Shown here: piece by piece, positions 1-64,000 of the stretch | Numbering within the stretch: the first letter of the stretch is position 1 | Layout of the letters: the number at the start of each line of letters is the position of its first letter | DNA from: an uncultured delta proteobacterium | GTDB lineage: Bacteria > Myxococcota > UBA727 > VGSZ01 | Length of the DNA: 64,000 nt | Assembly: GCA_963775425.1 (NCBI GenBank) | Contig: CAVZJB010000017.1 | Location: 224,001-288,000 of the forward strand | Direction of reading: 5' to 3' | Made by a program: the position numbers and the translations under genes | Notes under the pieces: model-generated | Seen by the model: the letters and a program-made list of their open reading frames with translations, nothing else | Told to the model about the DNA's origin: nothing | The model's database searches: none

Positions 1-3000
1 GTCCCACACCGCGCGCGCCGCGGCGCTTTGTGCGTAGCTCTCCATCCCCATGCCTGCGTGCTGCACGCCCTGGCCGGGGAACACGTACGCGGTCGTCCGC
101 GGCGCCACCTCGGCGAGGGTGCGCACGACGACGACGTCGTTTTCATCCTTCACGTCCGCTTGCACCACGGTGGCGCCCGCGCGCTTGGCCACGGCCTTCA
201 CCTCCACGGAGAGGGGCGTCCGCGGCAAGACCGGCGCGAGGAAGGTGGACGTCGCGCGGCGCACGCGCGAGGCGTCGCCGTCGGCGGCCAGGCGCGCGAT
301 GCGGTGCACGGCCATCGACGCCGTCCACATCCCGTGGACGATGGGCTGTGTGAAGCCAGCGAGCCGGGCCACGTTCGCGTCGACGTGCAGCGGGTTCTTG
401 TCACCGCTCGCCTCCGCGTACGCAGCCATTCCCGCGGGCGCGCGAGCGCTCTTGATGCCGATGAGCGCCTCTTGCGCGAGCGGCACCTGCGCGCTCTCGC
501 CGACGGGCCCCTCGAGCAGATCCACGAGGGCGTCGAGCGCTGCTCCGGGAGAGACCGCCGTCGAAAGGTCGTGGCCGGACGCGATGTGCAAGCGGCCCAC
601 CTCGCGGCCGTCGACCGTGAACGCACCCGCGGCCTCCGCCTCGGTCACCGTCGCGTCGAGCACCAGCGCGCACGGCGCGCCCAGCGCCGCGTCGAGGGTC
701 ACGAAGGGCTTGGCCCGCAGGAACGCGAGCTCGGCAGCGCCGACGTCGAGCCGCGCCTGGACGCTGCGGCGCTCCCGGCGAGGCGCCGGCGCTCCGACAC
801 TTTGGCGAATGAAGAATCGGCTCTCGGTCTCCGCGGCGACGCCGCCGTCGGCGCGCACGAGGCGGCCGTCGACGACGACGCGCGTGCCGCCTTCGACGCC
901 CTCCACGGAGCGAACGCGGGCGCACGCCGTCAGGTGCTCTCCGCAGTCGAAGCCCGGACCGCGCGCCTCCTCGCTCTCATGCACGAGGCGCACGACGTCG
1001 GGGCGGGCACCGGCGAGCGCGCGAAAGACGGCGCGCCACGCAAAGGAGAACGCCGTCGGCAGGGGCGCGCGGGTCGACGCCGGGTTGTCGTCGCCGGTGG
1101 CGGCGCGGAAGGCGCGGACGCGCGCGGCGTCGATGACGACGGGCTCGCGCGCCTCCTCGAAGAGCGGCACGGGCTCGAGGTCCTCGCCGAACATGGCGCG
1201 GCTGTAGAAGCGGTGCTGGGCGTCGAGGTACCGCTCGCGGTCCCACGCGAGCCAGCCGCCGTGATCGTCGTCGACCAGACGCAGGCAGAGGTCGAGCGCC
1301 GCGTCACCGTGGACGAGCTCGGCGACGAGCCGCCCGCTCTCCGCGTCGAGGCGCACACACGACGGCGGCGCGCCCTGCAGCGGGTTTTTGTGCCACAGAC
1401 CGTTGTCGTCGACGGCGAACGGGAGCGTGCGCGCGCGCTCGAGGCGCGCATCCCCGACCGACGCACGAGCCGCCCCGGCGCGGGCGAGCGTCGCCGGCGC
1501 CGCCGCGCGAGCGGAGACCGCCGACGTGGCGTGGGCGACGAACGAGCGGAGCACGTCCGCGACGGGCTCGTCGACGGCGCGGATGGCGGCGACCGCCGCG
1601 GGGCCCGGGATGGCGAAGACGGCGTCCGCGGCGAAGCGGTCGTCGTGGGACTGCCACAGCGAGTCCGACTTGAACCAACGGCGCACGTCGGCGTCGAGGA
1701 CGGGCACGAAGGGCACGGGCTTGCCCGGCCGCTTGCACACCTCCAGGAAGAAGCGCGCGTCTTCGGGGTGCAGCAGGCTCGAGCCGAGGTCGTCGCCGTA
1801 GCGGGCCGCGCAACGTCGCTCGAGCTCCTCCATGCGCGAGCGCCAGGTGACGTCGGCCTCGAGCCCGTCGGGGGTCAGCAGCGCGCGGGCGCGCGCGAGC
1901 AGCTCGGCGGGCGTCATCGCCTCGACGTCGCCGAAGTACGGCTTGGCCGTGCGCGCGAGCGCCTCCACGATCTCGTCGCGGCGCGCGGCGACCTTGTCGG
2001 CGTCACCCGCGACCTCGTCGAGCAGGCGGCCGCAGCGGGCGGCGGCGTTGTCGAGGTAGTAGATGGGCGCGTCGAGCGAGCTCTTGCCGCTCGTGACCCC
2101 GCCGGCGCGGCCGCCGTCGGTGGGCCACTGCGCGAGCTCGCCCGCGGCCGCGGCCAAAGCGCGCTTCACGGCCGGCGACGTCTTCGCTTCCTTGGTCGCC
2201 ATCAAGCGGGTCCCGAGGAACACGGCGTCGACCGGCATCGCCGGGAGCCCCAGGCCGGGGAAGCGCTCGTCCACCCACGCGCCCGTCAGGTACGCGGTGG
2301 CCTGCTCCTCGGTGCCGACGCCGCCGCCGACGCACACGACGAGGTTATCGCGCGCGCGCAACTTGGCGTAGTGGCGCACCAGGAGGTCGTCGAGATCCTC
2401 CCAGCTATGGTGGCCGCCCGCCTTGCCGCCTTCGATGTGCGCGAAGAGGGTCATCGCCGGGCGCGCGTCGGCGATGGCGAGCACGGCGTCGAGCTGGGCG
2501 TCGTTGCCGGGCTTGAACGCGTTGAGCGTCATGCCGTGGGCGACGAGATCGTCGAGGAGGGCGACGGCCTCCTCCAACGGGGGAACGCCGGCGCTCACGG
2601 TGACGCCGAGGATGGGGTAGCCCTCGTCGCGCAGCGCGAACACCGTCCGCTGGGTCTTGAAGTGGAGGCCCCACAGGTACGGATCGAGGTAGAGCGCGTT
2701 GAAGACGATGCCCTGCCCCGGCTGAAGCGTCGCACGCACCTCCTCGAGCCGCGCGCGCAGGATGGGCGTCGTGACCTGGCCGCCGCCGGCGAGCTCGGCG
2801 ACGAAGCCGGCGTTGGCGGCGGCGACGACGATGGGCGCCTCCACGGTGGTGGGCGTCATGCCCGGCACGAGCACCGGCGGCCGCCCCGTGGCGCGCACGA
2901 AGCGGTTCACGAAACGCTCGCGTCCGTCGGGACCGCGCTCGATGACGGGCGCGAACCGCTCGGCGTACGGCGCCGGCGGCTCCGGCGCCTCGCGGGCGTC

Positions 3001-4335
3001 GAGCAGCGCCTTGCGCGCCCGCGCCTCCACCACCGCCAGCACCGCCGAACCGCGGCCGCGCAGCGCGGAGCTCGACAGGTGCGCGACGTCGACGCCGGGG
3101 CCGCAGTCGATCACGAGGTCGGCGCCGAGCGCGGACGCCGTGGCCCGCCAGCTCTGCGGGCGCACGAGGATGGCGCTCATGGCGCGGGCGAGGGCGGCGC
3201 CGTCGTCCGGCATCGGGTGCTCCCCGTCGAGCACCGGCAGCTTCAGCGCGCCCGCCGGCAGCGCGAGCGCGCGGGCCGCCAGGGTCTCATGGAGCTGGGC
3301 GCATACTTCATCGAACATGGAAGTATGGAAGGGGCCGCTCACCGGCAGCCACTGAAAGCGCACGTCGACGATCCGGCCGGGGGCCAAGCCGCGCTTCTTC
3401 CTGGCGCGCCGCTCCTCCGCCTGCGCGAGCGCGAAGCGGCGGAGCCGCTCGAGCTCCGCGGGGGCGCCGGCGAGCGTGTGGTGAAGCGGCGCGTTCTCGA
3501 CGGCGACGTGGGCGGCCGCACCGCTCGCGTGCAAGAGCGCGCGAAGCTCGGGGAGCGTCGCGCCGCTCACGGCCGCCATCGGCGACGGGGGCGCGCCCGT
3601 CTCCTCGACGGACCGCACGGCGAGGGACGGCGGCGCCGCCGGAGCGCCGGAGCGCTCCATGGCGATGCCGAGGTGCAACGCGGCGCGCGCGAGGCGCGCG
3701 ACGAGGTGGGCGCGCTCGGCGGCGTCGCGCACGCCGAAGACCGCGGAGCAGCCGAGCGCCCCGAGGACGCCCTGGCTGTGACCCGCGCAGGACGGCAGGC
3801 GCGCGGCGCCCTCGCCGAAGGGGACGTCGAAGAGGGCATCGAGGCCGCCGGCGAAGAGCTGCTCGAGGCGCGCCATCTGGGCGGCGAAGAGCAGCGGCGC
3901 CGACGACGACGCGCGGGCGAGCGAGGCCGCGTCGGGCTTCTCGGGCGCCCGGGCGCGAGCGTCGACGGCCTCCGGCGCGCCGGGAGGGGGGGCGAGCCAC
4001 GCGAGGAAGTCGATGCCGAGCGGGAGCTGCGCGCGGCCGGCGGCGTCGAGGTGCGCGGCCTCGTCGACGAGTGCGTCGCGCACGATCTCGAGCAGGCGCC
4101 GCGGCGCGCCGCCGCCGGCATGGAGCTCGGCGAGCTCGTCGAGGTACGCGGCCCCCTGGCCGGCGAACGTGAACGCCAGGGCGCGGCGGCCGGCGCGGAC
4201 GGCGTCGACGACGGCGGGCACGGCGGGGGCGAGCGCGGCGCGCGCCCGCACCGCGCGCGCGGCCTCGGCGTCGAGGAGCGCCAGCGAGGCCCCCATGTCC
4301 ACGGGTCCGGCGAAGTCGGTTTCATGGCTGCTCAT
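1..4335 (-). CDS. fas: Type I fatty acid synthase, CMN-group/fungal-like (acetyltransferase, FMN enoyl reductase, MaoC dehydratase, start of malonyl/palmitoyl transferase); 3' end beyond window
   Basis: Manual translation of the minus frame from ATG at 4335 (ATGA overlap with the TetR stop), open to base 1. Motifs: FAGQG and GHSQG (AT, ~3769-3783); GMTPTTV, ELAGGGQVT, FNALYLDPYLW, FKPG, HIEGGKAGGHHSWEDLDDLL, LGTRLMATKEAKTSPAVK (ER); SGDKNPLH...IVHGMWT (DH); YVFPGQG...GMG...AARAVWD (MPT). Absent from the ORF track because no stop lies in the window. Confidence 0.92.
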   Translation of the reverse strand, partial: MSSHETDFAGPVDMGASLALLDAEAARAVRARAALAPAVPAVVDAVRAGRRALAFTFAGQGAAYLDELAELHAGGGAPRRLLEIVRDALVDEAAHLDAAGRAQLPLGIDFLAWLAPPPGAPEAVDARARAPEKPDAASLARASSSAPLLFAAQMARLEQLFAGGLDALFDVPFGEGAARLPSCAGHSQGVLGALGCSAVFGVRDAAERAHLVARLARAALHLGIAMERSGAPAAPPSLAVRSVEETGAPPSPMAAVSGATLPELRALLHASGAAAHVAVENAPLHHTLAGAPAELERLRRFALAQAEERRARKKRGLAPGRIVDVRFQWLPVSGPFHTSMFDEVCAQLHETLAARALALPAGALKLPVLDGEHPMPDDGAALARAMSAILVRPQSWRATASALGADLVIDCGPGVDVAHLSSSALRGRGSAVLAVVEARARKALLDAREAPEPPAPYAERFAPVIERGPDGRERFVNRFVRATGRPPVLVPGMTPTTVEAPIVVAAANAGFVAELAGGGQVTTPILRARLEEVRATLQPGQGIVFNALYLDPYLWGLHFKTQRTVFALRDEGYPILGVTVSAGVPPLEEAVALLDDLVAHGMTLNAFKPGNDAQLDAVLAIADARPAMTLFAHIEGGKAGGHHSWEDLDDLLVRHYAKLRARDNLVVCVGGGVGTEEQATAYLTGAWVDERFPGLGLPAMPVDAVFLGTRLMATKEAKTSPAVKRALAAAAGELAQWPTDGGRAGGVTSGKSSLDAPIYYLDNAAARCGRLLDEVAGDADKVAARRDEIVEALARTAKPYFGDVEAMTPAELLARARALLTPDGLEADVTWRSRMEELERRCAARYGDDLGSSLLHPEDARFFLEVCKRPGKPVPFVPVLDADVRRWFKSDSLWQSHDDRFAADAVFAIPGPAAVAAIRAVDEPVADVLRSFVAHATSAVSARAAAPATLARAGAARASVGDARLERARTLPFAVDDNGLWHKNPLQGAPPSCVRLDAESGRLVAELVHGDAALDLCLRLVDDDHGGWLAWDRERYLDAQHRFYSRAMFGEDLEPVPLFEEAREPVVIDAARVRAFRAATGDDNPASTRAPLPTAFSFAWRAVFRALAGARPDVVRLVHESEEARGPGFDCGEHLTACARVRSVEGVEGGTRVVVDGRLVRADGGVAAETESRFFIRQSVGAPAPRRERRSVQARLDVGAAELAFLRAKPFVTLDAALGAPCALVLDATVTEAEAAGAFTVDGREVGRLHIASGHDLSTAVSPGAALDALVDLLEGPVGESAQVPLAQEALIGIKSARAPAGMAAYAEASGDKNPLHVDANVARLAGFTQPIVHGMWTASMAVHRIARLAADGDASRVRRATSTFLAPVLPRTPLSVEVKAVAKRAGATVVQADVKDENDVVVVRTLAEVAPRTTAYVFPGQGVQHAGMGMESYAQSAAARAVWD

Positions 4336-5126
4336 GCGTTCCTCCGCGCTTGCGCCAGCAAGCGCCCGAAGTGCTCGACGGTGACGAGGAGCATGCGGCT
4401 CTGCTCGTCGTAGATGCGGTGGTCAGGCTCGGCCATGTCCTGCGAGATCGATCCGATGAAGCACGACAGGAGCAGGCCGGCCAGGGTCTCAATTTGCTTC
4501 GCGTCGTAGAAGCCCTCGAACGTGGGCGCGACGACCTGCGCGAGGGATCGCCGGATGCGCACGATGAACGAGGCCAGCGCCCGCCGCAGCGAAGGGTGGC
4601 GCTGCGACTGCACGAGGGCGTCGAGCCAGACGGGCAGGAGCCGCCGGCCGCGCCGCCCCTCGCGCCCGAGCGCCTGCAGGAGGGCGTGCACCGGGTCGGC
4701 GTCCTCGAAGGCGGCGCGGAACTGCGCCATGATCTCGTCCTCGACCTCGTCGGCCCACACGTCGAGGATCTGGACGAAGACCTGCTCCTTGGTCTCGAAG
4801 TACCAATAGAAGGTGCCCTTGCTGACGCCGGCCATGGCGCAGATGTCGTCGACGCTGGTGGCGTGAAAGCCTGCCTGCGCGAAGCAGTGGAAGGCCGCCA
4901 CGCGGATCGCGGCCGCCTTGTCGCTGCTCTTCTCGGCGCGCTGCGCGAGGGCGCGGGCGGCGGCGGCTTTGCGCACGCCGCTGTCGACGCCGCTCTTCGC
5001 GCGCTTCTTGCGTGCCTTCGGCGCGGGCTTCGGCGCGGGCGTCGGCGCGGGCTTCGGCCCGCGCTGCGCCGCGCTCTTCGCGGCCCGCGGCTTCTGTGCC
5101 GTCTTCGCCGCGCGCCTGATGGCCAT
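4332..5126 (-). CDS. TetR/AcrR family transcriptional regulator with Lys/Ala/Pro-rich N-terminal tail
   Basis: HTH motif GFHATSVDDICAMAGVSKGTFYWYFETKEQ; GGAGG RBS before ATG at 5126; stop overlaps the fas start. Confidence 0.92.
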   Translation of the reverse strand: MAIRRAAKTAQKPRAAKSAAQRGPKPAPTPAPKPAPKARKKRAKSGVDSGVRKAAAARALAQRAEKSSDKAAAIRVAAFHCFAQAGFHATSVDDICAMAGVSKGTFYWYFETKEQVFVQILDVWADEVEDEIMAQFRAAFEDADPVHALLQALGREGRRGRRLLPVWLDALVQSQRHPSLRRALASFIVRIRRSLAQVVAPTFEGFYDAKQIETLAGLLLSCFIGSISQDMAEPDHRIYDEQSRMLLVTVEHFGRLLAQARRNA

Positions 5127-5149
5127 GACACCTCCGCCAGGCGGCCTGT

Positions 5150-5209
5150 ACTGACTGGTCAGTCGAGAGCCGTCCAGAGGTGCTCGCCTAGACTGACTAG
5201 TCAGTCGAG
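5150..5209. promoter_or_regulatory. Two palindromic operator-like boxes upstream of tetR-fas
   Basis: GACTGACTAGTCAGTC (perfect 16-bp palindrome, 5191-5206) and ACTGACTGGTCAGT (5150-5163, one mismatch); the 18-mers ACTGACTRGTCAGTCGAG repeat 42 bp apart. Confidence 0.8.
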
Positions 5210-5271
5210 TCAATCAGTCCGAAACCGTGACCGCGTGGTCCTCCTCGTGCGCGGGCTGCTAGAACGCTCTC

Positions 5272-5865
5272 GTGGCGGAGGCGAAACGCACCCCCGTGGT
5301 CACCTGCGCGACGCAGGGCGCGTGGCGGACGTGGCTCGCGCGCCACCCGGGCTCGCCCGGGGTCTGGCTCAAGCTCGCCAAGAAGGGCGCCCGCGTCACG
5401 ACGCTGAGCTACGCGGAGGCGCTCGACGTCGCTTTGTGCTTCGGCTGGATCGACGGCCAGAAGGCCCCGCTCGACGAGGAGGCCTGGCTGCAGCGCTTCA
5501 CGCCGCGCGCAGCGCGGAGCAAGTGGTCCCGGAACAACCGCGACCGCGCCGAGGAGCTGCTCGCGGGTGGCGCGATGCAGGCCGGCGGGCGGGCCGCCGT
5601 CGAGCGGGCGAAGGCCGACGGGAGCTGGGACGCGGCGTATGCGGGCCAGCGCACGGCCACCGTCCCCGACGACCTCCGCCGCGCCCTCGACGACAACCCG
5701 CAGGCGGCCGCGTTCTTCGCCGGGCTCGACAGCGCCAACCGCTACGCCGTGCTCTATCGCGTCGGCGACGCCAAGCGGCCGGAGACCCGCGCCCGGCGCA
5801 TCGAGAAATTCGTCGCCATGCTCGCGCGCGGAGAGACCCTCCACCCCGCGGGCTCGCGCCGCTGA
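5272..5865 (+). CDS. YdeI/OmpD-associated family protein
   Basis: YAEALDVALCFGWIDG, QRFTPR...SKWSRNN, VPDDL, NRYAVLYR...KRPETRARRI are family hallmarks. Confidence 0.9.
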   Translation: MAEAKRTPVVTCATQGAWRTWLARHPGSPGVWLKLAKKGARVTTLSYAEALDVALCFGWIDGQKAPLDEEAWLQRFTPRAARSKWSRNNRDRAEELLAGGAMQAGGRAAVERAKADGSWDAAYAGQRTATVPDDLRRALDDNPQAAAFFAGLDSANRYAVLYRVGDAKRPETRARRIEKFVAMLARGETLHPAGSRR

Positions 5866-5928
5866 CCACGCCGTCGGCGGTCGGCGCCCCGCTCGCCCCC
5901 GCCGATCCCCGCCGCCCATGGGAGGGCG

Positions 5929-7122
5929 TCAGCCGCGCAACAAGCGCGCGAGCACACCGTCGAGGAGCGCGAGCATCTCGCCCGCGCGGCCGTGGGCGCG
6001 GGGCGCGCCGACGTCGGCGTCGAGGGCGGCGGCGGCGCCCTGGATGCCGCCGGGGGAGCGCCCGAGGACACGGGCGGTGAGCGCGCGCAGGTCCACGAAG
6101 CCGTGCGCGGGCTCGCCCTCGCGCGTGAGGAGATCGCGCGCGAAGGGGCCCCAGGCGCACAGGTGCGCGCCGTCGCAAAACGCGCGGAAGCGCGCGAGCG
6201 CGGGGGCCACGTCTTCGCCCGCCCGCAGGGCCCGCTCGTCGACGCGGATGCGGCCCGGCACCTCGTCGCCGAGGGGACGGCGGGGTGCGAGGATCGCCTC
6301 GAACGAGGCGACGCCCGCGTCCCCGACGCCAGGCGCGGCGGCGCCGCGGACGCCTCGGGTCGCGACGAGGTGCACGAGCTCGGGGGCCCCGGCGGCGCGC
6401 GCGTCGCGGCGGTGGCAGTTGGCCTCGGCGTAGAACACCACGGCGCGCGCGCGCTGCGCGCGCACGGCGTCGAGCTCGCGCAGGCGCGTGCGACCTCCCG
6501 CCGTGCTCGGGCGCGCCCGGCGCCGCAGCGGGCGGCCTCCGCCGCTCGCGGCGGCCTCGAGCTGGCGATCGACCATGAAGGTGAACGGCGCGAGCAACGA
6601 CGCGTAGCGGTCGCGATCGCCTTCGAGGATGCCGAGGACGGCGGCGACGGCCTCGACCGTGGCGAGGTGCTCGTCCGAGGGCTCCTTGCGGATGCGGTAG
6701 TTGCCCGGCGCCGGCGGGCGGTAGCCCACCCGCGGCAGCGACGCGAGCCGCGGGTTCTTGCCGAGGAGCTTCTTCGCCTGTGACCACGTGCCGTCGAGGA
6801 CCACCAGGGTGCGCGGCGGGGCCGCGGCCCACTCCTCGACGTCGCGCGCGCCGGCGCCGGGGAAGAGGACGGCGGCGCCGCCGGCGTCGAGCGCCGCGCG
6901 CACGGCCGGCGTGTCGTCGACGGCGACGCCCTCGACGAAGGTGGAGCCCTCGAGCCCGAGGTGCGCCATGCGCGCGGTGCCGATGGCGACGTCGCGCTCG
7001 CGCGGGTGCTGGACGAACAGCACCGACGTCTTCGGCGCCAGCCGTGGAATGAGCGCGCAGTAGCAGTGCGAGGCCGGGCGGCGGCAGCGCAGACATTGGG
7101 CCCGGGGCAAAGGCGCGTTCAT
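5929..7122 (-). CDS. DTW-domain tRNA aminocarboxypropyltransferase (TapT/YfiP-like) with extra C-terminal domain
   Basis: CxxC...CxC N-terminus, QHPRE, LVVLDGTWSQAKKLL (DTW), YRIRKEP...LATVEA; ~170 extra C-terminal residues. Confidence 0.85.
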   Translation of the reverse strand: MNAPLPRAQCLRCRRPASHCYCALIPRLAPKTSVLFVQHPRERDVAIGTARMAHLGLEGSTFVEGVAVDDTPAVRAALDAGGAAVLFPGAGARDVEEWAAAPPRTLVVLDGTWSQAKKLLGKNPRLASLPRVGYRPPAPGNYRIRKEPSDEHLATVEAVAAVLGILEGDRDRYASLLAPFTFMVDRQLEAAASGGGRPLRRRARPSTAGGRTRLRELDAVRAQRARAVVFYAEANCHRRDARAAGAPELVHLVATRGVRGAAAPGVGDAGVASFEAILAPRRPLGDEVPGRIRVDERALRAGEDVAPALARFRAFCDGAHLCAWGPFARDLLTREGEPAHGFVDLRALTARVLGRSPGGIQGAAAALDADVGAPRAHGRAGEMLALLDGVLARLLRG

Positions 7123-7137
7123 CGGGGACGTTCGTCG

Positions 7138-7254
7138 CTACTCCGACGGCACCGACGACTCGGTGGGCGCGGCGGTGGGCCGGTTTTCGCCGACGTATTT
7201 GACGGCGAAATAGACCGCGGCCCCGATGATGGCGAGCCCGATGAGGTACTTCAT
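7138..7254 (-). CDS. 38-aa single-pass membrane microprotein
   Basis: MKYLIGLAIIGAAVYFAVKYVGENRPTAAPTESSVPSE*; GC3-rich codons; TAGGCT box 6 nt upstream of the ATG. Confidence 0.65.
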   Translation of the reverse strand: MKYLIGLAIIGAAVYFAVKYVGENRPTAAPTESSVPSE

Positions 7255-7309
7255 GCGTCGAGCCTAGCGGCGCGGGCGCGGGCGCGCGAGCGCCGCTACA
7301 CTCCTCGTC

Positions 7310-7813
7310 GTGCGCACCGCCGGCCCCGCGCTGTGTCTGTTTTTCACCGCCTGTGCGGGCTCCGGGCCGAGCGCGTTCACGTCCGAGGACGTGCAGCCCT
7401 TCCTCGAGGCGCACAACGCCGTGCGCCACGCGGCGAGCCCCGCGCCGGACCCGGCGCTGCCGGACCTCGCGTGGGACGAAGACATCGCGGCGACGGCGCA
7501 GGCGTGGTCATCGCGCTGCGTCTTCGAGCACTCGCACGGACCGCTCGGCGAGAACCTCGCGTTTTTCAGCGGCGACGCGTCGACCCCGCAAGACACCGTC
7601 GACGGCTGGTCCTCCGAGGCCGCCGACTACGACTACGGCCAAAACGGCTGCGCCGCGGGCCGGCAGTGCGGCCACTACACCCAGATCGTGTGGCGCGACA
7701 CGCAGCGCGTCGGCTGCGGCGCCTCGTCGTGCACCGTCGACGGCTTCGACGGGACCTTCTGGGTCTGCAACTACGACCCGCCGGGAAACGTCGTCGGCGA
7801 AAAGCCGTACTGA
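7310..7813 (+). CDS. CAP (SCP/PR-1-like) domain secreted protein/lipoprotein
   Basis: AHNAVR, LAWD, GENLA, CGHYTQIVWRDT, VCNYDPPGN motifs; lipobox-like FTAC. Confidence 0.92.
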   Translation: MRTAGPALCLFFTACAGSGPSAFTSEDVQPFLEAHNAVRHAASPAPDPALPDLAWDEDIAATAQAWSSRCVFEHSHGPLGENLAFFSGDASTPQDTVDGWSSEAADYDYGQNGCAAGRQCGHYTQIVWRDTQRVGCGASSCTVDGFDGTFWVCNYDPPGNVVGEKPY

Positions 7814-7855
7814 GCGGCGCCACGACCGCCGCGGGCCTCGCGCCCGGGGGAGCGC

Positions 7856-10800
7856 CTACGCCACGACGCGCAGCGGGGCCCGCTCCGGGGCGGCGGCGGT
7901 CTTCGGGCGCACCGCGCGAAAGCGCGCGCGCGCGTCGTCCCAGGAGGCGAGCACGCGCGCCGCCAGCGGGCTCCCCGTGAGCGCGGCGTGGCGTTCCACG
8001 AGCGAGCGCACGAGGGCCTCGTCGTCGGCGGACAGCGGGGCGAGGGCGGCGTCGGCGTCGTTCAACCGCAGCGGCAGCTTGCCGGCGACGTCGTAGACGA
8101 ACGCGGCGCCGCCCGTCATGCCCGCGGCGAAGTTGCGACCGGTGCTGCCGAGGACGACGACGGTGCCGCCCGTCATGTACTCGCAGGCGTGGTTGCCACA
8201 ACCCTCCACCACCGCCACCGCGCCGCTGTTGCGCACGCCGAAGCGCTCGCCCGCGGTGCCGCACACGAAGAGCTCTCCCGCCGTGGCGCCGTACAGCGCC
8301 GTGTTGCCGATGACGACGTTGTCCTCGGGGGCGAAGCGGGCCTCACGCGGCGGCGCCACGACGATGAGCCCACCGCACAGCCCCTTGCCGACTGTGTCGT
8401 TGGCCTCGCCGCGCAGCTCGACGGCGACCCCGCGCGGCAAGAACGCGCCCAGGCTCTGCCCCGCCGATCCCGTGAGCACCAGCGTGATCGAGCCCGCCGC
8501 GAGCCCGCTGTCGCCGAACGCCCGGGCGACCTCGCCGGCGACGCCGGCGCCGACGGCGCGGTCGACGTTGGTCACGCGCGCTTCGATCACCGCCGGCGCG
8601 CCGCCGGCGAGCACGTCGCGCACGTGCTCGACGACGTCGGCGGTGGCGTCGAGGTGGCCGGCGGTGTCCTTGCGCTGCATCGCGCGGCACCGCCGCTTTG
8701 CGATCGGCGCCGCACCGCCGTCGCACGCTCCGTCGAGCGCGGTCCCCGCGTCGCGCGGCGCCGCCAGCAGCGCCGAGAGGTCGAGCGCGCGGGCCTTTGC
8801 GAGGGCCACGCCCTCACGGCGGCGCAACAGCTCCACCGCGCCGACGACGTCGTCGAGCGCGCGCGCGCCGAGCCGCGCGAGCAAGGCGCGCACGCCTTCG
8901 GCCACGAGCTCGAAGAACGTGATGATGTGCTCCGGCTTCCCCGGGAAGCGCGCGCGCAGCGCCGGGTCCTGCGTGGCCACGCCGACGGAGCAGGTGTTCA
9001 AGTGGCACTTGCGCTGCATGACGCAACCCTCGGCGACCAGCGCCGCCGTCGCCAGGCCGAGCTCCTCGGCGCCGAGCAGCGCCGCGATGACGACGTCGCG
9101 CGGCGTACGTACGCCGCCGTCGACCTGGAGGCGCACGCGGTCGCGCAGGCCGGTCTCGACGAGCATCTGCTGCGCTTCGGCCAGGCCGAGCTCCCAGGGC
9201 AGCCCCGCGTGGCGCAGCGACGACAGCGGCGCGGCGCCGGTGCCGCCCTCGAACCCCGCGATGACGACGGCGCCGGCGCCGGCTTTGGCGACGCCCGCGG
9301 CGACGGCGCCGACGCCGACGGCGGAGACGAGCTTGACGCTGATGCGCGCGCGAGGGCTCACGACCTGGAGGTCGTAGATGAGCTGCGAGAGATCCTCGAT
9401 CGAGTAGATGTCGTGGTGCGGCGGCGGCGAGATGAGCGTGGTGCCCGGGGTGGTGTGGCGCACGCGCGCGATGCGCTCGTCGACCTTCTTGCCGGGCAAC
9501 CGCCCGCCCTCGCCGGGCTTGGCGCCTTGCGCGATCTTGATCTGCAGGTCGTCGGCGTGCACGAGGTAGGAGGCGGTGACGCCGAAGCGCCCGGAGGCGA
9601 CCTGACGGATGGCGGAGCGCCGCTCGTCGCTGTTGCGCTCCGGCTCCTCCCCGCCCTCGCCGCTGTTGCTGCGCGCGCCGATGCGGTTCATCGCCACCGC
9701 GAGCGTCTCGTGCGCCTCCGGGCTGATGGAGCCGAAGCTCATGGCACCCGTCACGAACCGCTTCACGATCTCGCTCGCCGGCTCCACCTCCTCGAGCGGC
9801 ACCGGCGCGCGGCGATCGAACGCGATATCGAGGAGGCCGCGCAGGGTGGTGGGCCGATCCTCGTCGTCGGCGGCGGCGCAAAAGCGCGCGAACGCCTCGG
9901 CGTCGCCGGTGCGCGCGGCCTTCTGGAGCAGGTGCACCGTCGACGGCGCCCAGCGATGGCGCTCGCCGTCGCGGCGGAACTGGTAGACGCCTCCGGTCGG
10001 CAGCAGCGCGAGCGCCGGCGCAGCGCCGGCTCCCGGCGCGGCGCCTGGGGCGACCGGAGGGAAGCCGCGGGCGTGCCGCGCGGCGTTTTCGTCGTGGAGC
10101 TCGCGCCAGCTCACGCCACCGATGCGCGACGGCGTGCCCGTGAAGTGCGCGTCGACGAGGTCCTGCGCGACACCGACGGCCTCGAAGATCTGCGCGCCGG
10201 CGTAGCTCTGGAGCGTCGAGATGCCCATCTTGGACATGACCTTGAGGAGACCGCGGCGCAGCGCCTCGATGTAGCGGCGCTGCGCCTCGTCTTCGCCGCC
10301 GCTCACGTGGCCGGCGCCGGCCAGCGCGCGGATGCTCTCGAGCGCGAGCCACGGGTTCACCGCCGCCGCGCCGTACCCGATGAGCGCCGCCACGTGGTGC
10401 ACCTCGCGCACTTCGGCGCTCTCGACCACGAGCCCCGTGAGCATGCGGATGCCGTCGCGGACCAGGCGCTGGTGCACCGCGCTCACCGCGAGGAGCGCGG
10501 GGATGGCCGTGTGGCGTGTGTCCACGGCGGAGACGAGCGGTGCGTCGTCCGCGCCCGCGTCGACGTCGGCGCAAGGGAGGCCGATGCGGTCCGAGAGGAT
10601 CAGGATGTTCGCGCCGTCGTCCACCGCGCGCACGGCCTCGTCGCACAGCGCCGCCACGGCCGTCTCGAGCGCGCCGCCGCCGCCGTCGACGGCGTAGAGC
10701 GTAGAGAGCCGACGAGCCTCGAACACGCCCTCGTCGACGGCGGCGAGCTTGGCGAGCTCGCCGTTTCTGAGGGTGGGACCCGGTAGCGCGAGCTGGTGAC

Positions 10801-12415
10801 AGTGCTCCGGCGTCTCCTCGAACGTGTTGCCGTCGGGGCCGATGGCGATGGACGTCGACATCACCAGCGACTCGCGCAGCGGATCGATGGGCGGGTTGGT
10901 GACCTGCGCGAAGAGCTGGTGGAAGTAGTCGAACAACGACGGCGCGCGATCGGAGAGCACGGCGAGCGGCGTGTCGTTGCCCATGGACCCCACGGGCTCG
11001 CTGCCGCCTTCGGCCATGGGCTGCAGGATGGTGAAGATGTCCTCGTCGGTGTAGCCGAACGCCCGCTGCAGCTGCGTGAGCGCGGCGGGCGACGGCGACG
11101 GCAGCCGCGGCGCGCGCGGCAGCATGTCGAACGTGTAGCGGTGGCGCGACAGCCACCGGCGGTACGGGAAGCGCCGCGCGATCTCGCGCTTGACCTCGTC
11201 GTCTTCGAGCACCTTCTGCTCGGCCACGTCGACGAGCAGCATGCGCCCGGCCTCGAGGCGTCCCCTCTTCACCACGCGCTCGGCCGGCACCTCGAGCGCG
11301 CCCGCCTCCGAGGCGAGCACCACGCGATCGTCGTCGGTGATGCACCAACGCGCGGGCCGCAGCCCGTTTCGGTCGAGGGTGGCGCCGAGGAGGTTGCCGT
11401 CGGTGAAGCACATGGCGGCCGGACCGTCCCAGGGCTCCACGAGGGTGCTCGCATACTCGTAGAACGCGCGGCGGTCGTCGTCGATCTCGGGATCGCGCTC
11501 CCACGCCTCGGGGATCATCATCATCATCGCGTGCGGCAGCGAGCGGCCGCCGAGGACGAGGAGCTCCACCAGCGCGTCGAAGTGCGCGGAGTCCGACGTG
11601 CCCGGCACCAGGATGGGCCACAGCTCGATGAGCCGCTCGATCTTCGCGGTCTTCAGCAGGCTGCGCCGCGCGCGCATCCAATTCACGTTCCCGCGGAGCG
11701 TGTTGATCTCGCCGTTGTGCGCGAGCAGGCGCATGGGCTGCGCGCGCTCCCAGGTCGGCGACGTGTTCGTCGAGAAGCGCGAGTGCACGACCGCGAGGGC
11801 GCTCACCATCTCGGCGTCCTCGAGGTCCGGGTACAGCGAGCGCAACTGGCGCGGCAGCGCCATGCCCTTGTACACGATGGTCTCCGCCGACAACGACGCC
11901 ACGTGAAGCTCGGCCACCCCCAGCTCGCGCGCGCGGTTCTCGACGCGCTTCCGGATGACGAACAGGGCGCGCTCGAACTGCTGCGGCAGGAGGCGGCGGC
12001 GCTCGACGTAGACCTGGCGCATGGCGGGGCGCGTGGCGCGCGCGTGGGCGCCGAGGTGGTGGTCGAGCACGGGGACGTCACGCCAGCCGAGCACGCGCTG
12101 GCCCTCCTCGAGCACGGCGGCCTCGAAGAGCTTCTCCACGGCGACGCGCGCCCCCGGATCGCGCGGCAGGAAGAGCTGGCCGACGGCGTAGCGACGACGG
12201 CGCGGCATCTCGAAGCCGAGCTTGAGTCCCTCGCGCTTGAAGAAGCGGTGCGGCAGTTGGAGCAGGATGCCCGCGCCGTCGCCGCTGTCCGGGTCCGCGC
12301 CGGCGGCGCCGCGGTGGCTGAGCCGCACGAGCAACGACAGCGCGTCGTCGACGATGGCCCTCGACTTGTCGCCCCGCACGTTCGCCACGAACCCGACGCC
12401 GCACTCTTCGCGCAT
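7856..12415 (-). CDS. gltB: Glutamate synthase large subunit
   Basis: CGVGF amidotransferase N-terminus, HSRFSTNT, AHNGEINT, MSFGSIS, QGAKPGEGG, SPPPHHDIYSIEDL, CxxxxxCHLNTC 3Fe-4S motif, C-terminal GXGXG domain. Start may be 12415 or 12439. Confidence 0.97.
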   Translation of the reverse strand: MREECGVGFVANVRGDKSRAIVDDALSLLVRLSHRGAAGADPDSGDGAGILLQLPHRFFKREGLKLGFEMPRRRRYAVGQLFLPRDPGARVAVEKLFEAAVLEEGQRVLGWRDVPVLDHHLGAHARATRPAMRQVYVERRRLLPQQFERALFVIRKRVENRARELGVAELHVASLSAETIVYKGMALPRQLRSLYPDLEDAEMVSALAVVHSRFSTNTSPTWERAQPMRLLAHNGEINTLRGNVNWMRARRSLLKTAKIERLIELWPILVPGTSDSAHFDALVELLVLGGRSLPHAMMMMIPEAWERDPEIDDDRRAFYEYASTLVEPWDGPAAMCFTDGNLLGATLDRNGLRPARWCITDDDRVVLASEAGALEVPAERVVKRGRLEAGRMLLVDVAEQKVLEDDEVKREIARRFPYRRWLSRHRYTFDMLPRAPRLPSPSPAALTQLQRAFGYTDEDIFTILQPMAEGGSEPVGSMGNDTPLAVLSDRAPSLFDYFHQLFAQVTNPPIDPLRESLVMSTSIAIGPDGNTFEETPEHCHQLALPGPTLRNGELAKLAAVDEGVFEARRLSTLYAVDGGGGALETAVAALCDEAVRAVDDGANILILSDRIGLPCADVDAGADDAPLVSAVDTRHTAIPALLAVSAVHQRLVRDGIRMLTGLVVESAEVREVHHVAALIGYGAAAVNPWLALESIRALAGAGHVSGGEDEAQRRYIEALRRGLLKVMSKMGISTLQSYAGAQIFEAVGVAQDLVDAHFTGTPSRIGGVSWRELHDENAARHARGFPPVAPGAAPGAGAAPALALLPTGGVYQFRRDGERHRWAPSTVHLLQKAARTGDAEAFARFCAAADDEDRPTTLRGLLDIAFDRRAPVPLEEVEPASEIVKRFVTGAMSFGSISPEAHETLAVAMNRIGARSNSGEGGEEPERNSDERRSAIRQVASGRFGVTASYLVHADDLQIKIAQGAKPGEGGRLPGKKVDERIARVRHTTPGTTLISPPPHHDIYSIEDLSQLIYDLQVVSPRARISVKLVSAVGVGAVAAGVAKAGAGAVVIAGFEGGTGAAPLSSLRHAGLPWELGLAEAQQMLVETGLRDRVRLQVDGGVRTPRDVVIAALLGAEELGLATAALVAEGCVMQRKCHLNTCSVGVATQDPALRARFPGKPEHIITFFELVAEGVRALLARLGARALDDVVGAVELLRRREGVALAKARALDLSALLAAPRDAGTALDGACDGGAAPIAKRRCRAMQRKDTAGHLDATADVVEHVRDVLAGGAPAVIEARVTNVDRAVGAGVAGEVARAFGDSGLAAGSITLVLTGSAGQSLGAFLPRGVAVELRGEANDTVGKGLCGGLIVVAPPREARFAPEDNVVIGNTALYGATAGELFVCGTAGERFGVRNSGAVAVVEGCGNHACEYMTGGTVVVLGSTGRNFAAGMTGGAAFVYDVAGKLPLRLNDADAALAPLSADDEALVRSLVERHAALTGSPLAARVLASWDDARARFRAVRPKTAAAPERAPLRVVA

Positions 12416-12467
12416 GTGGCTGTTTACGCGTCGCGTCAATCGCGCGCAACCGCCCCCGGCGACCCGC

Positions 12468-14363
12468 TCAATCGAGCGAGGTGAGCGCCGCCGCCACCTC
12501 GATGTCCAGGGGCGCGCGCCGGACGCACTCCTGCAGGAGGCTGCGCGCGCGCGCGGCGTCGCCGTCCTTGGCCGCCACGAGCCCGAGGAAGAACAAGGGC
12601 CGCATGGACTGCGGGTGCTCGCGCATGACGTTCATCAGGCGCGCGACGCCGTTCGCGTCGCCCGTGAGGACCTCGGCCCAGCCGAGGTAGCTCTCGAACT
12701 CGGCGTCGCCGGGGCGGCTCTCCACCGCCCGGGCAAAACAAGCGCGCGCCTTGTCGGGATCGGCGGCGGCGAGCGCCTGCTGTCCCTCCAGGAACGCGTC
12801 CTCGTCGCGGGCGCGCTGCTCGTGGCCCTGCGCAGGCATCTGGTAGGCGAGCAGCGCGTCGTACGCGGCGCGGCGATCGGGATCGGCGAAGGTCTGGTAG
12901 GCGTCGTCGAGGAGCGTCCACAGCTCGCGCGCGGCGGGCGTCGCCGGGCCGAGCGCCTTGCCCATCACCGCGCCGGGCCCGATCTCGCGGGCGAGCTCGT
13001 CGAGCCGCGCCTTGGTGACGTCCGACGCGACGTCGCAGGGCAGGTCGAGCAGGTCGTAGTAGGAGCGCCCGCGCCCCTTGAGGAGCATCCCGCAGATCCG
13101 GTTCACGAGCTCGCGGTCGACGAGCTCGGCGGCGAGCTCGTTGCGCATCATCTCCGGCAGCGGCCGCGGATCCGGGGCGCCGTCCGAAGCGAGGCGCACG
13201 AGGCCCGCGAGGTGCGCGGCGAAGACCTCCTGGCTCGACGAGCTCTTCGCCGCCTCCGCCACCGTCGGCGTGCCGGCCAGGACCACGGTGGGCAGCGTGG
13301 CGTCGGGCCTCACACGGGCGAACGCGAGCAGCAGATCGTCGAAGTCCGGGGCCTTGTCGAGCCGCTCGGCCTTGTGCGCGGCGACGAAGATGTCGGCGTC
13401 CTCGAGCTGGCCGGGCTCGAAGCCGAAGGAGAGGATGACGTCGATGAGCTGGAGCCCGGACACCGCCATCCGGTGCGCCTCCTGCTCGTCGTCGATCACG
13501 CGCAGCCGCCCCGTCCACATGAGCGCGCGGCGCACGCGGGTCGCCGCCTGCTCGTCGACGAAGCCGAGCGCCTCGTCGGCGCTGCACAGGCCGAGCGCGA
13601 GGAGCGCCTCGGCCACGCGCTCGCCCTCCTTGGCCATGCGCGCGTTGAGCATGCGCATCTGCTCGGTGGTGAGCCGGCCCTGCTTCCACAGACGCTCGCC
13701 GAGGAGGTGCTCGCGGAGGTTGTCGGAGGCGCCGACCACCACGCCGCGCAAGAAGGCGAGCTTCAAGTGACTGGACTCGTCGACGAGCACGACGGTCCCC
13801 GTGAGGCGCTGGCGCGCACAGGCGAGCAGCGCCTGGGCGACCTCCTTCGGCGCGGCCACCGCAATCTCGTGGGGCAGCGAGGGGGCGCGGCGCGCGGCGG
13901 GATCGCTCTTGGGCGGCGGGGAGAGGTCGCTCGTCGCCGCCGGCGCGGGATGCGGGGCCGGACGGGGCGCGGGCGTCGTCTCGAGCGCCTTGCCGTGTTT
14001 GAGGAGGATCTCGACGAGCTTGTCCTTGAGATCGCCGAGGATGAACGGCTTGGCGAAGAACGCGTCGACGCCCTGGTCGAACGCGTCCTTGCGGGCCTTT
14101 GGCCCCTTGAACGCGGCGGTGATCATCACGACACCGACGTCGTGCCCCTTGGGCATGGCGCGGACGGCGCGGATCACGTCGTAGCCCGACTTCCTGGGCA
14201 GGAGGCCGTCGGTGACCACGATGTCGAAGGCGTGCTCGGTGAACGTCTTGATGCCGACCTCGCCGTCGCCCACCGCGGTGACCGCGAAGCCGGACCGTTT
14301 CAGGAAGCGCTCGAGGAGGGCGCGGATGTCCGCGTCGTCCTCGATCAGGAGCAGCCGGGCCAT
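12468..14363 (-). CDS. Response-regulator receiver + DUF4388-like + J-domain-like + TPR protein
   Basis: REC (LLIEDD, D-GLLP, KPF); LLGERLWKQGRLT...RVAEALLALG; SYYDLL...AYQTFADPDRRAAYD; C-terminal TPR-like helices. Confidence 0.8.
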   Translation of the reverse strand: MARLLLIEDDADIRALLERFLKRSGFAVTAVGDGEVGIKTFTEHAFDIVVTDGLLPRKSGYDVIRAVRAMPKGHDVGVVMITAAFKGPKARKDAFDQGVDAFFAKPFILGDLKDKLVEILLKHGKALETTPAPRPAPHPAPAATSDLSPPPKSDPAARRAPSLPHEIAVAAPKEVAQALLACARQRLTGTVVLVDESSHLKLAFLRGVVVGASDNLREHLLGERLWKQGRLTTEQMRMLNARMAKEGERVAEALLALGLCSADEALGFVDEQAATRVRRALMWTGRLRVIDDEQEAHRMAVSGLQLIDVILSFGFEPGQLEDADIFVAAHKAERLDKAPDFDDLLLAFARVRPDATLPTVVLAGTPTVAEAAKSSSSQEVFAAHLAGLVRLASDGAPDPRPLPEMMRNELAAELVDRELVNRICGMLLKGRGRSYYDLLDLPCDVASDVTKARLDELAREIGPGAVMGKALGPATPAARELWTLLDDAYQTFADPDRRAAYDALLAYQMPAQGHEQRARDEDAFLEGQQALAAADPDKARACFARAVESRPGDAEFESYLGWAEVLTGDANGVARLMNVMREHPQSMRPLFFLGLVAAKDGDAARARSLLQECVRRAPLDIEVAAALTSLD

Positions 14364-14443
14364 CCGGGCACATTACGTGGGGATCGGGGATGACAAACGA
14401 ATTTCGTAGGGCATGCTCACCGCGAGACAACCCGAGGTCCTCC

Positions 14444-15478
14444 ATGTTGCGCACCGCTATCGGCCTGTCCCTCCTCACGCTGTTCGTGACGCTGTTCGTC
14501 GGCACCACGAGCACCTCTTGCACCATCACGCGCGTCGAGGACGGCGAGGGTGAGGGTGAGGGAGACACCGGCGAAGGCGAGGGCGAAGGCGAGGGCGAGG
14601 GCGAAGGCGGCGTCGAGAACACGGACGCGCTCTGCTCCGACGGCCTCGACAACGACGGCAACGGCTTCACCGACTGCGACGACTTCGCCTGCGACGGCAC
14701 CGCGCCCTGCTCCGAGAGCAACTGCGGTGACGGCATCGACAACGACGGCAACGGCTTCACCGACTGCGCCGACTTCGCCTGCAGCGGCAACGGCACCACC
14801 CCGCCGGATCCCGCCTGCGTCCTCGCCACGGCCACGACCATCCAATCCATCCAGGACGGCACCAACGGCGCGGGCTTCACGGTGACCACGGATCCCGTCG
14901 TCGTCACCGGCACCGCGGTGAGCGGCAGCGGCAACGTCACGCTCTACGTCCAGGAGCCCAACGGCGTCACCTCCGGCGGGCACACGTACCCCGAGTTCTC
15001 GGGCGTCGGCGTCTTCGTCAAGAACGATCAGGTGGCCACGTTCCCCGCGGTGAGCGGCATCGCCATCGGCGACTGCGTGCAGATCACGGGCAAGGTCACC
15101 GAGTTCTCCGGGCTCACGCAGCTCTCGTTCGTCACGGCGTTCGACGCCGTCGGTGGCTGCGGGGAGGCGCCCGTCGCGGCGGTCAAGACGGTGGACTCCA
15201 TCAACGACACCGGCGCCGACTCCGAGGCGTTCGAGGCCACGCTCATCGAGGTGGACAACGTCACCCAGAGCGATGACGTGGTGAACGGCAACTTCCACGT
15301 TCAGGACGGAAACGGCGCCACGCTCTTCGTGAACGGCTTCCTCCTCGCCAACGACCCCACCAGCACCAACGGCACCGCCTTCGCGTCCATCACCGGCGTC
15401 CTCACGGAGTTCGACGCCCAGGACGGCACCGTCCGCTTCAACATCGAGCCCCGCACCGCGGCCGACCTCGTTCAGTAG
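14444..15478 (+). CDS. Secreted acidic protein with GE repeats, two C-xDGxDNDGNGFTDCxDFAC repeats and OB-fold-like C-terminus
   Basis: Signal peptide, (GE)n run, duplicated Cys/Asp motif, IGDCVQITGKVTEF OB-like strand pattern. Confidence 0.7.
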   Translation: MLRTAIGLSLLTLFVTLFVGTTSTSCTITRVEDGEGEGEGDTGEGEGEGEGEGEGGVENTDALCSDGLDNDGNGFTDCDDFACDGTAPCSESNCGDGIDNDGNGFTDCADFACSGNGTTPPDPACVLATATTIQSIQDGTNGAGFTVTTDPVVVTGTAVSGSGNVTLYVQEPNGVTSGGHTYPEFSGVGVFVKNDQVATFPAVSGIAIGDCVQITGKVTEFSGLTQLSFVTAFDAVGGCGEAPVAAVKTVDSINDTGADSEAFEATLIEVDNVTQSDDVVNGNFHVQDGNGATLFVNGFLLANDPTSTNGTAFASITGVLTEFDAQDGTVRFNIEPRTAADLVQ

Positions 15479-15491
15479 GGCGCGTCGCCGC

Positions 15492-15923
15492 TCACCTGCC
15501 GGCCTGGCAGCGCTCCTGCACGGCGCCGATGAGGCGCGTGCAGCGCGCCTGGGACGCCGCGGGCACGCCGGTGCAGCGGGTGCCCGCCCAATGCACGCTG
15601 GCGAGGATGTCGTTGCGCGCGGGGATGCCGTCGCAAAAGCCGGCGGGGAGGGTCGCGGTCTTGAGGCAGCCCTCGAGGAACACCTTGTTGGTGGCCTCGT
15701 CGAGCGCGCCGCCGAGCGAGGGCAGGCGCCGCTCGGCCTCGGCGACGCAGGCGGCGGCGTCTCTTCCCTCGCCGAAGTGCGCGCCCTCCTTGAACGCGCC
15801 CTTGCCCGCCTCGACGAGCTCGCCCTGGTGCGCGCGCACCCAGAACACGCCGCCGGCGACGAGCGCGGCGGCGACGACGACGGCGGCGCCGCAGCCGATG
15901 GCCACCACCTTGCCCGCGCTCAT
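15492..15923 (-). CDS. Hypothetical membrane-anchored Cys-containing protein
   Basis: N-terminal TM segment (VVAIGCGAAVVVAAALVAGGVFWV), several Cys, GAGG RBS. Confidence 0.65.
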   Translation of the reverse strand: MSAGKVVAIGCGAAVVVAAALVAGGVFWVRAHQGELVEAGKGAFKEGAHFGEGRDAAACVAEAERRLPSLGGALDEATNKVFLEGCLKTATLPAGFCDGIPARNDILASVHWAGTRCTGVPAASQARCTRLIGAVQERCQAGR

Positions 15924-15960
15924 GGGCGGCCCCTCGTCATGAGCGAGCGGAGGGAGCACC

Positions 15961-16476
15961 TCATTTGACGAGCTTCCCGTTTTTGTACCGGACGTCCGCG
16001 AGCGTTTCGCCGCGCTCGTCCCACTCGCGAAACACGCCGTCGGGCTTGCCCTTCACGTAGGTGACCTCCTGCTTGCGCTGGCCGTTTTCGTGCCACAGGA
16101 GCCAGCGCCCGTCGCGCGCACCGTCTTTGTACGCACCGCTGATGGCTTTCACCCCGTTGTCGTGCCACGCCTCGTAGGGCCCGTCGCGCACGGCCTTGCC
16201 GTCGGGGCCGTCGCGCTCGCACCACGTCTCGCGCCCGTCGGGCGGCTCGGCGCCGACGCGCTTGGCGCCGGCGGGGCACGGCGTGCCCGCGAGCGCTTGC
16301 TGCAGGGTGCTCTCGAGGCGCGCGCGCTCCTCGGCGGCGATCTGCGAGCCGGCGTCGACGACGCCGGCGTCCTTCACGGGGGTCGGCGGCGGCGGAGGCT
16401 TCTTGCAGCCGACCCAGGCGAGCGCCGCGCAGGCGAGCGGGAGCAACAGGCGGTGGCGTGGGCGCGTCACGGTCAC
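15961..16476 (-). CDS. Lipoprotein with MORN-variant (YwqK-like) repeats
   Basis: Lipobox WVGC; repeats GPYEAWHDNGVK, GRWLLWHENGQRK, GVFREWDERG; GTGA overlap with the kinase stop. Confidence 0.8.
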   Translation of the reverse strand: MTVTRPRHRLLLPLACAALAWVGCKKPPPPPTPVKDAGVVDAGSQIAAEERARLESTLQQALAGTPCPAGAKRVGAEPPDGRETWCERDGPDGKAVRDGPYEAWHDNGVKAISGAYKDGARDGRWLLWHENGQRKQEVTYVKGKPDGVFREWDERGETLADVRYKNGKLVK

Positions 16477-18659
16477 TCGCCGAGCAGCCTTCGCACGGTC
16501 TGGATGAGCACGCCCGGCTTCACCGGCTTGGTGAGGAAGGCGTCGGCGCCGCCGCGACGCATGAGGTCCTCGTCGTGGCGACGGCCGATGGTGGTGACGA
16601 CGACGACGGGGATGTCCTTGGTGGCCGCGGTCTTCTTCAAGAAGCTCAGCACCTGCACGCCGTCCATCACCGGCATCTGGATGTCGAGCAACACGAGGTC
16701 GGGCTTCTCCTCCACCGCGAGCTTCACCGCCTCCGCGCCGTCCTTGGCGTGGAGGAACGCATACGCGAACGGCCGCAGGATCTCCTCCTCGATGCGGCGG
16801 AAGACCTCGGCGTCGTCGGCGATGAGCACTTTCTTTCGCTGGGTGGTGACGACGGGCGCGTTCACAACGCCCGTGGCCTCGAGCACCGCCTCGCCGCCCT
16901 GCTCCGGCGGCTCCTCGACGTCGATGCTGGCCACCGACACGGGGCCGCGCGCGAGCTCGCCGACCTGCGCGCTCACAAGCACGCCCTTGTTCAAGCGCCG
17001 CGCGAGGGCGGCGAGGCGCTCGGCCTTCTCCACCACGGAGCCCGCGAGGTGCACGGGGCCGGCGTCGGCGTCGGTGATGAGCGCGGGCCCGCTGGCGACG
17101 CCCATGTGCGCCGTGAGCCGCTGGCGCGGATCCTTGGCGAGGTCGTCGAGGATCTTCTGCGTGGCGAAGGCGCACGCGAGCGCGCGCTCCGCGTCCTTCG
17201 GCCCCGGCTCGACGAGACCGAACGCGATGACGAAGGTGTCGGGGCCGCGGCGCACCACCGCCCCGCCCTGCTTGTGCGCGAGCGTCTGGAGCTGCCGGAA
17301 GAAGAGGTTCTTCAGCCGGTTCACGCCGAACGCGCCCATCGGCACGTTGGCGATCTGCTGCACGAGCGCGCTCCACCCGGGCAGGAGCCCGACGAGCACG
17401 GTGACGAAGCGCCGGTCGCCGCGGAGCACGCCCGACAGCTCCACGGCGTCGAGGACGACGCCGGCGTCGCTCAGCTCGACGCCGGCGTCGCTCTTTTCCA
17501 GGGCCACCGCCGCGCCCTCGGCGGACGCGGCCCCGGGCGCGCGCGCGGCGTCGCCCTCGCCCGAGCGCGGGGCGCCGGAGCGCAGGCTCACGATCTTGGT
17601 CGGCGCCGACGTGTCGGCCTCGGAGAGCACGGCGGCTGCGGCGCCGCCGGTGTCGTACGGGCCGCCGATGCCGATGGAGGTGACGCGCGGCGTGAGGTCG
17701 CGGACCCGGTCGGCGATGCTGTCGCCGGCGACGTCGTGGACGAAGCGCTGCAGCTCGTCTTCGACGCCGGGACCGGTGGTGTCGAGCCACGCCTTCAGGC
17801 CCTGCGCGGCCTCGGCGCAGCGCGCGTAGCGCTCCGCGCGCTTGACCGAGAGCATCCTGGCCACGACCTCGGCGAGCGGCGCGGGCACGCCCTCGAGCGC
17901 GGGCACGTCACCGGCGAGGATCTTCTGGAAGACGTCGATGGGGTTGTTGCCGCGAAAGAGCGGGCGCCCCGAGACGAGCTCCCACAACACGATGCCGAGC
18001 GAGAACTGATCGCTGCGCCCGTCGAGCTCCTCGCCGAGGAGCTGCTCCGGGGACATGTAGCGGATCTTGCCCTTGAGCTTGTCGCCCTGCGTCTCGTGCA
18101 TCTGGTTGGACGCCACGGCGACGCCGAAGTCGACGACCTTCACGAGGCCGTCGGAGCGGATCATGAGGTTCTGCGGGCTGACGTCTCGGTGGACCACGCG
18201 CAGCGAGCGGCCCGCGTCGTCCTTGGCGTGGTGTGCGTAGTCGAGGCCGGCGGCGGCGTCCTTGACGACGACGGCGGCGACGCGCGGATCGAGCTTCATG
18301 CCCTTCTTCTGCGCGCTGCGCAGGAGCGCCGCGAGATCGGTGCCGCCGATGTACTCCATGGCGATGAAGTGCATGCCCTCGTGCAGGCCCACCTCGTAGA
18401 CCGCCACGATGTTCGGGTGGCTCAGGAGCGACGCGACGCGCGCCTCGTCGAGGAATTGGTCGAGCGCGTCGGGCTGCTCCGCCAGCTCGGGGCGCAGGGT
18501 CTTCAGGATGACGAGGCGCGAGAAGCCGCCGCCCCGCCCGGTCTGCGGGCGCGCCGCGCCGCCGGCGAGCTGCCGCGCGAGGAAGATCTCGCCCATGCCG
18601 CCGATAGCGAGGCGGCGGATGACCTCGTAGCGGTCCTGGATGACGAGCGGCGCGGCCAC
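16473..18659 (-). CDS. Ser/Thr protein kinase + degenerate class III nucleotidyl cyclase + receiver domain
   Basis: IGGMGEIF, LK, HRDVSPQN, DFG, YMSPEQ; cyclase-like RRFVTVL...GPDTF...MGVASG...AERL; C-terminal REC (IADD, LLDIQMP, TKP). Confidence 0.88.
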   Translation of the reverse strand: MAAPLVIQDRYEVIRRLAIGGMGEIFLARQLAGGAARPQTGRGGGFSRLVILKTLRPELAEQPDALDQFLDEARVASLLSHPNIVAVYEVGLHEGMHFIAMEYIGGTDLAALLRSAQKKGMKLDPRVAAVVVKDAAAGLDYAHHAKDDAGRSLRVVHRDVSPQNLMIRSDGLVKVVDFGVAVASNQMHETQGDKLKGKIRYMSPEQLLGEELDGRSDQFSLGIVLWELVSGRPLFRGNNPIDVFQKILAGDVPALEGVPAPLAEVVARMLSVKRAERYARCAEAAQGLKAWLDTTGPGVEDELQRFVHDVAGDSIADRVRDLTPRVTSIGIGGPYDTGGAAAAVLSEADTSAPTKIVSLRSGAPRSGEGDAARAPGAASAEGAAVALEKSDAGVELSDAGVVLDAVELSGVLRGDRRFVTVLVGLLPGWSALVQQIANVPMGAFGVNRLKNLFFRQLQTLAHKQGGAVVRRGPDTFVIAFGLVEPGPKDAERALACAFATQKILDDLAKDPRQRLTAHMGVASGPALITDADAGPVHLAGSVVEKAERLAALARRLNKGVLVSAQVGELARGPVSVASIDVEEPPEQGGEAVLEATGVVNAPVVTTQRKKVLIADDAEVFRRIEEEILRPFAYAFLHAKDGAEAVKLAVEEKPDLVLLDIQMPVMDGVQVLSFLKKTAATKDIPVVVVTTIGRRHDEDLMRRGGADAFLTKPVKPGVLIQTVRRLLGE

Positions 18660-19021
18660 GCCTCCTTGTACCCCGAGTGGGGCTCAGGCAGCGAGCGCGC
18701 GGGGACAGGCCCGCGACGTCGTGCACGAGGCACGATGCGCCCCGGACACGCCCCTTCGAGGAGCGAGCGCGCGGCGAGCGGTCGCTGCTTGCGGATCTCG
18801 TCCAGATGTCGCGCCCGCTCCGGGCCGGCGATGTGGGCGATCTTGCGCAAGCGGTGCGAAATCATGGTCCCTCCGGCCCCGAAACGGGGCGCGGTGCCCT
18901 GGATTGTCGTCGCCCGGTGCGACGGCTTCGGTGCCGTACGACACCGAACGCCCAGACGCGAAAACGGGCGAACCCACACAGTTTGCGTGTGTCGCGCAGC
19001 CCGCTATCCTCGTCGTCACGT

Positions 19022-19822
19022 ATGCAAAACAAAGCTGCCGCCGTCATCGTCGCCGCGCTCTCCGTCGTCATCGCCGCGAGCGGGTGCGCCATGCGCTCCG
19101 ACGCGCTGTACTCGCCGCTGGGCCGCACGTCGTGCAACGGCGTACCGCGGCTCGACCGCGCGCTGAAGGTGGCCAACTACAACATCAAGTCCGGCCTGTG
19201 GACGTCGCTCGATCAGGTCGGTGACACGCTCGAGAAGCTCGACGCCGACGTGATCGCCCTCGAGGAGGTCGACAACGGCACGCACAGGAGCGGCGGCGTC
19301 GATCAGAGCGAGGAGCTCGCGGAGCGCCTGCACGCCCAGCGCATCTTCGCGGCCGCGCTCGAGCGCGACGGCGGCACCTACGGCGTGGCGCTCCTCTCCA
19401 AGCTGCCGGTGGTGGACGCGCAGCGCTTCGACCTGCCGAACGTCGGCAACTTCGAGCCGCGCGTGGGCATCGACGCCACCGTGTGCACGGGCGACACCGC
19501 CACCCGCGTGATCTCCGCGCACGCCGACGTCTTCCCGTGGGCGGCCAAGGCGCACGCCAAGGCCATCGCGAAGCGTGTCGCCGACAGCAGAGACGTCCTC
19601 GTGCTCGGCGATCTGAACTCCACGCCCGACACCGGTGACACGCAGCCCTTCCTGGACGACGGCCTCTCCGACGCGCTCAGCTTGTTCGATGACAAGCCCA
19701 CGTTCGGCGACTCGGCGCGCATCGACTACATCCTCACGGATCGCGCCATCGAAAACGCCAAGGTCGTCAACTCCGACGCGAGCGACCACCGCCCGGTGGT
19801 CGCGGATCTCTTCATCGATTGA
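19022..19822 (+). CDS. Endonuclease/exonuclease/phosphatase family secreted protein
   Basis: YNI, ALEEVD, LGDLN, RIDYI, ASDHRPV motifs; lipoprotein-like signal ASGC. Confidence 0.9.
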   Translation: MQNKAAAVIVAALSVVIAASGCAMRSDALYSPLGRTSCNGVPRLDRALKVANYNIKSGLWTSLDQVGDTLEKLDADVIALEEVDNGTHRSGGVDQSEELAERLHAQRIFAAALERDGGTYGVALLSKLPVVDAQRFDLPNVGNFEPRVGIDATVCTGDTATRVISAHADVFPWAAKAHAKAIAKRVADSRDVLVLGDLNSTPDTGDTQPFLDDGLSDALSLFDDKPTFGDSARIDYILTDRAIENAKVVNSDASDHRPVVADLFID

Positions 19823-19862
19823 TCGCGTCGCGCGCACCGCGCCCGCGCGCCGGGAGGCCCCG

Positions 19863-20522
19863 CTGAGAAACCCGCGCGATCGAGCGCTCGCGGCGCGCCT
19901 CGCCGCCACCCCGGTCTTCGCCGGCGTCGACGACGCCGACCTCCTCGCGCTCGCCCGCGCCGCCGTGCGCAAGAAGCTGCGCCGGCGCCAGCGCTTGTTC
20001 GCCCGCGGCGAGCGCGGCGACGCCCTCGTCGTCGTGCTGCAGGGCCGCCTGCACGTCGCGCGCGGCGACGCGGTGCTGCGCTCGCTCGCGGCGGGCGCGG
20101 TGGTCGGCCTCTCGACGGTGGTGACCGCGCCCCTGCGCGCGGCGACGCGTCAGCGGCGGCCGCCCTCCCACACCGCGGACGTCGTCGCCGCGGACGCAAG
20201 CGAGGTGCTGCTCGTGCCCGGACGCTTCGTGCGCGCGCTCTTTGCCAAGCGCCCCGAGCTGCCGCTCGTGATGATCGCGTCTTTGGCGCAGCTCGTGAGC
20301 GACCTCTCCGACGACGTCGAGGCCCTGCGCAACGACGACATCGAGGCGCGCGCGAAGAAGAAGCTGGCGCAGCTCCTGCGCGGCCGCCGCGAGGTCGCCG
20401 TCACCCACGGCGACCTCGCGCGCATGATCGGCGCCACCCGCGCAAACACCTCCCGCGCCCTCGCCCGCCTCGAAGCGCGCGGCGTGCTGCGCCGCCGTCG
20501 CGGTCGCATCGAAGCGCCCTGA
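19863..20522 (+). CDS. Crp/Fnr family transcriptional regulator
   Basis: cNMP-like domain (LFARGERGD, HTADVVA) and HTH THGDLARMIGATRANTSRAL. Start uncertain; an in-frame CTG follows GGAGG. Confidence 0.8.
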   Translation: MRNPRDRALAARLAATPVFAGVDDADLLALARAAVRKKLRRRQRLFARGERGDALVVVLQGRLHVARGDAVLRSLAAGAVVGLSTVVTAPLRAATRQRRPPSHTADVVAADASEVLLVPGRFVRALFAKRPELPLVMIASLAQLVSDLSDDVEALRNDDIEARAKKKLAQLLRGRREVAVTHGDLARMIGATRANTSRALARLEARGVLRRRRGRIEAP

Positions 20523-20577
20523 AGGCTGACGACAAAACAAGGCTCGTAGCAGCACTCGGCGAAGCCGCCCACAAGCT

Positions 20578-20688
20578 AGACAACGTCGCCACCGCCGGAG
20601 CGGAAAGGAGCGGAGAGCTCGGCGCCCCGGCGCTCAACTCGGCGCGCGTCTTCGTCGCCGAGCTCGGAGCTCCTTTCCGCTCCGCCGT
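20578..20688. repeat. Intergenic palindromic (REP-like) element, expanded copy
   Basis: Inverted arms CGGAGCGGAAAGGAGC / GCTCCTTTCCGCTCCG and GAGCTCGGCG / CGCCGAGCTC; its two ends match 62400-62441 reverse-complemented. Confidence 0.75.
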
Positions 20689-20813
20689 GTGGCCGTAGCA
20701 CCGGCCCCTTCCGGGTGGCGGCGCTCTCGATGACGCGGATCCCGATGGATCCCGTTACGCGTCGCCCTTTAAGCCGAGCGGCGTACGTCCTTCGCGGACG
20801 ACGACGTCATGCC

Positions 20814-21518
20814 TCAGGCGAGCACCGCCCGCAGGGGCGCGGGGGCGTCCAGCTCCACGGCGACGCGAGGCGTGCCCGCGGACTCGGTCGCGCGGCGGAA
20901 GAACGAGAGCTGCACGACGCGGCGGTGGCGCTCGCTGCGGTTGCGCGTGCCCGAGTGCCACAGGTGGCCGTTCATCACCAGGACGGCGCCGGCGGCGCCG
21001 GTGACGCGCTCTTCGCCGTCGGCGTGGGCGGCGGGATCGGTGAGCCGCTTCGGGATGGCGCGGCGCTGCGCGTGCGTGCCGGGCACGACGCGCGTGGGCC
21101 CGTTTTCCTCGTCCATGGCGTCGATCATCGCGATGGCGGTGACGACCCGGCTCTCGGGCCACGCGCTGACGGCGGCGGAGTCGACGTGGAGCCCCTGCGC
21201 GCCGAAGCCCGGGCGCGGGTCGCGAAAGGCGACGCCGCCGAGCGCGAACGGGCGGCGGAGCACGTGCCACACGGCGCCGAGCAGGCGCGAGTGGCAGAGC
21301 AGGCGCAACAGCGCGCCGTGCCCGCCGTCGAGGCGCTCGAGGCGCATGTTCCCGCCGTCGCAGAGCGCGTGCAGCGCTTCGATGTCCGCGGGCGCCATCA
21401 CGGCGGGCAGCACGACGAAGCCGCGCGCGTCGAGCGCGCGCGCGTCCGCCGCCGGCACCGGCGCCGCGGGGTCGACGCCGAGCGCGCGCAGGGCCTGGTC
21501 CCAGGGGAGCGCCGCCAT
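20814..21518 (-). CDS. Phytanoyl-CoA dioxygenase (PhyH) family 2OG-Fe(II) enzyme
   Basis: GFVVLP, LHVD (HxD), ENGPTRVVPGTH, LWHSG...N.S...RR. Confidence 0.88.
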   Translation of the reverse strand: MAALPWDQALRALGVDPAAPVPAADARALDARGFVVLPAVMAPADIEALHALCDGGNMRLERLDGGHGALLRLLCHSRLLGAVWHVLRRPFALGGVAFRDPRPGFGAQGLHVDSAAVSAWPESRVVTAIAMIDAMDEENGPTRVVPGTHAQRRAIPKRLTDPAAHADGEERVTGAAGAVLVMNGHLWHSGTRNRSERHRRVVQLSFFRRATESAGTPRVAVELDAPAPLRAVLA

Positions 21519-21650
21519 GGCGGGAGCATAGACGCCTCCGCGCCGATCAGCGACGGGGGGAGCGACCGGGCGAGCGGCCGAGGCGGGCGCTCGCCTTGTT
21601 CGTGCCCCGCGCGAGATCTAGCGTGCGCGCTCCTGAACCGAGGAGCCACC

Positions 21651-22118
21651 ATGGCAGACGTGAACCCCATCCCCGAGGGCCTCCGCACCCTCACCCCGCA
21701 GCTCACGCTCGACGGCGCCACCGCGGCCATCGAGCTGTACAAGAAGGCGTTCGGCGCCGAAGTCCTCGACACGGCCATGGACCCGAGCGGCAAGAAGGTC
21801 TGGCACTCCTCCGTCCGCTTCGGGGACTCGGTGCTCTTCATCAACGATCCGTTCCCCGAGATGGGCGGCCACCCGGCGCAGTCCGCGGACCTGTGGCTGT
21901 ACGGCAAGGACGTCGACGCCGCCTTCAAGCGCGCCGTCGACGCCGGCCTCAAGGTCGAGCAGCCGCTCACCGATCAGTTCTGGGGCGACCGCACGGGCAC
22001 GCTCAGCGATCGCTTCGGTGTGCGCTGGACGGTCGGGCAACGCATGAAGAACGTCTCGCCCGACGAGCTCAAGAAGATCGTCGACGACATGACCGCCAAG
22101 ATGAAGGCCGGCGGCTAA
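21651..22118 (+). CDS. VOC/glyoxalase (PhnB-like) protein
   Basis: PEGLRTLTPQL, AAIELYKKAFGA, DQFWGDRTG...DRFG; AGGAG RBS. Confidence 0.9.
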   Translation: MADVNPIPEGLRTLTPQLTLDGATAAIELYKKAFGAEVLDTAMDPSGKKVWHSSVRFGDSVLFINDPFPEMGGHPAQSADLWLYGKDVDAAFKRAVDAGLKVEQPLTDQFWGDRTGTLSDRFGVRWTVGQRMKNVSPDELKKIVDDMTAKMKAGG

Positions 22119-22474
22119 ATAGCGCTGGTGCCGCGCTCTCCCGTGCGGATGCGAATGACGTCGTCGAGCGGGATGACGAAGATCTTCCCGTCGCCGACGG
22201 CGCCTTCGCCGTCGCTGCGCGCGCCTTTGATGATGGCCTCCACGGTGGGCTCGACGTAGGCGTCGTTCACCGCGATGGAGACGCGCGTCTTGGGGACCAG
22301 GCGCGGCAGGATGCGGCGTCCGCGGAAGAGCTCCACCTCCCCCTGCTGCGCGCCGTGGCCCTCGACGCTGTCGACCGTGAGGCGGTAGTTGTCCTTCTCG
22401 TCGAGGACGTTGCGCAGCTCCTGCTGGACGGCCTCGAGCCTCTCGGGACGGATGATGGCGACCACGAGCTTCAT
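22115..22474 (-). CDS. glnK: P-II nitrogen regulatory protein
   Basis: MKLVVAIIRP, GDGKIFVIP...IRIRTGERG; directly downstream of amtB. Confidence 0.92.
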   Translation of the reverse strand: MKLVVAIIRPERLEAVQQELRNVLDEKDNYRLTVDSVEGHGAQQGEVELFRGRRILPRLVPKTRVSIAVNDAYVEPTVEAIIKGARSDGEGAVGDGKIFVIPLDDVIRIRTGERGTSAI

Positions 22475-22482
22475 GTCGGTCC

Positions 22483-23730
22483 TCACGTTTGATCGAGATG
22501 GTAGCCGCGTTCACCGTGGATGGAGATGTCGAGGCCGTCGCGCTCGTCCTGCGCGCTCACGCGCAACCCCACCGTCTTGTTCAGCACCCACGCGATGACG
22601 AAGGTGCCGACCACGCACCAGGCGATGGACGCGGCCACGCCCACGCACTGGATGCCGACCTGCTTGAAGCTGCCGCCGAGCACGCCCGTCACCGGCGTGA
22701 AGCAGAAGACGCCGACGAGGAGCGCGCCCACGAGGCCGCCGATGCCGTGCACGGCGAAGGCGTCGAGGGAGTCGTCGATCTTCGTCTTGTTCTTGAGCTG
22801 AACGGCGACGTAGCAGACGACGCTGGCGATGGCGCCGATGACGAGCGCGTTCACCGGGAGCACGTGGCCCGCGCACGGCGTGATGGCGACGAGGCCGGCG
22901 ACGATGCCCGACGCGAAGCCCACGCTCGTGGCCTTCTTGTGATGAAGCCGCTCGACAATCATCCACGTGAGCGCCGCCGACGCCGCCGCGGCCTGCGTGG
23001 TGGTGAAGGCGAGGCCGGCGACCGCGCCGCTGACCGGCGTCTCGACGGCGACGGCGGAGCCGGCGTTGAACCCGAACCACCCGAACCACAACAGGCCCGC
23101 CCCGAGGAGCGTGAGCGTCAGGTTGTTGGGCAGGATGGCGTGTCCGCCGCCGGGGGCGTAGTCGCGGCGGGGCCCGACCATGATGGCGAGGACCAGCGCG
23201 GAGAAGCCGGCCGCGATGTGCACCACGGTGCCGCCGGCGAAGTCGAGGACGCCCATCTTGAAGAGCCAACCGTCCGACGCCCACACCCAGTGCGCGAGCG
23301 GGCAGTAGATGAGCGTCGACCACAAAGCGATAAAGATGAGGTAGCCGCGGAACTTCATGCGCTCGGCGACGGCGCCCGAGATGAGCGCCGGCGTGATGAT
23401 CGCGAACTTGCCCTGGAACATGACGAACACGAGCTCGGGGATGCCCTTGTCCCCGAACAGCCTCGTGTAGGGCAGGCCGGAGAGCCCGAGCAGCGACGGG
23501 TCCCAACCGAACAGCCCGCCCTTGGTGGCGCCGAACGCGAGCATGTAGCCGACGACGATCCACTGCACGCCGATGACGGCCATGGCGACGAAGCTGTGCA
23601 TCATGGTGGTGAGCACGTTCTTTCGGCGGACCATGCCGCCGTAGAAGAGCGCGAGCCCGGGGACCATCAACAGCACCAGCGCGGCGCTCATGAGCATCCA
23701 CGCAGTGCTGCCGGCGTCGATCGTGTTCAT
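22483..23730 (-). CDS. amtB: Ammonium transporter
   Basis: TAWMLMSAALVLLMVPGLALFYGG, DFAGGTVVHI, LLWFGWFGFNAGS, DDSLDAFAVHG, GLDISIHGE. Confidence 0.97.
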   Translation of the reverse strand: MNTIDAGSTAWMLMSAALVLLMVPGLALFYGGMVRRKNVLTTMMHSFVAMAVIGVQWIVVGYMLAFGATKGGLFGWDPSLLGLSGLPYTRLFGDKGIPELVFVMFQGKFAIITPALISGAVAERMKFRGYLIFIALWSTLIYCPLAHWVWASDGWLFKMGVLDFAGGTVVHIAAGFSALVLAIMVGPRRDYAPGGGHAILPNNLTLTLLGAGLLWFGWFGFNAGSAVAVETPVSGAVAGLAFTTTQAAAASAALTWMIVERLHHKKATSVGFASGIVAGLVAITPCAGHVLPVNALVIGAIASVVCYVAVQLKNKTKIDDSLDAFAVHGIGGLVGALLVGVFCFTPVTGVLGGSFKQVGIQCVGVAASIAWCVVGTFVIAWVLNKTVGLRVSAQDERDGLDISIHGERGYHLDQT

Positions 23731-23789
23731 GCCGCTGCTGGTATCCCGCCACAACGCACTGCGTCAAGCGGCCCACCCGCCGCGAACGA

Positions 23790-24761
23790 TCAGGCGGCGT
23801 CGACGTCGGCGCCGACGCGGTGGCGGGCGACGACGCGCCACAGCTCGAGCAGCCATGACGACACGCGCGGGAGCGCGTCGCGGTCGACGCGGGACGCGCG
23901 GGCGGTGATGCGGTCGAACACCACGGCGAGCTCTTCGACGCGCGCGTCGGCGACCGCGAGCGTCTCGCACACGGCGCGGGCCGTCTCGAGGCCGGCCTCG
24001 TCGCCCTGGAGCTGGAAGGCGTCGTCGAAGCGGGCGTCGCCGAGCGTCGGACGCTGCAGCACGCCGCCGAGGGCGCCGGCGAGGCCGCGCGTGGACCAGG
24101 CGGAGAACGCGCCCGGCGCGGGCGGGAGCGCGGCGGCGAAGCTCACGTTGAATCGGCTGCCCGCGGGGTCGAGCCACGTCGCGACGAAGCGCCCCTCGAG
24201 GTCACGGAGCGTGGCGTGCATCTCCACCGTGCCACCGACGCGGGCGGCGAGCCCCGCGGCCCACGCGCCCGTCTGCGCGACGTCGGCGACGAGGGCGTCG
24301 ACGTCGAAGGAGGTGGCGTCGTCGGCGCTGTCGAGCGCGCGCTCGCGATCCATGACGTCGCCGGGGAGCTCGGGCTCGCCGCGGACGAGGTCGTCGAGCG
24401 CGCCGGAGAGATCGTCGACGAGGTTCTCGCTGCGCGCAAAGCCCACGCGGTAGGTGCTGCGCCGCCAGCCGAGCTCGCCGAGGCCGCGCTGCAACGACGG
24501 CGAGATGACGACGACGAGCGGCCGGCGCTCGAAGGCGCGCTCGAGGTCCTCGACGAGGTGCAGCGCCCGGTCGAGGACGCCCGGGTCCTCGAGCACGTGC
24601 GGCGCCCACGGGTTCTTCTTCGCCCACGCGACCGCCTGCGCCACGCTGCGGTGCTCCACGGCGCGCACGCGGCGCTCGCGGAAGAAGCGCTCGACGTCGA
24701 CGCCGACGTAGATCGTGCTCACCGCCGTGCGCCTCAACCGGGAGAGCGTGTCGTCCTGCAC
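23790..24761 (-). CDS. Hypothetical protein
   Basis: 323-aa ORF with natural composition and GC3 bias; no family recognised. Confidence 0.65.
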   Translation of the reverse strand: MQDDTLSRLRRTAVSTIYVGVDVERFFRERRVRAVEHRSVAQAVAWAKKNPWAPHVLEDPGVLDRALHLVEDLERAFERRPLVVVISPSLQRGLGELGWRRSTYRVGFARSENLVDDLSGALDDLVRGEPELPGDVMDRERALDSADDATSFDVDALVADVAQTGAWAAGLAARVGGTVEMHATLRDLEGRFVATWLDPAGSRFNVSFAAALPPAPGAFSAWSTRGLAGALGGVLQRPTLGDARFDDAFQLQGDEAGLETARAVCETLAVADARVEELAVVFDRITARASRVDRDALPRVSSWLLELWRVVARHRVGADVDAA

Positions 24762-24784
24762 GCAGCCTGCGTATCATGACCCGC

Positions 24785-25936
24785 ATGACCCAATCGACCT
24801 CCATGCTCGCCTCCACGCTCGCTTCCGTGCTCGCCGCCGTGCTCGCGGCGGGCCTCGCCACGAGCCTCGCCGGGTGCCCCTCGGAGGGCGAGGGCGAGGG
24901 CGAGGGCGACGCGGCGGAGGGCGAGGGGGACGGCGGCGAGGGCGAAGGCGAGGGCGAGGGCGAAGGCGCCGAGGGCGAAGGCGAGGGCGAAGGCGCCGAG
25001 GGCGAGGGCGAGGGCGAGGGCGAGCCGCCGGGGGACTGCGGCGACGGGCAGCGCACCCGCGGCGAGGAGTGCGACGACGGCAACAACGTGGACGGCGACG
25101 GCTGCGACGGCGGCTGCCACCTCGAGCCCATCGCCGGGCAGAGCGACGCGCAGGACCAGGCGCTGGCGGCCATCAACGCGCTGCGGGCGAGCGTCGACCT
25201 GCCCGGTGCGCACCTCGACGCGGCCCTCGATCAGTCGTCGCAGGCGCACGCGGACTACTTCGTGAACAACGCCGACGCGTACAGCGGCGGCTTGAGCCCG
25301 CACGAGGAGGACGCGAGTTTCCCGGACGGCTTCACCGGCGTTCAGTTCTTCAACCGCATGAGCGCCGCCGGCTACGCGGGGCAGCCCCTGTTCGAAGTCA
25401 TGGCGTTCGTCGACGATCCGAACGAAGCCGTGGCCGAGTGGTTCAACACGGTGCTGCACCGCATCCCCCTCGTGCACCCCAACACGCGCGACCTCGGCTA
25501 CGGCGGCGCACGCAGCGGAGGGCGCGCCGCCGACGTCGTCGACTTCGGCGCAGGCTCCAGCGCGGACCCGCACCAGGTGGTGCTCGTGCCGCCGCCGGGC
25601 GCCACCGGCGTCGCGCCGTCGTTCTCGGGGAACGAGGGGCCGCAGCCGCCCGCGCCGCCGCGCGGAGCGTTCCCCTCGGGGCCCATCGTCAGCGTGCTGT
25701 TCGATCGTGGCGTAGCGGTGACGCTCACACGGCACGACATCGTCGACGACGCGGGCAATACGCTGGACGTCACGTTCGTGGACGCGTCGAACCAGAGCGT
25801 CGGCGCCTTCATGCAAAACAGCGTCGCCTTCTACGCCGACGGCCCCGCCCCGTCGGGCGCCGTGTTCCACGTCTTCGTCGAGGGCACCGTGGGCGGGCAG
25901 CCGTTCTCGGAGAGCTGGTCCTTCACCGTCCGCTGA
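24785..25936 (+). CDS. Lipoprotein with GE repeats, Myxococcus Cys-rich repeat and CAP domain
   Basis: LAGC lipobox; (GE)n; CGDG...GEECDDGN...GDGCD..C; INALRA...AQAHADY...WFNTVLHRIPL. Confidence 0.82.
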   Translation: MTQSTSMLASTLASVLAAVLAAGLATSLAGCPSEGEGEGEGDAAEGEGDGGEGEGEGEGEGAEGEGEGEGAEGEGEGEGEPPGDCGDGQRTRGEECDDGNNVDGDGCDGGCHLEPIAGQSDAQDQALAAINALRASVDLPGAHLDAALDQSSQAHADYFVNNADAYSGGLSPHEEDASFPDGFTGVQFFNRMSAAGYAGQPLFEVMAFVDDPNEAVAEWFNTVLHRIPLVHPNTRDLGYGGARSGGRAADVVDFGAGSSADPHQVVLVPPPGATGVAPSFSGNEGPQPPAPPRGAFPSGPIVSVLFDRGVAVTLTRHDIVDDAGNTLDVTFVDASNQSVGAFMQNSVAFYADGPAPSGAVFHVFVEGTVGGQPFSESWSFTVR

Positions 25937-26020
25937 CGTCGCCGCCCGCGCCGTGGGCGCGTGTCCTACGTCAAGTTCCGCGCCCGCTCGTCGATGAACA
26001 CCTCCGACACCGGAGGGTTC

Positions 26021-29000
26021 ATGCGCGCCGTCGTCGCCGTCAGCTTTCTGTCGCTCGCTCAGGCCGCGCACGCCGACGCCCCCCCGCCCCGCAGCGCGGC
26101 GTCGGGCGCGAACCTCTACCTCGGCGGCAAGCTCATCGAGCTCGGCATCGCGCAAGACGGCGCCTTCGGTCCGTCGGGCGCCAGGCCGGCGGGGTTCTTC
26201 GGCACGCCGGGCGACGCGGGGATCGGCATGAGCACCGACCACGACGGCTTCGGCGTGGGCGTGGACATGCCGGTCGACTACTTCCTGCCGGGCAGCCCGG
26301 AGGAGCGCTGGGCCGTGGGCTTCACCGAGCCCGACGGCAGCAAGGTCCGCGCGAGCGGGGCGGCGCGCTCGGCGTCCACGGGGAGCTTCACGCCCGTGAG
26401 CCTCGTCGACGAGTCGAGCGGCGAGCGGCTCCAGGCCCGCGTGGTGCTCAACGTCAACGACGACGCCGGCGCCGCCGCCCTCCGCTTGAGCATGATCTAC
26501 TCGTTCCGCGACGGGGACCCGGCGTTCGAGACCAAGGTCATCGTCCAGAACGTCTCGTCCACCACCATGGACCACGTGCGCTTCATGCGCTCGTTCGACC
26601 CCGACAACACCGTCTACCAGGGCGGCGCCTTCGCCACCGCCAACGAGATCCTCCGGACGTTCCGCGACGGCGACCCGCTGGAGATCGTGCGCGCCCAGAC
26701 CGACGACGACACGGACCCGCTGTTCGTGGCCCTGGGGACGCGGGCGCCGATCTTCTACATGTCCTCGGACGCGCGGGCGCGGGCGTCGCACTTCGGCTTC
26801 AGCAACACGGACGTCTACGCCGCCGCGGCGTATGACTCGCCGCCGACCAAGAACGTCGTCACGGTGCGCGACGAAGGCCTGGCCATCGACATCGACCTCG
26901 GCACGCTGCTGCCGGGGGCGCAGGCGAGCACCAGGTACCTCCTGAGCCTCGACGGCCGCAGCGTGGACGACGTGGTCGCCGACTTCTCCGACGCCGACGG
27001 CGACCACCTGCTCAAGCGCGACGAGGAGCTCCTCGGCACCGATCCCGATGACGCCGACAGCGACCACGACGGGGTCGCCGACGGCGACGAGGACACAGAC
27101 GGCGACGGCCTCACCGATCTCGAGGAGCTCGAGGGCACGTCGGATCCGCTCGACAGCGACAGCGACGGCAACGGCATCTTCGACGGCGACGAGGACGTCG
27201 ACGGCGACGGCCTCACCGCGCTCGAGGAGGCCGCGCTCGGGACGGACCCGAGCTCGCCCGACACCGACTCCGACGGCATCGTCGACGGCGACGAGGACGC
27301 CGACGGCGACGGCCTCACCAACCTCATGGAGCTCGCCCTCCTCCGCACCGACCCCACGAACGCAGACACCGACGGCGACGGCGTCGCGGACGGCGACGAG
27401 GACGCCGACGGCGACGACCTGACGAACACCGAAGAGGCCCGCGTCCTCGGCACCGACCCCACGAACGCCGACACCGACGGCGACGGCGTCGCGGACGGCG
27501 ACGAGGACGCCGACCACGACGGCCTGGCGAACGTCATCGAGATAGAGGTCACCGGAACGAGCCCGGTCGAGCGCGACACCGACGGCGACGGCTTGTCGGA
27601 CGGCGACGAGGCGGGCAGCGACGGCGACGGCGGCATCGGCACCGACCCGCTCGCCACAGACAGCGACGGCGACGGCGTCCCGGACGGCGACGAGGACGCG
27701 GACGGCGACGGCCTCAGCAACCTCGTGGAGATCACACAGACCGGCACGAGCCCCGTCGACAGCGACAGCGACGGCGACGGCCTCTCGGACGGCGACGAGG
27801 CGGGCCCCGGCGGCACCGGCACCGACCCGCTCTCGAGCGACAGCGACGGCGACGGCCTGTCCGACGGCGCCGAGGCCGCGATGCGCGACGACCTCGACGG
27901 CACGGGCACCAATCCGATGAGCCCCGACAGCGACGGTGACGGCGTGGCCGACGGCGATGAGGATCCCGACGCCGACGGCCTGTCGAACCTCGTCGAGGTG
28001 AACGAGACTCACACGAGCCCGGTGCTCGCCGACAGCGACGGCGACGGCCTCAAAGACGGCGACGAGGCGGGCCCCGGCGGCACCGGCACCGACCCGCTCT
28101 CCGCCGACACCGACGGCGACGGCGTCTCTGACGGCGACGAGCTCGGCCGCGCCGGCTGTCCCGGCACGCACACCGACCCGCTCTCGGCGGACACCGACGG
28201 CGACGGCGTCTCTGACGCGCTCGAGGACGACGACGGCGACGGCCTGCTCGCGCTCGAGGAGGTGGCCCTCTGCACGGACCCCGAAGACGCCGACACCGAC
28301 GGCGACGGCCTCACAGACGCCTACGAGCTCATCTACACCGTGACGAGCCCGACGAACGCCGACACGGACGGAGACGGCGTCAGAGACGGCGACGAGGATC
28401 CCGACCACGACGGGTTGGACAACGCCGCCGAGGCCGCCCTCGGCACGGCGCCGCTGGCCGCGGACAGCGACGGCGACGGCGTCTGCGACGGCGACGAGGT
28501 GGGCCACGACAGTCACCCCGGCACCGGCACCAATCCACTGCGCGCCGACACCGACGGAGACGGCGTCAGAGACGCGGACGAGGACGACGACGGCGACGGC
28601 CTCACCACCCGCGCCGAGCTCGCCGCCGGCACCGATCCCGCGCGCGCCGACAGCGACGGCGACGGCCTCAAAGACGGCGACGAGGTGACAGTCGTCGGCA
28701 CCGACCCGCTCGACGGCGACAGCGACGGCGACGGCGTCCCGGACGCCGTCGACGACCAGGACGGCGACGGGCTCGACAACGCGCTCGAGCTCGCGCTCGG
28801 CACGAGCCCGCAGGCGCGCGACAGCGACGACGACGGTGTCGCCGACGGCGACGAGGACAACGACGGCGACGGCCTCACGAACATCGAGGAGGTCGTGCTC
28901 ACGGGCACGAGCCCGCTCCTGCAGGACAGCGACGGCGACGGCGTCGATGACGGCGACGAAGACCGCGACGGCGACGGACTCACCAACCTCCAGGAGCTGC

Positions 29001-30781
29001 GGCGCACCGGCACCAACCCCGCCGTCGTCGACACCGACGACGACGGCGTCCCCGACGACCTCGAAGACCCGGACCATGACGCGCTCGAAAACGGCTTCGA
29101 GATCGCGCTCGGGACGGATCCCCGTGAGGCGGACACCGACCAGGACGGCGTGGACGACGGCGTCGAGGACCCCGACGGTGACGGCCTCACGAACATCGAG
29201 GAGCAGGCGCTCGGCCTCGATCCCCTCTCGGCGGACAGCGACGGCGACGGCATCCCCAATCCGCTCGACGATCAGGACGGCGACGGCCTCGACAACGCGC
29301 TCGAGCTGCGAGCCGGCCTCGACCCGCTCGCCCAGGACAGCGACGGCGACGGCCTCGGCGACCGCTACGATGACGCCGACGGTGACGGCCTCGACAACGC
29401 GCTCGAGCTCGCGCTCGGGACGGACCCGCTCGCGGCCGACAGCGACGGCGACGGCGTCAGAGACGGCGACGAGGACACCGACGGCGACGGCCTGAGCAAC
29501 GCCCTCGAGGTCGCGCTGCGCCTGAACCCGGGCTCCCGGGACACGGACGGCGACGGCGTCAACGACGCCGACGAGGACACCGACGCAGACGGCCTGGAAA
29601 ACGGCGAGGAGCTTCGGCTCGGCCTCGATCCGCGGCGGGCAGACACCGACGGTGACGGCCTCAACGACGGCCACGAAGACACCGACGGCGACGGCCTGAA
29701 CAACGTCCTCGAGGTGCGGCTCGGGCTCGACCCGGCGAGCGCCGTGAGCGGCGCGCAGCCGCACAGCGGCGACGGCGTCCGCGACGGGCAGCGCGACACC
29801 GACGGCGACGGCTTGCCGAACGCCGTGGAGCTCCGCCTCGGCCTCGACCCGGGCGCCGCCGACACCGACGGCGACGGCGTCGATGACGGCGACGAGGACA
29901 AGGACAACGACGGGCTGGCCAACGCGCTCGAGCTCGCGCTCGGGACCGACCCCGGGCGCGCGGACACCGACGGCGACGGCGTCTCGGACGCCGACGAAGA
30001 CAGCGACGGCGACGGCCTCGACAACGCCACCGAGCTCGCCTTCGGGACCGACCCCGGCAACCCGGACACAGACGGCGACGGCGTCGGCGACGGCGAAGAG
30101 GACGACGACGGCGACGGCCTCGATGCGCTCGGCGAGGCGCTGTGTGGAACGGATCCCGCCGTGGCCGACACCGACGGCGACGGCGTGCTCGACGGGGACG
30201 AAGACGCAGACGGCGACGGACTCACCAACGAGCAGGAGATGCGCCTGCACCTCGACCCGCTGCACGTCGACACCGACGGCGACGGCGTGAGCGACGCGCT
30301 CGAGGACACCGACGGCGACGGGGTGTCGAACATCGACGAGCTGCGCGCGCAGACCGGCCCCTCCGCGCCCGACGGGCCCTCTGCCGTCGCCGCTTCCGGC
30401 GCCGGCGCGCCCGAGTCCCTCGCCGGGATCGCCGGCGCCGGCTGCGCGAGCACGGGCACGTCGACGAGCGCGCTGGCCCTCGTGGTCCTCGCGCTCCTCG
30501 CGCTCCCCCGCCGCCGCGCGGGCCGCCGCCGCCCGGAGCGTCGTCACGCCGCCGTGTTCAGCAGGACGTGTCGCGACGGCACCGCGCACCGAAACGTCGC
30601 CTCGAGCACCACGGCGTCGCCGCGGAAGACGTCCACGCGCACGGTGCGCCGCTTCCCCTCGGCCGCGTCCACGCGCGCCTTGGCGACGACGACGTCGCCG
30701 ACGACCACGGGGGCGAGGAAGCGCACGGAGGCGTCGGCCAGGACCACCGTCGGCTCGTTCACCGCCAGCATCGCGGCGTAG
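26021..30781 (+). CDS. Giant secreted Asp-rich (thrombospondin type 3-like, Ca-binding) repeat surface protein with MYXO-CTERM-like tail
   Basis: GGAGG RBS, signal peptide, ~300-aa N-terminal domain, ~30 GTDP..ADxDGDG..DGDEDxDGDGL units, then GCASTG...[15 protein letters not shown]. Confidence 0.85.
26990..30345 (+). repeat. Coding tandem array of ~100-bp Asp/Gly-rich repeat units
   Basis: Recurrent GACACCGACGGCGACGGC / GACAGCGACGGCGACGGC at ~34-codon periodicity. Confidence 0.9.
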
Positions 30782-30939
30782 TCCGCGAGCCCGAACAGGA
30801 AGCCGCCGTGTGCCAGACCCAACACGTCTGCGCGCATTCGTTCATCCACGCGCAGCTCGACCTCGGCACGCCCGTCCTCGACGAGGCGCGGTTTGCCGAC
30901 GAGCGCCGCGTCGATCTTGTCGTGGGTTCGGATGTCCAT
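30544..30939 (-). CDS. PaaI/hotdog-fold thioesterase
   Basis: [29 protein letters not shown]. Confidence 0.88.
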
Positions 30940-30983
30940 GGGCCTGGTCTACAATGTGCAGTCCCGCGCCACACGGAGGATCC

Positions 30984-31559
30984 ATGCGCGCCTTTCGCCT
31001 CGCTCTGCTCCTCGCTGCCTTCATGAGCGGTTGCGGCTTCAACACCGTCGTCCAGAAAGACGAAGCGGTGAAGGGCGCGTGGTCCGAGGTGGAGAGCCAA
31101 TACCAACGGCGCGCGGACCTCGTCCCCAATCTCGTGCAGACGGTGAAGGGCTCCGCCAACTTCGAGCAGCAGACGCTGAGCGCGGTGGTGCAGGCGCGCG
31201 CCGCGGCCACGTCCATCAAGGTGGACTCGTCCATCATCGACGACCCGGAGCGGCTCAAGAAGTTCGAGGCCGCGCAGAACCAATTGAGCGGCGCGCTCGG
31301 CCGCCTGCTCGCCGTCTCCGAGAACTACCCCGACTTGAAGGCGAGCGCCGCGTTCCGCGACTTGATGGCGCAGCTCGAGGGCACCGAGAACCGCATCGCC
31401 GTCGCCCGCGGCCGCTACATCGCCGCCGTCGCCGACTACAACACCACGGTGCAGACCTTCCCGAGCATGTGTGGCGCCAAGCTCCGCGGGCGCGGCGTGC
31501 GCCCGACGTTCACCGCGACCACCCCCGGCGCCGACAAGGCGCCCGAGGTCAAGTTCTAG
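30984..31559 (+). CDS. lemA: LemA family protein
   Basis: YQRRADLVPNLV, ENYPDLKAS, QLEGTENRIAVAR; GGAGG RBS. Confidence 0.95.
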   Translation: MRAFRLALLLAAFMSGCGFNTVVQKDEAVKGAWSEVESQYQRRADLVPNLVQTVKGSANFEQQTLSAVVQARAAATSIKVDSSIIDDPERLKKFEAAQNQLSGALGRLLAVSENYPDLKASAAFRDLMAQLEGTENRIAVARGRYIAAVADYNTTVQTFPSMCGAKLRGRGVRPTFTATTPGADKAPEVKF

Positions 31560-32488
31560 TGGCGCTCGCGCTCCGCCCCGTCGTCGTCGTCGCGGCCGTC
31601 GCCGTCGCGGCCGCGCTCGCCTCTGCGCCGCCCGCGGCCGCCAGGGAGGTGCCGCCGCTCACGCAGCGGGTCACCGACGAGGCCGGCGTGCTCTCCGCCG
31701 CGGAGCGCGCGCAGCTCGACCAGAAGCTCGCGGCATACGAGCAGCAGACCGGCCACCAATTCGCGGTGCTCATCGTCAAGGGCCTCGACGGCGACGTGCT
31801 CGAGCAATTCAGCATCAAGGCCGCGGAGAAGTGGCGCCTCGGCGACGCCAAGCGCGACGACGGCCTGCTGATCGTCGTCGCCATGGCCGAGCACGCCGTG
31901 CGCGTCGAGGTCGGCTACGGGCTCGAGGGCGCCGTCCCCGACGTCACGGCGTCGCGCGTCATCCGCGAGATCATGATCCCGCGCTTCAAGCAAAACGACG
32001 TCGCCGGCGCCCTCAACGCCGGCACCGACGCGCTGATGAAGGCGGCGCAGGGCGAGAGCCTCGGCCCCGCGCAGACGCCGGCGCCGTTGCGCCGTCACGT
32101 ACCCTGGTCGTCGTACTTCTTCCCCGTCTTGCTGGTGTTCTTGTTCATGTTGCGGCTGCCGCGCCTCGTGCGCGCGCCCATCTTCGGCGTCGCCGGCGCC
32201 GTGCTCGGCTGGGCAATCTTTCGCTCGCTCGTCGCCGTCGGCGTGGTGTCCGCGGTGGGCGTCGCCCTCGGCGCGCTCATCCCCTCCGGCGGCGGCCGAG
32301 GCGGAGGAGGAGGACGCGGCGGCTTCGGCGGCGGCGGGATGCTGTGGTGGTTGCTGCCGTCGATGATGGGGTCGTCGCACCGCGGCTTCGGCGGCGGCAG
32401 CAGCGGCGGCTTCTCCGGCGGCGGCTTCGGCGGCTTCTCCGGCGGCGGCGGCGGCTTCGGCGGCGGCGGCGCCTCGGGGCACTGGTGA
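31559..32488 (+). CDS. TPM-domain (YgcG-like) membrane protein with Gly-rich tail
   Basis: VTDEAGVL, DDGLLIVVA, RVEVGYGLEG, C-terminal GGGGGFGGGGASGHW. Confidence 0.92.
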   Translation: MALALRPVVVVAAVAVAAALASAPPAAAREVPPLTQRVTDEAGVLSAAERAQLDQKLAAYEQQTGHQFAVLIVKGLDGDVLEQFSIKAAEKWRLGDAKRDDGLLIVVAMAEHAVRVEVGYGLEGAVPDVTASRVIREIMIPRFKQNDVAGALNAGTDALMKAAQGESLGPAQTPAPLRRHVPWSSYFFPVLLVFLFMLRLPRLVRAPIFGVAGAVLGWAIFRSLVAVGVVSAVGVALGALIPSGGGRGGGGGRGGFGGGGMLWWLLPSMMGSSHRGFGGGSSGGFSGGGFGGFSGGGGGFGGGGASGHW

Positions 32489-33111
32489 TGCGCGCGTTCG
32501 ACGAAACGTCCTTGAAGGCCATCTCCGACGCCGTCACCGAGGCGGAGCGGAGCACGTCGGGCGAGATCGTCGTCGTGGTGGCGCCGCGCAGCTCCGGCTA
32601 TGACGGGCTGCGCGCGGCGGTGGCGATCGTCGTCACCACGCTGCTCGCGCTCGCCGTGACGCTCCTGTGGCCCGCGCTCCACGCGAGCTGGATCGCGCTC
32701 GCCCTGCCCGTGGTGTTCATCGCGGCGTACGCGACGGCGGCGGCGCCGGCGCTGCTGCGGCTGGTGTTGTCGCGTGACGACGCGGAGGCGGCCGTGGCCG
32801 ACGGGGCGCGGCTCGCGTTCATCGACCGCGGCGTGCACCGCACGCGCGATCGCTCCGGGGTGCTCGTGTACATCTCGCTGCTCGAACGCCGCGTGCAGGT
32901 GCTCGGCGACGCGGGCATCCACGACGTGATCGGCGAAGCCGGCTGGCAGAAGACCGTGACGCGCATCGTCGAGGCGTTGGTGAAGCGCGAGCCCGCGGCC
33001 ATCGCCGACGTGGTGCGGGACATGGGCGCCACGCTCTCGGCGTCGTTCCCGCGGCGCGCCGACGACAAAAATGAGCTGCCGGACCAGGTCGTCGTCGCGC
33101 AGAGGCCTTGA
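32488..33111 (+). CDS. TPM-domain membrane protein (third gene of lemA operon)
   Basis: EAERSTSGEIVVVV, GVHRTRDRSGVLVYISLLERRV, DKNELPD. Confidence 0.9.
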   Translation: MRAFDETSLKAISDAVTEAERSTSGEIVVVVAPRSSGYDGLRAAVAIVVTTLLALAVTLLWPALHASWIALALPVVFIAAYATAAAPALLRLVLSRDDAEAAVADGARLAFIDRGVHRTRDRSGVLVYISLLERRVQVLGDAGIHDVIGEAGWQKTVTRIVEALVKREPAAIADVVRDMGATLSASFPRRADDKNELPDQVVVAQRP

Positions 33112-33168
33112 CACGACGACGTTGCCATGGGGCCGTCGCGCGGGTAGCACGCGACCAAGGAGTCCTCC

Positions 33169-33933
33169 ATGCGCACCGCCCTCGCCACCCTTCCCCTGCT
33201 CGCCGTCCTGGGCGCGTGGCCCGCGCTCGCCGCCGCGCCGTTCGCCGGCACCATCGAGATGAAGATCACCACCGACCACGGCGGCAACGGCAACATCAAG
33301 ATGACCATCGGCTCGGCCGGCGTCGTCAACGAGCTCACGATGCAGGGCCCGCAGGGCTCCATGGCCATCAAGTCCATCCTCAAGAAGGACAAGCCCGACT
33401 TCGTCTACCTCGTCAACGACACCAAGAAGTCGTACGTCCAGCTCCCGGCCAACGGCCCGATGCCTCCGCAGAGCGACGAGACATGGACCATCAAGAAGGT
33501 CGGCAAGGAGACCATCGCCGGCTACCCGAGCGTGCACGTCCAGGGGACGTCGTCGCAGGGCAACGCCATCGAGCTGTGGACCACCAAGAACATCATGGAC
33601 GCGGAGCAGTACGCCAAGGCCATGGGCGCCGGGCGCAACAACAGCGTCACCGGCTCGGTGATGGCGGCGCTCAAGGAGAAGCACCTCGACGGCTTCCCGG
33701 TGAAGATGATCGCCAAAGGCAAGGCCGGCGGCACCACCACCATGGAGCTCGTCAAGGTGAAGAAGGGCGCGGTTCCCGCCTCCACGTTCGACATCCCGAG
33801 CGGCTACCAGGAGGCCTCGATGGGCCCGCCCATGGGCGCCATCCCGCCCGAGGTGCAGAAGAAGATCCAGGAGAAGCTCGACTCCATGACACCCGAGCAG
33901 CGCGAAGCCATGAAGAAGGCCATGGCGCATTGA
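33169..33933 (+). CDS. DUF4412-like secreted protein
   Basis: Signal peptide, KETIAGY, GFPVKM, STFDIPSGY. Confidence 0.75.
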   Translation: MRTALATLPLLAVLGAWPALAAAPFAGTIEMKITTDHGGNGNIKMTIGSAGVVNELTMQGPQGSMAIKSILKKDKPDFVYLVNDTKKSYVQLPANGPMPPQSDETWTIKKVGKETIAGYPSVHVQGTSSQGNAIELWTTKNIMDAEQYAKAMGAGRNNSVTGSVMAALKEKHLDGFPVKMIAKGKAGGTTTMELVKVKKGAVPASTFDIPSGYQEASMGPPMGAIPPEVQKKIQEKLDSMTPEQREAMKKAMAH

Positions 33934-33950
33934 GCTGAGCGGCGTGACGG

Positions 33951-34550
33951 TCAACACGCGCCGCGCGCGAGGCGGACCATGGCGCGGGTGGCGTCGTCGA
34001 GGGAGCCGCCCGCGGCGAGGCGGGCGCCGACGGCCTCGATCCCGGCCACGACGGCGAAGACGGCGACCGGGTGCGGCGCGCGGGGGAGCTCGCCGCGGCG
34101 GTGGGCGTCCGCGAGGGTCTCTTCGAGGAGCGCGGCAAAGTGGGCGCGCAGCTTCTCCTGCCGGGCCTCGAAGCGGGGCCCGGCGGCGCGGCCCTCGGAG
34201 AAGAGCACGCGGGCGAGGCCTGCGTTTTGTGACACCAGCGACAGGAGCGCGCGGATGCCGCGCTCGAGCCGCTCCTCCACCGGCGAGCGCTCGATCTCCT
34301 CGTCGACGAAGCGCGTCGCGAGCTTGCCGGACGCGTCGTGCACGGCGGCGAGGACGTCGGCGAGGTCGTCGAAGTGCTCGTAGTAGGTGCGCCTGCTGAC
34401 GCCCGCCTCGCGCACGATGTCCTCGACGCTGGCGCCGGCATAGCCGAGCCGCGCGAACACCGCGGTCGCCGCCTGGACGAGCGCGCGCCGCTGCGCCCTC
34501 TTGCGAGCGGCCGGGGTGAGGGTCCGATCGTACTTTCCGCGCTCCGGCAT
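33951..34550 (-). CDS. TetR/AcrR family transcriptional regulator
   Basis: GYAGASVEDIVREAGVSRRTYYEHF HTH. Confidence 0.92.
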   Translation of the reverse strand: MPERGKYDRTLTPAARKRAQRRALVQAATAVFARLGYAGASVEDIVREAGVSRRTYYEHFDDLADVLAAVHDASGKLATRFVDEEIERSPVEERLERGIRALLSLVSQNAGLARVLFSEGRAAGPRFEARQEKLRAHFAALLEETLADAHRRGELPRAPHPVAVFAVVAGIEAVGARLAAGGSLDDATRAMVRLARGAC

Positions 34551-34572
34551 CGGATCATCGTCGCATGACGCA

Positions 34573-34618
34573 ATGGAAACATCTATGTTTCTATTCATTG
34601 AAACGCTGATGTTTCCAT
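34573..34618. promoter_or_regulatory. Tandem palindromic operator boxes between tetR and the C39-like gene
   Basis: GAAACATCTATGTTTC (34576-34591) and GAAACGCTGATGTTTC (34600-34615); AT-rich island in GC-rich DNA. Confidence 0.8.
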
Positions 34619-34634
34619 GACGTCCGGAGGACCC

Positions 34635-36005
34635 GTGAAGCCCGCGCCGCTGTTGTTCATCCTCGCCGCCGCCGCTGCCTGCGGCCCCGCGCTCGACGAC
34701 CCCTCCGACCTCGCCGGCGACGGCGCGCTCGAGTGGGGGGCGCCGGCCCCGGACGTCCCCGTGGGCGAGCTCATCGACGATGGGATCGCGATCGACGGCG
34801 ACGTCATCGATCCCGACGCCCTCGTCGCCGCGGTCTATCCCGCCGACCTCGATGATCTCGACCTCGGCGAGCTCGGCGACGATCGCTCCGACCCCGCCTC
34901 CGGCGACGCGCCCGCGCTCGACGACCGCCGCGGCGAATTCGGGCTCGACGGCGCGGCCGCGGGCGACGACGGCGACACCGGCGACGGGGCCGACGGCGAC
35001 ATCGACGACGGCGACATCGACGCCGGCGCCGGGGCGGACGGCGTCGCGGGCCCCGACGAGGGCGGCGTGGACACAGCGGTCATCGCCGCCGCCGGCCCGG
35101 CGGCGGGGTCGAAGATGATCACGAAGCGCTACGCGGCGTTTCACCGCTCGGCATCGACGTCGTCGTCGCTGCTGTCGGTGCCGCCCCACAACGGGGTGCA
35201 TGACTCCGGGCTGCACCGGTGGGGCAACCACAACGGCGTCGTTCCTCCGGGGCACACGGTGCGGCTCAAGAGCGCCACCGCGCACCACGGGTTCTACAAG
35301 GTGAGCTACGAGGGAAAGACCGGCTGGATCGCGAAGTCGAAGCTTTTGTGGAAGAACCCCGCGCTGTCCCGCGTCCACCTCGCGCTCAAGTCGCCGAACA
35401 CGTTCTTCAAGAACCAACTGCACCGCGCGCGCTTCAACAAGGACGGCCCCTCGACGTCGGGCAACTGTGCGCCCACCAGCCTCGCCATGGCCGCGCTCGT
35501 CCTCGGCAGCGAGCCGGCGGGGCTGAGCGTCGAGCAGAGCATCCACCGCGTGCGGCACAAGTACGACCCCGGGCTCCACGAGACCACCGGCACAACGCGG
35601 GCGCAGATCCAGAGCGCCGCCGCCGCCATCGGCCTCCACGTGCACGGCCTCACCACGGCGCTCCGCCCGAGCGCGGCGCTCGCGCGCGTCGCCCACCAGC
35701 TCTCGCTCGGGCACCTCGTCGTCCTCACCGGCCAGCCCGGCAAGGCCGGCGCCACGCCCACGGCGTACCAGAAGCGCTTCAACCAGGCCTACGCGGCCGC
35801 CCTCGCCGACGGACAGTCGCTGGTCCACTCGCGGTACACGTTCGACGGACACCACGCCATCCTCGTGCTCGGGCGCACAGCCACAGGACGGTACGTCGTC
35901 GGCGACCCCATCTCCGAGGTGGGCTTCGTGTCGCTCACCGGCGCCCAGTTGAAGGACTTCATGGCGCGCTTCGGCGGCGGCACCGGCAACGCGGTCTGGC
36001 GGTGA
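34635..36005 (+). CDS. Lipoprotein with acidic linker, SH3b-like segment and C39-like (papain-fold) peptidase domain
   Basis: AAAC lipobox; GFYKVSYEGKTGWI (SH3b-like); NCAPTSLAMA...GHHAILVLG...VGDP (Cys-His-Asp); GGAGG + GTG start. Confidence 0.75.
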   Translation: MKPAPLLFILAAAAACGPALDDPSDLAGDGALEWGAPAPDVPVGELIDDGIAIDGDVIDPDALVAAVYPADLDDLDLGELGDDRSDPASGDAPALDDRRGEFGLDGAAAGDDGDTGDGADGDIDDGDIDAGAGADGVAGPDEGGVDTAVIAAAGPAAGSKMITKRYAAFHRSASTSSSLLSVPPHNGVHDSGLHRWGNHNGVVPPGHTVRLKSATAHHGFYKVSYEGKTGWIAKSKLLWKNPALSRVHLALKSPNTFFKNQLHRARFNKDGPSTSGNCAPTSLAMAALVLGSEPAGLSVEQSIHRVRHKYDPGLHETTGTTRAQIQSAAAAIGLHVHGLTTALRPSAALARVAHQLSLGHLVVLTGQPGKAGATPTAYQKRFNQAYAAALADGQSLVHSRYTFDGHHAILVLGRTATGRYVVGDPISEVGFVSLTGAQLKDFMARFGGGTGNAVWR

Positions 36006-36143
36006 CAGGGCCATCGCGCACACGCTGGGCCGCCAACGGGGTGCCCACACCCAGGCGGCGCCGCACGAGCGGTTGTGAACGGGCCTTTACCCCCGGCACG
36101 CCTCCTGCTTGATGCCGCTCGCCGTTGAAGGCGGGAGTCCCCC

Positions 36144-36872
36144 ATGAGCCGATTTGTTGATGTCGATCCCACCACCTTCGCCGACGCAGGCGCGACGCTG
36201 CTCGGGCACCTGATGCTCCCGGTGGTCCACGACCTCAACAACCTGCTCACCGCCATGACCACCCTCGCCGAGGTCGCCGCCGAGGGCTTGCCCGAGGACA
36301 GCGTCGCGCGCGCCGACTTCGTGCAGCTCCTGCGCTACGCCGAAGGAGCCGCGGAGCTCACCCGGCGCTTGAAGGCCGTCGGCACGCCCTCCGCCGGCGC
36401 GTCGTGCATCGACGCAGGCGAGGTCGTGCGGGATACGCAGCGGCTCATCGCGTGCGTCCTCGGCAAGGACACGGTCGTCGACGTCGACGCGCCGCCCGTC
36501 GCGCGCGCCGTGCGCGTCGACCGCACCGAGCTCGAGCGCGTCATCCTCAACCTCGCCGCCAACGCGCGCGACGCGATGCGCGACGGCGGACGCTTCTCGC
36601 TCACCGTCGAAGAACGGCTCATCGAAGACCGCCCGGGCCTGGCGCCCGGACGGTACGCGGCGATCGTCGCCGCCGACACCGGCGCCGGCATCCCCGCGGA
36701 GACCCTCGGGCGCGTGTTCGAGGAGTCGTTCACGACCAAGAAGAACGGCCGCGGCGTGGGCCTCGCCTCGTCGCGCTCGCTCATCCGCGACGCCGGCGGC
36801 GACATCGAGGTCGTGAGCGGCGGCGCCGGAGCGGGCACCACGTTCACCGTGCTCCTCCCTCTCGCGCCGTAG
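36144..36872 (+). CDS. Histidine kinase core (HisKA + HATPase) without sensor domain
   Basis: HDLNNLL, ILNLAANARDAM, DTGAGI, FTTK..GRGVGL, GTTFTVLLP. Confidence 0.88.
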   Translation: MSRFVDVDPTTFADAGATLLGHLMLPVVHDLNNLLTAMTTLAEVAAEGLPEDSVARADFVQLLRYAEGAAELTRRLKAVGTPSAGASCIDAGEVVRDTQRLIACVLGKDTVVDVDAPPVARAVRVDRTELERVILNLAANARDAMRDGGRFSLTVEERLIEDRPGLAPGRYAAIVAADTGAGIPAETLGRVFEESFTTKKNGRGVGLASSRSLIRDAGGDIEVVSGGAGAGTTFTVLLPLAP

Positions 36873-36879
36873 CGCGGGG

Positions 36880-39357
36880 TCAGCGGACGGCGTACGTCGC
36901 GCGGTCGACGGGCTCCGCGACGCCGGGGAGATACAGCGCCACCGTGTGCGTGCCCGGGACCGCGTCGATCCACGTCGAAAACGGCGCGCGCAGCGTGAGG
37001 AGGTCGCCGCCGTCGGTGCGCACCAGGACCGTGTCGACGCCCGGCGGCGCGCGCACCTTCACGGGCACCCCCTGCCCTGCGGGCACCCCGGGCTCGCGCA
37101 GCAGCTCGTCGCCGTCGACGGGGCTCATGAACCGCGCGGCGGCGCGCACCGGCGGCCCGCGCGCGCCGCAGTCGCGAGCGCCGTCTTCGAGCGCCAGGCC
37201 CTCGGCGCGCGCCCACGCGGCGTAGCGCGGCTCGAACCTCAACGCGCGCACGCCGGGTGAGCAGCCGCCCGCGCCGTCGGCGACGATGTGGTGCGAGGCG
37301 CACGTCTCCGTGGGCGCCGTGCCTTTCAAGAAGTGCTCTTCGAAGGCGCCGGCGCACGCGGGGCCCGCGCGCTTGCCCGACAGCGGGCAGATCTTGACGG
37401 TGTCGAAGGCCGTGTCGTCGACCAGCGGCGCCGGGTGAACGCCCCGCATGGCCGCGAGCATCACGCGGCGAAAGATGACGCCGGCGCCGGTGATGCCCGA
37501 GACGTTCCGCATCGGAGTGCCGTCGAAGTTTCCGGCCCACACGGCCACGGTGCGCTCGTGGGTGAAGCCGGCCGTCCAGTTGTCGACGTACGCGCGGCTG
37601 GTGCCCGTCTTCGCCGCCACCGGGAACGGCAGCGACAGAGCGTTGTCGGGGCCGAACGCGGGCACGCGCGAGGGCTTGTCGATGAGGATGTCCGTGAGGA
37701 GCGCCACCGCGTCCCGCGGCAGGAAGCGCCGGGGCGAAGACGGCGCCGCGATCGGCAGCGCGCGACCGTCGCCGTCCTCGGCGCGCTCGACGTCGACGAG
37801 CGGGGACACGACGCCGCCGCGGGCGAGGCCGCGGTAGGCGCGCGCCATCTCGTACAGCTCGATGTCGCCGTCGCCGAGGACGATGCCGACGCCGTAGTGC
37901 TCGGGAGGCTCCGTGAGCGAGTCGAACCCCGCCGCGTGCAGCGTGTCGAGGATGCGCGCCGGGCCGAGCATCTCGGCCACGCGCACCGCGGGGATGTTGT
38001 AGCTGTTCTGCAGCGCCGCGCGCAGGCGCACCGGCCCGTGCACGCGCTTGTCGTAGTTGCGCGGCGAATAGGTGCCGGACTCGGTGGCGAGGTTCAGCTC
38101 GAGGTCGGGGATGAGCGTGGCGGGCGTCATGCCGTGCGAGAGCGCGAGCCCGTAGACGAACGGCTTGAGCGCGCTCCCCGGCTGCCGGCGCGCGCGGACG
38201 CCGTCGTTTTGGCCCTCGTGCGCGACGTCAAAGAAGTCGCGCGAGCCGGCGTAGGCGAGGACGTCGCCGGTCTTGTTGTCGATGACGACGACGGCGGCCT
38301 GGCCGACGCGCGCGGCGGCGAGGGGGCCGCCGAGCTCTTCGTCGATGACGCGCTCGACCTCGCGCTGCAGCGCGGGATCGATGGTGGTCTCGACGGTGAC
38401 GGCGCCGCCGAGCCCACGCGCGTCGAGGGACGCGAGGAGGGCGCTCGTGAAGTGCGGCGCCCGGAGGGAGGCGCGGGTGGCGTCGACATCGAGCGGCTCG
38501 TCGAGGGCGCGCGTGAGCGCGGCGGCGTCGAGCGCGCCGGGGACGTCGTTCATGCGCGCGAGCACGACGGCGCGCCGGCGCAGGGCGCGCTCGGGGTGAC
38601 GCAAAGGATCTTCGCGCGCGGGGGCGTGGGCGAGCCCGGCCAGGAGCGCGGCTTGCGCGGGAGAGAGCAGCCGCGCGGGGCGGCCGAAGTAGAAGCGGCT
38701 CGCGGCTTCGACGCCGACGACGCCGTTTCCGAGCGGGACGCGGTTCAGGTACTCGACGAGGATGCGCTCCTTGTCGAGGTGCGCCGACAACCGCAGCGCC
38801 CACAGCGCCTCCCACGCCTTGCCGGGGAGCGTGCGCGGCCGCGGCACCAGCCGCCGCGCGAGCTGCTGCTGGATGGTGGAGGCGCCGCTGGTGAAGCGGC
38901 CGGCGCCGGCGGAGTCGCGGACGGCGCGCGCGACGGCGCGCAGGTCGATCGGCAGCGCGCGCTCCTCGAAGCGCCGGTCCTCGGCCGCGAGGAAGGCGGC
39001 CTTCACGAGCGGCGGCACGCGATCGTCCTCGAGCGGGACGCTGCGCGCGCCGTCGGCGGCCGGGATCTCGCGAAGAGGATCGCCGTTGCGATCGAGGATG
39101 GCGAGCGACGTCACCGGCCGCCGCGCCAGCAGCGACGAGGACAGCGGCCACGCCACGAACGCCCCCGAGACGACGACGACGGCGGCGCACGCGCAGGCCA
39201 GCCCGCGCGCGATCCGGGCTCGAGTCACCCGGCGGAGCGCGCGCCACGGGGGCGCCCCCGTGGCGCCACCCGTCGTCGTGCGCGCGACGGTCGTCGTGGG
39301 CGCGACGGTCGTCGTGGGCGCGGCCTTCGTCGTGGCGCCCTCCGTCGGCGGGCTCAC
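36880..39357 (-). CDS. pbpC: Penicillin-binding protein 1C
   Basis: EDRRF, GASTIQQQL, PGSALKPF (SxxK), SYN, KTGTS; coupled to alpha-2-macroglobulin. Confidence 0.92.
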   Translation of the reverse strand: MSPPTEGATTKAAPTTTVAPTTTVARTTTGGATGAPPWRALRRVTRARIARGLACACAAVVVVSGAFVAWPLSSSLLARRPVTSLAILDRNGDPLREIPAADGARSVPLEDDRVPPLVKAAFLAAEDRRFEERALPIDLRAVARAVRDSAGAGRFTSGASTIQQQLARRLVPRPRTLPGKAWEALWALRLSAHLDKERILVEYLNRVPLGNGVVGVEAASRFYFGRPARLLSPAQAALLAGLAHAPAREDPLRHPERALRRRAVVLARMNDVPGALDAAALTRALDEPLDVDATRASLRAPHFTSALLASLDARGLGGAVTVETTIDPALQREVERVIDEELGGPLAAARVGQAAVVVIDNKTGDVLAYAGSRDFFDVAHEGQNDGVRARRQPGSALKPFVYGLALSHGMTPATLIPDLELNLATESGTYSPRNYDKRVHGPVRLRAALQNSYNIPAVRVAEMLGPARILDTLHAAGFDSLTEPPEHYGVGIVLGDGDIELYEMARAYRGLARGGVVSPLVDVERAEDGDGRALPIAAPSSPRRFLPRDAVALLTDILIDKPSRVPAFGPDNALSLPFPVAAKTGTSRAYVDNWTAGFTHERTVAVWAGNFDGTPMRNVSGITGAGVIFRRVMLAAMRGVHPAPLVDDTAFDTVKICPLSGKRAGPACAGAFEEHFLKGTAPTETCASHHIVADGAGGCSPGVRALRFEPRYAAWARAEGLALEDGARDCGARGPPVRAAARFMSPVDGDELLREPGVPAGQGVPVKVRAPPGVDTVLVRTDGGDLLTLRAPFSTWIDAVPGTHTVALYLPGVAEPVDRATYAVR

Positions 39358-42300
39358 GGCGCGACGACCTCAAAGGTGCCGCCGTCGGAGCGGCCCGAGG
39401 TCTCCGGGGCGTACATCTCCTCGGCCGTGGCCGGCTTCAAGACGAACGTCCCCGGCGTCGTCGCCCGCGCGGTGATCGACGTGGTGTGCACGCCCGGCGG
39501 CAGGTCGTCGGAGAAGAACACGGCGCGGTCGTCGCGCAGCTCGACGTGGTTGAACGGGCTCCACACGGCGTACTCCTCGCCCTCGCCCTCGCCCTCGTCG
39601 CCGTACTCACCGTCCTCGCCGCCCTCGCCGCCCTCGTCTCCCTCCTCGCCCGCCGGCGCGTGAGACGCCGTGGACGCAAGGCTCTCGTCGACGATCTCGA
39701 GGCCCGCCGGCAGCGGCACCTCCACCGCCACGAACTTTCGCTCCGCCGATGTCGCCACGCGCGCCTTCACGCGCACGAGCTCACCGGCGCGGACCTTCAA
39801 GGCGCGCCCCGTCCCGGGCGCGGTGCTCCACGGCTCGAACCAGCGCTGCACCGCGATGCCCGCGTCGAGCGGCGTGGTGGGCATCTCCTTCTTCGCGTAG
39901 CGCAGCGCGGCGGTGTAGCTGAGCGTGCCCGAGCCCGTCTTTTCGAACACGAGCGGCGCCTGCCCGCCGGCGCCGAGCGCGCTCATCGGCACGAGCTTCT
40001 CGAAGATGTCGAGGCTGCGACCGTCGAAGCGCTGCGTGATGAGCGGCTTCCCCGCCAGCGAGACCGTCGCCTCGAAGCGCGGCGGCTCATGCTCCTTGGC
40101 GCGCACCACCTCCGTCAGCGCCATCAAGGCGAACGCCGCCTCCTGCGTGCTTCGATAGCGCCCGCCCTTGCGCTCCGTGCCGAGCCAATGCGCGATCTTG
40201 CCGACGAAGGGATGGTCGGGCTCACCGTCGACGAGCGTCATCAGCACCACCGCCGACGTCCGCACGTCGCTCGACCAGTAGCTGCTCCAGCGCCGCGGGT
40301 CCGTCTCCTCGAAGTGCACGTCGCGCGCGGTCTCCTTGGCCCCGTTCATCACCTCCTGCAACAAGACGCCCGCGCGCTCGTCGTCGGCCTTGCCCACGTA
40401 GCTCGCGTCCGCGAGCATCGCCTTGGCGAACAGCGGCAGGTCCGCGCGCTTGTCGAAGAGCCCCTCGATGAAGCTGTTCTTCGGCTCCCCGGTGCGCGCC
40501 AGCGCCCACACCGCGAACGCCCGCTCCACGAGGCTCGCGTGCCGCTGCCAGCCGCACGAGGGCAAACGATCGGCGGCCACCTTGGTCGCGAGGAACCTCT
40601 TCGCCTTGCTCACGGCGGAGTCATCGACGGCATAGCCGAGCTCCTTGGCCCGAGAGAGGGCGAGCGTGGCGTACGACGACGCCCACGGGTCGCTGCACGA
40701 CGACGAGCCCCAGTAGCGGAAGCCGCCGTCGTCGCTCTGCAGGTCCTCGAGCGCACGCACCGTCTTGTCCGCGACGCGGTCGGGGTCCGGCACGCCGCCG
40801 GCGGCGTCGGCGTCGAGCCCCAGCCAGTGCGCCGTTCGTTGCTGCTCGGCGTCGCCGCCCTTGTGCGGCACACCGAACGCGCCCTCCAGCTCACGCAGCG
40901 CCATGAACGGCACCAGGCGCGACGAGAGCTGCTCGGCGCAGCCGTAGGGATACGCGACCAACTGCTCGAGCGCGTCCTGGTAGCCGGCGAGCGCCGTGGA
41001 CGCCAGGCTCACCTGGAGGCCACCCACGCCGGGGTAGACCCCCGCCGGCGGCGCCAGCGCCTCCTCGCGCTTTCCGTCCGTGTCGCCGGTGGCGGCCACC
41101 GTCTCCATCACCATGGGGAGCACCACGGGCAAGAGGTGCTCCACGCCGTCCCGCTCGCCGCCTCCGATGACCTCGAAGCGCAGCCGCGCCGTCCCCGGCG
41201 ATTTGGCCGCGAACGAAAACCGCACCTCGCGCGCGCGGCCGGCCTCGACGCGCACCGTCTGCTCCGGCGGCCCGTCGAGCGCGAGCCCTTGCGCGTCCAC
41301 CTTCACCTTCACGTCGCCGGCCTGCTGCGCGTGCACGATCACGCCCGCGGAGAACGTGTCGCCGACGCGCGCGAGGCGCGGCAGCGCCGGCAACGCGAGC
41401 AGCGGCTTCTGCACGACGATGTCGGTGCGCCCGGAGCCCGCGCGATCGCCCTCGGTGACGGCCAGCGCCATCACGCGGTAGGTGGTGAGGTCGTCCGGGA
41501 GCTTCACCTCCACCTCGGCGCGGCCCTGTTCGTCCGTCTCCACCTGGGGCACGAAGAACGCCGTGGTCTTGAAGTTGGAGCGGAAGCCGCCGCCGACGCC
41601 GGCGCCGCCGTCGCCGCCGGGGGGCCTGCCCTTCTCGCCGTAGCGCTGCTTCTTGATGAGGAAGATCAGCGGCTCACCGAGCCGCACGCTCAAGCCGCGC
41701 GGCGGGTGAATGGCCGCCACGGGATCGGGCACGCTGTAGTCCGTCAAGCGCAGCACGGCCTCGTCCACCGCCCACAGCGCGACCTCCGCGGGCGCGCCGT
41801 GGCCCTCGAAGTCCTTCACCGCGATCTTGAGCTTGAGCTTCTCGCCCGGCCGGTGCGTGCCCGCGCCCGCGTCGACGGCGACGTCGAGCCGCTTCTCCCG
41901 CTTGTCGACCTCGAGCTTCGCGTACCCGACGCGCACCTGCGGCCTGCCCGGGTCCGCCTCACGCGCGGCGGCCGACGCGGCGTCCTTCGGGCTCGCGGCG
42001 TCGTCGGGGACGCGGCCCCGGACGACGACGACGCTCACGAACACGTTCGGCACCATGCCGTCGGTGATGGGGATGTCCACGGTGCTCGACGGCGACACCT
42101 TCTGCCGCCGGGTCCACAGCACGCCCTCACGCTCGACGGTGACGAGCGCCTCCGCGTCGGGCCACGGGCTCTTCACGAGCACCCTGGCGGTGTCGCCCGC
42201 CTCGTAGAGCTTCTTGTCCGCGACGAGGTCGATCTGGTCGCCGTCGGTGCGCTGCCAGCTCACCCAGGCGCCGCCCACGACGTAGGTCGACGTGGTGGTG

Positions 42301-45248
42301 GTCTGCTTCCTGCCGTGATCGTCGGTGGCCGTGGCCTCGATGATGTAGAGGCCGGCGCGTTCGGGGGTGACGTCGCAGCCGACGTCGGCGGAGGCGTCGC
42401 TCACCTTGCTGCACGTGGAGACCGGCGTCTCCTGCGGCTCGCTCATGGTGATGAAGCGGCCCGTGTCCGGGTCCTTCTTCTTGATGCTCTTCCACTCGCG
42501 CCGCTTGACCGCCACCTCGATGTGGGTCCCCGCCACGCGCTGTCCATCGACGCCGACGGCGATGAGCCCGATGTGCAGCGGCTTGTTGACCTCCCCGAAG
42601 CCATCCCCCGTGCGGACGCCCGCGTACACCGAGGCGGGGTGCACGATGACGCGCGCGCGGTTGGCCACCCGTTGCCGGCTCACGTCCTCGACCTCGGACT
42701 CGATCTCGTACGCCACCGTCCGGCCGGCGACCGCCTCGGTCTCGCCGACGTCGACGGCGAGGGTGCCGTCGGCGCCGACGTCGTCGCTCTTCCTGAAGAC
42801 CACCGCCGACGCGCCCTCGGGCTCGCCGTCGTCGAAGCCCCACACGTTCTTGCCGAACGCGTACTCGTCGAAGCCCTCAGGCGTGAAGTCCGCCGTCTCG
42901 CGCACCACCGTGGTGTCCACGTGGGCTCCGGGCATGGCGCCGCCGAAGAGGTAGCGCGCGTCGACGTGGGCGATCAGGTGCTCGCCCGCGACCACCGCAG
43001 GCCTCTCGGTGGTGACGTCCACCTTGAACTTGGGCGCGCGGTACTCCTCCACGCGAAACGACGTCGACAGGTCGATCTCTTTCCCCGCCACCGTGGCGCT
43101 CGCGGCGAGCTCGTGCCAGCCGAGCGAGCCTCCTTCGGGCAGCTTGACCTTGGTGCTGAACGTGCCGAAGCGCGTGAGGGGCACGTCCTGCTTGGCGACC
43201 GTCTTGCCGTATGTCCTCACCTCGACGTGCACCTCGCTGTCGATCTTCGGGAGCGAGATGACGCCGCGGCGGCGCAGGCGGACCACGCCCTTGATGTCCA
43301 CCTCGTCACCGGGGCGATAGATCCCGCGCTCCGTGGCGACGAAGCCGAGCGCGCGCGGCACGTCTCCGTCGAAGTCGACGTCCATCCCGGCGCTCGAGGG
43401 GCCGATCTCGCCCTCCCACGACGAGAACGACACGCCCGTGTCGCCGTCCTTCTGCGCGGACACGAGCACCTCGGGCGCGGAGTAGTAGCCTTCGATGTTG
43501 CTGCCGGCGACCAGGTCGGCGAGGCCCTTCACGTGCGCGATGCCGTCGTCATCGCTGGTCTCGCTCTCGAGCGCTTTTCCGTGCGTGTCGTAGAGCGTGA
43601 CGGTGGCGCCGGCCACCGGCGCGCCCTTGGACAGCGACGTCACCCACACCACGCCGCTCGTGGCGCCGAGCTTCGCGTGCGCGACCAGGTCCGTGATCTG
43701 CCCGAGCACGTAGCTCGGCTCGTGGCCCACCTCGGGCGCGATGAGCGCGAGGCGGAAGAGCTTGGGCGCGCCCGAGGGCAGGAGCGCGCCGAGCTTCAGC
43801 GGCACGCGCACCGCCACGTTGCGTTCGGCGGAGGTGTCGACGGTGGTGGCGATGGCGTCCTTGCCCACCACGTGGGCGCGCGGATCGCGCATGAGCCCCG
43901 CCATCTCCGCGGGCAGGAGCGGCAACACCGAGACGCGCACCTCGTCGACGTTGACGGCCTCGACGGGATAGCTGTCGTCGCCGCCGCCCTCGATGAGCGC
44001 CAGCGAGCTGTCGACGCGCAGGTCCGGCTCGACGTCGTCGAGCTTGAACGTCCCCGAAAACGCCGGCGCCTCCTGGCCGAGCGCGTCCTTCACACCGGCG
44101 TCGACGACGATCTTGTAGTGGAGCCCCGGGCGGAAGCGCGCCTGGATGCTGGCGGTGGCGCCGTCGTGCACCGAGGTGCGCGAGCCGATCTCGTCGTCGT
44201 CGATGACCGCGGGCGGATCGAAGTGCACCTTGCCCAGCAAGCTCTCGACGTCGGGCTCGTTGGTGGCCTGGAGGACCACGGGCCCGTACGGACACGTCTC
44301 GCGCCACGACTCGCACGCGCGGACGCCCGTGAAGCGCATCGCGCCCGCCACGGCGAAGGAGAGCTGCTTGGGCTCGGCGGTGATGGGTCCTTCCTTGCCG
44401 GCGAGGCTGCCGTCGACGGAGACCGTGAGCTTCTCACCCGACGCGAGCGTGGCCTTGGGCTTCAGCACGTAGCGCGTCTCCCGGCCCCACGACGAGCGCG
44501 CCGGCGGCGCCGCGTGCTGCTTCTTGGCGCGCTCGGCCTCGACGTCGACGACGTCGACGACGTCGTAGGCGACGGGCTTGCCGCCGCTTTTGATGGTGAC
44601 GTGACGCGCGAAGTCGTCGGCCATCGGCTGGTTGAAGACGAGCGCGATCTTCCCGTCCGGCGGGAGCCAGCGCCAACCGGCCTCGGGGTCGCTGCGCACG
44701 ACGCGCGGGTGCACGGTCTCGAAGGAGAAGGTGTAGGGCTTTTGGAGCTTCTCGCCGTCGACGGCGACGAGGCCGTCGCCCAGCGTGACGGTGAATTTGG
44801 TGGCGTAGGGGAGCACCTCGTCGGGAGCGAATTCGATGCTCGACGAGCCGATCCACTTCCACGCGCCCTTCACCGCGGGCTCGATCCGCGCCTGCGGCGG
44901 CTTGGCGGCGTCGCGGTCGCCGAGCGCCACCACGGGCTTGTTGAAGGTGACCGCGGGGCGCGCGCCGCTGCTGTTGACGCCTTGCGGGCGCGCGACGACG
45001 ACGGTGAGCGGACCCGCGGGGATGCCGGCGAACGCGCCGCTTTGGATGTGGACGGCGGGCGGCTCGGGGAGGGGCAGCAGCTCGAGGGGCTCCTTTTCCG
45101 CGGGGACCTTGAGCGTGTCGGTGTGCGCGAGGTCGGGCTCCTGCTTGCCGCAGCGGTTGCATGAGACGGCCGTCGCGAGCGATGCGGTGACGACGGCGAC
45201 GACGGCGAAGCGATGACGGCGAGCGTGCACGTGGACCCCCGGATGCAT
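39354..45248 (-). CDS. Bacterial alpha-2-macroglobulin family lipoprotein
   Basis: TERGIYRPG, FRVEEY, LPDDLTTYRV, thioester YPYGCAEQ, RSTQE, AEEMYAPETSGRS. Confidence 0.95.
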   Translation of the reverse strand: MHPGVHVHARRHRFAVVAVVTASLATAVSCNRCGKQEPDLAHTDTLKVPAEKEPLELLPLPEPPAVHIQSGAFAGIPAGPLTVVVARPQGVNSSGARPAVTFNKPVVALGDRDAAKPPQARIEPAVKGAWKWIGSSSIEFAPDEVLPYATKFTVTLGDGLVAVDGEKLQKPYTFSFETVHPRVVRSDPEAGWRWLPPDGKIALVFNQPMADDFARHVTIKSGGKPVAYDVVDVVDVEAERAKKQHAAPPARSSWGRETRYVLKPKATLASGEKLTVSVDGSLAGKEGPITAEPKQLSFAVAGAMRFTGVRACESWRETCPYGPVVLQATNEPDVESLLGKVHFDPPAVIDDDEIGSRTSVHDGATASIQARFRPGLHYKIVVDAGVKDALGQEAPAFSGTFKLDDVEPDLRVDSSLALIEGGGDDSYPVEAVNVDEVRVSVLPLLPAEMAGLMRDPRAHVVGKDAIATTVDTSAERNVAVRVPLKLGALLPSGAPKLFRLALIAPEVGHEPSYVLGQITDLVAHAKLGATSGVVWVTSLSKGAPVAGATVTLYDTHGKALESETSDDDGIAHVKGLADLVAGSNIEGYYSAPEVLVSAQKDGDTGVSFSSWEGEIGPSSAGMDVDFDGDVPRALGFVATERGIYRPGDEVDIKGVVRLRRRGVISLPKIDSEVHVEVRTYGKTVAKQDVPLTRFGTFSTKVKLPEGGSLGWHELAASATVAGKEIDLSTSFRVEEYRAPKFKVDVTTERPAVVAGEHLIAHVDARYLFGGAMPGAHVDTTVVRETADFTPEGFDEYAFGKNVWGFDDGEPEGASAVVFRKSDDVGADGTLAVDVGETEAVAGRTVAYEIESEVEDVSRQRVANRARVIVHPASVYAGVRTGDGFGEVNKPLHIGLIAVGVDGQRVAGTHIEVAVKRREWKSIKKKDPDTGRFITMSEPQETPVSTCSKVSDASADVGCDVTPERAGLYIIEATATDDHGRKQTTTTSTYVVGGAWVSWQRTDGDQIDLVADKKLYEAGDTARVLVKSPWPDAEALVTVEREGVLWTRRQKVSPSSTVDIPITDGMVPNVFVSVVVVRGRVPDDAASPKDAASAAAREADPGRPQVRVGYAKLEVDKREKRLDVAVDAGAGTHRPGEKLKLKIAVKDFEGHGAPAEVALWAVDEAVLRLTDYSVPDPVAAIHPPRGLSVRLGEPLIFLIKKQRYGEKGRPPGGDGGAGVGGGFRSNFKTTAFFVPQVETDEQGRAEVEVKLPDDLTTYRVMALAVTEGDRAGSGRTDIVVQKPLLALPALPRLARVGDTFSAGVIVHAQQAGDVKVKVDAQGLALDGPPEQTVRVEAGRAREVRFSFAAKSPGTARLRFEVIGGGERDGVEHLLPVVLPMVMETVAATGDTDGKREEALAPPAGVYPGVGGLQVSLASTALAGYQDALEQLVAYPYGCAEQLSSRLVPFMALRELEGAFGVPHKGGDAEQQRTAHWLGLDADAAGGVPDPDRVADKTVRALEDLQSDDGGFRYWGSSSCSDPWASSYATLALSRAKELGYAVDDSAVSKAKRFLATKVAADRLPSCGWQRHASLVERAFAVWALARTGEPKNSFIEGLFDKRADLPLFAKAMLADASYVGKADDERAGVLLQEVMNGAKETARDVHFEETDPRRWSSYWSSDVRTSAVVLMTLVDGEPDHPFVGKIAHWLGTERKGGRYRSTQEAAFALMALTEVVRAKEHEPPRFEATVSLAGKPLITQRFDGRSLDIFEKLVPMSALGAGGQAPLVFEKTGSGTLSYTAALRYAKKEMPTTPLDAGIAVQRWFEPWSTAPGTGRALKVRAGELVRVKARVATSAERKFVAVEVPLPAGLEIVDESLASTASHAPAGEEGDEGGEGGEDGEYGDEGEGEGEEYAVWSPFNHVELRDDRAVFFSDDLPPGVHTTSITARATTPGTFVLKPATAEEMYAPETSGRSDGGTFEVVAP

Positions 45249-45255
45249 GACGGAG

Positions 45256-46185
45256 TTAGCGGCCCGCGCGGCGCGGGCCTCGGTCGGAGCGCGGCCGGGC
45301 GGAGGCGCTCTTTGGAGAAGGGGGCCGGCGTGACAGCTCCCACAGGATCACGGACGAGGCGCAGGCGACGTTCATGCTCTCGACGGCGCCGCTGCCGGGG
45401 ATGGCGACGACGACGTCGGCCTCGTCGAACAGCGCGCGGCTCAAGCCCTGCCCCTCGGAGCCGAACAGGACGAGCGCGCGCCGCGGCAGCGGCACGTCGC
45501 CGAGCCGGGTCTCGGTGTGGCTCGAGGTGGCGACGACGCGGTAGCCGGCGGAGCGGAGCGCGCGCAAGGAGGCGAGGCCGTCTCCCGCCGGCACGACCTC
45601 GACGTGCTCCGCGCCGCCCTCGGCCGTGCGCATCGCCGCCGGGGACAGCGCGGGCGTCTCGCCCGCGGCGAGCACGGCGCGCACGCCGAAGTGTGCACAG
45701 ACGCGGAGGATGGCGCCGAGGTTGTGCGGGTTCTTCACGCTCTCGAGCATCACGACGACGCCGGCGCCCTTTTCCTCGACGAGCCGGCGCAGCACGCGCT
45801 CGGCGGACACGGGCGGGCGCAGGCGCGCGATGAAGCAGACGCCGTCGTGGTGCACCGTCTCGGCGATCTGATCGAGGTCGTCGCCGGTCTTGACGTGATA
45901 GGCGATGCGCTGTTGGGCGCACCACTTGAGCACGTCGCCGAACGCCTTGAGGTTCTCCTCGGTGACATACACGCGGCGGATGTCGTCGCGGCGGTTCTCG
46001 AACAGCGCGCGGCAGGCGTTCCTGCCGGCGACCTTCATCTCGGGCGCGTTGTCCGCGCGCGGGTGACGCCCACCGCGGGCAGCGGACGTCGCTTCGGGCT
46101 CGGCGTGTGCCTGACGCGCCGGAGCGCGCCCGGCATCGGCCCGTGGCGACGGTCGAGACCTCGAGCGCTCGTCGCGATTTCGCAC
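45256..46185 (-). CDS. TrmH/SpoU family RNA 2'-O-methyltransferase (YfiF-like)
   Basis: NPHNLGAILR, FGSEGQG, VAIPGSGAVESMNVA. Start GTG 46185 (TACGGT 6 nt upstream) or ATG 46038. Confidence 0.9.
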   Translation of the reverse strand: MRNRDERSRSRPSPRADAGRAPARQAHAEPEATSAARGGRHPRADNAPEMKVAGRNACRALFENRRDDIRRVYVTEENLKAFGDVLKWCAQQRIAYHVKTGDDLDQIAETVHHDGVCFIARLRPPVSAERVLRRLVEEKGAGVVVMLESVKNPHNLGAILRVCAHFGVRAVLAAGETPALSPAAMRTAEGGAEHVEVVPAGDGLASLRALRSAGYRVVATSSHTETRLGDVPLPRRALVLFGSEGQGLSRALFDEADVVVAIPGSGAVESMNVACASSVILWELSRRPPSPKSASARPRSDRGPRRAGR

Positions 46186-46290
46186 GGCGCGACCGTAGCA
46201 CGCCCCTGGAAAGACGCGGCCGCAGCCCGCGCGTGCCACCGGATCACACGCGCGCACACGGATCTTCGGGGGAGCCGCCAATGCGTCCGC

Positions 46291-46827
46291 ATGAAGACGA
46301 CCCTCGCGCTCCCGGCGCTCCTCGCGCTGTCCGCCTGCAACGGCATCGTGGGCGCGGTGCCCGTCGAGGTCTCCGGCGGCACCCTCACCGCCTCCGGCGA
46401 TGCGCACCGCGCGGTGCTCCGCCTGTCGGAGGCGAGGTCTGCGCCCGGGTGCGGCGTCGAGGAGCCGAGCGACGTCGAGGTGGTCATCTCCCTCGCCAAC
46501 GACGCCGGCATCGACCCAGGCGTCTACGACATCACCGGCGGCGCGCGCTCCGCCGACGCCCGCCTCACGCTCACTGACAAGAGCTGCGCCGCCCTGCGCG
46601 ACGACGCCGCCACGAGCGGCGCCGTGCACGTCAACACCATCGACCTCCATGCGCGCGCCACCGGCTCGTACGATCTCGTGTTCGACACGGGAGAGCTGTC
46701 GGGCCGCTTCGACGCGGGCGCGTGCGTGCTCGCCGGCGGCGGCGACGTCGACGTCGCCGACTGCGACGACGTCGACCATGACGGCGAGCCCGGCGGCACA
46801 TCCGGCGGCGGCGGCGACGGCGACTGA
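46291..46827 (+). CDS. Hypothetical lipoprotein
   Basis: MKTTLALPALLALSAC lipobox; beta-rich body. Confidence 0.7.
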   Translation: MKTTLALPALLALSACNGIVGAVPVEVSGGTLTASGDAHRAVLRLSEARSAPGCGVEEPSDVEVVISLANDAGIDPGVYDITGGARSADARLTLTDKSCAALRDDAATSGAVHVNTIDLHARATGSYDLVFDTGELSGRFDAGACVLAGGGDVDVADCDDVDHDGEPGGTSGGGGDGD

Positions 46828-46884
46828 GGGTCGCGGCTCCCCCCGTCGTGGGCAGGCTTGTGCGGCGCGTCGGGCGGCGCGCGC

Positions 46885-47553
46885 TCAACCGCCGCCGAAC
46901 CGCTCGTCGACGACGCGCTGGGTGAAGACCCGGCGCAGGTAGAACCCCTGCGGGGGCGCGCGATAGGCGACGCCGGCGACGTCGGTGGCGCTGCGCTCGA
47001 CGCGGGCGTCGCGCGCCTTCGGGCGGAGCTGCAGGAAGCGGCCGCGGCGTGCGGTGACGGCGAAGCCGAGGCCGTGGGCGACGAGGTCGGCGAGGTCTTC
47101 CCAGTCGGCGCGCAGCGCGCGCTCGTCGTCCTCCCCGGGGCTCCACAAGAAGGCCGTTCCCACGCGGCGCTGCTCGCCGCGCGCCTCCACCGGAACGAAC
47201 AGCACGCGCGCGAGCTTCGCCCGCGCCCGCGACGTCGCCCACGTCTCTTCCTTGATGCTCTCGGGCGAGGCGCTGCACACCCACGTGGACTCGACGACGC
47301 GGCCGCCGTCGACGGGCAGCGTCTTCACCTCCACGCCGGCGGCGGCGAAGTCCGGCCCGGGTGCGCTCGAGCGCGGCAGCCCGAGCGCCCGCTCGACGAG
47401 CTCGCCGACGCCGCCCTTGCCCACCGCCACGCCGAGCGACGACACGGTCCGCCCGGCGAGGGCGTGCGCGCGGGCGAGGATCTCGACCTCGTCGACGACC
47501 TCCTCGACGACGTCCTCGACGACGGCCTCGACGGTGATCACGGCGCGCGCCAC
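46885..47553 (-). CDS. mutH: MutH/Sau3AI-family endonuclease, closely MutH-like
   Basis: KGGVGELVERALG, PDF...GVEVKTLPVD (PD-D/ExK), ESTWVC, W.TS...KL.RVLFVPVE, LWSP, DWEDL, TARRGRFLQLRPKA, GFYLRRVFT, co-linear with E. coli MutH as I recall it. Confidence 0.88.
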   Translation of the reverse strand: MARAVITVEAVVEDVVEEVVDEVEILARAHALAGRTVSSLGVAVGKGGVGELVERALGLPRSSAPGPDFAAAGVEVKTLPVDGGRVVESTWVCSASPESIKEETWATSRARAKLARVLFVPVEARGEQRRVGTAFLWSPGEDDERALRADWEDLADLVAHGLGFAVTARRGRFLQLRPKARDARVERSATDVAGVAYRAPPQGFYLRRVFTQRVVDERFGGG

Positions 47554-47834
47554 ATGGACGCGGTAGCAGGCGGCCGCGGCGCGCGAAAGGCGGGCGCGGT
47601 CGCCGGTCGGTCACGCGACGAAGCGCCGCCTCTCGAAGCGGTGCAGGCCCGTGAGCGTCTCGCGCCCGTGACCGAACATCGACGTCGACGCCGGCGTCCA
47701 CCCTTCGAACGCGCCGCGCCACGAGCGCGACCGGCCTGGGGGCTCCCGCGTGCGGTCTCACCCATGCCATTGGGCCGGCACGCCCGGGTGTGGACGCAGC
47801 CGCGCGCTGCGACGCGCTTGCGCGACGTGCGATT

Positions 47835-47849
47835 CGGCACGGTGCTTGG
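47835..47849 (+). promoter_or_regulatory. Possible sigma54 -24/-12 promoter
   Basis: CGGCACG-GTGC-TTGG versus consensus TGGCACG-N4-TTGC, just upstream of the cytochrome gene; the -12 GC is not perfect. Confidence 0.45.
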
Positions 47850-47864
47850 AGAGCCGGTGGTGCC

Positions 47865-49070
47865 ATGAGCCGCTTCACCGCCCCCGCCGTCGTCGCCGCC
47901 ACCGCCACGCTCCTCGCCGCCTCCGGTGGCGCTCTCGTCGGCGCTGGCGCCGCCCGCGCGCAGCCTGACGCGGGCTGGGTCGCGCGGATGGATGCGCTCG
48001 CCGTGGCGCTGTCGCAGTTGCTCCCGGACGCCCTGGGCGACCCGCCGTCGAGCGCCGAACAGCAGGAGGCGCGCGACGAGAGGCTGCGCAAGAACACGCG
48101 CGCCCTCGCGACCCTCGCGCACGACCTCAGGATGGTCGACCCCTCGCGCCTCCCCGACAACGACCCGACGGTGCCGCTCCTCGCGCGCGAGCTCGACAGC
48201 GCGATGGCCGACGTCGAGACCGCGCGTGGGGATCGCTTGAAAGACGCGTCGCTGCTCGTGGCGTCGACGTGCATCGCCTGCCACACGCGCACGAACGCGG
48301 GCGCGCCGCGGCCGCGCATGCGCCTTCCTGCCGTGGACCCGTCGCTCCCCGCCTGGGTGCAGGCCGACGTCCTCGCCGCCACCCGTCGCTTCGAGCCGGC
48401 GCGCGCCGCATACCGCGCCGTCATCCGCGACGAGAGCTTCGCCGAGAAGGAGCCGATGCTCTGGGAGCACGCCGTCAAGCGGGCGCTCGTCCTCGAGGTG
48501 CGCACCGCCCGCGACCCCCGCGGCGCGCTCGAGATCGTCGAGCAGGTGCTCCACACGCCCGCGCTCGAGGGGCGCGAAGGGATGCTGCGCGACGCCGCCG
48601 GCTGGCGTACGAGCCTGCGCGCGTGGGCCGCGGAGCCGCAGCGGCCGCGCACGCGCCAGGCGCTCTACGCGCAGGCGCAGCGCCTGATGGATCAAGCCAA
48701 CGCCCTGGCGCGCGCCCCCGACGACAGCAGCGCCGACATCCTCTACCTCCGCACCACCAGCGCCCTGCACGAGCTGCTCTCCAAGCTCCCCGCGGACGCC
48801 AAAGCGAAGGGCGTGCGCGCGCAGGCGCTGTCGTGGCTCGGTGAGAGCTACGAGGCCTTGCGCGACGTCGACGTCTGGTCCCTGTACCTGCTGTACGACG
48901 AGGCCTGCATCGAGGAGGCGCCGCACTCCATCATCGCCGGCGAGTGCTACGACCGGCTCGTGCGCGCCACGCGTGTCGAGGAGAGCGGCAACGGCGGCGC
49001 CCCCCTCGACGCCGTCACCCGCGCCCGCCTCGAGCGCCTCAAGGACCTCTCCGTCTCCCACCCCCGCTGA
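47865..49070 (+). CDS. Secreted monoheme c-type cytochrome with helical-repeat C-terminal region
   Basis: Signal peptide; single CIACH heme motif after a helical segment; remainder predicted all-alpha. Confidence 0.72.
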   Translation: MSRFTAPAVVAATATLLAASGGALVGAGAARAQPDAGWVARMDALAVALSQLLPDALGDPPSSAEQQEARDERLRKNTRALATLAHDLRMVDPSRLPDNDPTVPLLARELDSAMADVETARGDRLKDASLLVASTCIACHTRTNAGAPRPRMRLPAVDPSLPAWVQADVLAATRRFEPARAAYRAVIRDESFAEKEPMLWEHAVKRALVLEVRTARDPRGALEIVEQVLHTPALEGREGMLRDAAGWRTSLRAWAAEPQRPRTRQALYAQAQRLMDQANALARAPDDSSADILYLRTTSALHELLSKLPADAKAKGVRAQALSWLGESYEALRDVDVWSLYLLYDEACIEEAPHSIIAGECYDRLVRATRVEESGNGGAPLDAVTRARLERLKDLSVSHPR

Positions 49071-49159
49071 ACGCCCCCGCGGCGGCCCGTGGCCGGCGGC
49101 GCACACGCCGTGCGCGCCGGCTCGTCCGCCGGCTCGCGGGCGCGGTAGCTTCGGAGCGC

Positions 49160-49822
49160 ATGGATGCCGCCACGTCCGCGCTCGTCGACGAGGTGCGCCG
49201 TCTCTCTCCCGAGAAGGCGTTTCGCGCCTATCTCGAGCTGTGCGACACGGCGCCCGACAAGGCGCAGGTGGCGGCGCTCGCGCTGCGAGACAAGGCGCGG
49301 GCGGGCGAGCTCCCCGACGACTGCGTCGCCCTCCTCGACACCTGCCTCGCCGAAGCGCCCGACTCCGTCTGCGCGGCGCACCTCGCCAAGGCGCTCGCCG
49401 CCTTCGGCCGCCGTGCGCAGCCCGCCGCGCCCACGCTGTGCGCCCGCATTCGCGACCTCCACGTCACCGACGACGTCGGCTACTGGATCCTCGACGGCTG
49501 CCTCTTCGCCCTCGGCTTCCTCGGCGGCGCCGCCGCCAAGGCGCTCCTCGACGCGCTCGACGCCGAAGCCCCGAGCCGCGCGGTGCGCTCGGACTCCGTC
49601 TATGACGGAGAGCTGTCCCGCGAGGAGCGCGGGCGCCGCTACGCCGACGCGCTCGCCCGCGTGCGCGCCCTGGTCGAGCAGCGCGACCCGGGCGTGTGGC
49701 GCCCGCAGCAAGCGCGCCCCACGCGCGCGCCGTCGCCGCGGCCGCCCGCGACGGAGGGGACGCCGGCGCCCGCGGAGGAGCCGAAGGCCGGGCCGTCGAA
49801 GAAGTCCTGGATGGTGCGCTGA
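49160..49822 (+). CDS. Hypothetical alpha-helical (HEAT-like) protein
   Basis: Natural-looking ORF with LAKALAAFG..AQPAAP and ALGFLG helical repeats. Confidence 0.6.
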   Translation: MDAATSALVDEVRRLSPEKAFRAYLELCDTAPDKAQVAALALRDKARAGELPDDCVALLDTCLAEAPDSVCAAHLAKALAAFGRRAQPAAPTLCARIRDLHVTDDVGYWILDGCLFALGFLGGAAAKALLDALDAEAPSRAVRSDSVYDGELSREERGRRYADALARVRALVEQRDPGVWRPQQARPTRAPSPRPPATEGTPAPAEEPKAGPSKKSWMVR

Positions 49823-49842
49823 GGCTCGGCTGCAGGCCCGGC

Positions 49843-50283
49843 TCAGCCACGCACTTCGATGCGCGTCTCGCCGATGCGGATGAGGTCCCCGAGCGCGAGC
49901 TCGGCCGACGGGATGCGCTTGCCGTTCAGGAACGTGCCGTTGGTGGACGCCATGTCGAGCAGCGAAGCGCCGGCCTCGTCGACGAAGACCATGGCGTGGC
50001 GCTGGGAGACCGAGTCGTCCTGGAGGCCGACGTCGGTGTCGCGCTCGAAGCTCGTGAGCAGCGCGCGCGCGCCGGCGTTCTTGGGCGTGGCGCGGATCTT
50101 CAGGTGGCGGGTGACTGCCTTTTCGTCTTCGTCGGACAGGCGGTGCGACGAGTGCTGCGTGATCATGCCCGTGGCGCCGATGAGGGTCTGGCTGCGCCCC
50201 ACCATCACGCAGTGCCCGACATTGACCACAATGGAGCGGCCGAAGTCCTTTCCTTTGACCACGACGAGGACGGCGCGTTTCAT
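49843..50283 (-). CDS. FHA domain protein
   Basis: VGRS, VSQRHA, DMASTNGTFLNG, GDLIRIG. Confidence 0.9.
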   Translation of the reverse strand: MKRAVLVVVKGKDFGRSIVVNVGHCVMVGRSQTLIGATGMITQHSSHRLSDEDEKAVTRHLKIRATPKNAGARALLTSFERDTDVGLQDDSVSQRHAMVFVDEAGASLLDMASTNGTFLNGKRIPSAELALGDLIRIGETRIEVRG

Positions 50284-51827
50284 ACGGTCTTCGAACCTAC
50301 ACCAAACGAGCCTGGGCGGATACCGAGCCTGCGCAGGAGGCGTTCGACCTCGGCCCAGGCGCCCGTCTCCTTCTCCTCGTCGCTCGTGGCCCCGACGAAG
50401 CCCTCGAGGCGCTCGCGCAACGCGCGCTCGCCCGGAGTCAACACGCCGTCGTAGCGCCGATCACCGAGGTGCGCCGTGGCCGCCGCCGCCTGCTGCGCCA
50501 TGCGATCGAGGAAGATGTCCACGAGGCGCGCCTGCTCCGCGAGGGAGCCGGCGAACGTGATCCAATCGAGGTCGCCGCCCCACAGCTCCTCGGCCAGCGG
50601 GTTCGGCTCGACGACGAGCGTGGTGCCGAACTTGCCGGGCCCGATGGACTGGCGCACGGCGTGGGCGATGCGGTGGAAGTTGTCGTCGGTAAAGGAGAAG
50701 CCGACGAAGAGCATGTGCCGTGTGAGCAGCAGCGCCTGCACGATGCCGGCGAGCGCGGTGCGGTTCTCCTGGAACTTCAGGTAGTCCTCGCGCGTGAGCA
50801 CGATGGTCTCGGGCTTGGTCACGCTGCCGTGCATCTTCAACAACCAGCGCTGCCCGCGCGCGACCTCGCCGCCCGGCAGCACCGTCACCGGGCGCTCCAC
50901 GGCGAGCGACGCCCGCTCGAAGAGGTCGTCGTAGTTGGTGGTGATGACCTCGTCGACGGGCAGGCTCGCGAGGAGCCCGTGGCCGAGCGCGTGGCGCCGC
51001 GCCCGCTCCCGCAGGAGCGCGGCGACGACCGCGCCGAGCGGCTCCTGATCGTGCAGCCGGCGTTGAATCACGGCGGCGCGATCGAGCTCGCCGAGCTGGG
51101 CGAGCGCCGCCTTGGTGGCCGCGTCGTCGACGCCGGCGCGCTCCTCGGCGAGGTCTTCGAGCATCGTGGTCCACGACGGCAGCCCGGCCCCCTGGCTGAC
51201 ACCCGCGCCGAGGAAGACGACGAGGTCGCCGCTCCTGGCCTTGCTCGCGAGGGCGTCGGCGGCGGCGAGCTGCCCGGGCGACAGCGTCGCCCACGTCTCG
51301 ATGGCGGCGCGCTCGTGTTGCGCCGCCGCCCACGCGGGGCCGTCGCGCAGCACGAGGGCGACGTCGACGTCTGCGGCCTCCGCCTCCTCGTGCAGCGCCG
51401 GCAGGAGCAGCCGCACCACCTCGCCCGAGAGCCGGGCGCCGCCGCCGCCGCCGGTGCCCGCGAGCGGCAGCGCGAGCAGGTGCTTGTGGCGGCCGAACAG
51501 CGGCGCGCGCTTCTTGTCGCGGAGCACGCGCGCCGCGAGCTGAACGAAGTGACGCGCGCCTTCGACGTACCAGGGGGGGCCGTCGCGTTTTGTGCCGATG
51601 ACGTCGGTGAGAAACGGCAGGGGCTCCGTGGGGGAGACCTCGGCGAGCAGCCGCGCTCGCGGCCGGCCCTCGTCGGACCAGCCGGCGGGCAATTCCAGCC
51701 AGGCCTCCTGCGGCGGGAGCGCGGTGCGCCAGCTCTCTCCCGGCGAGCGTTCGCTGCCCGGGACGAGCCACGCGTCGCACGTGAGCTGCATCAAGTCGCC
51801 GCGGAGCACGAACACGTGGGAGCGCAT
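50280..51827 (-). CDS. Macro-like domain + SIR2 (SIR2_2-type) fusion protein
   Basis: SIR2: VFLGAGVS..AGLPSW, ITTNYD, LLKMHGS, LTREDY, LFVGFSFTDDNF. N-terminus: GDLMQLTCDAWLVP and ALPLAGTGGGG resemble macrodomain GDIT..DA and P.I.TG..G motifs. Confidence 0.85.
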   Translation of the reverse strand: MRSHVFVLRGDLMQLTCDAWLVPGSERSPGESWRTALPPQEAWLELPAGWSDEGRPRARLLAEVSPTEPLPFLTDVIGTKRDGPPWYVEGARHFVQLAARVLRDKKRAPLFGRHKHLLALPLAGTGGGGGARLSGEVVRLLLPALHEEAEAADVDVALVLRDGPAWAAAQHERAAIETWATLSPGQLAAADALASKARSGDLVVFLGAGVSQGAGLPSWTTMLEDLAEERAGVDDAATKAALAQLGELDRAAVIQRRLHDQEPLGAVVAALLRERARRHALGHGLLASLPVDEVITTNYDDLFERASLAVERPVTVLPGGEVARGQRWLLKMHGSVTKPETIVLTREDYLKFQENRTALAGIVQALLLTRHMLFVGFSFTDDNFHRIAHAVRQSIGPGKFGTTLVVEPNPLAEELWGGDLDWITFAGSLAEQARLVDIFLDRMAQQAAAATAHLGDRRYDGVLTPGERALRERLEGFVGATSDEEKETGAWAEVERLLRRLGIRPGSFGVGSKTV

Positions 51828-51857
51828 GGCGACGGATCTACCGCGCCCGGGCCGCGC

Positions 51858-51900
51858 TTGACTTCAATGCATGGTGCATATATGTTCTATGCATATATGC
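51858..51900 (+). promoter_or_regulatory. Sigma70-type promoter overlapped by palindromic operator
   Basis: TTGACT(51858)-17 bp-TATGTT(51881); inverted repeat GCATATATG-N7-CATATATGC (51876-51900) covers the -10 and the nrtR start codon. Confidence 0.8.
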
Positions 51901-52601
51901 CGAGAGCATCAAAGTCCCTGAGCGCGTTCCCCCGGCCGTCGGTGGCCGTGGACGTGGTGGCGATGACCGTCGAGAGCGGCGCGCTCCACGTGGCGCTCTA
52001 CAAGCGCACGGAGCCGCCCCAGCGCGGGCACTACGCCCTGCCCGGCGGCTTCGTGCGCATCGACGAGTCGCTCGACGACGCCGCGGCCCGCTTGCTCGCG
52101 CAAAAGGCGGGGTTCACCGACGTCTTCCTCGAGCAGCTATACACGTTCGGCGACCTCCGCCGCGACCCGCGCGGCCGCGTCATCGCCGTCACCTACTACG
52201 CCCTCGTCGACGCCGCCCGCTTCCGGAACAAGACGTGCGTCGATGCGCGCGTGACGGTGCCTTGGCCGGGCGAGACCGGCGGCCCCGTCGACGTCGTCGG
52301 CGACGACGGCGCGCCGCTGCAGCTCGCGTTCGATCACGCGGACATCCTCGGCCTCGCGGTCAAGCGGCTGCGCGGCAAGCTCGACTACTCGCCCGTCGGC
52401 TTCCAGCTCCTGCCCGCGGAGTTCACGCTCCGCCAGCTTCAGGAGATCCACGAGGCCGTCCGCGGTGACGAGCTCAACAAGGACTCGTTTCGGCGGCGCA
52501 TGTTGACCTCGGGTGTGCTCGAGGCCACGGGCGCGCGCGAGCGCGACGTGCTGCACCGGCCCGCCGAGCTCTATCGGTTCGTGCGGAGGAGCGCCGTGTA
52601 G
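51897..52601 (+). CDS. nrtR: NrtR-family regulator (degenerate Nudix + winged HTH)
   Basis: PSVAVDVV, LPGGFV..DESL..AAARLLAQKAG (Nudix RE/EE lost), LEQLYTFG...RDPRGRVI, LAFDHADI, FTLRQLQ..HE, KDSFRR, HRPAELYRF. Confidence 0.9.
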   Translation: MPRASKSLSAFPRPSVAVDVVAMTVESGALHVALYKRTEPPQRGHYALPGGFVRIDESLDDAAARLLAQKAGFTDVFLEQLYTFGDLRRDPRGRVIAVTYYALVDAARFRNKTCVDARVTVPWPGETGGPVDVVGDDGAPLQLAFDHADILGLAVKRLRGKLDYSPVGFQLLPAEFTLRQLQEIHEAVRGDELNKDSFRRRMLTSGVLEATGARERDVLHRPAELYRFVRRSAV

Positions 52602-52691
52602 GAGGGAGCGATGGGAACAAGACAGCAGCCGATGACAACAAAACGCATCGAGCCGGCCCTGGTGCCGGCGAGGACGGGAGGGAGGAACACC

Positions 52692-53714
52692 ATGGCGGAG
52701 ATCAGGTCCTTCGTTTTCGTGCGCCACCTGCGGGCCGAGCCCACCACGCACGTGTTGTTCTTCCGCGGCGGCGCGCTGCGCGCGAGCGGCCGCGGGCTCG
52801 CTTTGTGGTTCTCGCCGCTCGGGGCGTCCATCGCGCAGGTCCCCCTCGATGACCGCGAGCTCCCGTTCCTGTTTTCGGGGCGGTCGGCGGACTTCCAGGA
52901 CGTCGTGGTGAACGGCGTCGTGACCTTCCGGGTGAGGGACCCGGAGCTCCTCGCGTCGCGCGTGGACTTCTCCATCGACACGCGCACGGGCCTCTTCAAC
53001 AAGGAGCCGCTCGACAAGCTGGCGCTCGTCGTCAAGGAGCTGTCGCAGCAGCTCGCGTCGTCCTTCCTGAACCGAACGCCGCTCAAGACCATCCTCGACC
53101 AGGGCATCGAGGTCATCCGCGACGCCATCCACGTGGGCCTGGTCACCGACGAGGGCGTCGGCGCGCTCGGCCTCGAGATCGTGTCCACGCGCATCTCGTC
53201 GGTGAAGCCCACGAGCGAGATGGAGAAGGCGCTGCAGATGCCGACGCGCGAGCGGATCCAACAGGCGGCCGACGAGGCGACCTTCGGGCGGCGGGCGCTG
53301 GCGGTGGACAAGGAGCGCGCCATCCAGGAAAACGAGCTGTCGAACCAGATCGAGCTCGCGCGCCGCGAGGAGCAGCTCATCGCGCAGCGCGGACAAAACG
53401 AGAGGAAGCGCGCCACCGAGACGGCCGAGTCCAAGCGCATCGAGGTCGAAGCGGCGGCGCACAACGTGAAGCTGAACGCGGCGGCGCAGGCGGAGAGCAT
53501 CAAGGTGCTCGAGGACGCCAAGGTCGTCGCCGAGCGCGAGCGCATGGACATCTACCGCGACCTGCCGCCCGCGGCGCTCATGGGCCTCGCCGCCCGCGAG
53601 CTCGCCGGCAAGCTGCACAACATCGAGCACCTGAGCCTCACCCCCGACATCCTCGGCTCGCTCCTGCAGCGCGTGCTCGGCGCCGGTGCGGACAAGCTCG
53701 AGCGCGACGCGTAG
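52692..53714 (+). CDS. SPFH/band-7 domain protein with coiled-coil C-terminus
   Basis: DFQDVVVNG.VTFRV.DP, QQAADEATFGRRALAVDKERAIQENEL, LNLT-like LSLTPD. GGAGG RBS at 52681; alternative in-frame ATG at 52611. Confidence 0.85.
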   Translation: MAEIRSFVFVRHLRAEPTTHVLFFRGGALRASGRGLALWFSPLGASIAQVPLDDRELPFLFSGRSADFQDVVVNGVVTFRVRDPELLASRVDFSIDTRTGLFNKEPLDKLALVVKELSQQLASSFLNRTPLKTILDQGIEVIRDAIHVGLVTDEGVGALGLEIVSTRISSVKPTSEMEKALQMPTRERIQQAADEATFGRRALAVDKERAIQENELSNQIELARREEQLIAQRGQNERKRATETAESKRIEVEAAAHNVKLNAAAQAESIKVLEDAKVVAERERMDIYRDLPPAALMGLAARELAGKLHNIEHLSLTPDILGSLLQRVLGAGADKLERDA

Positions 53715-53733
53715 GGCGGGGGCTTGCCCCCCG

Positions 53734-53769
53734 TCGACAAGAGCCCGCCTCGACAAGAGCCCGCCTCGA
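53734..53769 (+). repeat. 16-bp tandem duplication in intergenic space
   Basis: TCGACAAGAGCCCGCC x2 plus TCGA, following a GC hairpin after the SPFH stop. Confidence 0.8.
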
Positions 53770-53781
53770 GAGGAGCACGCG

Positions 53782-54681
53782 ATGTCCAGGTCCCTTCCGC
53801 CGAGAGCCGTCGTCGTCACCAGGCCCACCGAGCTCGAGGCGCTCCTGCTCCACCACGGCACGCGCGAGCAGGCGCGCTTCTTCCTCGAGACGCGCGGGCG
53901 CAAGCTCGACGAGGTCGTCGACCGCCACGAGACCCAGGAGCGGGCCCTTCACGCGGTGGCGGCGCAGGTCCCCATGGCGTGGCGGCGGGCCAAGGTGTCC
54001 CGCGCCGAGCTCGATCGCTTCCTGTTCGAGCCGGAGGACGTCGTCATCGCCGTGGGCCAGGACGGGCTCGTCGCCAACGTCGCCAAGTACCTCGACGGGC
54101 AGGTCGTCGTCGGCGTCAACCCGTCGACGTCGCTGTACGACGGCGTCCTCGTGCGCCACCCGCCCCCCGCCGTCGCGGACCTGCTCGCCATGAACGCGCG
54201 CGGCGCCCTGGCCGTCGAGGAGCGCTCCATGGTGCGGGCGAGCACGGCGGACGGTTCGAGCCTGGTGGCGCTCAACGAGATCTACGTCGGTCACCGCACA
54301 CACCAGAGCTCGCGCTACACCCTCGCCGTCGCCGGCCGGGCCGAGCGCCACTCGTCGTCGGGGCTCATCGTGTGCAGCGGCACGGGCGCCACCGGCTGGG
54401 CGAAGAGCGTGTCGCTGCGGCGCCAGGGCTGCCCTGCCCTGCCCGAGGCAACGTCGACCACGCTCGCGTTCCTCGTGCGCGAGGCGTGGCCGAGCGTCGC
54501 CACCGGCGCCGAGCTCGTGCACGGCCTGCTGAAGCAAAGCGACGAGATCATCGTCACATCGGAGATGAACGAGGACGGCGTGGCCTTCGGGGACGGCATC
54601 GAGGACGACAACCTCGCGCTGCCCTACGGCCAGGTCGTCACCCTGCGGCGCGCCGAGCAGGCGCTGAGGTTGGCGGCATGA
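53782..54681 (+). CDS. NAD-kinase-fold protein (GQDG variant)
   Basis: VIAVGQDGLVANVAKY, VGVNP, ALNEIYVG, SSGLIVCSGTGATGW, FGDGIEDD. Confidence 0.85.
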   Translation: MSRSLPPRAVVVTRPTELEALLLHHGTREQARFFLETRGRKLDEVVDRHETQERALHAVAAQVPMAWRRAKVSRAELDRFLFEPEDVVIAVGQDGLVANVAKYLDGQVVVGVNPSTSLYDGVLVRHPPPAVADLLAMNARGALAVEERSMVRASTADGSSLVALNEIYVGHRTHQSSRYTLAVAGRAERHSSSGLIVCSGTGATGWAKSVSLRRQGCPALPEATSTTLAFLVREAWPSVATGAELVHGLLKQSDEIIVTSEMNEDGVAFGDGIEDDNLALPYGQVVTLRRAEQALRLAA

Positions 54682-55292
54682 GCACGAGAGTCCACAGCCC
54701 CCTCGAGGAGCGCGCCGACGAAGAGGGGCTCGGTCTGTTCCGCATCCCCTTCGTGCGCATCGTCGACGACGTGCTCAGCGCCGCCGAGTGCCGCGCGCTC
54801 GTCGAGCGCGTCGAGTCGATGGGCATGGACGTGGCCACCATCAATCGCGGCAACGGGAAGACCGAGCTCAACACCCGCTACCGTGACAACGACCGCGCCA
54901 TCTTCGACGACGTCGACCTCGCCGCGGACCTCCATCGCCGCCTCGCCTGCGCCATCCCGGAGACGTGGAGCGGTGGCGCCCGCGCCGTGGGGTTGAACGA
55001 GCGCTTTCGCGCCTACCGCTACGGCCCCGGCCAGCGCTTCCTCCCGCACTTCGACGGCTGCTTCCGCCGCGACGAGCGCGAGGCCAGCGAGATCACGGTG
55101 CTCGTGTACCTGAACGACGCCGTCGCTGGCGGCGCTACCCGGCTGTGCGACTTCGGCTTCGACGTCGTCCCCAAGCGCGGCATGGCCCTGCTCTTCCAGC
55201 ACATCGTGCTGCACGAGGGCCTGCCCGTCACCGCGGGCAACAAGTACGTCCTGCGCAGCGACGTCATGTACCGCTCCGCGCGCCCCGGTTGA
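54678..55292 (+). CDS. 2OG-Fe(II) oxygenase, prolyl 4-hydroxylase-like
   Basis: LSAAEC, GLNERFRAYRY, PHFDG (HxD), VYLND..GG.T, LHEG, KYVLRSDVMY; ATGA overlap with the kinase-like gene. Confidence 0.9.
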   Translation: MSTRVHSPLEERADEEGLGLFRIPFVRIVDDVLSAAECRALVERVESMGMDVATINRGNGKTELNTRYRDNDRAIFDDVDLAADLHRRLACAIPETWSGGARAVGLNERFRAYRYGPGQRFLPHFDGCFRRDEREASEITVLVYLNDAVAGGATRLCDFGFDVVPKRGMALLFQHIVLHEGLPVTAGNKYVLRSDVMYRSARPG

Positions 55293-55310
55293 CGCTCGCG
55301 GGAAAGCGAG

Positions 55311-55377
55311 GGCGCCATTGCCGGCGCCCCATTGCCGGGGCCCCATTGCCGGCGCGCCATTGCCGGCGCGCCATTGC
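55311..55377 (+). repeat. 14-bp tandem repeat x5
   Basis: CCATTG at 55315, 55329, 55343, 55357, 55371, with CCGGCGC(C/G)-like linkers. Confidence 0.88.
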
Positions 55378-55426
55378 GGACGCGCCTGTCGACGGCGCCC
55401 GGGCATCGCGTGTACGGTCCGCGCCC

Positions 55427-56362
55427 ATGCGCCTCGCCGTCGTCGTCGATCGCCTCTGCCCCGCCTTGGCGTGCGCGCTCCTGGCCGGCTGCCTCGCGCT
55501 CGCCGGCTGCCCCTCTTTGCAGAGCTTCTATCGCGCCCGCGACGACGTCGGCGCCAGCATCGACGTCGCGTACGTCAACGACGGCCTGCACAAGCACCGG
55601 CTCGACGTCTACCACCCGCGCGACGCAGACAAGCCGTGGCCCGTGGTGGTGTTCGTCCACGGCGGCTTCTGGCGCGGCGGCGACAAGACCTACTGGCAGG
55701 CCATCACCGGGCTCTATGGAAACGTCGGCGTCGCGCTCGGTGAGCTCGGCGTCGGCGGCGTCGTCACCAACTACCGCTTGTGGCCGGGCGCCACGCTCGA
55801 GGAGATGCTCGACGACGTCACCGGCGCCCTCCTGTGGACGCACGCGCACATCCGCGAGATGGGCGGCGACCCCGACCGCATCTACCTGGCCGGCCACTCC
55901 GCCGGCGCCCACCTCGCGGCGCTGCTGGGCGCGGACCCGAGCCTCTTGCGCGCGCGCGGCTTCGATCCCGCGTGGCTGAAGGGGGTGGTCGCCGTGAGCG
56001 GCATCTACGACATCCCGGCGGCGCTGCCGCTCGTCGAGCCCGAGCTGCGCGACGGCGTGTTCACGGGGCTGTTCGGGCGGGAGCTGGCCGGCCAGAGGAA
56101 GGCCTCGCCGATGTTCCACTTCGGCGCGCACATGGCCCCCACGTTCTTCCTCGCGGGCGAAGAAGATTACCCGTCGGTGACGCACGACTTCCTCGAGGCG
56201 CAAAAGCAGCTCGCGCCCCTCGTCGGCGATCGCGCGTACTTCGAGCTGGTGCCGGGCAACACCCATGAGGAGATGGTGCTCGAGATCGGCACGGCCGACG
56301 ACGAGGTCGCCCCCGCCATCGCCGCGTTCGTGCGGGCGATGGACGCCCGCCGCGCGCGCTGA
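55427..56362 (+). CDS. Alpha/beta hydrolase (HSL-like esterase) lipoprotein
   Basis: LAGC lipobox, VHGGFW, GHSAG nucleophile elbow, G.ED, late His (NTH). Confidence 0.9.
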   Translation: MRLAVVVDRLCPALACALLAGCLALAGCPSLQSFYRARDDVGASIDVAYVNDGLHKHRLDVYHPRDADKPWPVVVFVHGGFWRGGDKTYWQAITGLYGNVGVALGELGVGGVVTNYRLWPGATLEEMLDDVTGALLWTHAHIREMGGDPDRIYLAGHSAGAHLAALLGADPSLLRARGFDPAWLKGVVAVSGIYDIPAALPLVEPELRDGVFTGLFGRELAGQRKASPMFHFGAHMAPTFFLAGEEDYPSVTHDFLEAQKQLAPLVGDRAYFELVPGNTHEEMVLEIGTADDEVAPAIAAFVRAMDARRAR

Positions 56363-56398
56363 GCCGCGATCAGCGCGGCCGCTCCCTCCGGTCGCTGA

Positions 56399-56665
56399 TC
56401 AGCCTTCGGGGACGAAGTCCGGGGGCAGCTTGCTTCCGTCGCCGAAGAAGAACTGCTCCATCTGCTGCTTGAGGATTTGCCGCGACGACTTGTCGGAGAG
56501 GTCGATGCGGTATTCGTTCATCAGCATCTTTTGATGCTCGAGCCACATGCCCCACGCCTCTTCGCTCACGTTCTCGAAGATGCGCTTGCCGAGCTCACCG
56601 GGGAGCGGCGCCTTCTCGAGGCCAGGGGCGTCCTTGTCGAGCTTCACGCAGTGAACGGTTCGCAT
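56399..56665 (-). CDS. yggX: Fe(II)-trafficking / oxidative damage protection protein
   Basis: MRTVHCVKL...[28 protein letters not shown]...MEQFFF. Confidence 0.92.
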
Positions 56666-56827
56666 GGGGTGGATGTAGTGCGTCCGCGCGAAATCGCAAC
56701 CGAGTGTCGCGGTCTTGTAGGCGGCGGCGCGGGCGCGCGTATCGGTTCTTCGGCCGGGGCTCGGATGATCCCCCGTCCGTTGTTGGACGACGTCACGACC
56801 CGCCACGGCGCTCGCTAGCGTAACCAC

Positions 56828-58864
56828 ATGCTCGCACCGCTCCTCGCAATCGCCCTCGCCGCCGCGTCGCCGTCGCCCGTCGCCCGCGCCCCCGGAGGGG
56901 CAGGCCCGTCGCGCGTCGTCCCCGGACGCGCGCTTTTGAAGCTGAAGGGCATCGACGGCCACCGCCTCGCGCTGCCCCGCGCGAGCGACACGGCGGCGCG
57001 CGAGGCGCTCCCGAAGCTCGCCGGGCGCCACGACGTGACGCTCTCCCTGGTGAGGCCGGTGGTGCTCGGCTGGGCGCTCGTCGAGATCAGGGACGCCGCG
57101 TGGCCCAAGCGCATCCCCGGCGAGGCCGAGACCGAGGCGCTCGTCGCGCGCCTGCAGGGAGACGACGCGCTCGACGCGGTGAGCCCCGAGCATTGGTGGC
57201 GCAAGCTCGCGGTGCCGAACGACCCGGGCATCGGGCAGATGTGGCACTTCGACGCCATCGGCGCCGAGCGGGCCTGGGACGTGACGACCGGGACGGCGTC
57301 GCAGCGCGTGGGCATCGCGGACACCGGGCTGCTGTTGTCGCACGAGGACGTCGGCGACCGCGCCGTCGCCGGCTTCGACTTCGTCAGCGACGCGTTGTCT
57401 TCCAACGACGGCGATGGCCGCGACGGCGACTTCAATGACCCCGGCGACTCCTGCCAGGGCGAGCCGTCGTCGTTCCACGGCACGCACGTCGCCGGCACCA
57501 TCGGCGCGCGCGCGAACAACGGCCGCGGCGTCGCCGGCCTCAACTGGAACGCGGGCCTCGTCGTCGCGCGCGTGCTCGGCCGCTGCGGCGGCTCCGACGT
57601 CGACATCATGGAGGGCGCGGCCTGGCTCGCCGGTGCCCAGATCGACGGCGCGCCGGCCATCGGGGCGGACCGCGTGAGCGTGATGAACCTGTCGCTCGGC
57701 GGCGAGAGCGCGTGCTCGTCGTTCGACCAGCAGGTGATCGACTTCATCAACCAACAGGGCGTGGTGTTCGTCGCCGCGGCAGGCAACGACGGCGGCGCCG
57801 TCGGCAGCCCCGCCAACTGCGGCGGCGCGGTGGCGGTGGCCGCGTTCGGGCCCGACGAGAGCATCGCGGGCTACTCGTCCTTCGGCAGCGAGGTGCAGAT
57901 CGTGGCGCCGGGCGGCGACGAGCGCTTCGGCGTCGGCGGCGGCGTGTTGTCGTCCATCGGACCGCAGGCGGGGGGCTACGCGTTCCTCGAGGGCACGAGC
58001 ATGGCGGCGCCCCACGTGACGGGTGCCGTCTCCCTGCTGCAGTCGATCGCGCCGGGATTGTCGCGGGCGCAGATCGTGTCGGCGCTTCAGGCCGGCGGGC
58101 AGTCCTGCAGCGGCTGCGGCGGCGTGGCCATGCTGAACATCCCCGCTGCGCTGGCCGCGGTGGGCGGCGCGCCGCCGCAGACGCAGCCGCCGCAGACGCA
58201 GCCGCCGCAGACGCAGCCGCCGCCGGTGCAGGACGACGCGTTCGAGGAAAACGACGACCTCGGCCACGCCACCATCGCCGGCTGCGGCGTCGACGACGAC
58301 TCGCTCGTCGCCGCGCCCGCCGACCTCGACGTGTTCACGTTTGTTCCTCCCGCCGGCGGCAGCATCGCCGTGTCCATCCACGCCGACAACGGCGCCGACC
58401 TCGACCTCTACGTCACGGACACGCAGGGGAACATCCTGGCGCGCAGCGAGTCGTCGACGGGCGACGAGCGCATCGCGGGGACGACGAGCGGGCGGCGCCT
58501 CGGCGTCGTGGTGAGCCCGTACGTCGACCCGGGCACGGGCGTGCAGAACACCGGGCCCTATCGCCTGACGATCGCCTGCGGGCAGGCGGCGCAGGCGCAG
58601 TCGAACGACGACTTCGTCCCCGGCGACGTCGACGTCGACGACTCCGGCGGCGCGTCCCTGGGGGACGCCGGCGGCGACACGTCCGGCGACCCCGCGGGCG
58701 CCGACGGCGCGCACTTCCCCGGCGCGCCGGCGCCGGCGAACGACGCGCTCACGCGCCCGCACGCCGACGGAGGCTGCGCGGCCGCGGGCACCGAGCCGGC
58801 GGCGGTGGGCGCGCTCGCGCTATTGCTCGTGGCGCTCGCGCGGCGACGCACCCGGGGCGCTTGA
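56828..58864 (+). CDS. Subtilisin-like S8 serine protease with PPC-like domain and MYXO-CTERM-like tail
   Basis: [26 protein letters not shown]; PPQTQ x3 linker; DLDLYV; GGCAA...[10 protein letters not shown]. Confidence 0.93.
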
Positions 58865-58896
58865 CCCCCGAGGAGGCCGCCGGGATAGTCCGGCGC

Positions 58897-61800
58897 ATGA
58901 AGCGCAAGCTGCTCCTCGGACTCGGCGTCGTCGTCGCGCTCCTCGTCGTCATCGTGGTCGCGGGCTTCGTGCTCATCAACCCGCAGAAGCTCGTCGCCGA
59001 AAAGAAGGACGACGTCCTCAAGCAGGTGTCGGCGAAGATCGGCCGGCAGGTCACCGCCGGCGACGTCACGGCCCACGTCGGCGGCGCGCTCACGGCGCGC
59101 ATCGCCAACGTGCAGATCGCCGGCGCCGACGCGAGCAAGAAGCCGCAGCTCGAGATGGGCGCGCTCGACATGCGCTTCTCGCTCCTGCACGCGCTCCTCA
59201 CGTTCGGAAAGGACCTCTACGTCGAGCGCTTCGACGTCCAGGGCCTCACCGTGCGGGCCGCGCGCGACGCCGAGGGGAGCTGGGACTTCCAGGACATCCT
59301 CGATCACCTGTCCTCCGGCGACGACGCCGCGGCCGAAAAGAGCGAGGGCGCGCCCGCGTTCCTCAAGGGCCTGCGCATCGCGAGCGCCCGCATCGAAGAC
59401 GGGCGCGTCGAGCTCGACGACAAGATGCTCGGCCGCCCGCTCGCCGTCGGCGCGCTCGCCGTCACCACGTCCGACGTCGAGCTCGGCAAGCCCCTCTCGG
59501 TCAAGCTCGCCTGCACGCTGGAGGACGGCGCCCGCAAGAGCCCCGTCGCCGTCTCCGCGAGCCTCGCGGTGCTGCCCGGGGATTTGTCGTTCAATCCCCT
59601 GCCCGACGTCTCCGTGAAGGCCAACCTCACGGACGTCGACCTCGGCCCCTGGGGCGGCCTCGCGCCGGCGGACGCGCCCGCGCCCGTCGCGGGCTCGCTC
59701 CGCGCGGCCCTCGACATCGCCGCCAAGGACGACGCCAAAAAGCTCGTCGTCGACGGCACGCTGTACGCGCGCGGCCTCGTCCTGCGCGACGCCGTCTCCG
59801 CCGCCGCCAGCGCCGCCGACAAGGCCTCCGCCCCCCGCGGCACCGCCCTCGACGCCGACGTCAACATCGCGCTCGACGTCGACCAGCAGGCGCCGCGCTA
59901 CTCCATCAAGCGGCTCACCCTGAAGGGCAACGGCCTGGACCTCAACGCAACCCTCGACGCCAAGGGCGCGTCGCTGGCCGCGCTCGACAAGGCGGACGTG
60001 CAGGCCTCCGCGCAGGACCTCGGGCGCGTGCTCGGGGTGTTGCCCCCGTCGCTGCGCGGGCTCCCCGAGGCCGTTCGCATCGAGGGTCCGCTCAAGGCCA
60101 AGCTCAAGAGCGACGGCGCCGACATCGACGCCTCCCTGGACCTCGACGGCGCCCGCGTCCGCTACATGGACGTCCCCGACGACGGCCCGGCGTCCCTGGC
60201 CACCGACGCGCTCTTTGACAAGCCGGCGTCGAAGGCGCTGAACGTCACGCTCCACGGCACGCGCGGCGGCAAGTCGCTCGACGTCGACCGCTTCGCCCTC
60301 GTCGTCGACAAGGCGAAGATCGGCGGCACGCTCTCGCTGCCCACCGACAAGAGCGCGCCGCTCGTCGCCGACATCAACAGCGGCCCTGTGGACCTCGCGT
60401 CGCTCCAGGACCTGGTGCCGCCCTTCAAGGCGGCCATCGGCCGCGGCCAGCGCGTGGCCGGCACCGCGGAGGTGAAGGTGAAGGCCTCGAGCCAGGGCGG
60501 CAAGCAACAGGCGGACGCGGCGGTGGAGCTCAAGAGCCTCGACGTCAACCTCGCCTCGACGATGGTGCGCGGCGGCGGCTCGGTGACGCTCAAGGCCGTC
60601 CCCGGCGCGGACGGCGTCGCGATCACCGCGGGGGCCAACCTCGACGCCTTGAGCGTGCAGAAGCACGGTGATGGCGGCGCCCTCGTCGTCAACAAGCCCT
60701 CGGGCCTCCCGCTGCGCCTCGACGTCGAGGCCAAGAAGGGAACGAACCGCGCCGACGTGCAAAAGGTGTTGCTCGCTATCGGCAAGAGCACCATCCAGGG
60801 ACACGGCAGCGTCAGCGCGCTCGACAAGGACACCCCCGTCCTCGACGTCGACCTCGGCGACGTCTCCCTCGGCTTCGACGACCTGCGCGCCGCCGTCCCG
60901 GGCGCGTCCAAGCTGCCGGCGGGCGGGCGCCTCACGGGCAAGCTCAAGCTCGGCGGCGGCACCTCTGCCAAGACCCTCGTCGTCGACGCCAAGAACATCA
61001 GCGCCACCTTCGGCCACAGCCGCATCGCCGGCGACGTGCGCGTGAAGGACCTCTCCGCCCCCGTCCTCGAGGTGAAGCTGCCGACGCTCGACGTGGCGTT
61101 CGACGACGTGCGGCCGCTGTCGGCGTCGGCGGCGGACCTGCCGGCGGGCGGGCGCTTCTCGGGGAGCCTGACCATGAGCGGTGACACGGCCCGGTCGTCG
61201 TCGGTGAAGGCGCACGTCAAGATCGACACGCTCGTCGCCGCCGGGAGCGACATGAGGGGCGACGTCGACATCCAGGACCTCGACAAGCCGCGCTTCGACC
61301 TCACGGTGACGTCGAGCAACCTCGACGTCGACAAGCTGCGCGACAGCTTCGGCGGCTCCGACGACGGCAAGCCCACGAAGCGGTCGGCCAAGGACAAGAA
61401 CAAGCACGGCCTCTCCCGGGAGACGCGCGCCATGCTGCGCGACGTGAACGGCAAGGGCTCCGTCACCGCGCGGCACGCGGTGGTGAAGGGCTTCCCCCTC
61501 GAGAACTTCAAGGGCGCGCTCGTCATGACCCGCGGCGTGGTGCGCTTCGACGCGCTCGACTTCGGCCTGTATGACGGCAAGGTCAGCGCCGCGGGCTCCA
61601 CCGTGGACCTGCCCGCGGAGCGGCTCGGTTACGACCTCAAGCTCAAGGGTGACAACATCGACTTCGGCTCGGCCGTGGCGTCGCAGACGGGGCTCGGCCA
61701 CGTCTTCTCGGGGCGCCTGTCACCCGACGTCGCCGTGACGGGCCGCGGCATCGCCGCGGGTGACTTCGCGCTGTCGGCGGAGGGGCCGGCGGGGCTCACG

Positions 61801-62385
61801 TTCAAGTCGCTGTCGCTGTCGTCGCTCGATCTGCTGTCGGCCATCACCGACGCGGTGAAGCGGACCGGCAAGGTCCCGGGGATGAAGGCGGCGTCGGCGT
61901 CGGACAAGGGCGTCGAGCTCCAGAGCTTCAAGGCCGCCACGCAATTCCTCGGGGGCAGGCTCAAGCTGCAAAGGCCCGTCGAGACCGAGAGCGGGCTCGG
62001 CAAGATCACCTGGACCGGCGCCGCCGGCCTCGACGCCGGCCTCGACCTCGGCGCCACGGTGAACCTCACGCCGCAGACCATCAGGAAGATGACCGGCGGG
62101 AAGCTCACGCCCAGGAGCGCGGTGCCGGTGCCGCTCAAGATCGGCGGCACGTGGGATCACCCGCGCGTCACGGGCGTCGACGTCGGCAAGCTCGTCGGCG
62201 CGCTCCTCGGCAGCGTCGCCGGCGGCGTCGTCGACGACATCAAGGACGACGCCAAGAAGTCCGGCACGCAGGCGGCCAAGGACCTCGCGGGCGACGCGCT
62301 CAAGGCGGCCACCGGCGACAAGAAGAAGAAGAAGTCCACCACCGACAAGGCCGTGGACGCCGCCAAGAAGCTCTTCGGCCACTGA
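58897..62385 (+). CDS. AsmA-like protein
   Basis: N-terminal TM anchor, KIGRQV..G, GSWDFQD, long beta-strand repeats, VPLKIGGTWDHP.V C-terminal motif. Confidence 0.82.
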   Translation: MKRKLLLGLGVVVALLVVIVVAGFVLINPQKLVAEKKDDVLKQVSAKIGRQVTAGDVTAHVGGALTARIANVQIAGADASKKPQLEMGALDMRFSLLHALLTFGKDLYVERFDVQGLTVRAARDAEGSWDFQDILDHLSSGDDAAAEKSEGAPAFLKGLRIASARIEDGRVELDDKMLGRPLAVGALAVTTSDVELGKPLSVKLACTLEDGARKSPVAVSASLAVLPGDLSFNPLPDVSVKANLTDVDLGPWGGLAPADAPAPVAGSLRAALDIAAKDDAKKLVVDGTLYARGLVLRDAVSAAASAADKASAPRGTALDADVNIALDVDQQAPRYSIKRLTLKGNGLDLNATLDAKGASLAALDKADVQASAQDLGRVLGVLPPSLRGLPEAVRIEGPLKAKLKSDGADIDASLDLDGARVRYMDVPDDGPASLATDALFDKPASKALNVTLHGTRGGKSLDVDRFALVVDKAKIGGTLSLPTDKSAPLVADINSGPVDLASLQDLVPPFKAAIGRGQRVAGTAEVKVKASSQGGKQQADAAVELKSLDVNLASTMVRGGGSVTLKAVPGADGVAITAGANLDALSVQKHGDGGALVVNKPSGLPLRLDVEAKKGTNRADVQKVLLAIGKSTIQGHGSVSALDKDTPVLDVDLGDVSLGFDDLRAAVPGASKLPAGGRLTGKLKLGGGTSAKTLVVDAKNISATFGHSRIAGDVRVKDLSAPVLEVKLPTLDVAFDDVRPLSASAADLPAGGRFSGSLTMSGDTARSSSVKAHVKIDTLVAAGSDMRGDVDIQDLDKPRFDLTVTSSNLDVDKLRDSFGGSDDGKPTKRSAKDKNKHGLSRETRAMLRDVNGKGSVTARHAVVKGFPLENFKGALVMTRGVVRFDALDFGLYDGKVSAAGSTVDLPAERLGYDLKLKGDNIDFGSAVASQTGLGHVFSGRLSPDVAVTGRGIAAGDFALSAEGPAGLTFKSLSLSSLDLLSAITDAVKRTGKVPGMKAASASDKGVELQSFKAATQFLGGRLKLQRPVETESGLGKITWTGAAGLDAGLDLGATVNLTPQTIRKMTGGKLTPRSAVPVPLKIGGTWDHPRVTGVDVGKLVGALLGSVAGGVVDDIKDDAKKSGTQAAKDLAGDALKAATGDKKKKKSTTDKAVDAAKKLFGH

Positions 62386-62399
62386 GGCTGGCCCGATGG

Positions 62400-62441
62400 A
62401 CGGCGGAGCGGAAAGGAGCTCCGGCGGTGGCGACGTTGTCT
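62400..62441. repeat. Short copy of the dispersed intergenic element
   Basis: Reverse complement AGACAACGTCGCCACCGCCGGAGCTCCTTTCCGCTCCGCCGT equals the two ends of 20578-20688 joined at GGAGC. Confidence 0.8.
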
Positions 62442-62459
62442 CGCCTTCGCTGATTCCGA

Positions 62460-62575
62460 GCGCCCAAGCTGAAGACCCGTGGGCGCCCGATTACGAGCCC
62501 GCGGATGCTCCTGACGCTGTGGCTGTACGCGATAGGCCAAGGGATGGGGCGCCGGGGAGATCGCGCCACCTCGGC
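62460..62575 (+). pseudogene. IS1182-like transposase fragment
   Basis: Translates RGRPITSPRMLLTLWLYAIGQGMG then, after a frameshift, AGEIA; resembles the IS1182 N-terminal GRP..PR.LL.LWLYA..G.GSAREIA motif. Confidence 0.6.
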
Positions 62576-62606
62576 CGCGCGGGGCCGGCGATCGCCGCAA
62601 GCACCT

Positions 62607-63086
62607 TCAGACGTACGTGAACACGGCCGGGTAGTGCGGGATCGTCATCGCGCGCGCCTTCTCCACGTCGTCGGGCGTGGGGTGCACGAGCACGACGGGG
62701 CACTTCAGGTGCTTCACCAACGCGCCCGCGGTGCTGCCGAACGGCACGTCGACGGCGCTGCGCTTGGAGTGGCTGGCGATGATGGCGAGGTCGCAGTCAC
62801 GGCTGGCGATGGCGATGGGCAACACCTCCGAGGGACGCCCGTCGAGCACGAGCGCCTCCACCTCGACGCCCGCCTCGAGCAGGGGCTTCTTGAACGCCTC
62901 GAGTTTGTCGGCCACCGTCTCCGCCTGCGGCAAGAGCCCGAGCTTTGCCTGGCACGACAACAGCACGACGCGAGCCTTCGTCGACGACGCCATCGCCTGC
63001 GCGATGTCCCGCTGCCGCACCGCCGCCGGCGGCGCGTCGACGTAGCGTTGCAGGGCGACGGGGAGGGCGATCACGCGGTAGATCAT
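62607..63086 (-). CDS. Universal stress protein
   Basis: GRP.E, DLAIIASH, FGSTAGALVKHLKCPVVLV. Confidence 0.85.
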   Translation of the reverse strand: MIYRVIALPVALQRYVDAPPAAVRQRDIAQAMASSTKARVVLLSCQAKLGLLPQAETVADKLEAFKKPLLEAGVEVEALVLDGRPSEVLPIAIASRDCDLAIIASHSKRSAVDVPFGSTAGALVKHLKCPVVLVHPTPDDVEKARAMTIPHYPAVFTYV

Positions 63087-63140
63087 GCGACACCCTAGCT
63101 TCGTTCGGCGCCGCGCGCAGCGCTCTGTTCGGCACCGACG

Positions 63141-63842
63141 TCAGCGCCGCAGACGGTCGGGCCGGCGCGCGTCCTTGAGCGGCGCGCGGGTGACGTCGCG
63201 GACGGCGTCGACGAAGGCGTCGCGGGCCGCTTCGAGCGCGTGCAACGGGCCCTTGAGGAACGCGCCGCCGAAGTTCGTCTCGGACGGCGGCGGGATGTGC
63301 TTGGCGAGGTCGACGTCGGCGGCCTTCAGCGCGGCGTCGACGGCGACCACGCTCTCGAGCGGCGGCGCGATCAGGTACGCCATGGGCTCGCCCGCCGCGA
63401 TGCCGGCCTCCTTGGACAGGTACGTGCCGGTCTCGGTGACGACGTGCGCGAGGAACGCAGGAGCTTCGTCGGCGCCGACCGCGCCTTCGGCGAAGGTCTG
63501 GAACCGCACGACGCGCAGGTGCTCGCGCAGCGCCCAGAGCGCCTCTGCGACGTGGTCCGGGTGCGCGCCCGCCACGATGCCGAGGATCTCCCCGGACAGC
63601 GGCCCCGACGCGTGCTTGCTCCCGGCGTAGAAGCTCCGCGCGAAAACGACGTCGACGGCGGCGAACTTGGTGGCGTGGTCGAGCGCCACGTACATCGCGT
63701 CGTCCTGGTCGCAGGTCAGCAGGCCCGCGCTCTTGTGGCGCTCGGGATCGAGCCCCAACGCCCGCGCGAGCTGCGCGTCGACCGCGTCAATTTGCCGGCA
63801 CGACAAGAGCGTCGGCCACAGGTCGACGAGCGCGTCGCTCAC
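63141..63842 (-). CDS. eutL: Ethanolamine utilization microcompartment shell protein (BMC-T)
   Basis: KSAGLLTCDQDDA.YVALD.ATK, SFYAGS.HASGPLSGE, GTYLSKEAG, AYLIAPPLE, DAALKAADV, PPSETNFGGA. Confidence 0.9.
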   Translation of the reverse strand: MSDALVDLWPTLLSCRQIDAVDAQLARALGLDPERHKSAGLLTCDQDDAMYVALDHATKFAAVDVVFARSFYAGSKHASGPLSGEILGIVAGAHPDHVAEALWALREHLRVVRFQTFAEGAVGADEAPAFLAHVVTETGTYLSKEAGIAAGEPMAYLIAPPLESVVAVDAALKAADVDLAKHIPPPSETNFGGAFLKGPLHALEAARDAFVDAVRDVTRAPLKDARRPDRLRR

Positions 63843-64000
63843 GCCTGCGACCGCTTGGCGACGACGACCTGCGGCCGCACGAGGTGCAGGCCGCCGCCGC
63901 CGGCCTCGAAGCTGCGCTTCATGAGCCGCGCGCACTCGAGCGCGGCCTGCGCCGGCGGCATGCCGAGGCCGCGGACGTTGCTGATGCAGTTCTTCTCGGC
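63839..64000 (-). CDS. eutC: Ethanolamine ammonia-lyase small subunit, C-terminal fragment
   Basis: Manual translation AEKNCISNVRGLGMPPAQAA...* matches the EutC RNCISNI motif; GTGA overlap with eutL. Confidence 0.8.
   Translation of the reverse strand, partial: AEKNCISNVRGLGMPPAQAALECARLMKRSFEAGGGGLHLVRPQVVVAKRSQA

Follow-up and report, generated by a model that had tools for sequence, protein, structure and literature searches.

Table 1 of Rodionov et al. 2008 (PMC2330246) lists, among predicted regulons, nrtX-nrtY, a two-gene operon of unknown function with an NrtR site. Fusions of SIR2_2/SIRim and Macro domains have been placed in a eukaryotic clade C (preprint 10.1101/2024.09.18.613514), and 'Macro' labels appear within the SIR2_2 tree of PMC12700824; an ESM-Atlas cluster bears the name 'Macro/SIR2-like domain-containing protein'.

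Here we describe a locus in which a probable counterpart of the former stands beside a protein with the two domains of the latter, within a 64,000-nt stretch of DNA (the window) from an uncultured delta proteobacterium of the phylum Myxococcota. We tentatively read it as an NrtR-controlled divergon of two units that differ in age, linking an NAD consumer to an NAD(P) response arm, and give this reading a probability of about 0.42; a functional link between the arms is plausible.

Gene layout and the shared control region

GC3 frame analysis and open reading frame (ORF) lists backed six genes in two divergent arms, separated by a gap of 69 bp (51828-51896, given an nrtR start at ATG 51897). The minus strand carries the Macro-SIR2 gene (50280-51827) and a gene for a 146-aa FHA-domain protein (49843-50283; Pfam PF00498, 3.8e-14), whose start overlaps the SIR2 stop (ATGA). 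Macro-SIR2 consists of an N-terminal macrodomain (residues 1 to about 180; 51288-51827), a SIR2_2 domain (residues about 190-425; 50553-51260), and a helical C-terminal tail that runs on to 50283. The plus strand carries an NrtR-type regulator with a Nudix-like sensor and a winged-helix DNA-binding domain (51897-52601; Pfam NrtR_WHD 1.1e-22, NUDIX 6.1e-9), an SPFH/Band-7 protein with a long coiled-coil tail (52611-53714; Band_7 1.8e-12; GGAGG 6 nt before the ATG), a 299-aa NADK2-like kinase (53782-54681), and a prolyl-4-hydroxylase (P4H)-like 2OG-Fe(II) oxygenase (54678-55292; PF13640, 1.6e-11), the start of which overlaps the kinase stop (ATGA). The plus-strand spacer before the kinase gene (53715-53781) contains a GC-rich hairpin and a 16-nt tandem repeat (2.9 copies); a kinase start at 53779 was rejected in favor of ATG 53782 on the basis of ORF lists and sequence reading. 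Checks of frames, ORFs, and junctions confirmed what an earlier, sequence-only reading of this DNA had listed: six genes, a 69-bp gap, a single promoter-like site, and two ATGA overlaps, the last by direct reading of both junctions. Its domain calls were likewise right by Pfam, with the Macro and NADK-like calls, absent from the Pfam output, holding on separate checks.

The shared control region (51858-51916) overlaps the nrtR start codon and combines a -35/-10-like site for nrtR with a palindromic putative operator. The former is the only sigma-70-like site identified in the region (TTGACT-17-TATGTT, 51858-51886, plus strand; shuffles gave 0.0 ± 0.2), and no minus-strand counterpart for SIR2-FHA was found in the gap. 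What the sequence-only reading had called one palindrome does have palindromic symmetry but is composite rather than a single element, with two TGCATATATG copies (at 51875 and 51890) inside 25-nt inverted arms (51860-51884 and 51892-51916). The AT-rich operator core recurred, with at most two changes and within -200 to +30 of nrtR, at 23 of 28 loci whose NrtR is an orthologue of 54% identity or more, with or without SIR2; the background expectation is 0.014 per 230 nt. In the whole 8.26-Mb genome CATATATG has just two occurrences, which both fall in this control region, and because the operator core is unique to this spot NrtR appears to be a local regulator. The conserved putative operator sits between the two divergent start codons, in a region that begins 31 bp upstream of the SIR2 ATG, and since it is the only AT-rich element of the gap, NrtR probably governs both arms. 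Given that no minus-strand promoter-like site was found, it is geometry that suggests co-regulation of the left, SIR2-FHA arm.

A widespread module and an accessory, probably NAD-consuming enzyme

The nrtR-SPFH-kinase core of the right arm is a widespread, conserved module. Of 301 genomes from the phylum, 94 encode the kinase, and among 80 loci holding it, SPFH was adjacent in all 80 and NrtR present in 68, bearing out the statement in the sequence-only reading that Nudix-SPFH-NADK neighborhoods recur elsewhere. No recurrent NAD or ADP-ribose enzyme was seen among 21 genes sampled downstream of the module (one ARPP-1 and one NadA) or 44 sampled upstream. The regulator matched AraR (1.1e-34) and Shewanella NrtR (3gz5, 8.3e-25) in the PDB, has a degenerate Nudix box (RLLAQK in place of the catalytic REUXEE), and has two paralogues elsewhere in the genome. 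NrtR-family proteins are repressors released by ADP-ribose, the presumable ligand here too, so the right arm should switch on during NAD breakdown. The SPFH protein has no hydrophobic segment or membrane anchor (maximum 19-residue hydropathy, 1.21) and so is not the "membrane" scaffold it had been taken for. The kinase matched human mitochondrial NADK2 (phmmer against the PDB, E = 2.4e-9), retains the NE and SSSG-IV-TGTG-GW motifs, and has GQDG in place of GGDG; the family motifs are kept in at least 90% of 120 homologues. Some of its 7368 homologues are named 'NAD kinase' by JGI or carry PF01513. The protein itself, however, falls below every Pfam NAD-kinase threshold, and with GQDG for GGDG as well, NAD(H) is no more than a candidate substrate. 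A separate canonical NAD kinase is encoded on another contig.

The macrodomain of the left arm was not called by Pfam; a profile of 41 such N-terminal domains matched the macroH2A1.1 macrodomain in the PDB (E = 1.9e-6). The AF2 model (pLDDT 90.7) gave, as the best of the Foldseek matches listed, E = 8e-7 and TM 0.71. The top matches listed, among them VEEV nsP3, YmdB, macroH2A, the macroH2A-fusion crystallization constructs 7d3y and 5iit, and designed hydrolases, were all macrodomains or proteins containing or derived from one, and ThsA macro structures were absent from the matches listed. D18, P121, and G124 are invariant across the Macro-SIR2 family and G126/G128/G129 nearly so; the domain is probably non-catalytic. 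The SIR2_2 domain (Pfam PF13289, 1.4e-29) matched ThsA1 in PADLOC (1e-33), SeThsA (2.5e-18) and BcThsA (1.5e-15) in the PDB, and BcThsA by Foldseek (5.2e-13), with N298 and D300 (TTNYD) and H333 invariant in 32 sequences. Characterized relatives of this type are NADases according to their PDB titles, and we predict NADase activity here, with ADP-ribose as the putative macrodomain ligand. The protein is soluble by sequence. Its family is large and self-contained (at least 809 homologues); the macro subtype (1181 cluster representatives at E <= 1e-10) is almost confined to this architecture, the majority being 500-560 aa long with an N-terminal macrodomain, which fits an obligate sensor-effector pair.

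The remaining two genes are local add-ons. None of the 101 other Macro-SIR2 loci surveyed has a small FHA gene coupled in this way, and a 2OG oxygenase lay within the module at only two other loci (L091 and L177). The oxygenase matched Bacillus P4H in the PDB (2.5e-11), with HxD...H and Lys aligned.

Recurrent but rare linkage and the competing readings

Macro-SIR2 lies beside nrtR-SPFH-NADK at 4 of the 101 other loci, at 43-60% identity and in three different gene orders, so the never-linked case that would have spoken against the sequence-only reading did not materialize. The arrangement is divergent in the window, L009, and L170; in L039 Macro-SIR2 follows the kinase gene by 19 bp in the same operon; in L177 it is convergent, with one TerC gene between it and a 2OG-SPFH-kinase-NrtR operon of a distant subfamily. 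The linked modules belong to different subfamilies (kinase identity 69%, 49%, and 34%), and on a tree built from 89 Macro-SIR2 sequences the five linked rows lie far apart, requiring at least four changes. By a rough estimate, fewer than 0.1 chance adjacencies within about 4 kb would be expected among 101 loci; the three gene orders, the identity range, and the scatter on the tree make chance linkage unlikely. The module was absent from the other 97 of these loci (flanks reach 3.5 kb or more on at least one side in 82 of the 101) and Macro-SIR2 from 79 of 80 module loci. Neither unit therefore needs the other, and the six genes do not form the single conserved system that had been supposed. 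Macro-SIR2 and the kinase gene are on different contigs in a genome of the same family (G005), the window's nearest tree neighbors (L169 and L171) are unlinked, and two of the seven genomes in the phylum sample that hold both genes have them linked. As a side observation, an indirect hint of linkage, SIR2 and the kinase each have three closest metagenome relatives with 'longest contig' values of 9843, 19102, and 87779 in common.

The unlinked majority, together with the lack of a minus-strand promoter-like site in the gap, would suit neutral juxtaposition, in which a self-sufficient Macro-SIR2, with its locally acquired FHA partner, and the module are regulated and act independently. Consistent with this, all-vs-all clustering of flanking ORFs gave no true neighbor cluster in more than 18 of 80 Macro-SIR2 loci, no Pfam family exceeded six members among 60 co-directional or 126 immediate neighbors, and the closest relatives of Macro-SIR2 sit between PrmA and glucokinase genes. 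We nevertheless regard it as rather unlikely, given the scattered linked rows, the three gene orders with modules of different subfamilies, the Macro-SIR2 gene inside the operon in L039, and an operator that fills the only AT-rich part of the common gap. Anti-phage abortive infection, with Macro-SIR2 as a TIR-independent, Thoeris-like NADase effector answering an ADP-ribose-type signal and the NrtR arm as part of a defense or recovery program, is improbable. In its favor, the nearest counterparts of the SIR2 domain, in sequence as in fold, are ThsA, DSR2, and KomC, the signal sensors described for type II Thoeris are macrodomains (PMC11204291; preprint 10.64898/2025.12.03.692087), Macro-SIR2 has a patchy distribution (10 of 301 genomes of the phylum), and a few neighbors at other loci match AriA, AbiLi, PDC-M38A, and PDC-S11/S68 models. 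However, Pfam found no TIR gene in the window, no TIR family is among the 25 most frequent neighbor families listed, and Macro-SIR2 forms taxon-congruent clades (Patulibacter, Gemmataceae, and Polyangium), unlike fast-turnover defense genes. Searches of 72,556 plasmids, at a coverage of 80% or more, and of 50,697 phage records brought up no full-length homologue. No defense-island signal was seen: the window flanks are housekeeping or envelope genes, and only a few of the 126 neighbors elsewhere match PADLOC models; for the other five proteins PADLOC offers nothing but a generic 2OG model.

Still less probable is a protein ADP-ribosylation switch, in which SIR2_2 would write ADP-ribose on a target and the fused macrodomain read or erase it, as in SirTM-macrodomain operons, with FHA as a tie to Ser/Thr-kinase signaling. 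Sirtuin-macrodomain pairing is the SirTM hallmark (PMC12700824, PMC9503650). The FHA gene is translationally coupled to Macro-SIR2 here, longer FHA-containing proteins adjoin it in L012 and L061, and in Polyangium spp. a Ser/Thr kinase-AAA_16 protein overlaps the Macro-SIR2 gene start (six members). Such neighbors of Macro-SIR2 are few, however, and Ser/Thr kinase and FHA genes are very abundant in Myxococcota, so that chance could account for them. The sirtuin type, moreover, is SIR2_2 (ThsA-like) by Pfam rather than class M, with NADases as its characterized relatives, and the best macro matches are to macroH2A1.1, a non-catalytic binder.

We thus return to the NrtR-controlled divergon of two units. 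Its left arm, Macro-SIR2 with the coupled FHA protein, would be an accessory insertion encoding a soluble, ThsA-like, NAD-consuming enzyme, gated by a macrodomain that binds ADP-ribose or an ADP-ribosyl adduct. ADP-ribose from this enzyme, or from any other NAD consumer, may feed back on the same operator, closing a circuit in which SIR2 makes the ligand that lifts NrtR. The right arm, an ancient module extended here by the oxygenase, would then come on while NAD is broken down and supply a second NAD(H) kinase and a soluble SPFH scaffold, most likely securing or re-balancing the NADP(H) pool. The rare but recurring pairing with an NAD-cleaving-type enzyme offers a testable hint on the purpose of a widespread operon.

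Comparison with known systems

Macro-SIR2 shares with type I Thoeris ThsA (SIR2-SLOG; PDB 6lhx, 8bto, 7uxt) a SIR2_2 catalytic domain with TTNYD and (K)MHG motifs and, as predicted here, a fused sensor of an ADP-ribose-derived ligand. The sensor is a C-terminal SLOG domain there and an N-terminal macrodomain here, and Macro-SIR2 lacks a nearby ThsB/TIR gene, its neighborhoods being mostly housekeeping. In the type II ThsA(TM-macro) described in PMC11204291 a macrodomain is likewise the nucleotide-binding sensor of the effector; that protein has transmembrane helices, whereas ours is a soluble SIR2 effector with no TIR partner. The surveyed SIR2_2/SIRim-Macro fusions have the same two domains, a likeness of domain content; as described in those surveys they are catalogue entries without function, and none comes with a mention of NrtR linkage. 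Human NADK2 (PDB 7r4j), the best solved relative of the kinase, shares its DG, NE, and SSGL-C-GTG-W motifs but is longer (about 390-440 vs about 300 aa) and has GGDG rather than GQDG; the kinase here, for its part, is always paired with an SPFH gene. The NrtR/WYL-regulated, ARG-centered anti-ADP-ribosylation systems (Iyer et al. 2022, PMC9503650, section 3.8) also place an NrtR-type ADP-ribose-sensing repressor over a variable ADP-ribose-related cassette; compared with the systems of that section, our locus lacks ARG, rhodanese-phosphatase, and chaperone genes and is built around SPFH and the kinase. The nrtX-nrtY regulon, as tabulated (PMC2330246), does not include Macro-SIR2, FHA, or 2OG genes; it resembles nrtR-SPFH-kinase in having nrtR beside or divergent from a two-gene operon. 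A divergent nrtR form of the module in Kribbella and Streptomyces loci matches that arrangement, by which SPFH-kinase is probably nrtX-nrtY.

Gene organization and the shared control region

The G+C content of the window is 70-76%, which makes ORF lists alone unreliable. A third-position G+C plot showed a single frame per stretch and agreed with the six genes called in the sequence-only reading, and Pfam domains were found in five of the six proteins. On the minus strand are an FHA gene (49843-50283, Pfam FHA) and the gene for a 515-aa protein, Macro-SIR2 (50280-51827), with a Pfam SIR2_2 domain at residues 293-410. Divergent from this pair, on the plus strand, are nrtR (51897-52601; Pfam Nudix, PF00293, 6.1e-9, and NrtR_WHD, PF21906, 1.1e-22), an SPFH gene (52611-53714; Band_7, PF01145, 1.8e-12), an NADK2-like kinase gene starting at 53782 and having no significant Pfam match, and a 2OG oxygenase gene (54678-55292; 2OG-FeII_Oxy_3). 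The ATGA overlaps claimed at the SIR2/FHA and kinase/oxygenase junctions were both present on direct reading of the sequence. Within the SPFH-kinase spacer (53715-53781) lie a 16-nt tandem repeat (2.9 copies of TCGACAAGAGCCCGCC) and a G/C hairpin; the spacer might serve in attenuation or processing inside the operon. Between the 2OG oxygenase gene and a BD-FAE esterase gene, positions 55312-55386 are taken up by a 14-nt tandem repeat (GCGCCATTGCCGGC, 5.4 copies, 90% matches).

The 69-bp gap between the two arms had been said to contain one promoter and one palindrome, and both were found. Across the 7-kb region a single sigma-70-like site was detected (1 observed versus 0.0 ± 0.2 in shuffles): TTGACT-17-TATGTT, on the plus strand inside the gap. 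A composite, AT-rich palindrome that contains the core TGCATATATG twice extends from the gap into the first nrtR codons. A search of the minus strand for a SIR2-FHA promoter detected no consensus promoter. Public sequencing runs were also queried with the 5.4-kb stretch, and no run, RNA or otherwise, was listed as containing it. The control region starts 31 bp upstream of the SIR2 start codon, and any SIR2-FHA promoter must overlap or abut it; at two other loci in which Macro-SIR2 accompanies the operon (L089 and L170), the SIR2 start is about 115 bp from the operator core.

Orthologous nrtR upstream regions have in common a TTGAC -35 element followed by TAGATGC-N5-TGCATATATGC-N5-GTATCTAAGG. 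With up to two changes allowed to a 10-nt core (background 0.014 per 230 nt), the operator core was called within -200 to +30 of the nrtR start in 23 of 28 loci whose NrtR is at least 54% identical, and in one of 45 loci whose NrtR is more distant; the element is kept with or without SIR2 at the locus. An 8-nt operator core occurs twice in the 8.26-Mb genome, both times at the window gap. The same genome encodes two further NrtR paralogues, 37-40% identical (C5:610518-611270 and C9:156123-156818, loci L298 and L299), which adjoin genes of unknown function, and no classical NAD biosynthesis genes were found beside either. One has a VWA protein and a 647-aa unknown as neighbours; the other overlaps an 846-aa gene without a Pfam match. 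The uniqueness of the core to this locus and the siting of the paralogues elsewhere argue, at the level of sequence, that the window NrtR is a dedicated local regulator.

This NrtR combines an N-terminal Nudix-like domain, in which the Nudix box is degenerate, with a C-terminal NrtR winged-helix domain (Pfam), and it matches Shewanella NrtR (3gz5, 8.3e-25). Release of NrtR from DNA by ADP-ribose is established for the Shewanella and Synechocystis proteins (PMC2330246), and by analogy the window NrtR would be released in the same way. At L177, a locus of a distant subfamily of the nrtR-SPFH-kinase module, a different palindromic element, TTGTCAC...GTGTTT / AGAGACAC, lies upstream of the first gene (2OG) at 8790-9040, and its sequence suggests a candidate second type of NrtR operator.

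Proteins of the two arms

The full Macro-SIR2 model (pLDDT 91.3, pTM 0.92) matched BcThsA in Foldseek (5.2e-13) and, among the matches listed, SIR2 proteins only; the macro part was therefore modelled apart from SIR2 (AlphaFold, pLDDT 90.7). The top matches listed for this partial model were all macrodomains, or proteins with a macrodomain or derived from one: VEEV nsP3, E. coli YmdB, macroH2A, PARP14, MacroD2, designed hydrolases, and fusion constructs of macroH2A. The macroH2A1.1 macrodomain was also matched by a profile built from 41 N-terminal domains (E = 1.9e-6). Across 32 aligned homologues D18, P121, and G124 were invariant, and G126, G128, and G129 were nearly so. The model and alignments thus predict that the domain adopts a macro fold, with its conserved Asp and Gly-rich phosphate loop. 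In an alignment to macroH2A1.1 judged by eye, P-G/T-x appears to stand at the catalytic Asn / GGG-x-D positions of macrodomain hydrolases. We infer that the macrodomain may sense ADP-ribose without catalysis of its own and so gate a ThsA-like NADase. The SIR2 part is closest to Thoeris ThsA: it matched PADLOC ThsA1 (1e-33) and, in the PDB, SeThsA (2.5e-18) and BcThsA (1.5e-15), with DSR2 and KomC ranking next; TTNYD (N298, D300) and H333 are invariant, with N298 and H333 aligning to the ThsA motifs.

At least 809 Macro-SIR2 homologues were identified at E ≤ 0.001 from 8000 candidates scored, and the best 120 of these were nearly all 500-570 aa, with query coverage of at least 96%. The macro profile found 1181 cluster representatives (E ≤ 1e-10), mostly 500-560 aa with the macro domain N-terminal. 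Six longer proteins of 1000-1700 aa (P0241, P0242, P0245, P0324, P0339, and P0382) each have two to three stretches matching the macro profile, which could reflect tandem fusions or the merging of gene calls. Searches of plasmids and phages recovered no full-length homologue.

For the kinase, the sole significant match among PDB sequences (phmmer) was human mitochondrial NADK2 (E = 2.4e-9), in an alignment pairing the DG, NE, and SSGL-C-GTG-W motifs. It has no Pfam NAD-kinase match, with GQDG replacing GGDG and NE and TGTG conserved, and some of its homologues match PF01513. Because the AVGQDGLVANVAKY, ALNE, SSSG-IV-TGTG-GWA, and FGDGIE motifs are each at least 90% conserved in 120 homologues, GQDG is a trait of the kinase family. 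A separate 450-aa protein of the same genome passes both Pfam NAD-kinase models, which makes the module kinase a putative second and non-canonical enzyme of this kind; it may act on NAD(H). The SPFH protein had been proposed as a membrane scaffold. It has no hydrophobic segment or membrane anchor of the HflK/C, stomatin, or flotillin kind, which rules out a membrane cage, and a sequence search for a solved relative found none. The 2OG oxygenase matches the Bacillus P4H 5iax (2.5e-11), with PHFD/AHYD, LHEG/LHGG, and KYV/KWI as aligned pairs, so that its HxD...H iron triad and 2OG-binding Lys are matched to P4H. This P4H-like oxygenase joins the operon in three loci and is an accessory member of it.

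The nrtR-SPFH-kinase gene arrangement matches one recorded by Rodionov et al. 2008 (PMC2330246). For Kineococcus, Frankia, and Proteus they give 'nrtR<#>nrtX-nrtY', its function marked '?', and for Streptomyces and Hahella a separate nrtX-nrtY operon bearing an NrtR site; Table 1 of that paper and its footnote give the function of nrtX and nrtY as unknown. SPFH and the NADK2-like kinase gene are candidates for nrtX and nrtY. A genome scan with a Streptomyces sp. kinase yielded Kribbella and Acidimicrobiia almost exclusively, without any genus named in the 2008 table. Our search of the full-text literature found no study of the nrtR-SPFH-NADK2-like operon, nor any work on NrtR with nrtY beyond the 2008 paper.

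Neighbourhoods and linkage of Macro-SIR2 to the operon

SPFH adjoins the kinase in all 80 kinase loci searched with tblastn, and NrtR is present in 68 of them, co-directional or, as in Kribbella, divergent. Macro-SIR2 appeared at one of the 80 (L089, on the same contig as L009), 2OG at one (L091), and a weak FHA match at one; no recurrent NAD or ADP-ribose add-on genes were found around the module in the loci sampled. From the side of Macro-SIR2, 101 loci were compared (80 from genomes and 21, of at least 33% identity, from metagenomes), 82 of which retained 3.5 kb or more of flanking sequence to one side or both. The module was present at four (L009, L039, L170, and L177), and Macro-SIR2 is thus linked to the NrtR operon at other loci, in three geometries. 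L009 and L170 repeat the divergent arrangement of the window with its shared gap; at L039 Macro-SIR2 is the last operon gene, 19 bp after the kinase gene; and at L177 it is convergent to a 2OG-SPFH-kinase-NrtR operon of a distant subfamily with a different operator, one TerC gene lying between. Kinase identity to the window across these three kinds was 69%, 49%, and 34%. The window and L177 have five genes in common (Macro-SIR2, NrtR, SPFH, kinase, and 2OG) in differing orders.

When 89 Macro-SIR2 sequences were placed on a maximum-likelihood tree, four changes sufficed to explain the five linked rows, and no fewer than four are required by the well-supported branches. By a rough estimate, which is not a formal test and in which kin are not independent, <0.1 adjacencies within about 4 kb would arise by chance across the 101 loci. 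In a phylum sample of 301 genomes the kinase was present in 94, Macro-SIR2 in 10, and both in 7, with the two linked in 2 of these 7 (the window's own genome, G000, and G002); in G005 they lie on different contigs. Given three independent arrangements against <0.1 expected, we argue for a real, though facultative, association between Macro-SIR2 and the module.

ORF clustering and Pfam/PADLOC tallies revealed no other conserved Macro-SIR2 partner. The largest ORF neighbour cluster, a Ser/Thr-kinase-AAA_16 protein, reached at most 18 of 80 loci. Pfam assignments were led by Pkinase/AAA_16 (6), patatin (5), and FHA (2 besides the window's own) among 60 co-directional neighbours, and by solute-binding proteins (5), glucokinase (4), and PrmA (3) among 126 immediate neighbours; the closest Macro-SIR2 relatives lie between PrmA and glucokinase genes. 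In Polyangium spp. (L028, L030, L033, L034, and L078, ~4100-8004), the gene for a ~1300-aa Ser/Thr kinase-AAA_16-TPR (STAND-like) protein overlaps the Macro-SIR2 start by 4 nt at its end, with a large patatin-containing gene downstream, and the three genes may form a lineage-specific unit.

The sequence-only reading had raised a possible anti-phage system, with defence-island enrichment as a check. PADLOC matches among the neighbours elsewhere were scattered (AriA 2, AbiLi 2, single PDC models, and some 'mad' matches); the 'mad2/3/8' matches were discounted as PrmA-type methyltransferases, at least for the member shown. In the window the flanks are alpha-2-macroglobulin/PBP1C, SpoU, a MutH-like gene, two unknowns, an esterase, a subtilase, and AsmA, and the locus is therefore not in a defence island. 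The MutH-like endonuclease gene (46885-47553, minus strand; PF02976, 5.8e-19) is surrounded by genes without Pfam matches (46291-46827, 47988-49070, and 49160-49822). At 36880-45248, also on the minus strand, a bacterial alpha-2-macroglobulin (1964 aa) adjoins a transglycosylase/transpeptidase (PBP1C-like) gene, which we take to be the classical A2M-PBP1C pair. Farther away, a 1606-aa gene (25961-30781, plus strand) consists largely of ~102-nt repeats encoding Asp-rich D-x-D-x-D-G units, presumably thrombospondin type 3-like calcium-binding repeats, and these repeats account for the AT-skew peak of 0.43 at 28-30 kb.

Interpretation and relation to known systems

Two units make up the locus: a conserved operon of ADP-ribose-regulator type and an accessory gene pair, Macro-SIR2 (+FHA), with which the operon has its operator region in common. 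The observations of the sequence-only reading were borne out; of its interpretation, a closed NAD+/ADP-ribose circuit with possible anti-phage or stress roles, a part survives. We place the probability of a functional link of some kind between Macro-SIR2 and the module at roughly 55%. Were the link merely positional, the finding would be one more copy of the nrtR-SPFH-NADK2-like module. NrtR may also control SIR2-FHA, and a divergon, in which an NrtR operator in the shared gap governs both arms, is a tentative model that we hold somewhat short of even odds. A more elaborate, self-amplifying version is unlikely: Macro-SIR2 would be a TIR-independent, ADP-ribose-gated NADase whose product, ADP-ribose, would induce the NrtR operator common to both arms, making the locus an NAD-collapse switch wired to a rescue arm, in which an SPFH-caged NADK2-like kinase and a hydroxylase would shelter part of the pool as NADP(H). 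If true, it would give nrtX-nrtY a first function, in the response to NADase attack or in immunity.

The operon is found in about one-third of the Myxococcota genomes sampled (94/301) and in many other phyla, and the Macro-SIR2 family, with at least 800 members, is known from surveys as a label only. Their rare, repeated coupling, once inside one operon, is a concrete lead to the role of the module and suggests a response of the module to ADP-ribose production or NAD consumption; a small protein set and one 59-bp DNA element are thereby marked out for bench tests.

Among known systems, Macro-SIR2 has in common with type I Thoeris ThsA a SIR2 domain with the catalytic Asn and His (N298 and H333), but the C-terminal SLOG/STALD sensor of ThsA is absent: Pfam found no SLOG domain, the full model ends in a short helical tail, and the PADLOC ThsA match spans only model positions 15-212 of 478. 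Whereas Thoeris places a TIR-domain ThsB beside ThsA, Macro-SIR2 here adjoins FHA and NrtR, and no TIR families were among the 25 most frequent families listed for the 60 and 126 neighbours elsewhere. Unlike type II ThsA, with its transmembrane effector part, Macro-SIR2 has no transmembrane segment (maximum 19-residue hydropathy 1.59, within the SIR2 core). With SLOG, TM, and TIR all absent, membership in Thoeris type I or II was ruled out. SirTM-macrodomain systems combine a class M canonical sirtuin with a separate macro gene, whereas here there is SIR2_2 only, with the macro domain fused; the wrong sirtuin class ruled out this assignment as well. PMC11204291 describes two forms of ThsA, SIR2-SLOG and TM-macro, and the passages found in a TIR-system survey preprint (10.64898/2025.12.03.692087) mention no Macro-SIR2 effector. 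SIR2_2-Macro proteins appear in surveys as labels (10.1101/2024.09.18.613514, PMC12700824), and an Atlas cluster name also labels a Macro/SIR2-like protein. Section 3.8 of Iyer et al. 2022 (PMC9503650) provides a precedent, with NrtR-type repressors over ADP-ribose-related conflict cassettes. The locus can thus be set among known kinds, as an NrtR regulon joined by a ThsA-like SIR2 with a putative macro sensor, and is mainly a lead to nrtX-nrtY function.

Follow-up and report, generated by a model that had tools for sequence, protein, structure and literature searches.

Bacterial immunity often employs SIR2 NADases as effectors. In the SIR2 systems compared here, the trigger is either a separate sensor or signal-maker (TIR, Argonaute, HerA) or a large sensor within the same chain, as in DSR2. 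The known ThsA effectors of Thoeris are described as SIR2-SLOG proteins in type I and as transmembrane-macro proteins in type II (Shi et al. 2024; Yirmiya et al. 2025), and the account of both types given in an earlier note on this DNA agrees with these papers. In the SirTM-macrodomain systems, sirtuin and macro domain are encoded by separate genes, the sirtuin being a protein ADP-ribosyltransferase and the macro domain the eraser (Iyer et al. 2022; the FAM118 paper). A legend in the FAM118 paper also labels some sirtuins of its tree as “Macro”.

A further relevant system is the ARG-centric ADP-ribose system, for which an anti-viral function was predicted (Iyer, Burroughs, Anantharaman and Aravind 2022, PMC9503650). 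The same article places “Macro” among the variable add-on genes of ARG systems. The survey started from ARG genes that have no coupled sirtuin, and section 3.8 describes no macro-SIR2 fusion. No description of a macro-SIR2 fusion was found in the literature, where the supplements and Figure 7 of Iyer et al. 2022 or Table S1 of the Yirmiya preprint could list it. The family is widespread and seems not to have been studied so far.

The window, i.e., the whole 64,000-nucleotide stretch of DNA that was analysed, encodes such a fusion on its minus strand:

50280..51827, minus strand: macro-SIR2 gene (P0001), an open reading frame translated into 515 aa from ATG to TGA
51294..51827, minus strand: predicted macro-fold domain, residues 1 to ~178 (profile against PDB, AlphaFold2, Foldseek, VIA-align)
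50328..51242, minus strand: SIR2 domain (SIR2_2, ThsA/DSR2/KomC-like) and C-terminal helices, residues ~195 to 500

The gene is present as a single copy in the 8.26-Mb genome, and its GC3 of 0.93 is at the level of the neighbouring genes. A 19-aa hydropathy scan found no transmembrane segment in the protein; the maximum (1.59, residues 359–377) lies inside the Rossmann core of the model. The full-length AlphaFold2 model (pLDDT 91.9, pTM 0.92) suggests that the macro and SIR2 domains are packed in a fixed arrangement.

Residues 1 to about 178 are modelled as a three-layer alpha/beta/alpha macro fold. A profile of 66 sequences covering residues 1–192 (alignment A2) found the macroH2A of Capsaspora as its best match in the PDB (7ny6_A, E 7.5e-8), along with macroH2A1.1 (1yd9, E 8.3e-4; 1zr3, E 2.3e-3) and, more weakly, TTHA0132 and alphavirus nsP3 macro domains (E 0.08–1). 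The AlphaFold2 model of residues 1–192 has a pLDDT of 93.0 and a pTM of 0.88. Its Foldseek comparison with the PDB yielded 115 matches at E <= 0.001, reaching probability 1.0 and E values of 9e-7 and below; the best 32 of the 115 are macro domains, macro-domain fusion constructs and designed hydrolases whose titles name no fold. VIA-align superposed the model with Z scores of 14–16.7 over 150–164 residues, the highest for YmdB (Z 16.7, rmsd 2.8 Å over 158 residues), followed by Oceanobacillus MacroD (16.3), PARP9 macro 2 (15.9) and macroH2A1.1 (15.5). Pfam Macro gave no match in macro-SIR2 even at E <= 1, nor did Pfam ThsA_Macro match. A search of the ESM Atlas with residues 1–192 reached best scores of 0.79–0.82, under the threshold for a usable match, so that the Macro and ThsA_Macro clusters among them are a lead only.

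In macro domains, the Asp ending strand 2 contacts the adenine, and the Gly-rich loop 2 contacts the phosphates. The key residues of the macro domain studied here are D18, P23, W33, R113, the G124–G129 loop, D155 and R173. D18 aligns with the Asp of the “..DAVVHPTN” strand of macroH2A1.1, and G124–G129 with its “GSGRNG” loop. Conservation across the family is nearly complete, D18, G129 and R173 being kept in all 212 members and G124, R113 and D155 in 211. In the full-length model, loop 125–128 has a pLDDT below 50.

MacroD-type enzymes carry a catalytic loop 1 (Asn...Gly-Gly-x-Asp, GGG/Asp) after strands 2–3. At this place macro-SIR2 reads PGSERSPGESW. In alignments A1 and A2 the stretch after P23 varies apart from W33, and the MacroD-type loop is absent. 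The macro domain is probably non-catalytic. Its role as a sensor of an ADP-ribose-type ligand, as the earlier note had proposed, is strengthened by the context: the Asp and the Gly loop are kept, the MacroD loop is absent, and the neighbouring gene encodes an NrtR-type regulator. We infer that the domain binds such a ligand and gates the enzyme, in an activating or an inhibiting sense. No counterpart could be named for the invariant R113, D155 and R173. Together with the unconserved loop 1, this means that the ligand could be something other than plain ADP-ribose, or that the domain may carry out a new type of catalysis.

The SIR2 domain is characterized by a G207-x-G209 NAD loop and by N298, D300 and H333. 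Pfam SIR2_2 matches residues 293–410 (E 1.4e-29), and the SIR2 part of the PADLOC ThsA profile matches residues 195–395 (E 1e-33), covering only positions 15–212 of the 478 in that profile. Searched against the PDB, the SIR2 profile found ThsA (E 8.5e-31 and 4.6e-29) as well as DSR2 and KomC, and the same three proteins are the top Foldseek matches of this part of the model. The closest solved relatives by these comparisons are thus defence NADases. N298 and H333, which align with N112 and H152 of ThsA, are kept in 211 of the 212 family members, and D300 is kept in all 212. Mutations of N112 and H152 in ThsA are reported to abolish NAD+ cleavage (Ka et al. 2020). The SIR2 domain of macro-SIR2 is accordingly predicted from its sequence to be an NADase.

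These results bear out the reading of the earlier note as far as the protein is concerned. The macro-like motifs that it quoted are present (GDL at residues 10–12, DA at 18–19, PLAGTGGGG at 121–129) and, given the profile and structure matches, are not chance look-alikes; the N-terminal ~180 aa that it took for macro-like adopt this fold in the models; and the SIR2 domain that it called intact-looking retains the aligned catalytic residues. A Cys4 zinc module is a feature of canonical deacylase sirtuins. Macro-SIR2 contains one Cys only and is therefore without such a module.

Of the described proteins, the type I Thoeris ThsA of Bacillus cereus (PDB 6lhx, 8bto) is a member of the same SIR2_2 clade (profile E 4.6e-29, Foldseek E 8e-13). 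It shares with macro-SIR2 the catalytic Asn and His and the fusion of a nucleotide-binding domain to an NADase. Its sensor, however, is a C-terminal SLOG domain, whereas macro-SIR2 has an N-terminal macro domain and no ThsB/TIR gene; the helices following the SIR2 core of macro-SIR2 align inside the SIR2 folds of KomC and ThsA and include no SLOG domain. The type II ThsA resembles macro-SIR2 in using a macro domain as a binding-only sensor of ADP-ribose-type ligands, as described by Shi et al. (2024), but its effector is a membrane domain, while that of macro-SIR2 is a SIR2 domain, with no transmembrane segment, TIR partner or ThsA_Macro match. Lacking the SLOG domain, the transmembrane segment and ThsB, the locus was rejected as a Thoeris system.

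DSR2 and KomC provide the closest folds for the SIR2 catalytic domain (Foldseek E 5e-13 to 1e-11). DSR2 differs in its C-terminal phage-protein sensor of ~700 aa and has no macro domain; the NCBIfam models for Dsr2 and Dsr1 score only 41 and 24 bits on macro-SIR2, compared with cut-offs of 1400. The matched KomC structures are KomBC complexes, some with dITP according to the entry titles, and contain no macro domain either. The SirTM-macrodomain systems are similar in the functional coupling of a sirtuin and a macro domain, but in macro-SIR2 the two are fused, the macro domain is without the MacroD loop, and the SIR2 profile matches SirTM (5a3a) at E 0.21 in comparison with 8.5e-31 for ThsA; the sequence is not of the class M type.

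The macro-SIR2 gene is flanked by the following features:

51863..51900, no strand assigned: operator-like AT-rich palindromic motif in the 69-bp divergent spacer, found by repeat scan
51897..52601, plus strand: NrtR-family regulator gene (234 aa; degenerate Nudix domain and C-terminal winged helix), divergent from macro-SIR2
52611..53714, plus strand: SPFH/Band-7 gene (367 aa; Pfam Band_7 E 1.8e-12), starting 9 nt past the NrtR gene
53782..54681, plus strand: NAD-kinase-like gene (299 aa from the likely ATG; NADK2 of PDB 7r4j, E 2.5e-9)
49843..50283, minus strand: FHA-domain gene (146 aa; Pfam FHA E 3.8e-14; GC3 0.92)

The regulator gene lies 69 bp upstream of macro-SIR2 on the opposite strand. 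Its product matches Pfam NrtR_WHD (E 1.1e-22) and NUDIX (E 6.1e-9), and scores 158 bits with the NCBIfam model “ADPR responsive transcriptional repressor”, under the cut-off of 400 bits. Read from the sequence, its Nudix box is without the catalytic Glu pair. NrtR regulators are described in the literature as ADP-ribose-responsive and as regulators of NAD metabolism.

The operator-like motif in the divergent spacer contains two copies of TGCATATATG, 15 nt apart, and overlaps a sigma-70-like promoter (TTGACT-17-TATGTT) at 51858–51886 on the plus strand, found by promoter scan; the simple scan of the spacer showed no promoter on the minus strand. An 18-mer of the motif is identical in one related locus (L002) and near-identical in another (L082). 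In the 8.26-Mb genome, GCATATATGC occurs once and CATATATG twice, every copy being located in the macro-SIR2/NrtR spacer, while two further NrtR_WHD genes are present elsewhere. Since the motif is unique in the genome, this NrtR does not look like the global NAD regulator. It may act as a repressor of macro-SIR2, and the divergent NrtR-type gene with its genome-unique operator-like motif would form a simple two-level circuit.

SPFH homologues adjoin the NrtR gene in L002/L130, L082 and L090, and homologues of the NAD-kinase-like gene occur in L002, L082, L090 and L022. The complete cluster of NrtR, SPFH and NAD-kinase-like genes adjoins macro-SIR2 in the window, L002, L082 and L090, and partly in L022. 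The SPFH protein has no TM-like segment. The NAD-kinase-like protein has no Pfam match, and its matches to the NCBIfam NAD kinase models are weak, far under the cut-off. The ATG of the FHA gene and the stop codon of macro-SIR2 form a 4-nt overlap (ATGA). The FHA protein was considered as a conserved partner and rejected: no homologue was found among the 135 related loci fetched, so this neighbour is specific to the genome of the window.

The earlier note had presented macro-SIR2 as a single chain with no TIR or Argonaute partner. Neither was found among the 14 ORFs scanned over 39354–62385 of the window, nor among the 95 immediate flanking ORFs called at 56 of the 80 related loci, and TIR_2 has no match in the whole genome, which is 94.5% complete. 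The single chain and the missing TIR and Argonaute neighbours therefore stand. To speak of no partners at all is too strong for this locus because of the FHA, NrtR (with its operator-like motif), SPFH and NAD-kinase-like genes, and equally for the quarter of related loci with an ARG/ARPP/Nudix-regulator context.

At 50% identity, proteins with the macro-SIR2 architecture form 1670 clusters, found in Myxococcota, Actinomycetota, Planctomycetota and Chloroflexota. Its distribution is patchy, with the gene present in seven of 38 genomes of the order and in five of the ten other genomes of the family. NrtR-type genes were found within the fetched flanks of 13 of the 80 genome loci and two of the 19 metagenome loci, counts that may miss small or masked genes, just as the NrtR gene in the window is masked by a longer plus-strand ORF (50469–52601). 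The loci with NrtR-type genes span Myxococcota, a Pseudomonadota MAG, Gaiellales and several Actinomycetota. At least one of the ARG-system parts (a Nudix NrtR-like regulator, ARG, ARPP-1, TY-Chap2 or REase-ARP) adjoins macro-SIR2 in 20 of the 80 loci, and none of them in the other 60. The window has only the Nudix regulator; no ARG or ARPP gene is found near macro-SIR2 in it, and the ARG genes of this genome sit on other contigs. For the ARG/ARPP system predicted by comparative genomics (Iyer et al. 2022), macro-SIR2 is a candidate effector that would connect it with NAD depletion. Strong matches to Druantia DruE, Shango SngA/C or PDC-S11 genes adjoin macro-SIR2 in four loci. A universal partner gene was rejected: all-against-all clustering of the ORFs within 4 kb gave no flanking family present at over 12 of the 80 loci.

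Most likely, macro-SIR2 serves as a conflict or defence switch. The full explanation that we prefer, in which an ADP-ribose-type ligand acts both on the macro domain, to gate the NADase, and on NrtR, to induce the gene, is given about an even chance of being correct. Macro-SIR2 would be a soluble single-chain enzyme whose SIR2 domain, of the ThsA/DSR2/KomC type, hydrolyses NAD+ under the control of the macro domain, with ADP-ribose or one of its close derivatives as the ligand bound by the latter. Its gene would be held by a dedicated NrtR-type repressor through the operator in the divergent spacer. As NrtR control is combined with a macro sensor, the same class of ligand would induce the gene and gate the enzyme. 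The appearance of free or protein-linked ADP-ribose, for example after viral ADP-ribosylation, would then lead to the draining of NAD+. In such a compact protein, a macro domain joined to an NADase without a TIR, ADP-ribose may serve as the signal, whether produced by the enzyme itself or left as a mark by a viral ADP-ribosyltransferase. Against this explanation stand the unmatched Pfam Macro and ThsA_Macro models and the unconserved loop 1 of the canonical ADP-ribose site, as well as the 60 loci without ADP-ribose-system neighbours, the settings between housekeeping genes, the strong defence-gene matches at four loci only, the two further NrtR_WHD genes of the genome, and the negative outcome of the simple scan for a minus-strand promoter.

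A more specific reading, which we regard as speculative and unlikely, takes the locus as a self-contained ADP-ribosylation alarm. The ligand would be read twice: NrtR would respond to it by inducing the gene, and the macro domain by activating the enzyme. It could be ADP-ribose itself or a form of it that the linked NAD-kinase-like enzyme helps to phosphorylate; R113 and R173, both invariant, would suit the additional phosphate. The draining of NAD+ would starve phage ADP-ribosyltransferases, and the additional ADP-ribose would create positive feedback and an all-or-none switch. Such a system would parallel Thoeris without needing a TIR, its signal coming from the invader or from the effector itself.

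Alternatively, the locus could be a housekeeping module for NAD/NADP homeostasis (NrtR, NAD-kinase-like, SPFH) in which macro-SIR2, its enzyme chemistry unchanged, would consume NAD+ in a regulated way, the macro domain providing feedback inhibition by the product ADP-ribose, with no role in phage defence. This would suit the conserved NrtR–SPFH–NAD-kinase-like cluster, the known function of NrtR in NAD metabolism and the host-like codon usage of macro-SIR2. Some close relatives are located between the housekeeping genes prmA and glk, and a DAGK/YegS-type kinase (NAD-kinase-like fold) overlaps the start of the macro-SIR2-family gene in L011, L019 and L024. However, absence from 31 of the 38 genomes of the order and from half of the other family genomes would be odd for a housekeeping gene, the SIR2 domain belongs with the NADases of abortive infection, the operator motif is found nowhere else in the genome, and a quarter of the loci lie in a predicted conflict system (ARG, ARPP, restriction-type nuclease, chaperones). 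We consider this alternative rather unlikely, though with a real chance of being right. A writer and an eraser united in one chain seem clearly improbable. ADP-ribosylation or deacylation of a protein target would be the task of the SIR2 domain, and a catalytically active macro domain would take the ADP-ribose off again or act as a deacylase on O-acyl-ADP-ribose, much as in the two-gene SirTM-macrodomain systems. The top structural matches do include the active hydrolases YmdB and MacroD, and R113, D155 and R173, all invariant, might belong to an active site that has gone unrecognised. On the other hand, the SIR2 profile clearly separates ThsA from SirTM, the catalytic His is retained, and the MacroD catalytic loop is not conserved. 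The strongest sequence match of the macro domain is a macroH2A, and macroH2A1.1 is a binder that is not known to have hydrolase activity. A hydrolase fused one-to-one with its own writer would also be futile.

Very improbable indeed is a Thoeris-type effector answering a TIR-made signal (His-ADPR or a cyclic ADPR isomer) from a TIR protein encoded elsewhere. The macro domain of the type II effector is described as binding His-ADPR or ADPR, and the type I effector as belonging to the same SIR2 clade, but the searches of the genome and of the flanking ORFs argue against a TIR protein, and no flanking family is common to more than 12 of the 80 loci.

With regard to oligomerisation, a homodimer prediction for two copies of residues 1–498 with alignment A1 gave scores of 0.07 and 0.01, compared with a mark of 0.42, and is uninformative either way. 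The sole hint of self-association comes from the family itself, in which tandem fusions of two and three copies occur.

The macro-SIR2 gene and the other window features discussed here are the following:
39354-45248 (-), bacterial alpha-2-macroglobulin, 1964 aa
46885-47553 (-), MutH-like endonuclease gene, near the macro-SIR2 gene
49843-50283 (-), FHA-domain gene, stand-alone, 146 aa (Pfam E 3.8e-14; GC3 0.92)
50280..51827 (-), macro-SIR2 gene, ATG-to-TGA ORF, 515 aa
51897-52601 (+), NrtR-type gene, 234 aa (Pfam NrtR_WHD E 1.1e-22, NUDIX E 6.1e-9)
52611-53714 (+), SPFH/Band-7 gene, downstream of the NrtR gene
53782-54681 (+), NAD-kinase-like gene, 299 aa, after the SPFH gene; NADK2 match
57712-62385 (+), AsmA/DUF748/TamB-like protein, 1557 aa

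The macro-SIR2 gene is present as a single copy in the genome (8.26 Mb, 18 contigs, GC 71.9%), and its GC3 of 0.93 is similar to that of the surrounding genes. Pfam places a SIR2_2 domain at residues 293-410 (E 1.4e-29), with no convincing match elsewhere in the protein. Residues 195-395 match the SIR2 half of ThsA in PADLOC (E 1e-33), followed by weaker matches to PDC-S25, LmuA, Dsr1/2 and Argonaute-associated SIR2 models. In the PDB, a profile of 36 family sequences matched the ThsA structures 7uxt (8.5e-31) and 6lhx (4.6e-29), as well as DSR2, KomC and FAM118B. The domain had been described in the earlier note as intact-looking, which agrees with the SIR2_2 match and with a pairwise alignment of N298 and H333 to ThsA N112 and H152. 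Mutation of either ThsA residue abolishes NAD+ cleavage (Ka et al. 2020). AlphaFold2 models the full-length protein with confidence (pLDDT 91.9, pTM 0.92), and the top structural matches of this model in Foldseek are KomC, ThsA and DSR2 (E from 5e-13). As these alignments cover the helices past residue 410, the latter are counted as SIR2 module. The protein contains one cysteine, so a four-Cys zinc module is absent, and no membrane-helix-like segment was found along it.

The N-terminal domain escapes the Pfam Macro model. A profile of the residue 1-192 region, built from 66 sequences of the window and related genome loci, matched in the PDB the macroH2A of Capsaspora (E 7.5e-8), vertebrate macroH2A1.1 (8e-4 to 2e-3) and, more weakly, TTHA0132 and alphavirus nsP3 macro domains. 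Residues 1-192 modelled alone (pLDDT 93.0) gave 115 PDB matches at E <= 0.001 in Foldseek, with macro domains at the head of the list. VIA-align superposes the domain on YmdB (Z 16.7), Oceanobacillus MacroD (16.3), PARP9 macro 2 (15.9) and macroH2A1.1 (15.5), in every case over ~155-164 residues at 2.5-3.1 Å. The macro-like fold proposed earlier for residues 1-190 is thus borne out by both profile and model.

The profile alignment sets D18 opposite the Asp in the '..DAVVHPTN' strand of macroH2A and matches G124-G129 to its 'GSGRNG' loop; in macro domains, this Asp and the Gly loop contact the adenine and phosphates of ADP-ribose. MacroD-type hydrolases carry a Gly-Gly-x-Asp motif in the loop following the position equivalent to P23, and this loop is unconserved in the macro-SIR2 family, W33 excepted. 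The domain is read as a binding type with an altered pocket; R113, D155 and R173 may also form a new catalytic arrangement. In the full-length model, Gly loop 125-128 is the sole internal stretch with pLDDT below 50, as might be expected of a ligand loop modelled without its ligand. Among 212 full-length members, D18, G129 and R173 on the macro side and G207, G209 and D300 on the SIR2 side are invariant, and R113, G124, D155, N298 and H333 are each found in 211, indicating strong constraint on both halves.

A word-seeded search (8000 candidates scored) returned 809 proteins at E <= 0.001. Among the 120 matches listed, all contain SIR2_2, 119 span 470-620 aa, identity goes down to 42% and query coverage is 96-100% in all but a 388-aa fragment. 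The N-domain profile, searched against 1.84 billion cluster representatives, gave 1670 matches at E <= 0.001, 556 of them at <= 1e-30. The 150 best comprise 97 proteins of 470-620 aa, 43 below 400 aa (fragments or stand-alone domains), four of 621-999 aa and six of at least 1000 aa, with no case of this macro domain on another effector. SIR2_2 is the sole Pfam domain in each of the ten longer proteins, six of which have two or three macro stretches, as in tandem two- or three-unit fusions. Proteins P0122, P0123, P0127, P0224, P0246 and P0265 measure 1028-1693 aa, four of the six with two SIR2_2 stretches. These apparent tandem fusions, possibly gene-calling artefacts, hint at a macro-SIR2 unit acting as an oligomer.

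With one genome per species, relatives are encoded in at least 281 stretches. The best 80 of these loci belong to Myxococcota, other 'Deltaproteobacteria', Planctomycetota, Actinomycetota, Chloroflexota, Rokubacteria, Gemmatimonadota and others. The gene is found in 7 of 38 genomes of the window's order, many of them incomplete assemblies, and in five of ten other genomes of its family (54-63% identity); incomplete assemblies notwithstanding, its distribution within the order is patchy. The related genome G035 has two diverged copies on different contigs (L133 and L136, 60% and 38% identical to the query). No study of the fusion was found in the published literature, where a listing in supplementary tables is possible; in the accessible text, the only trace of the pairing is a 'Macro' label on sirtuins of a tree (figure legend, FAM118 paper). 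The macro and SIR2 pairing is real, widespread and uncharacterised.

The divergent NrtR-type gene was identified with NrtR proteins of other loci as queries, which matched within a plus-strand shadow ORF (50469-52601). This 710-aa ORF, on the strand opposite macro-SIR2, encloses the NrtR gene. Its product scores 158 bits with the NCBIfam model 'ADPR responsive transcriptional repressor' (cut-off 400 bits). The Nudix box reads G-G-x5-E-x7-R-L-L-A-Q-K and, compared with the canonical box, has lost the catalytic Glu pair. NrtR proteins respond to ADP-ribose, as stated in the literature on the family.

The two start codons are separated by 69 bp (spacer 51828-51896). In this spacer, TGCATATATG occurs twice, 15 nt apart, both copies overlapping the predicted NrtR-gene promoter TTGACT-17-TATGTT. 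The 18-mer GCATATATGCACCATGCA is the same in the equivalent spacer of the related locus L002 (macro-SIR2 59% identical) and near-identical in that of L082. Genome-wide, there is a single copy of GCATATATGC and there are two of CATATATG, each of them at this site, so that the motif looks like a dedicated putative operator and not a global-regulon site. Two further NrtR_WHD genes are located elsewhere in the genome. As the NrtR ATG lies ~10 nt past the predicted -10 box, its mRNA may be leaderless.

The trio of NrtR, SPFH and NAD-kinase-like genes is also found beside macro-SIR2 in L002/L130, L082 and L090, and partly in the short L022; to our knowledge, no function has been described for it. 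Counting the window, four or five loci have the SPFH gene and the diverged NAD-kinase-like gene together with NrtR (window 52611-54681 (+), L002 2900-5161, L082 91-2919, L090 6220-8172). Among solved structures, the 299-aa protein comes closest to NADK2, the NAD kinase of mitochondria (E 2.5e-9); NCBIfam models of NAD kinases match it far under cut-off, and Pfam finds nothing. A DAGK_cat/YegS-type kinase gene, a second, independent link to the NAD-kinase-like fold, overlaps the macro-SIR2 start in L011 (5084-5992), L019 (712-1617) and L024 (1638-2543).

Neighbours were counted from simple ORF calls, which small or masked genes can escape. NrtR-type genes are found in 13 of 80 genome loci, ARPP-1 in 11, ADP-ribosylglycohydrolase (ARG) in nine, TY-Chap2 in three and REase-ARP in one, with at least one of the five in 20. 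Related loci are not phylogenetically independent, so fewer independent associations underlie these counts than they suggest. One ARG is fused with a dual-specificity phosphatase domain. NrtR also occurs in 2 of 19 metagenome loci with the macro part. The theme recurring around macro-SIR2 genes is ADP-ribose biology. All five are parts of an ARG-centred system predicted to act against viral ADP-ribosylation, in which ADP-ribose is sensed by a Nudix or WYL repressor (Iyer et al. 2022, PMC9503650). That survey was seeded with ARG genes without a coupled sirtuin and has 'Macro' as an occasional extra only; the fusion is undescribed in the accessible part of its text. The main gain is the NrtR/ARG/ARPP link to macro-SIR2, together with a cleanly testable circuit. 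Clustering of flanking ORFs over 80 loci gave a largest shared family in 12, so macro-SIR2 has no obligatory partner. The lack of a TIR or Argonaute partner, as claimed before, holds across 95 flanking ORFs of 56 loci, in which Pfam finds neither TIR nor Piwi.

A ligand-gated NADase fits these parts: a macro domain of the binding type, a SIR2 that belongs to the abortive-infection clade and is catalytically complete, and a dedicated NrtR-type regulator. The full reading, a ligand-gated conflict NADase, we hold about evenly balanced. The macro domain would read an ADP-ribose-type ligand and gate the NADase of the SIR2 domain, and the ADP-ribose-responsive NrtR-type regulator would be dedicated to macro-SIR2 at this locus. 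Since the SIR2 reaction itself yields ADP-ribose, such a circuit could amplify itself, should the ligand be an activator of the enzyme and NrtR a repressor of the gene, or limit itself, should the ligand be an inhibitor. Draining NAD+ would deprive viral ADP-ribosyltransferases of their substrate.

The conflict role is favoured by the ARG/ARPP genes that recur at related loci, by the patchy occurrence of the gene and by defence-island neighbours in a few loci. A metabolic role in homeostasis, with the NAD-kinase-like gene at the locus and housekeeping neighbours in some relatives on its side, is somewhat doubtful. It is improbable that SIR2 and macro act as writer and eraser within one chain. 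Like ThsA, the protein fuses a nucleotide sensor, here a predicted one, to the same SIR2 type, and the sensor is of macro type, as in TM-macro ThsA. Unlike Thoeris, it comes without SLOG, TM and ThsB, and a Thoeris effector supplied with its signal in trans is hardly to be expected. It also differs from SirTM systems (E 0.21 for structure 5a3a with the 36-sequence profile) and from DSR1/2 (NCBIfam: Dsr2 41 bits, Dsr1 24 bits, cut-offs of 1400).

Strong PADLOC matches to named defence proteins lie beside macro-SIR2 in four loci (DruE in L008 and L044, SngA/SngC in L047, PDC-S11 in L018), with none among its seven neighbours in the window. In relatives of the window's family, prmA and glk are neighbours. 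In the Polyangium loci L021 and L054, a ~1300-aa Ser/Thr kinase-AAA_16 protein upstream overlaps macro-SIR2 with its end, and a ~750-aa patatin-like phospholipase follows downstream; this three-gene arrangement of its own is also found by clustering in L014 and L017. Ser/Thr kinase genes flank macro-SIR2 in these Polyangium loci and in L029.

The ATG of the FHA gene overlaps the macro-SIR2 stop codon by 4 nt (ATGA), and its codon usage is host-like. No homologue of the FHA protein was found in 135 related loci, which marks it as a local addition. With this gene here and Ser/Thr kinases elsewhere, phospho-signalling may recur around macro-SIR2. The alpha-2-macroglobulin, MutH-like and AsmA/TamB-like genes seem unconnected with the macro-SIR2 finding and point to a diderm, GC-rich host.
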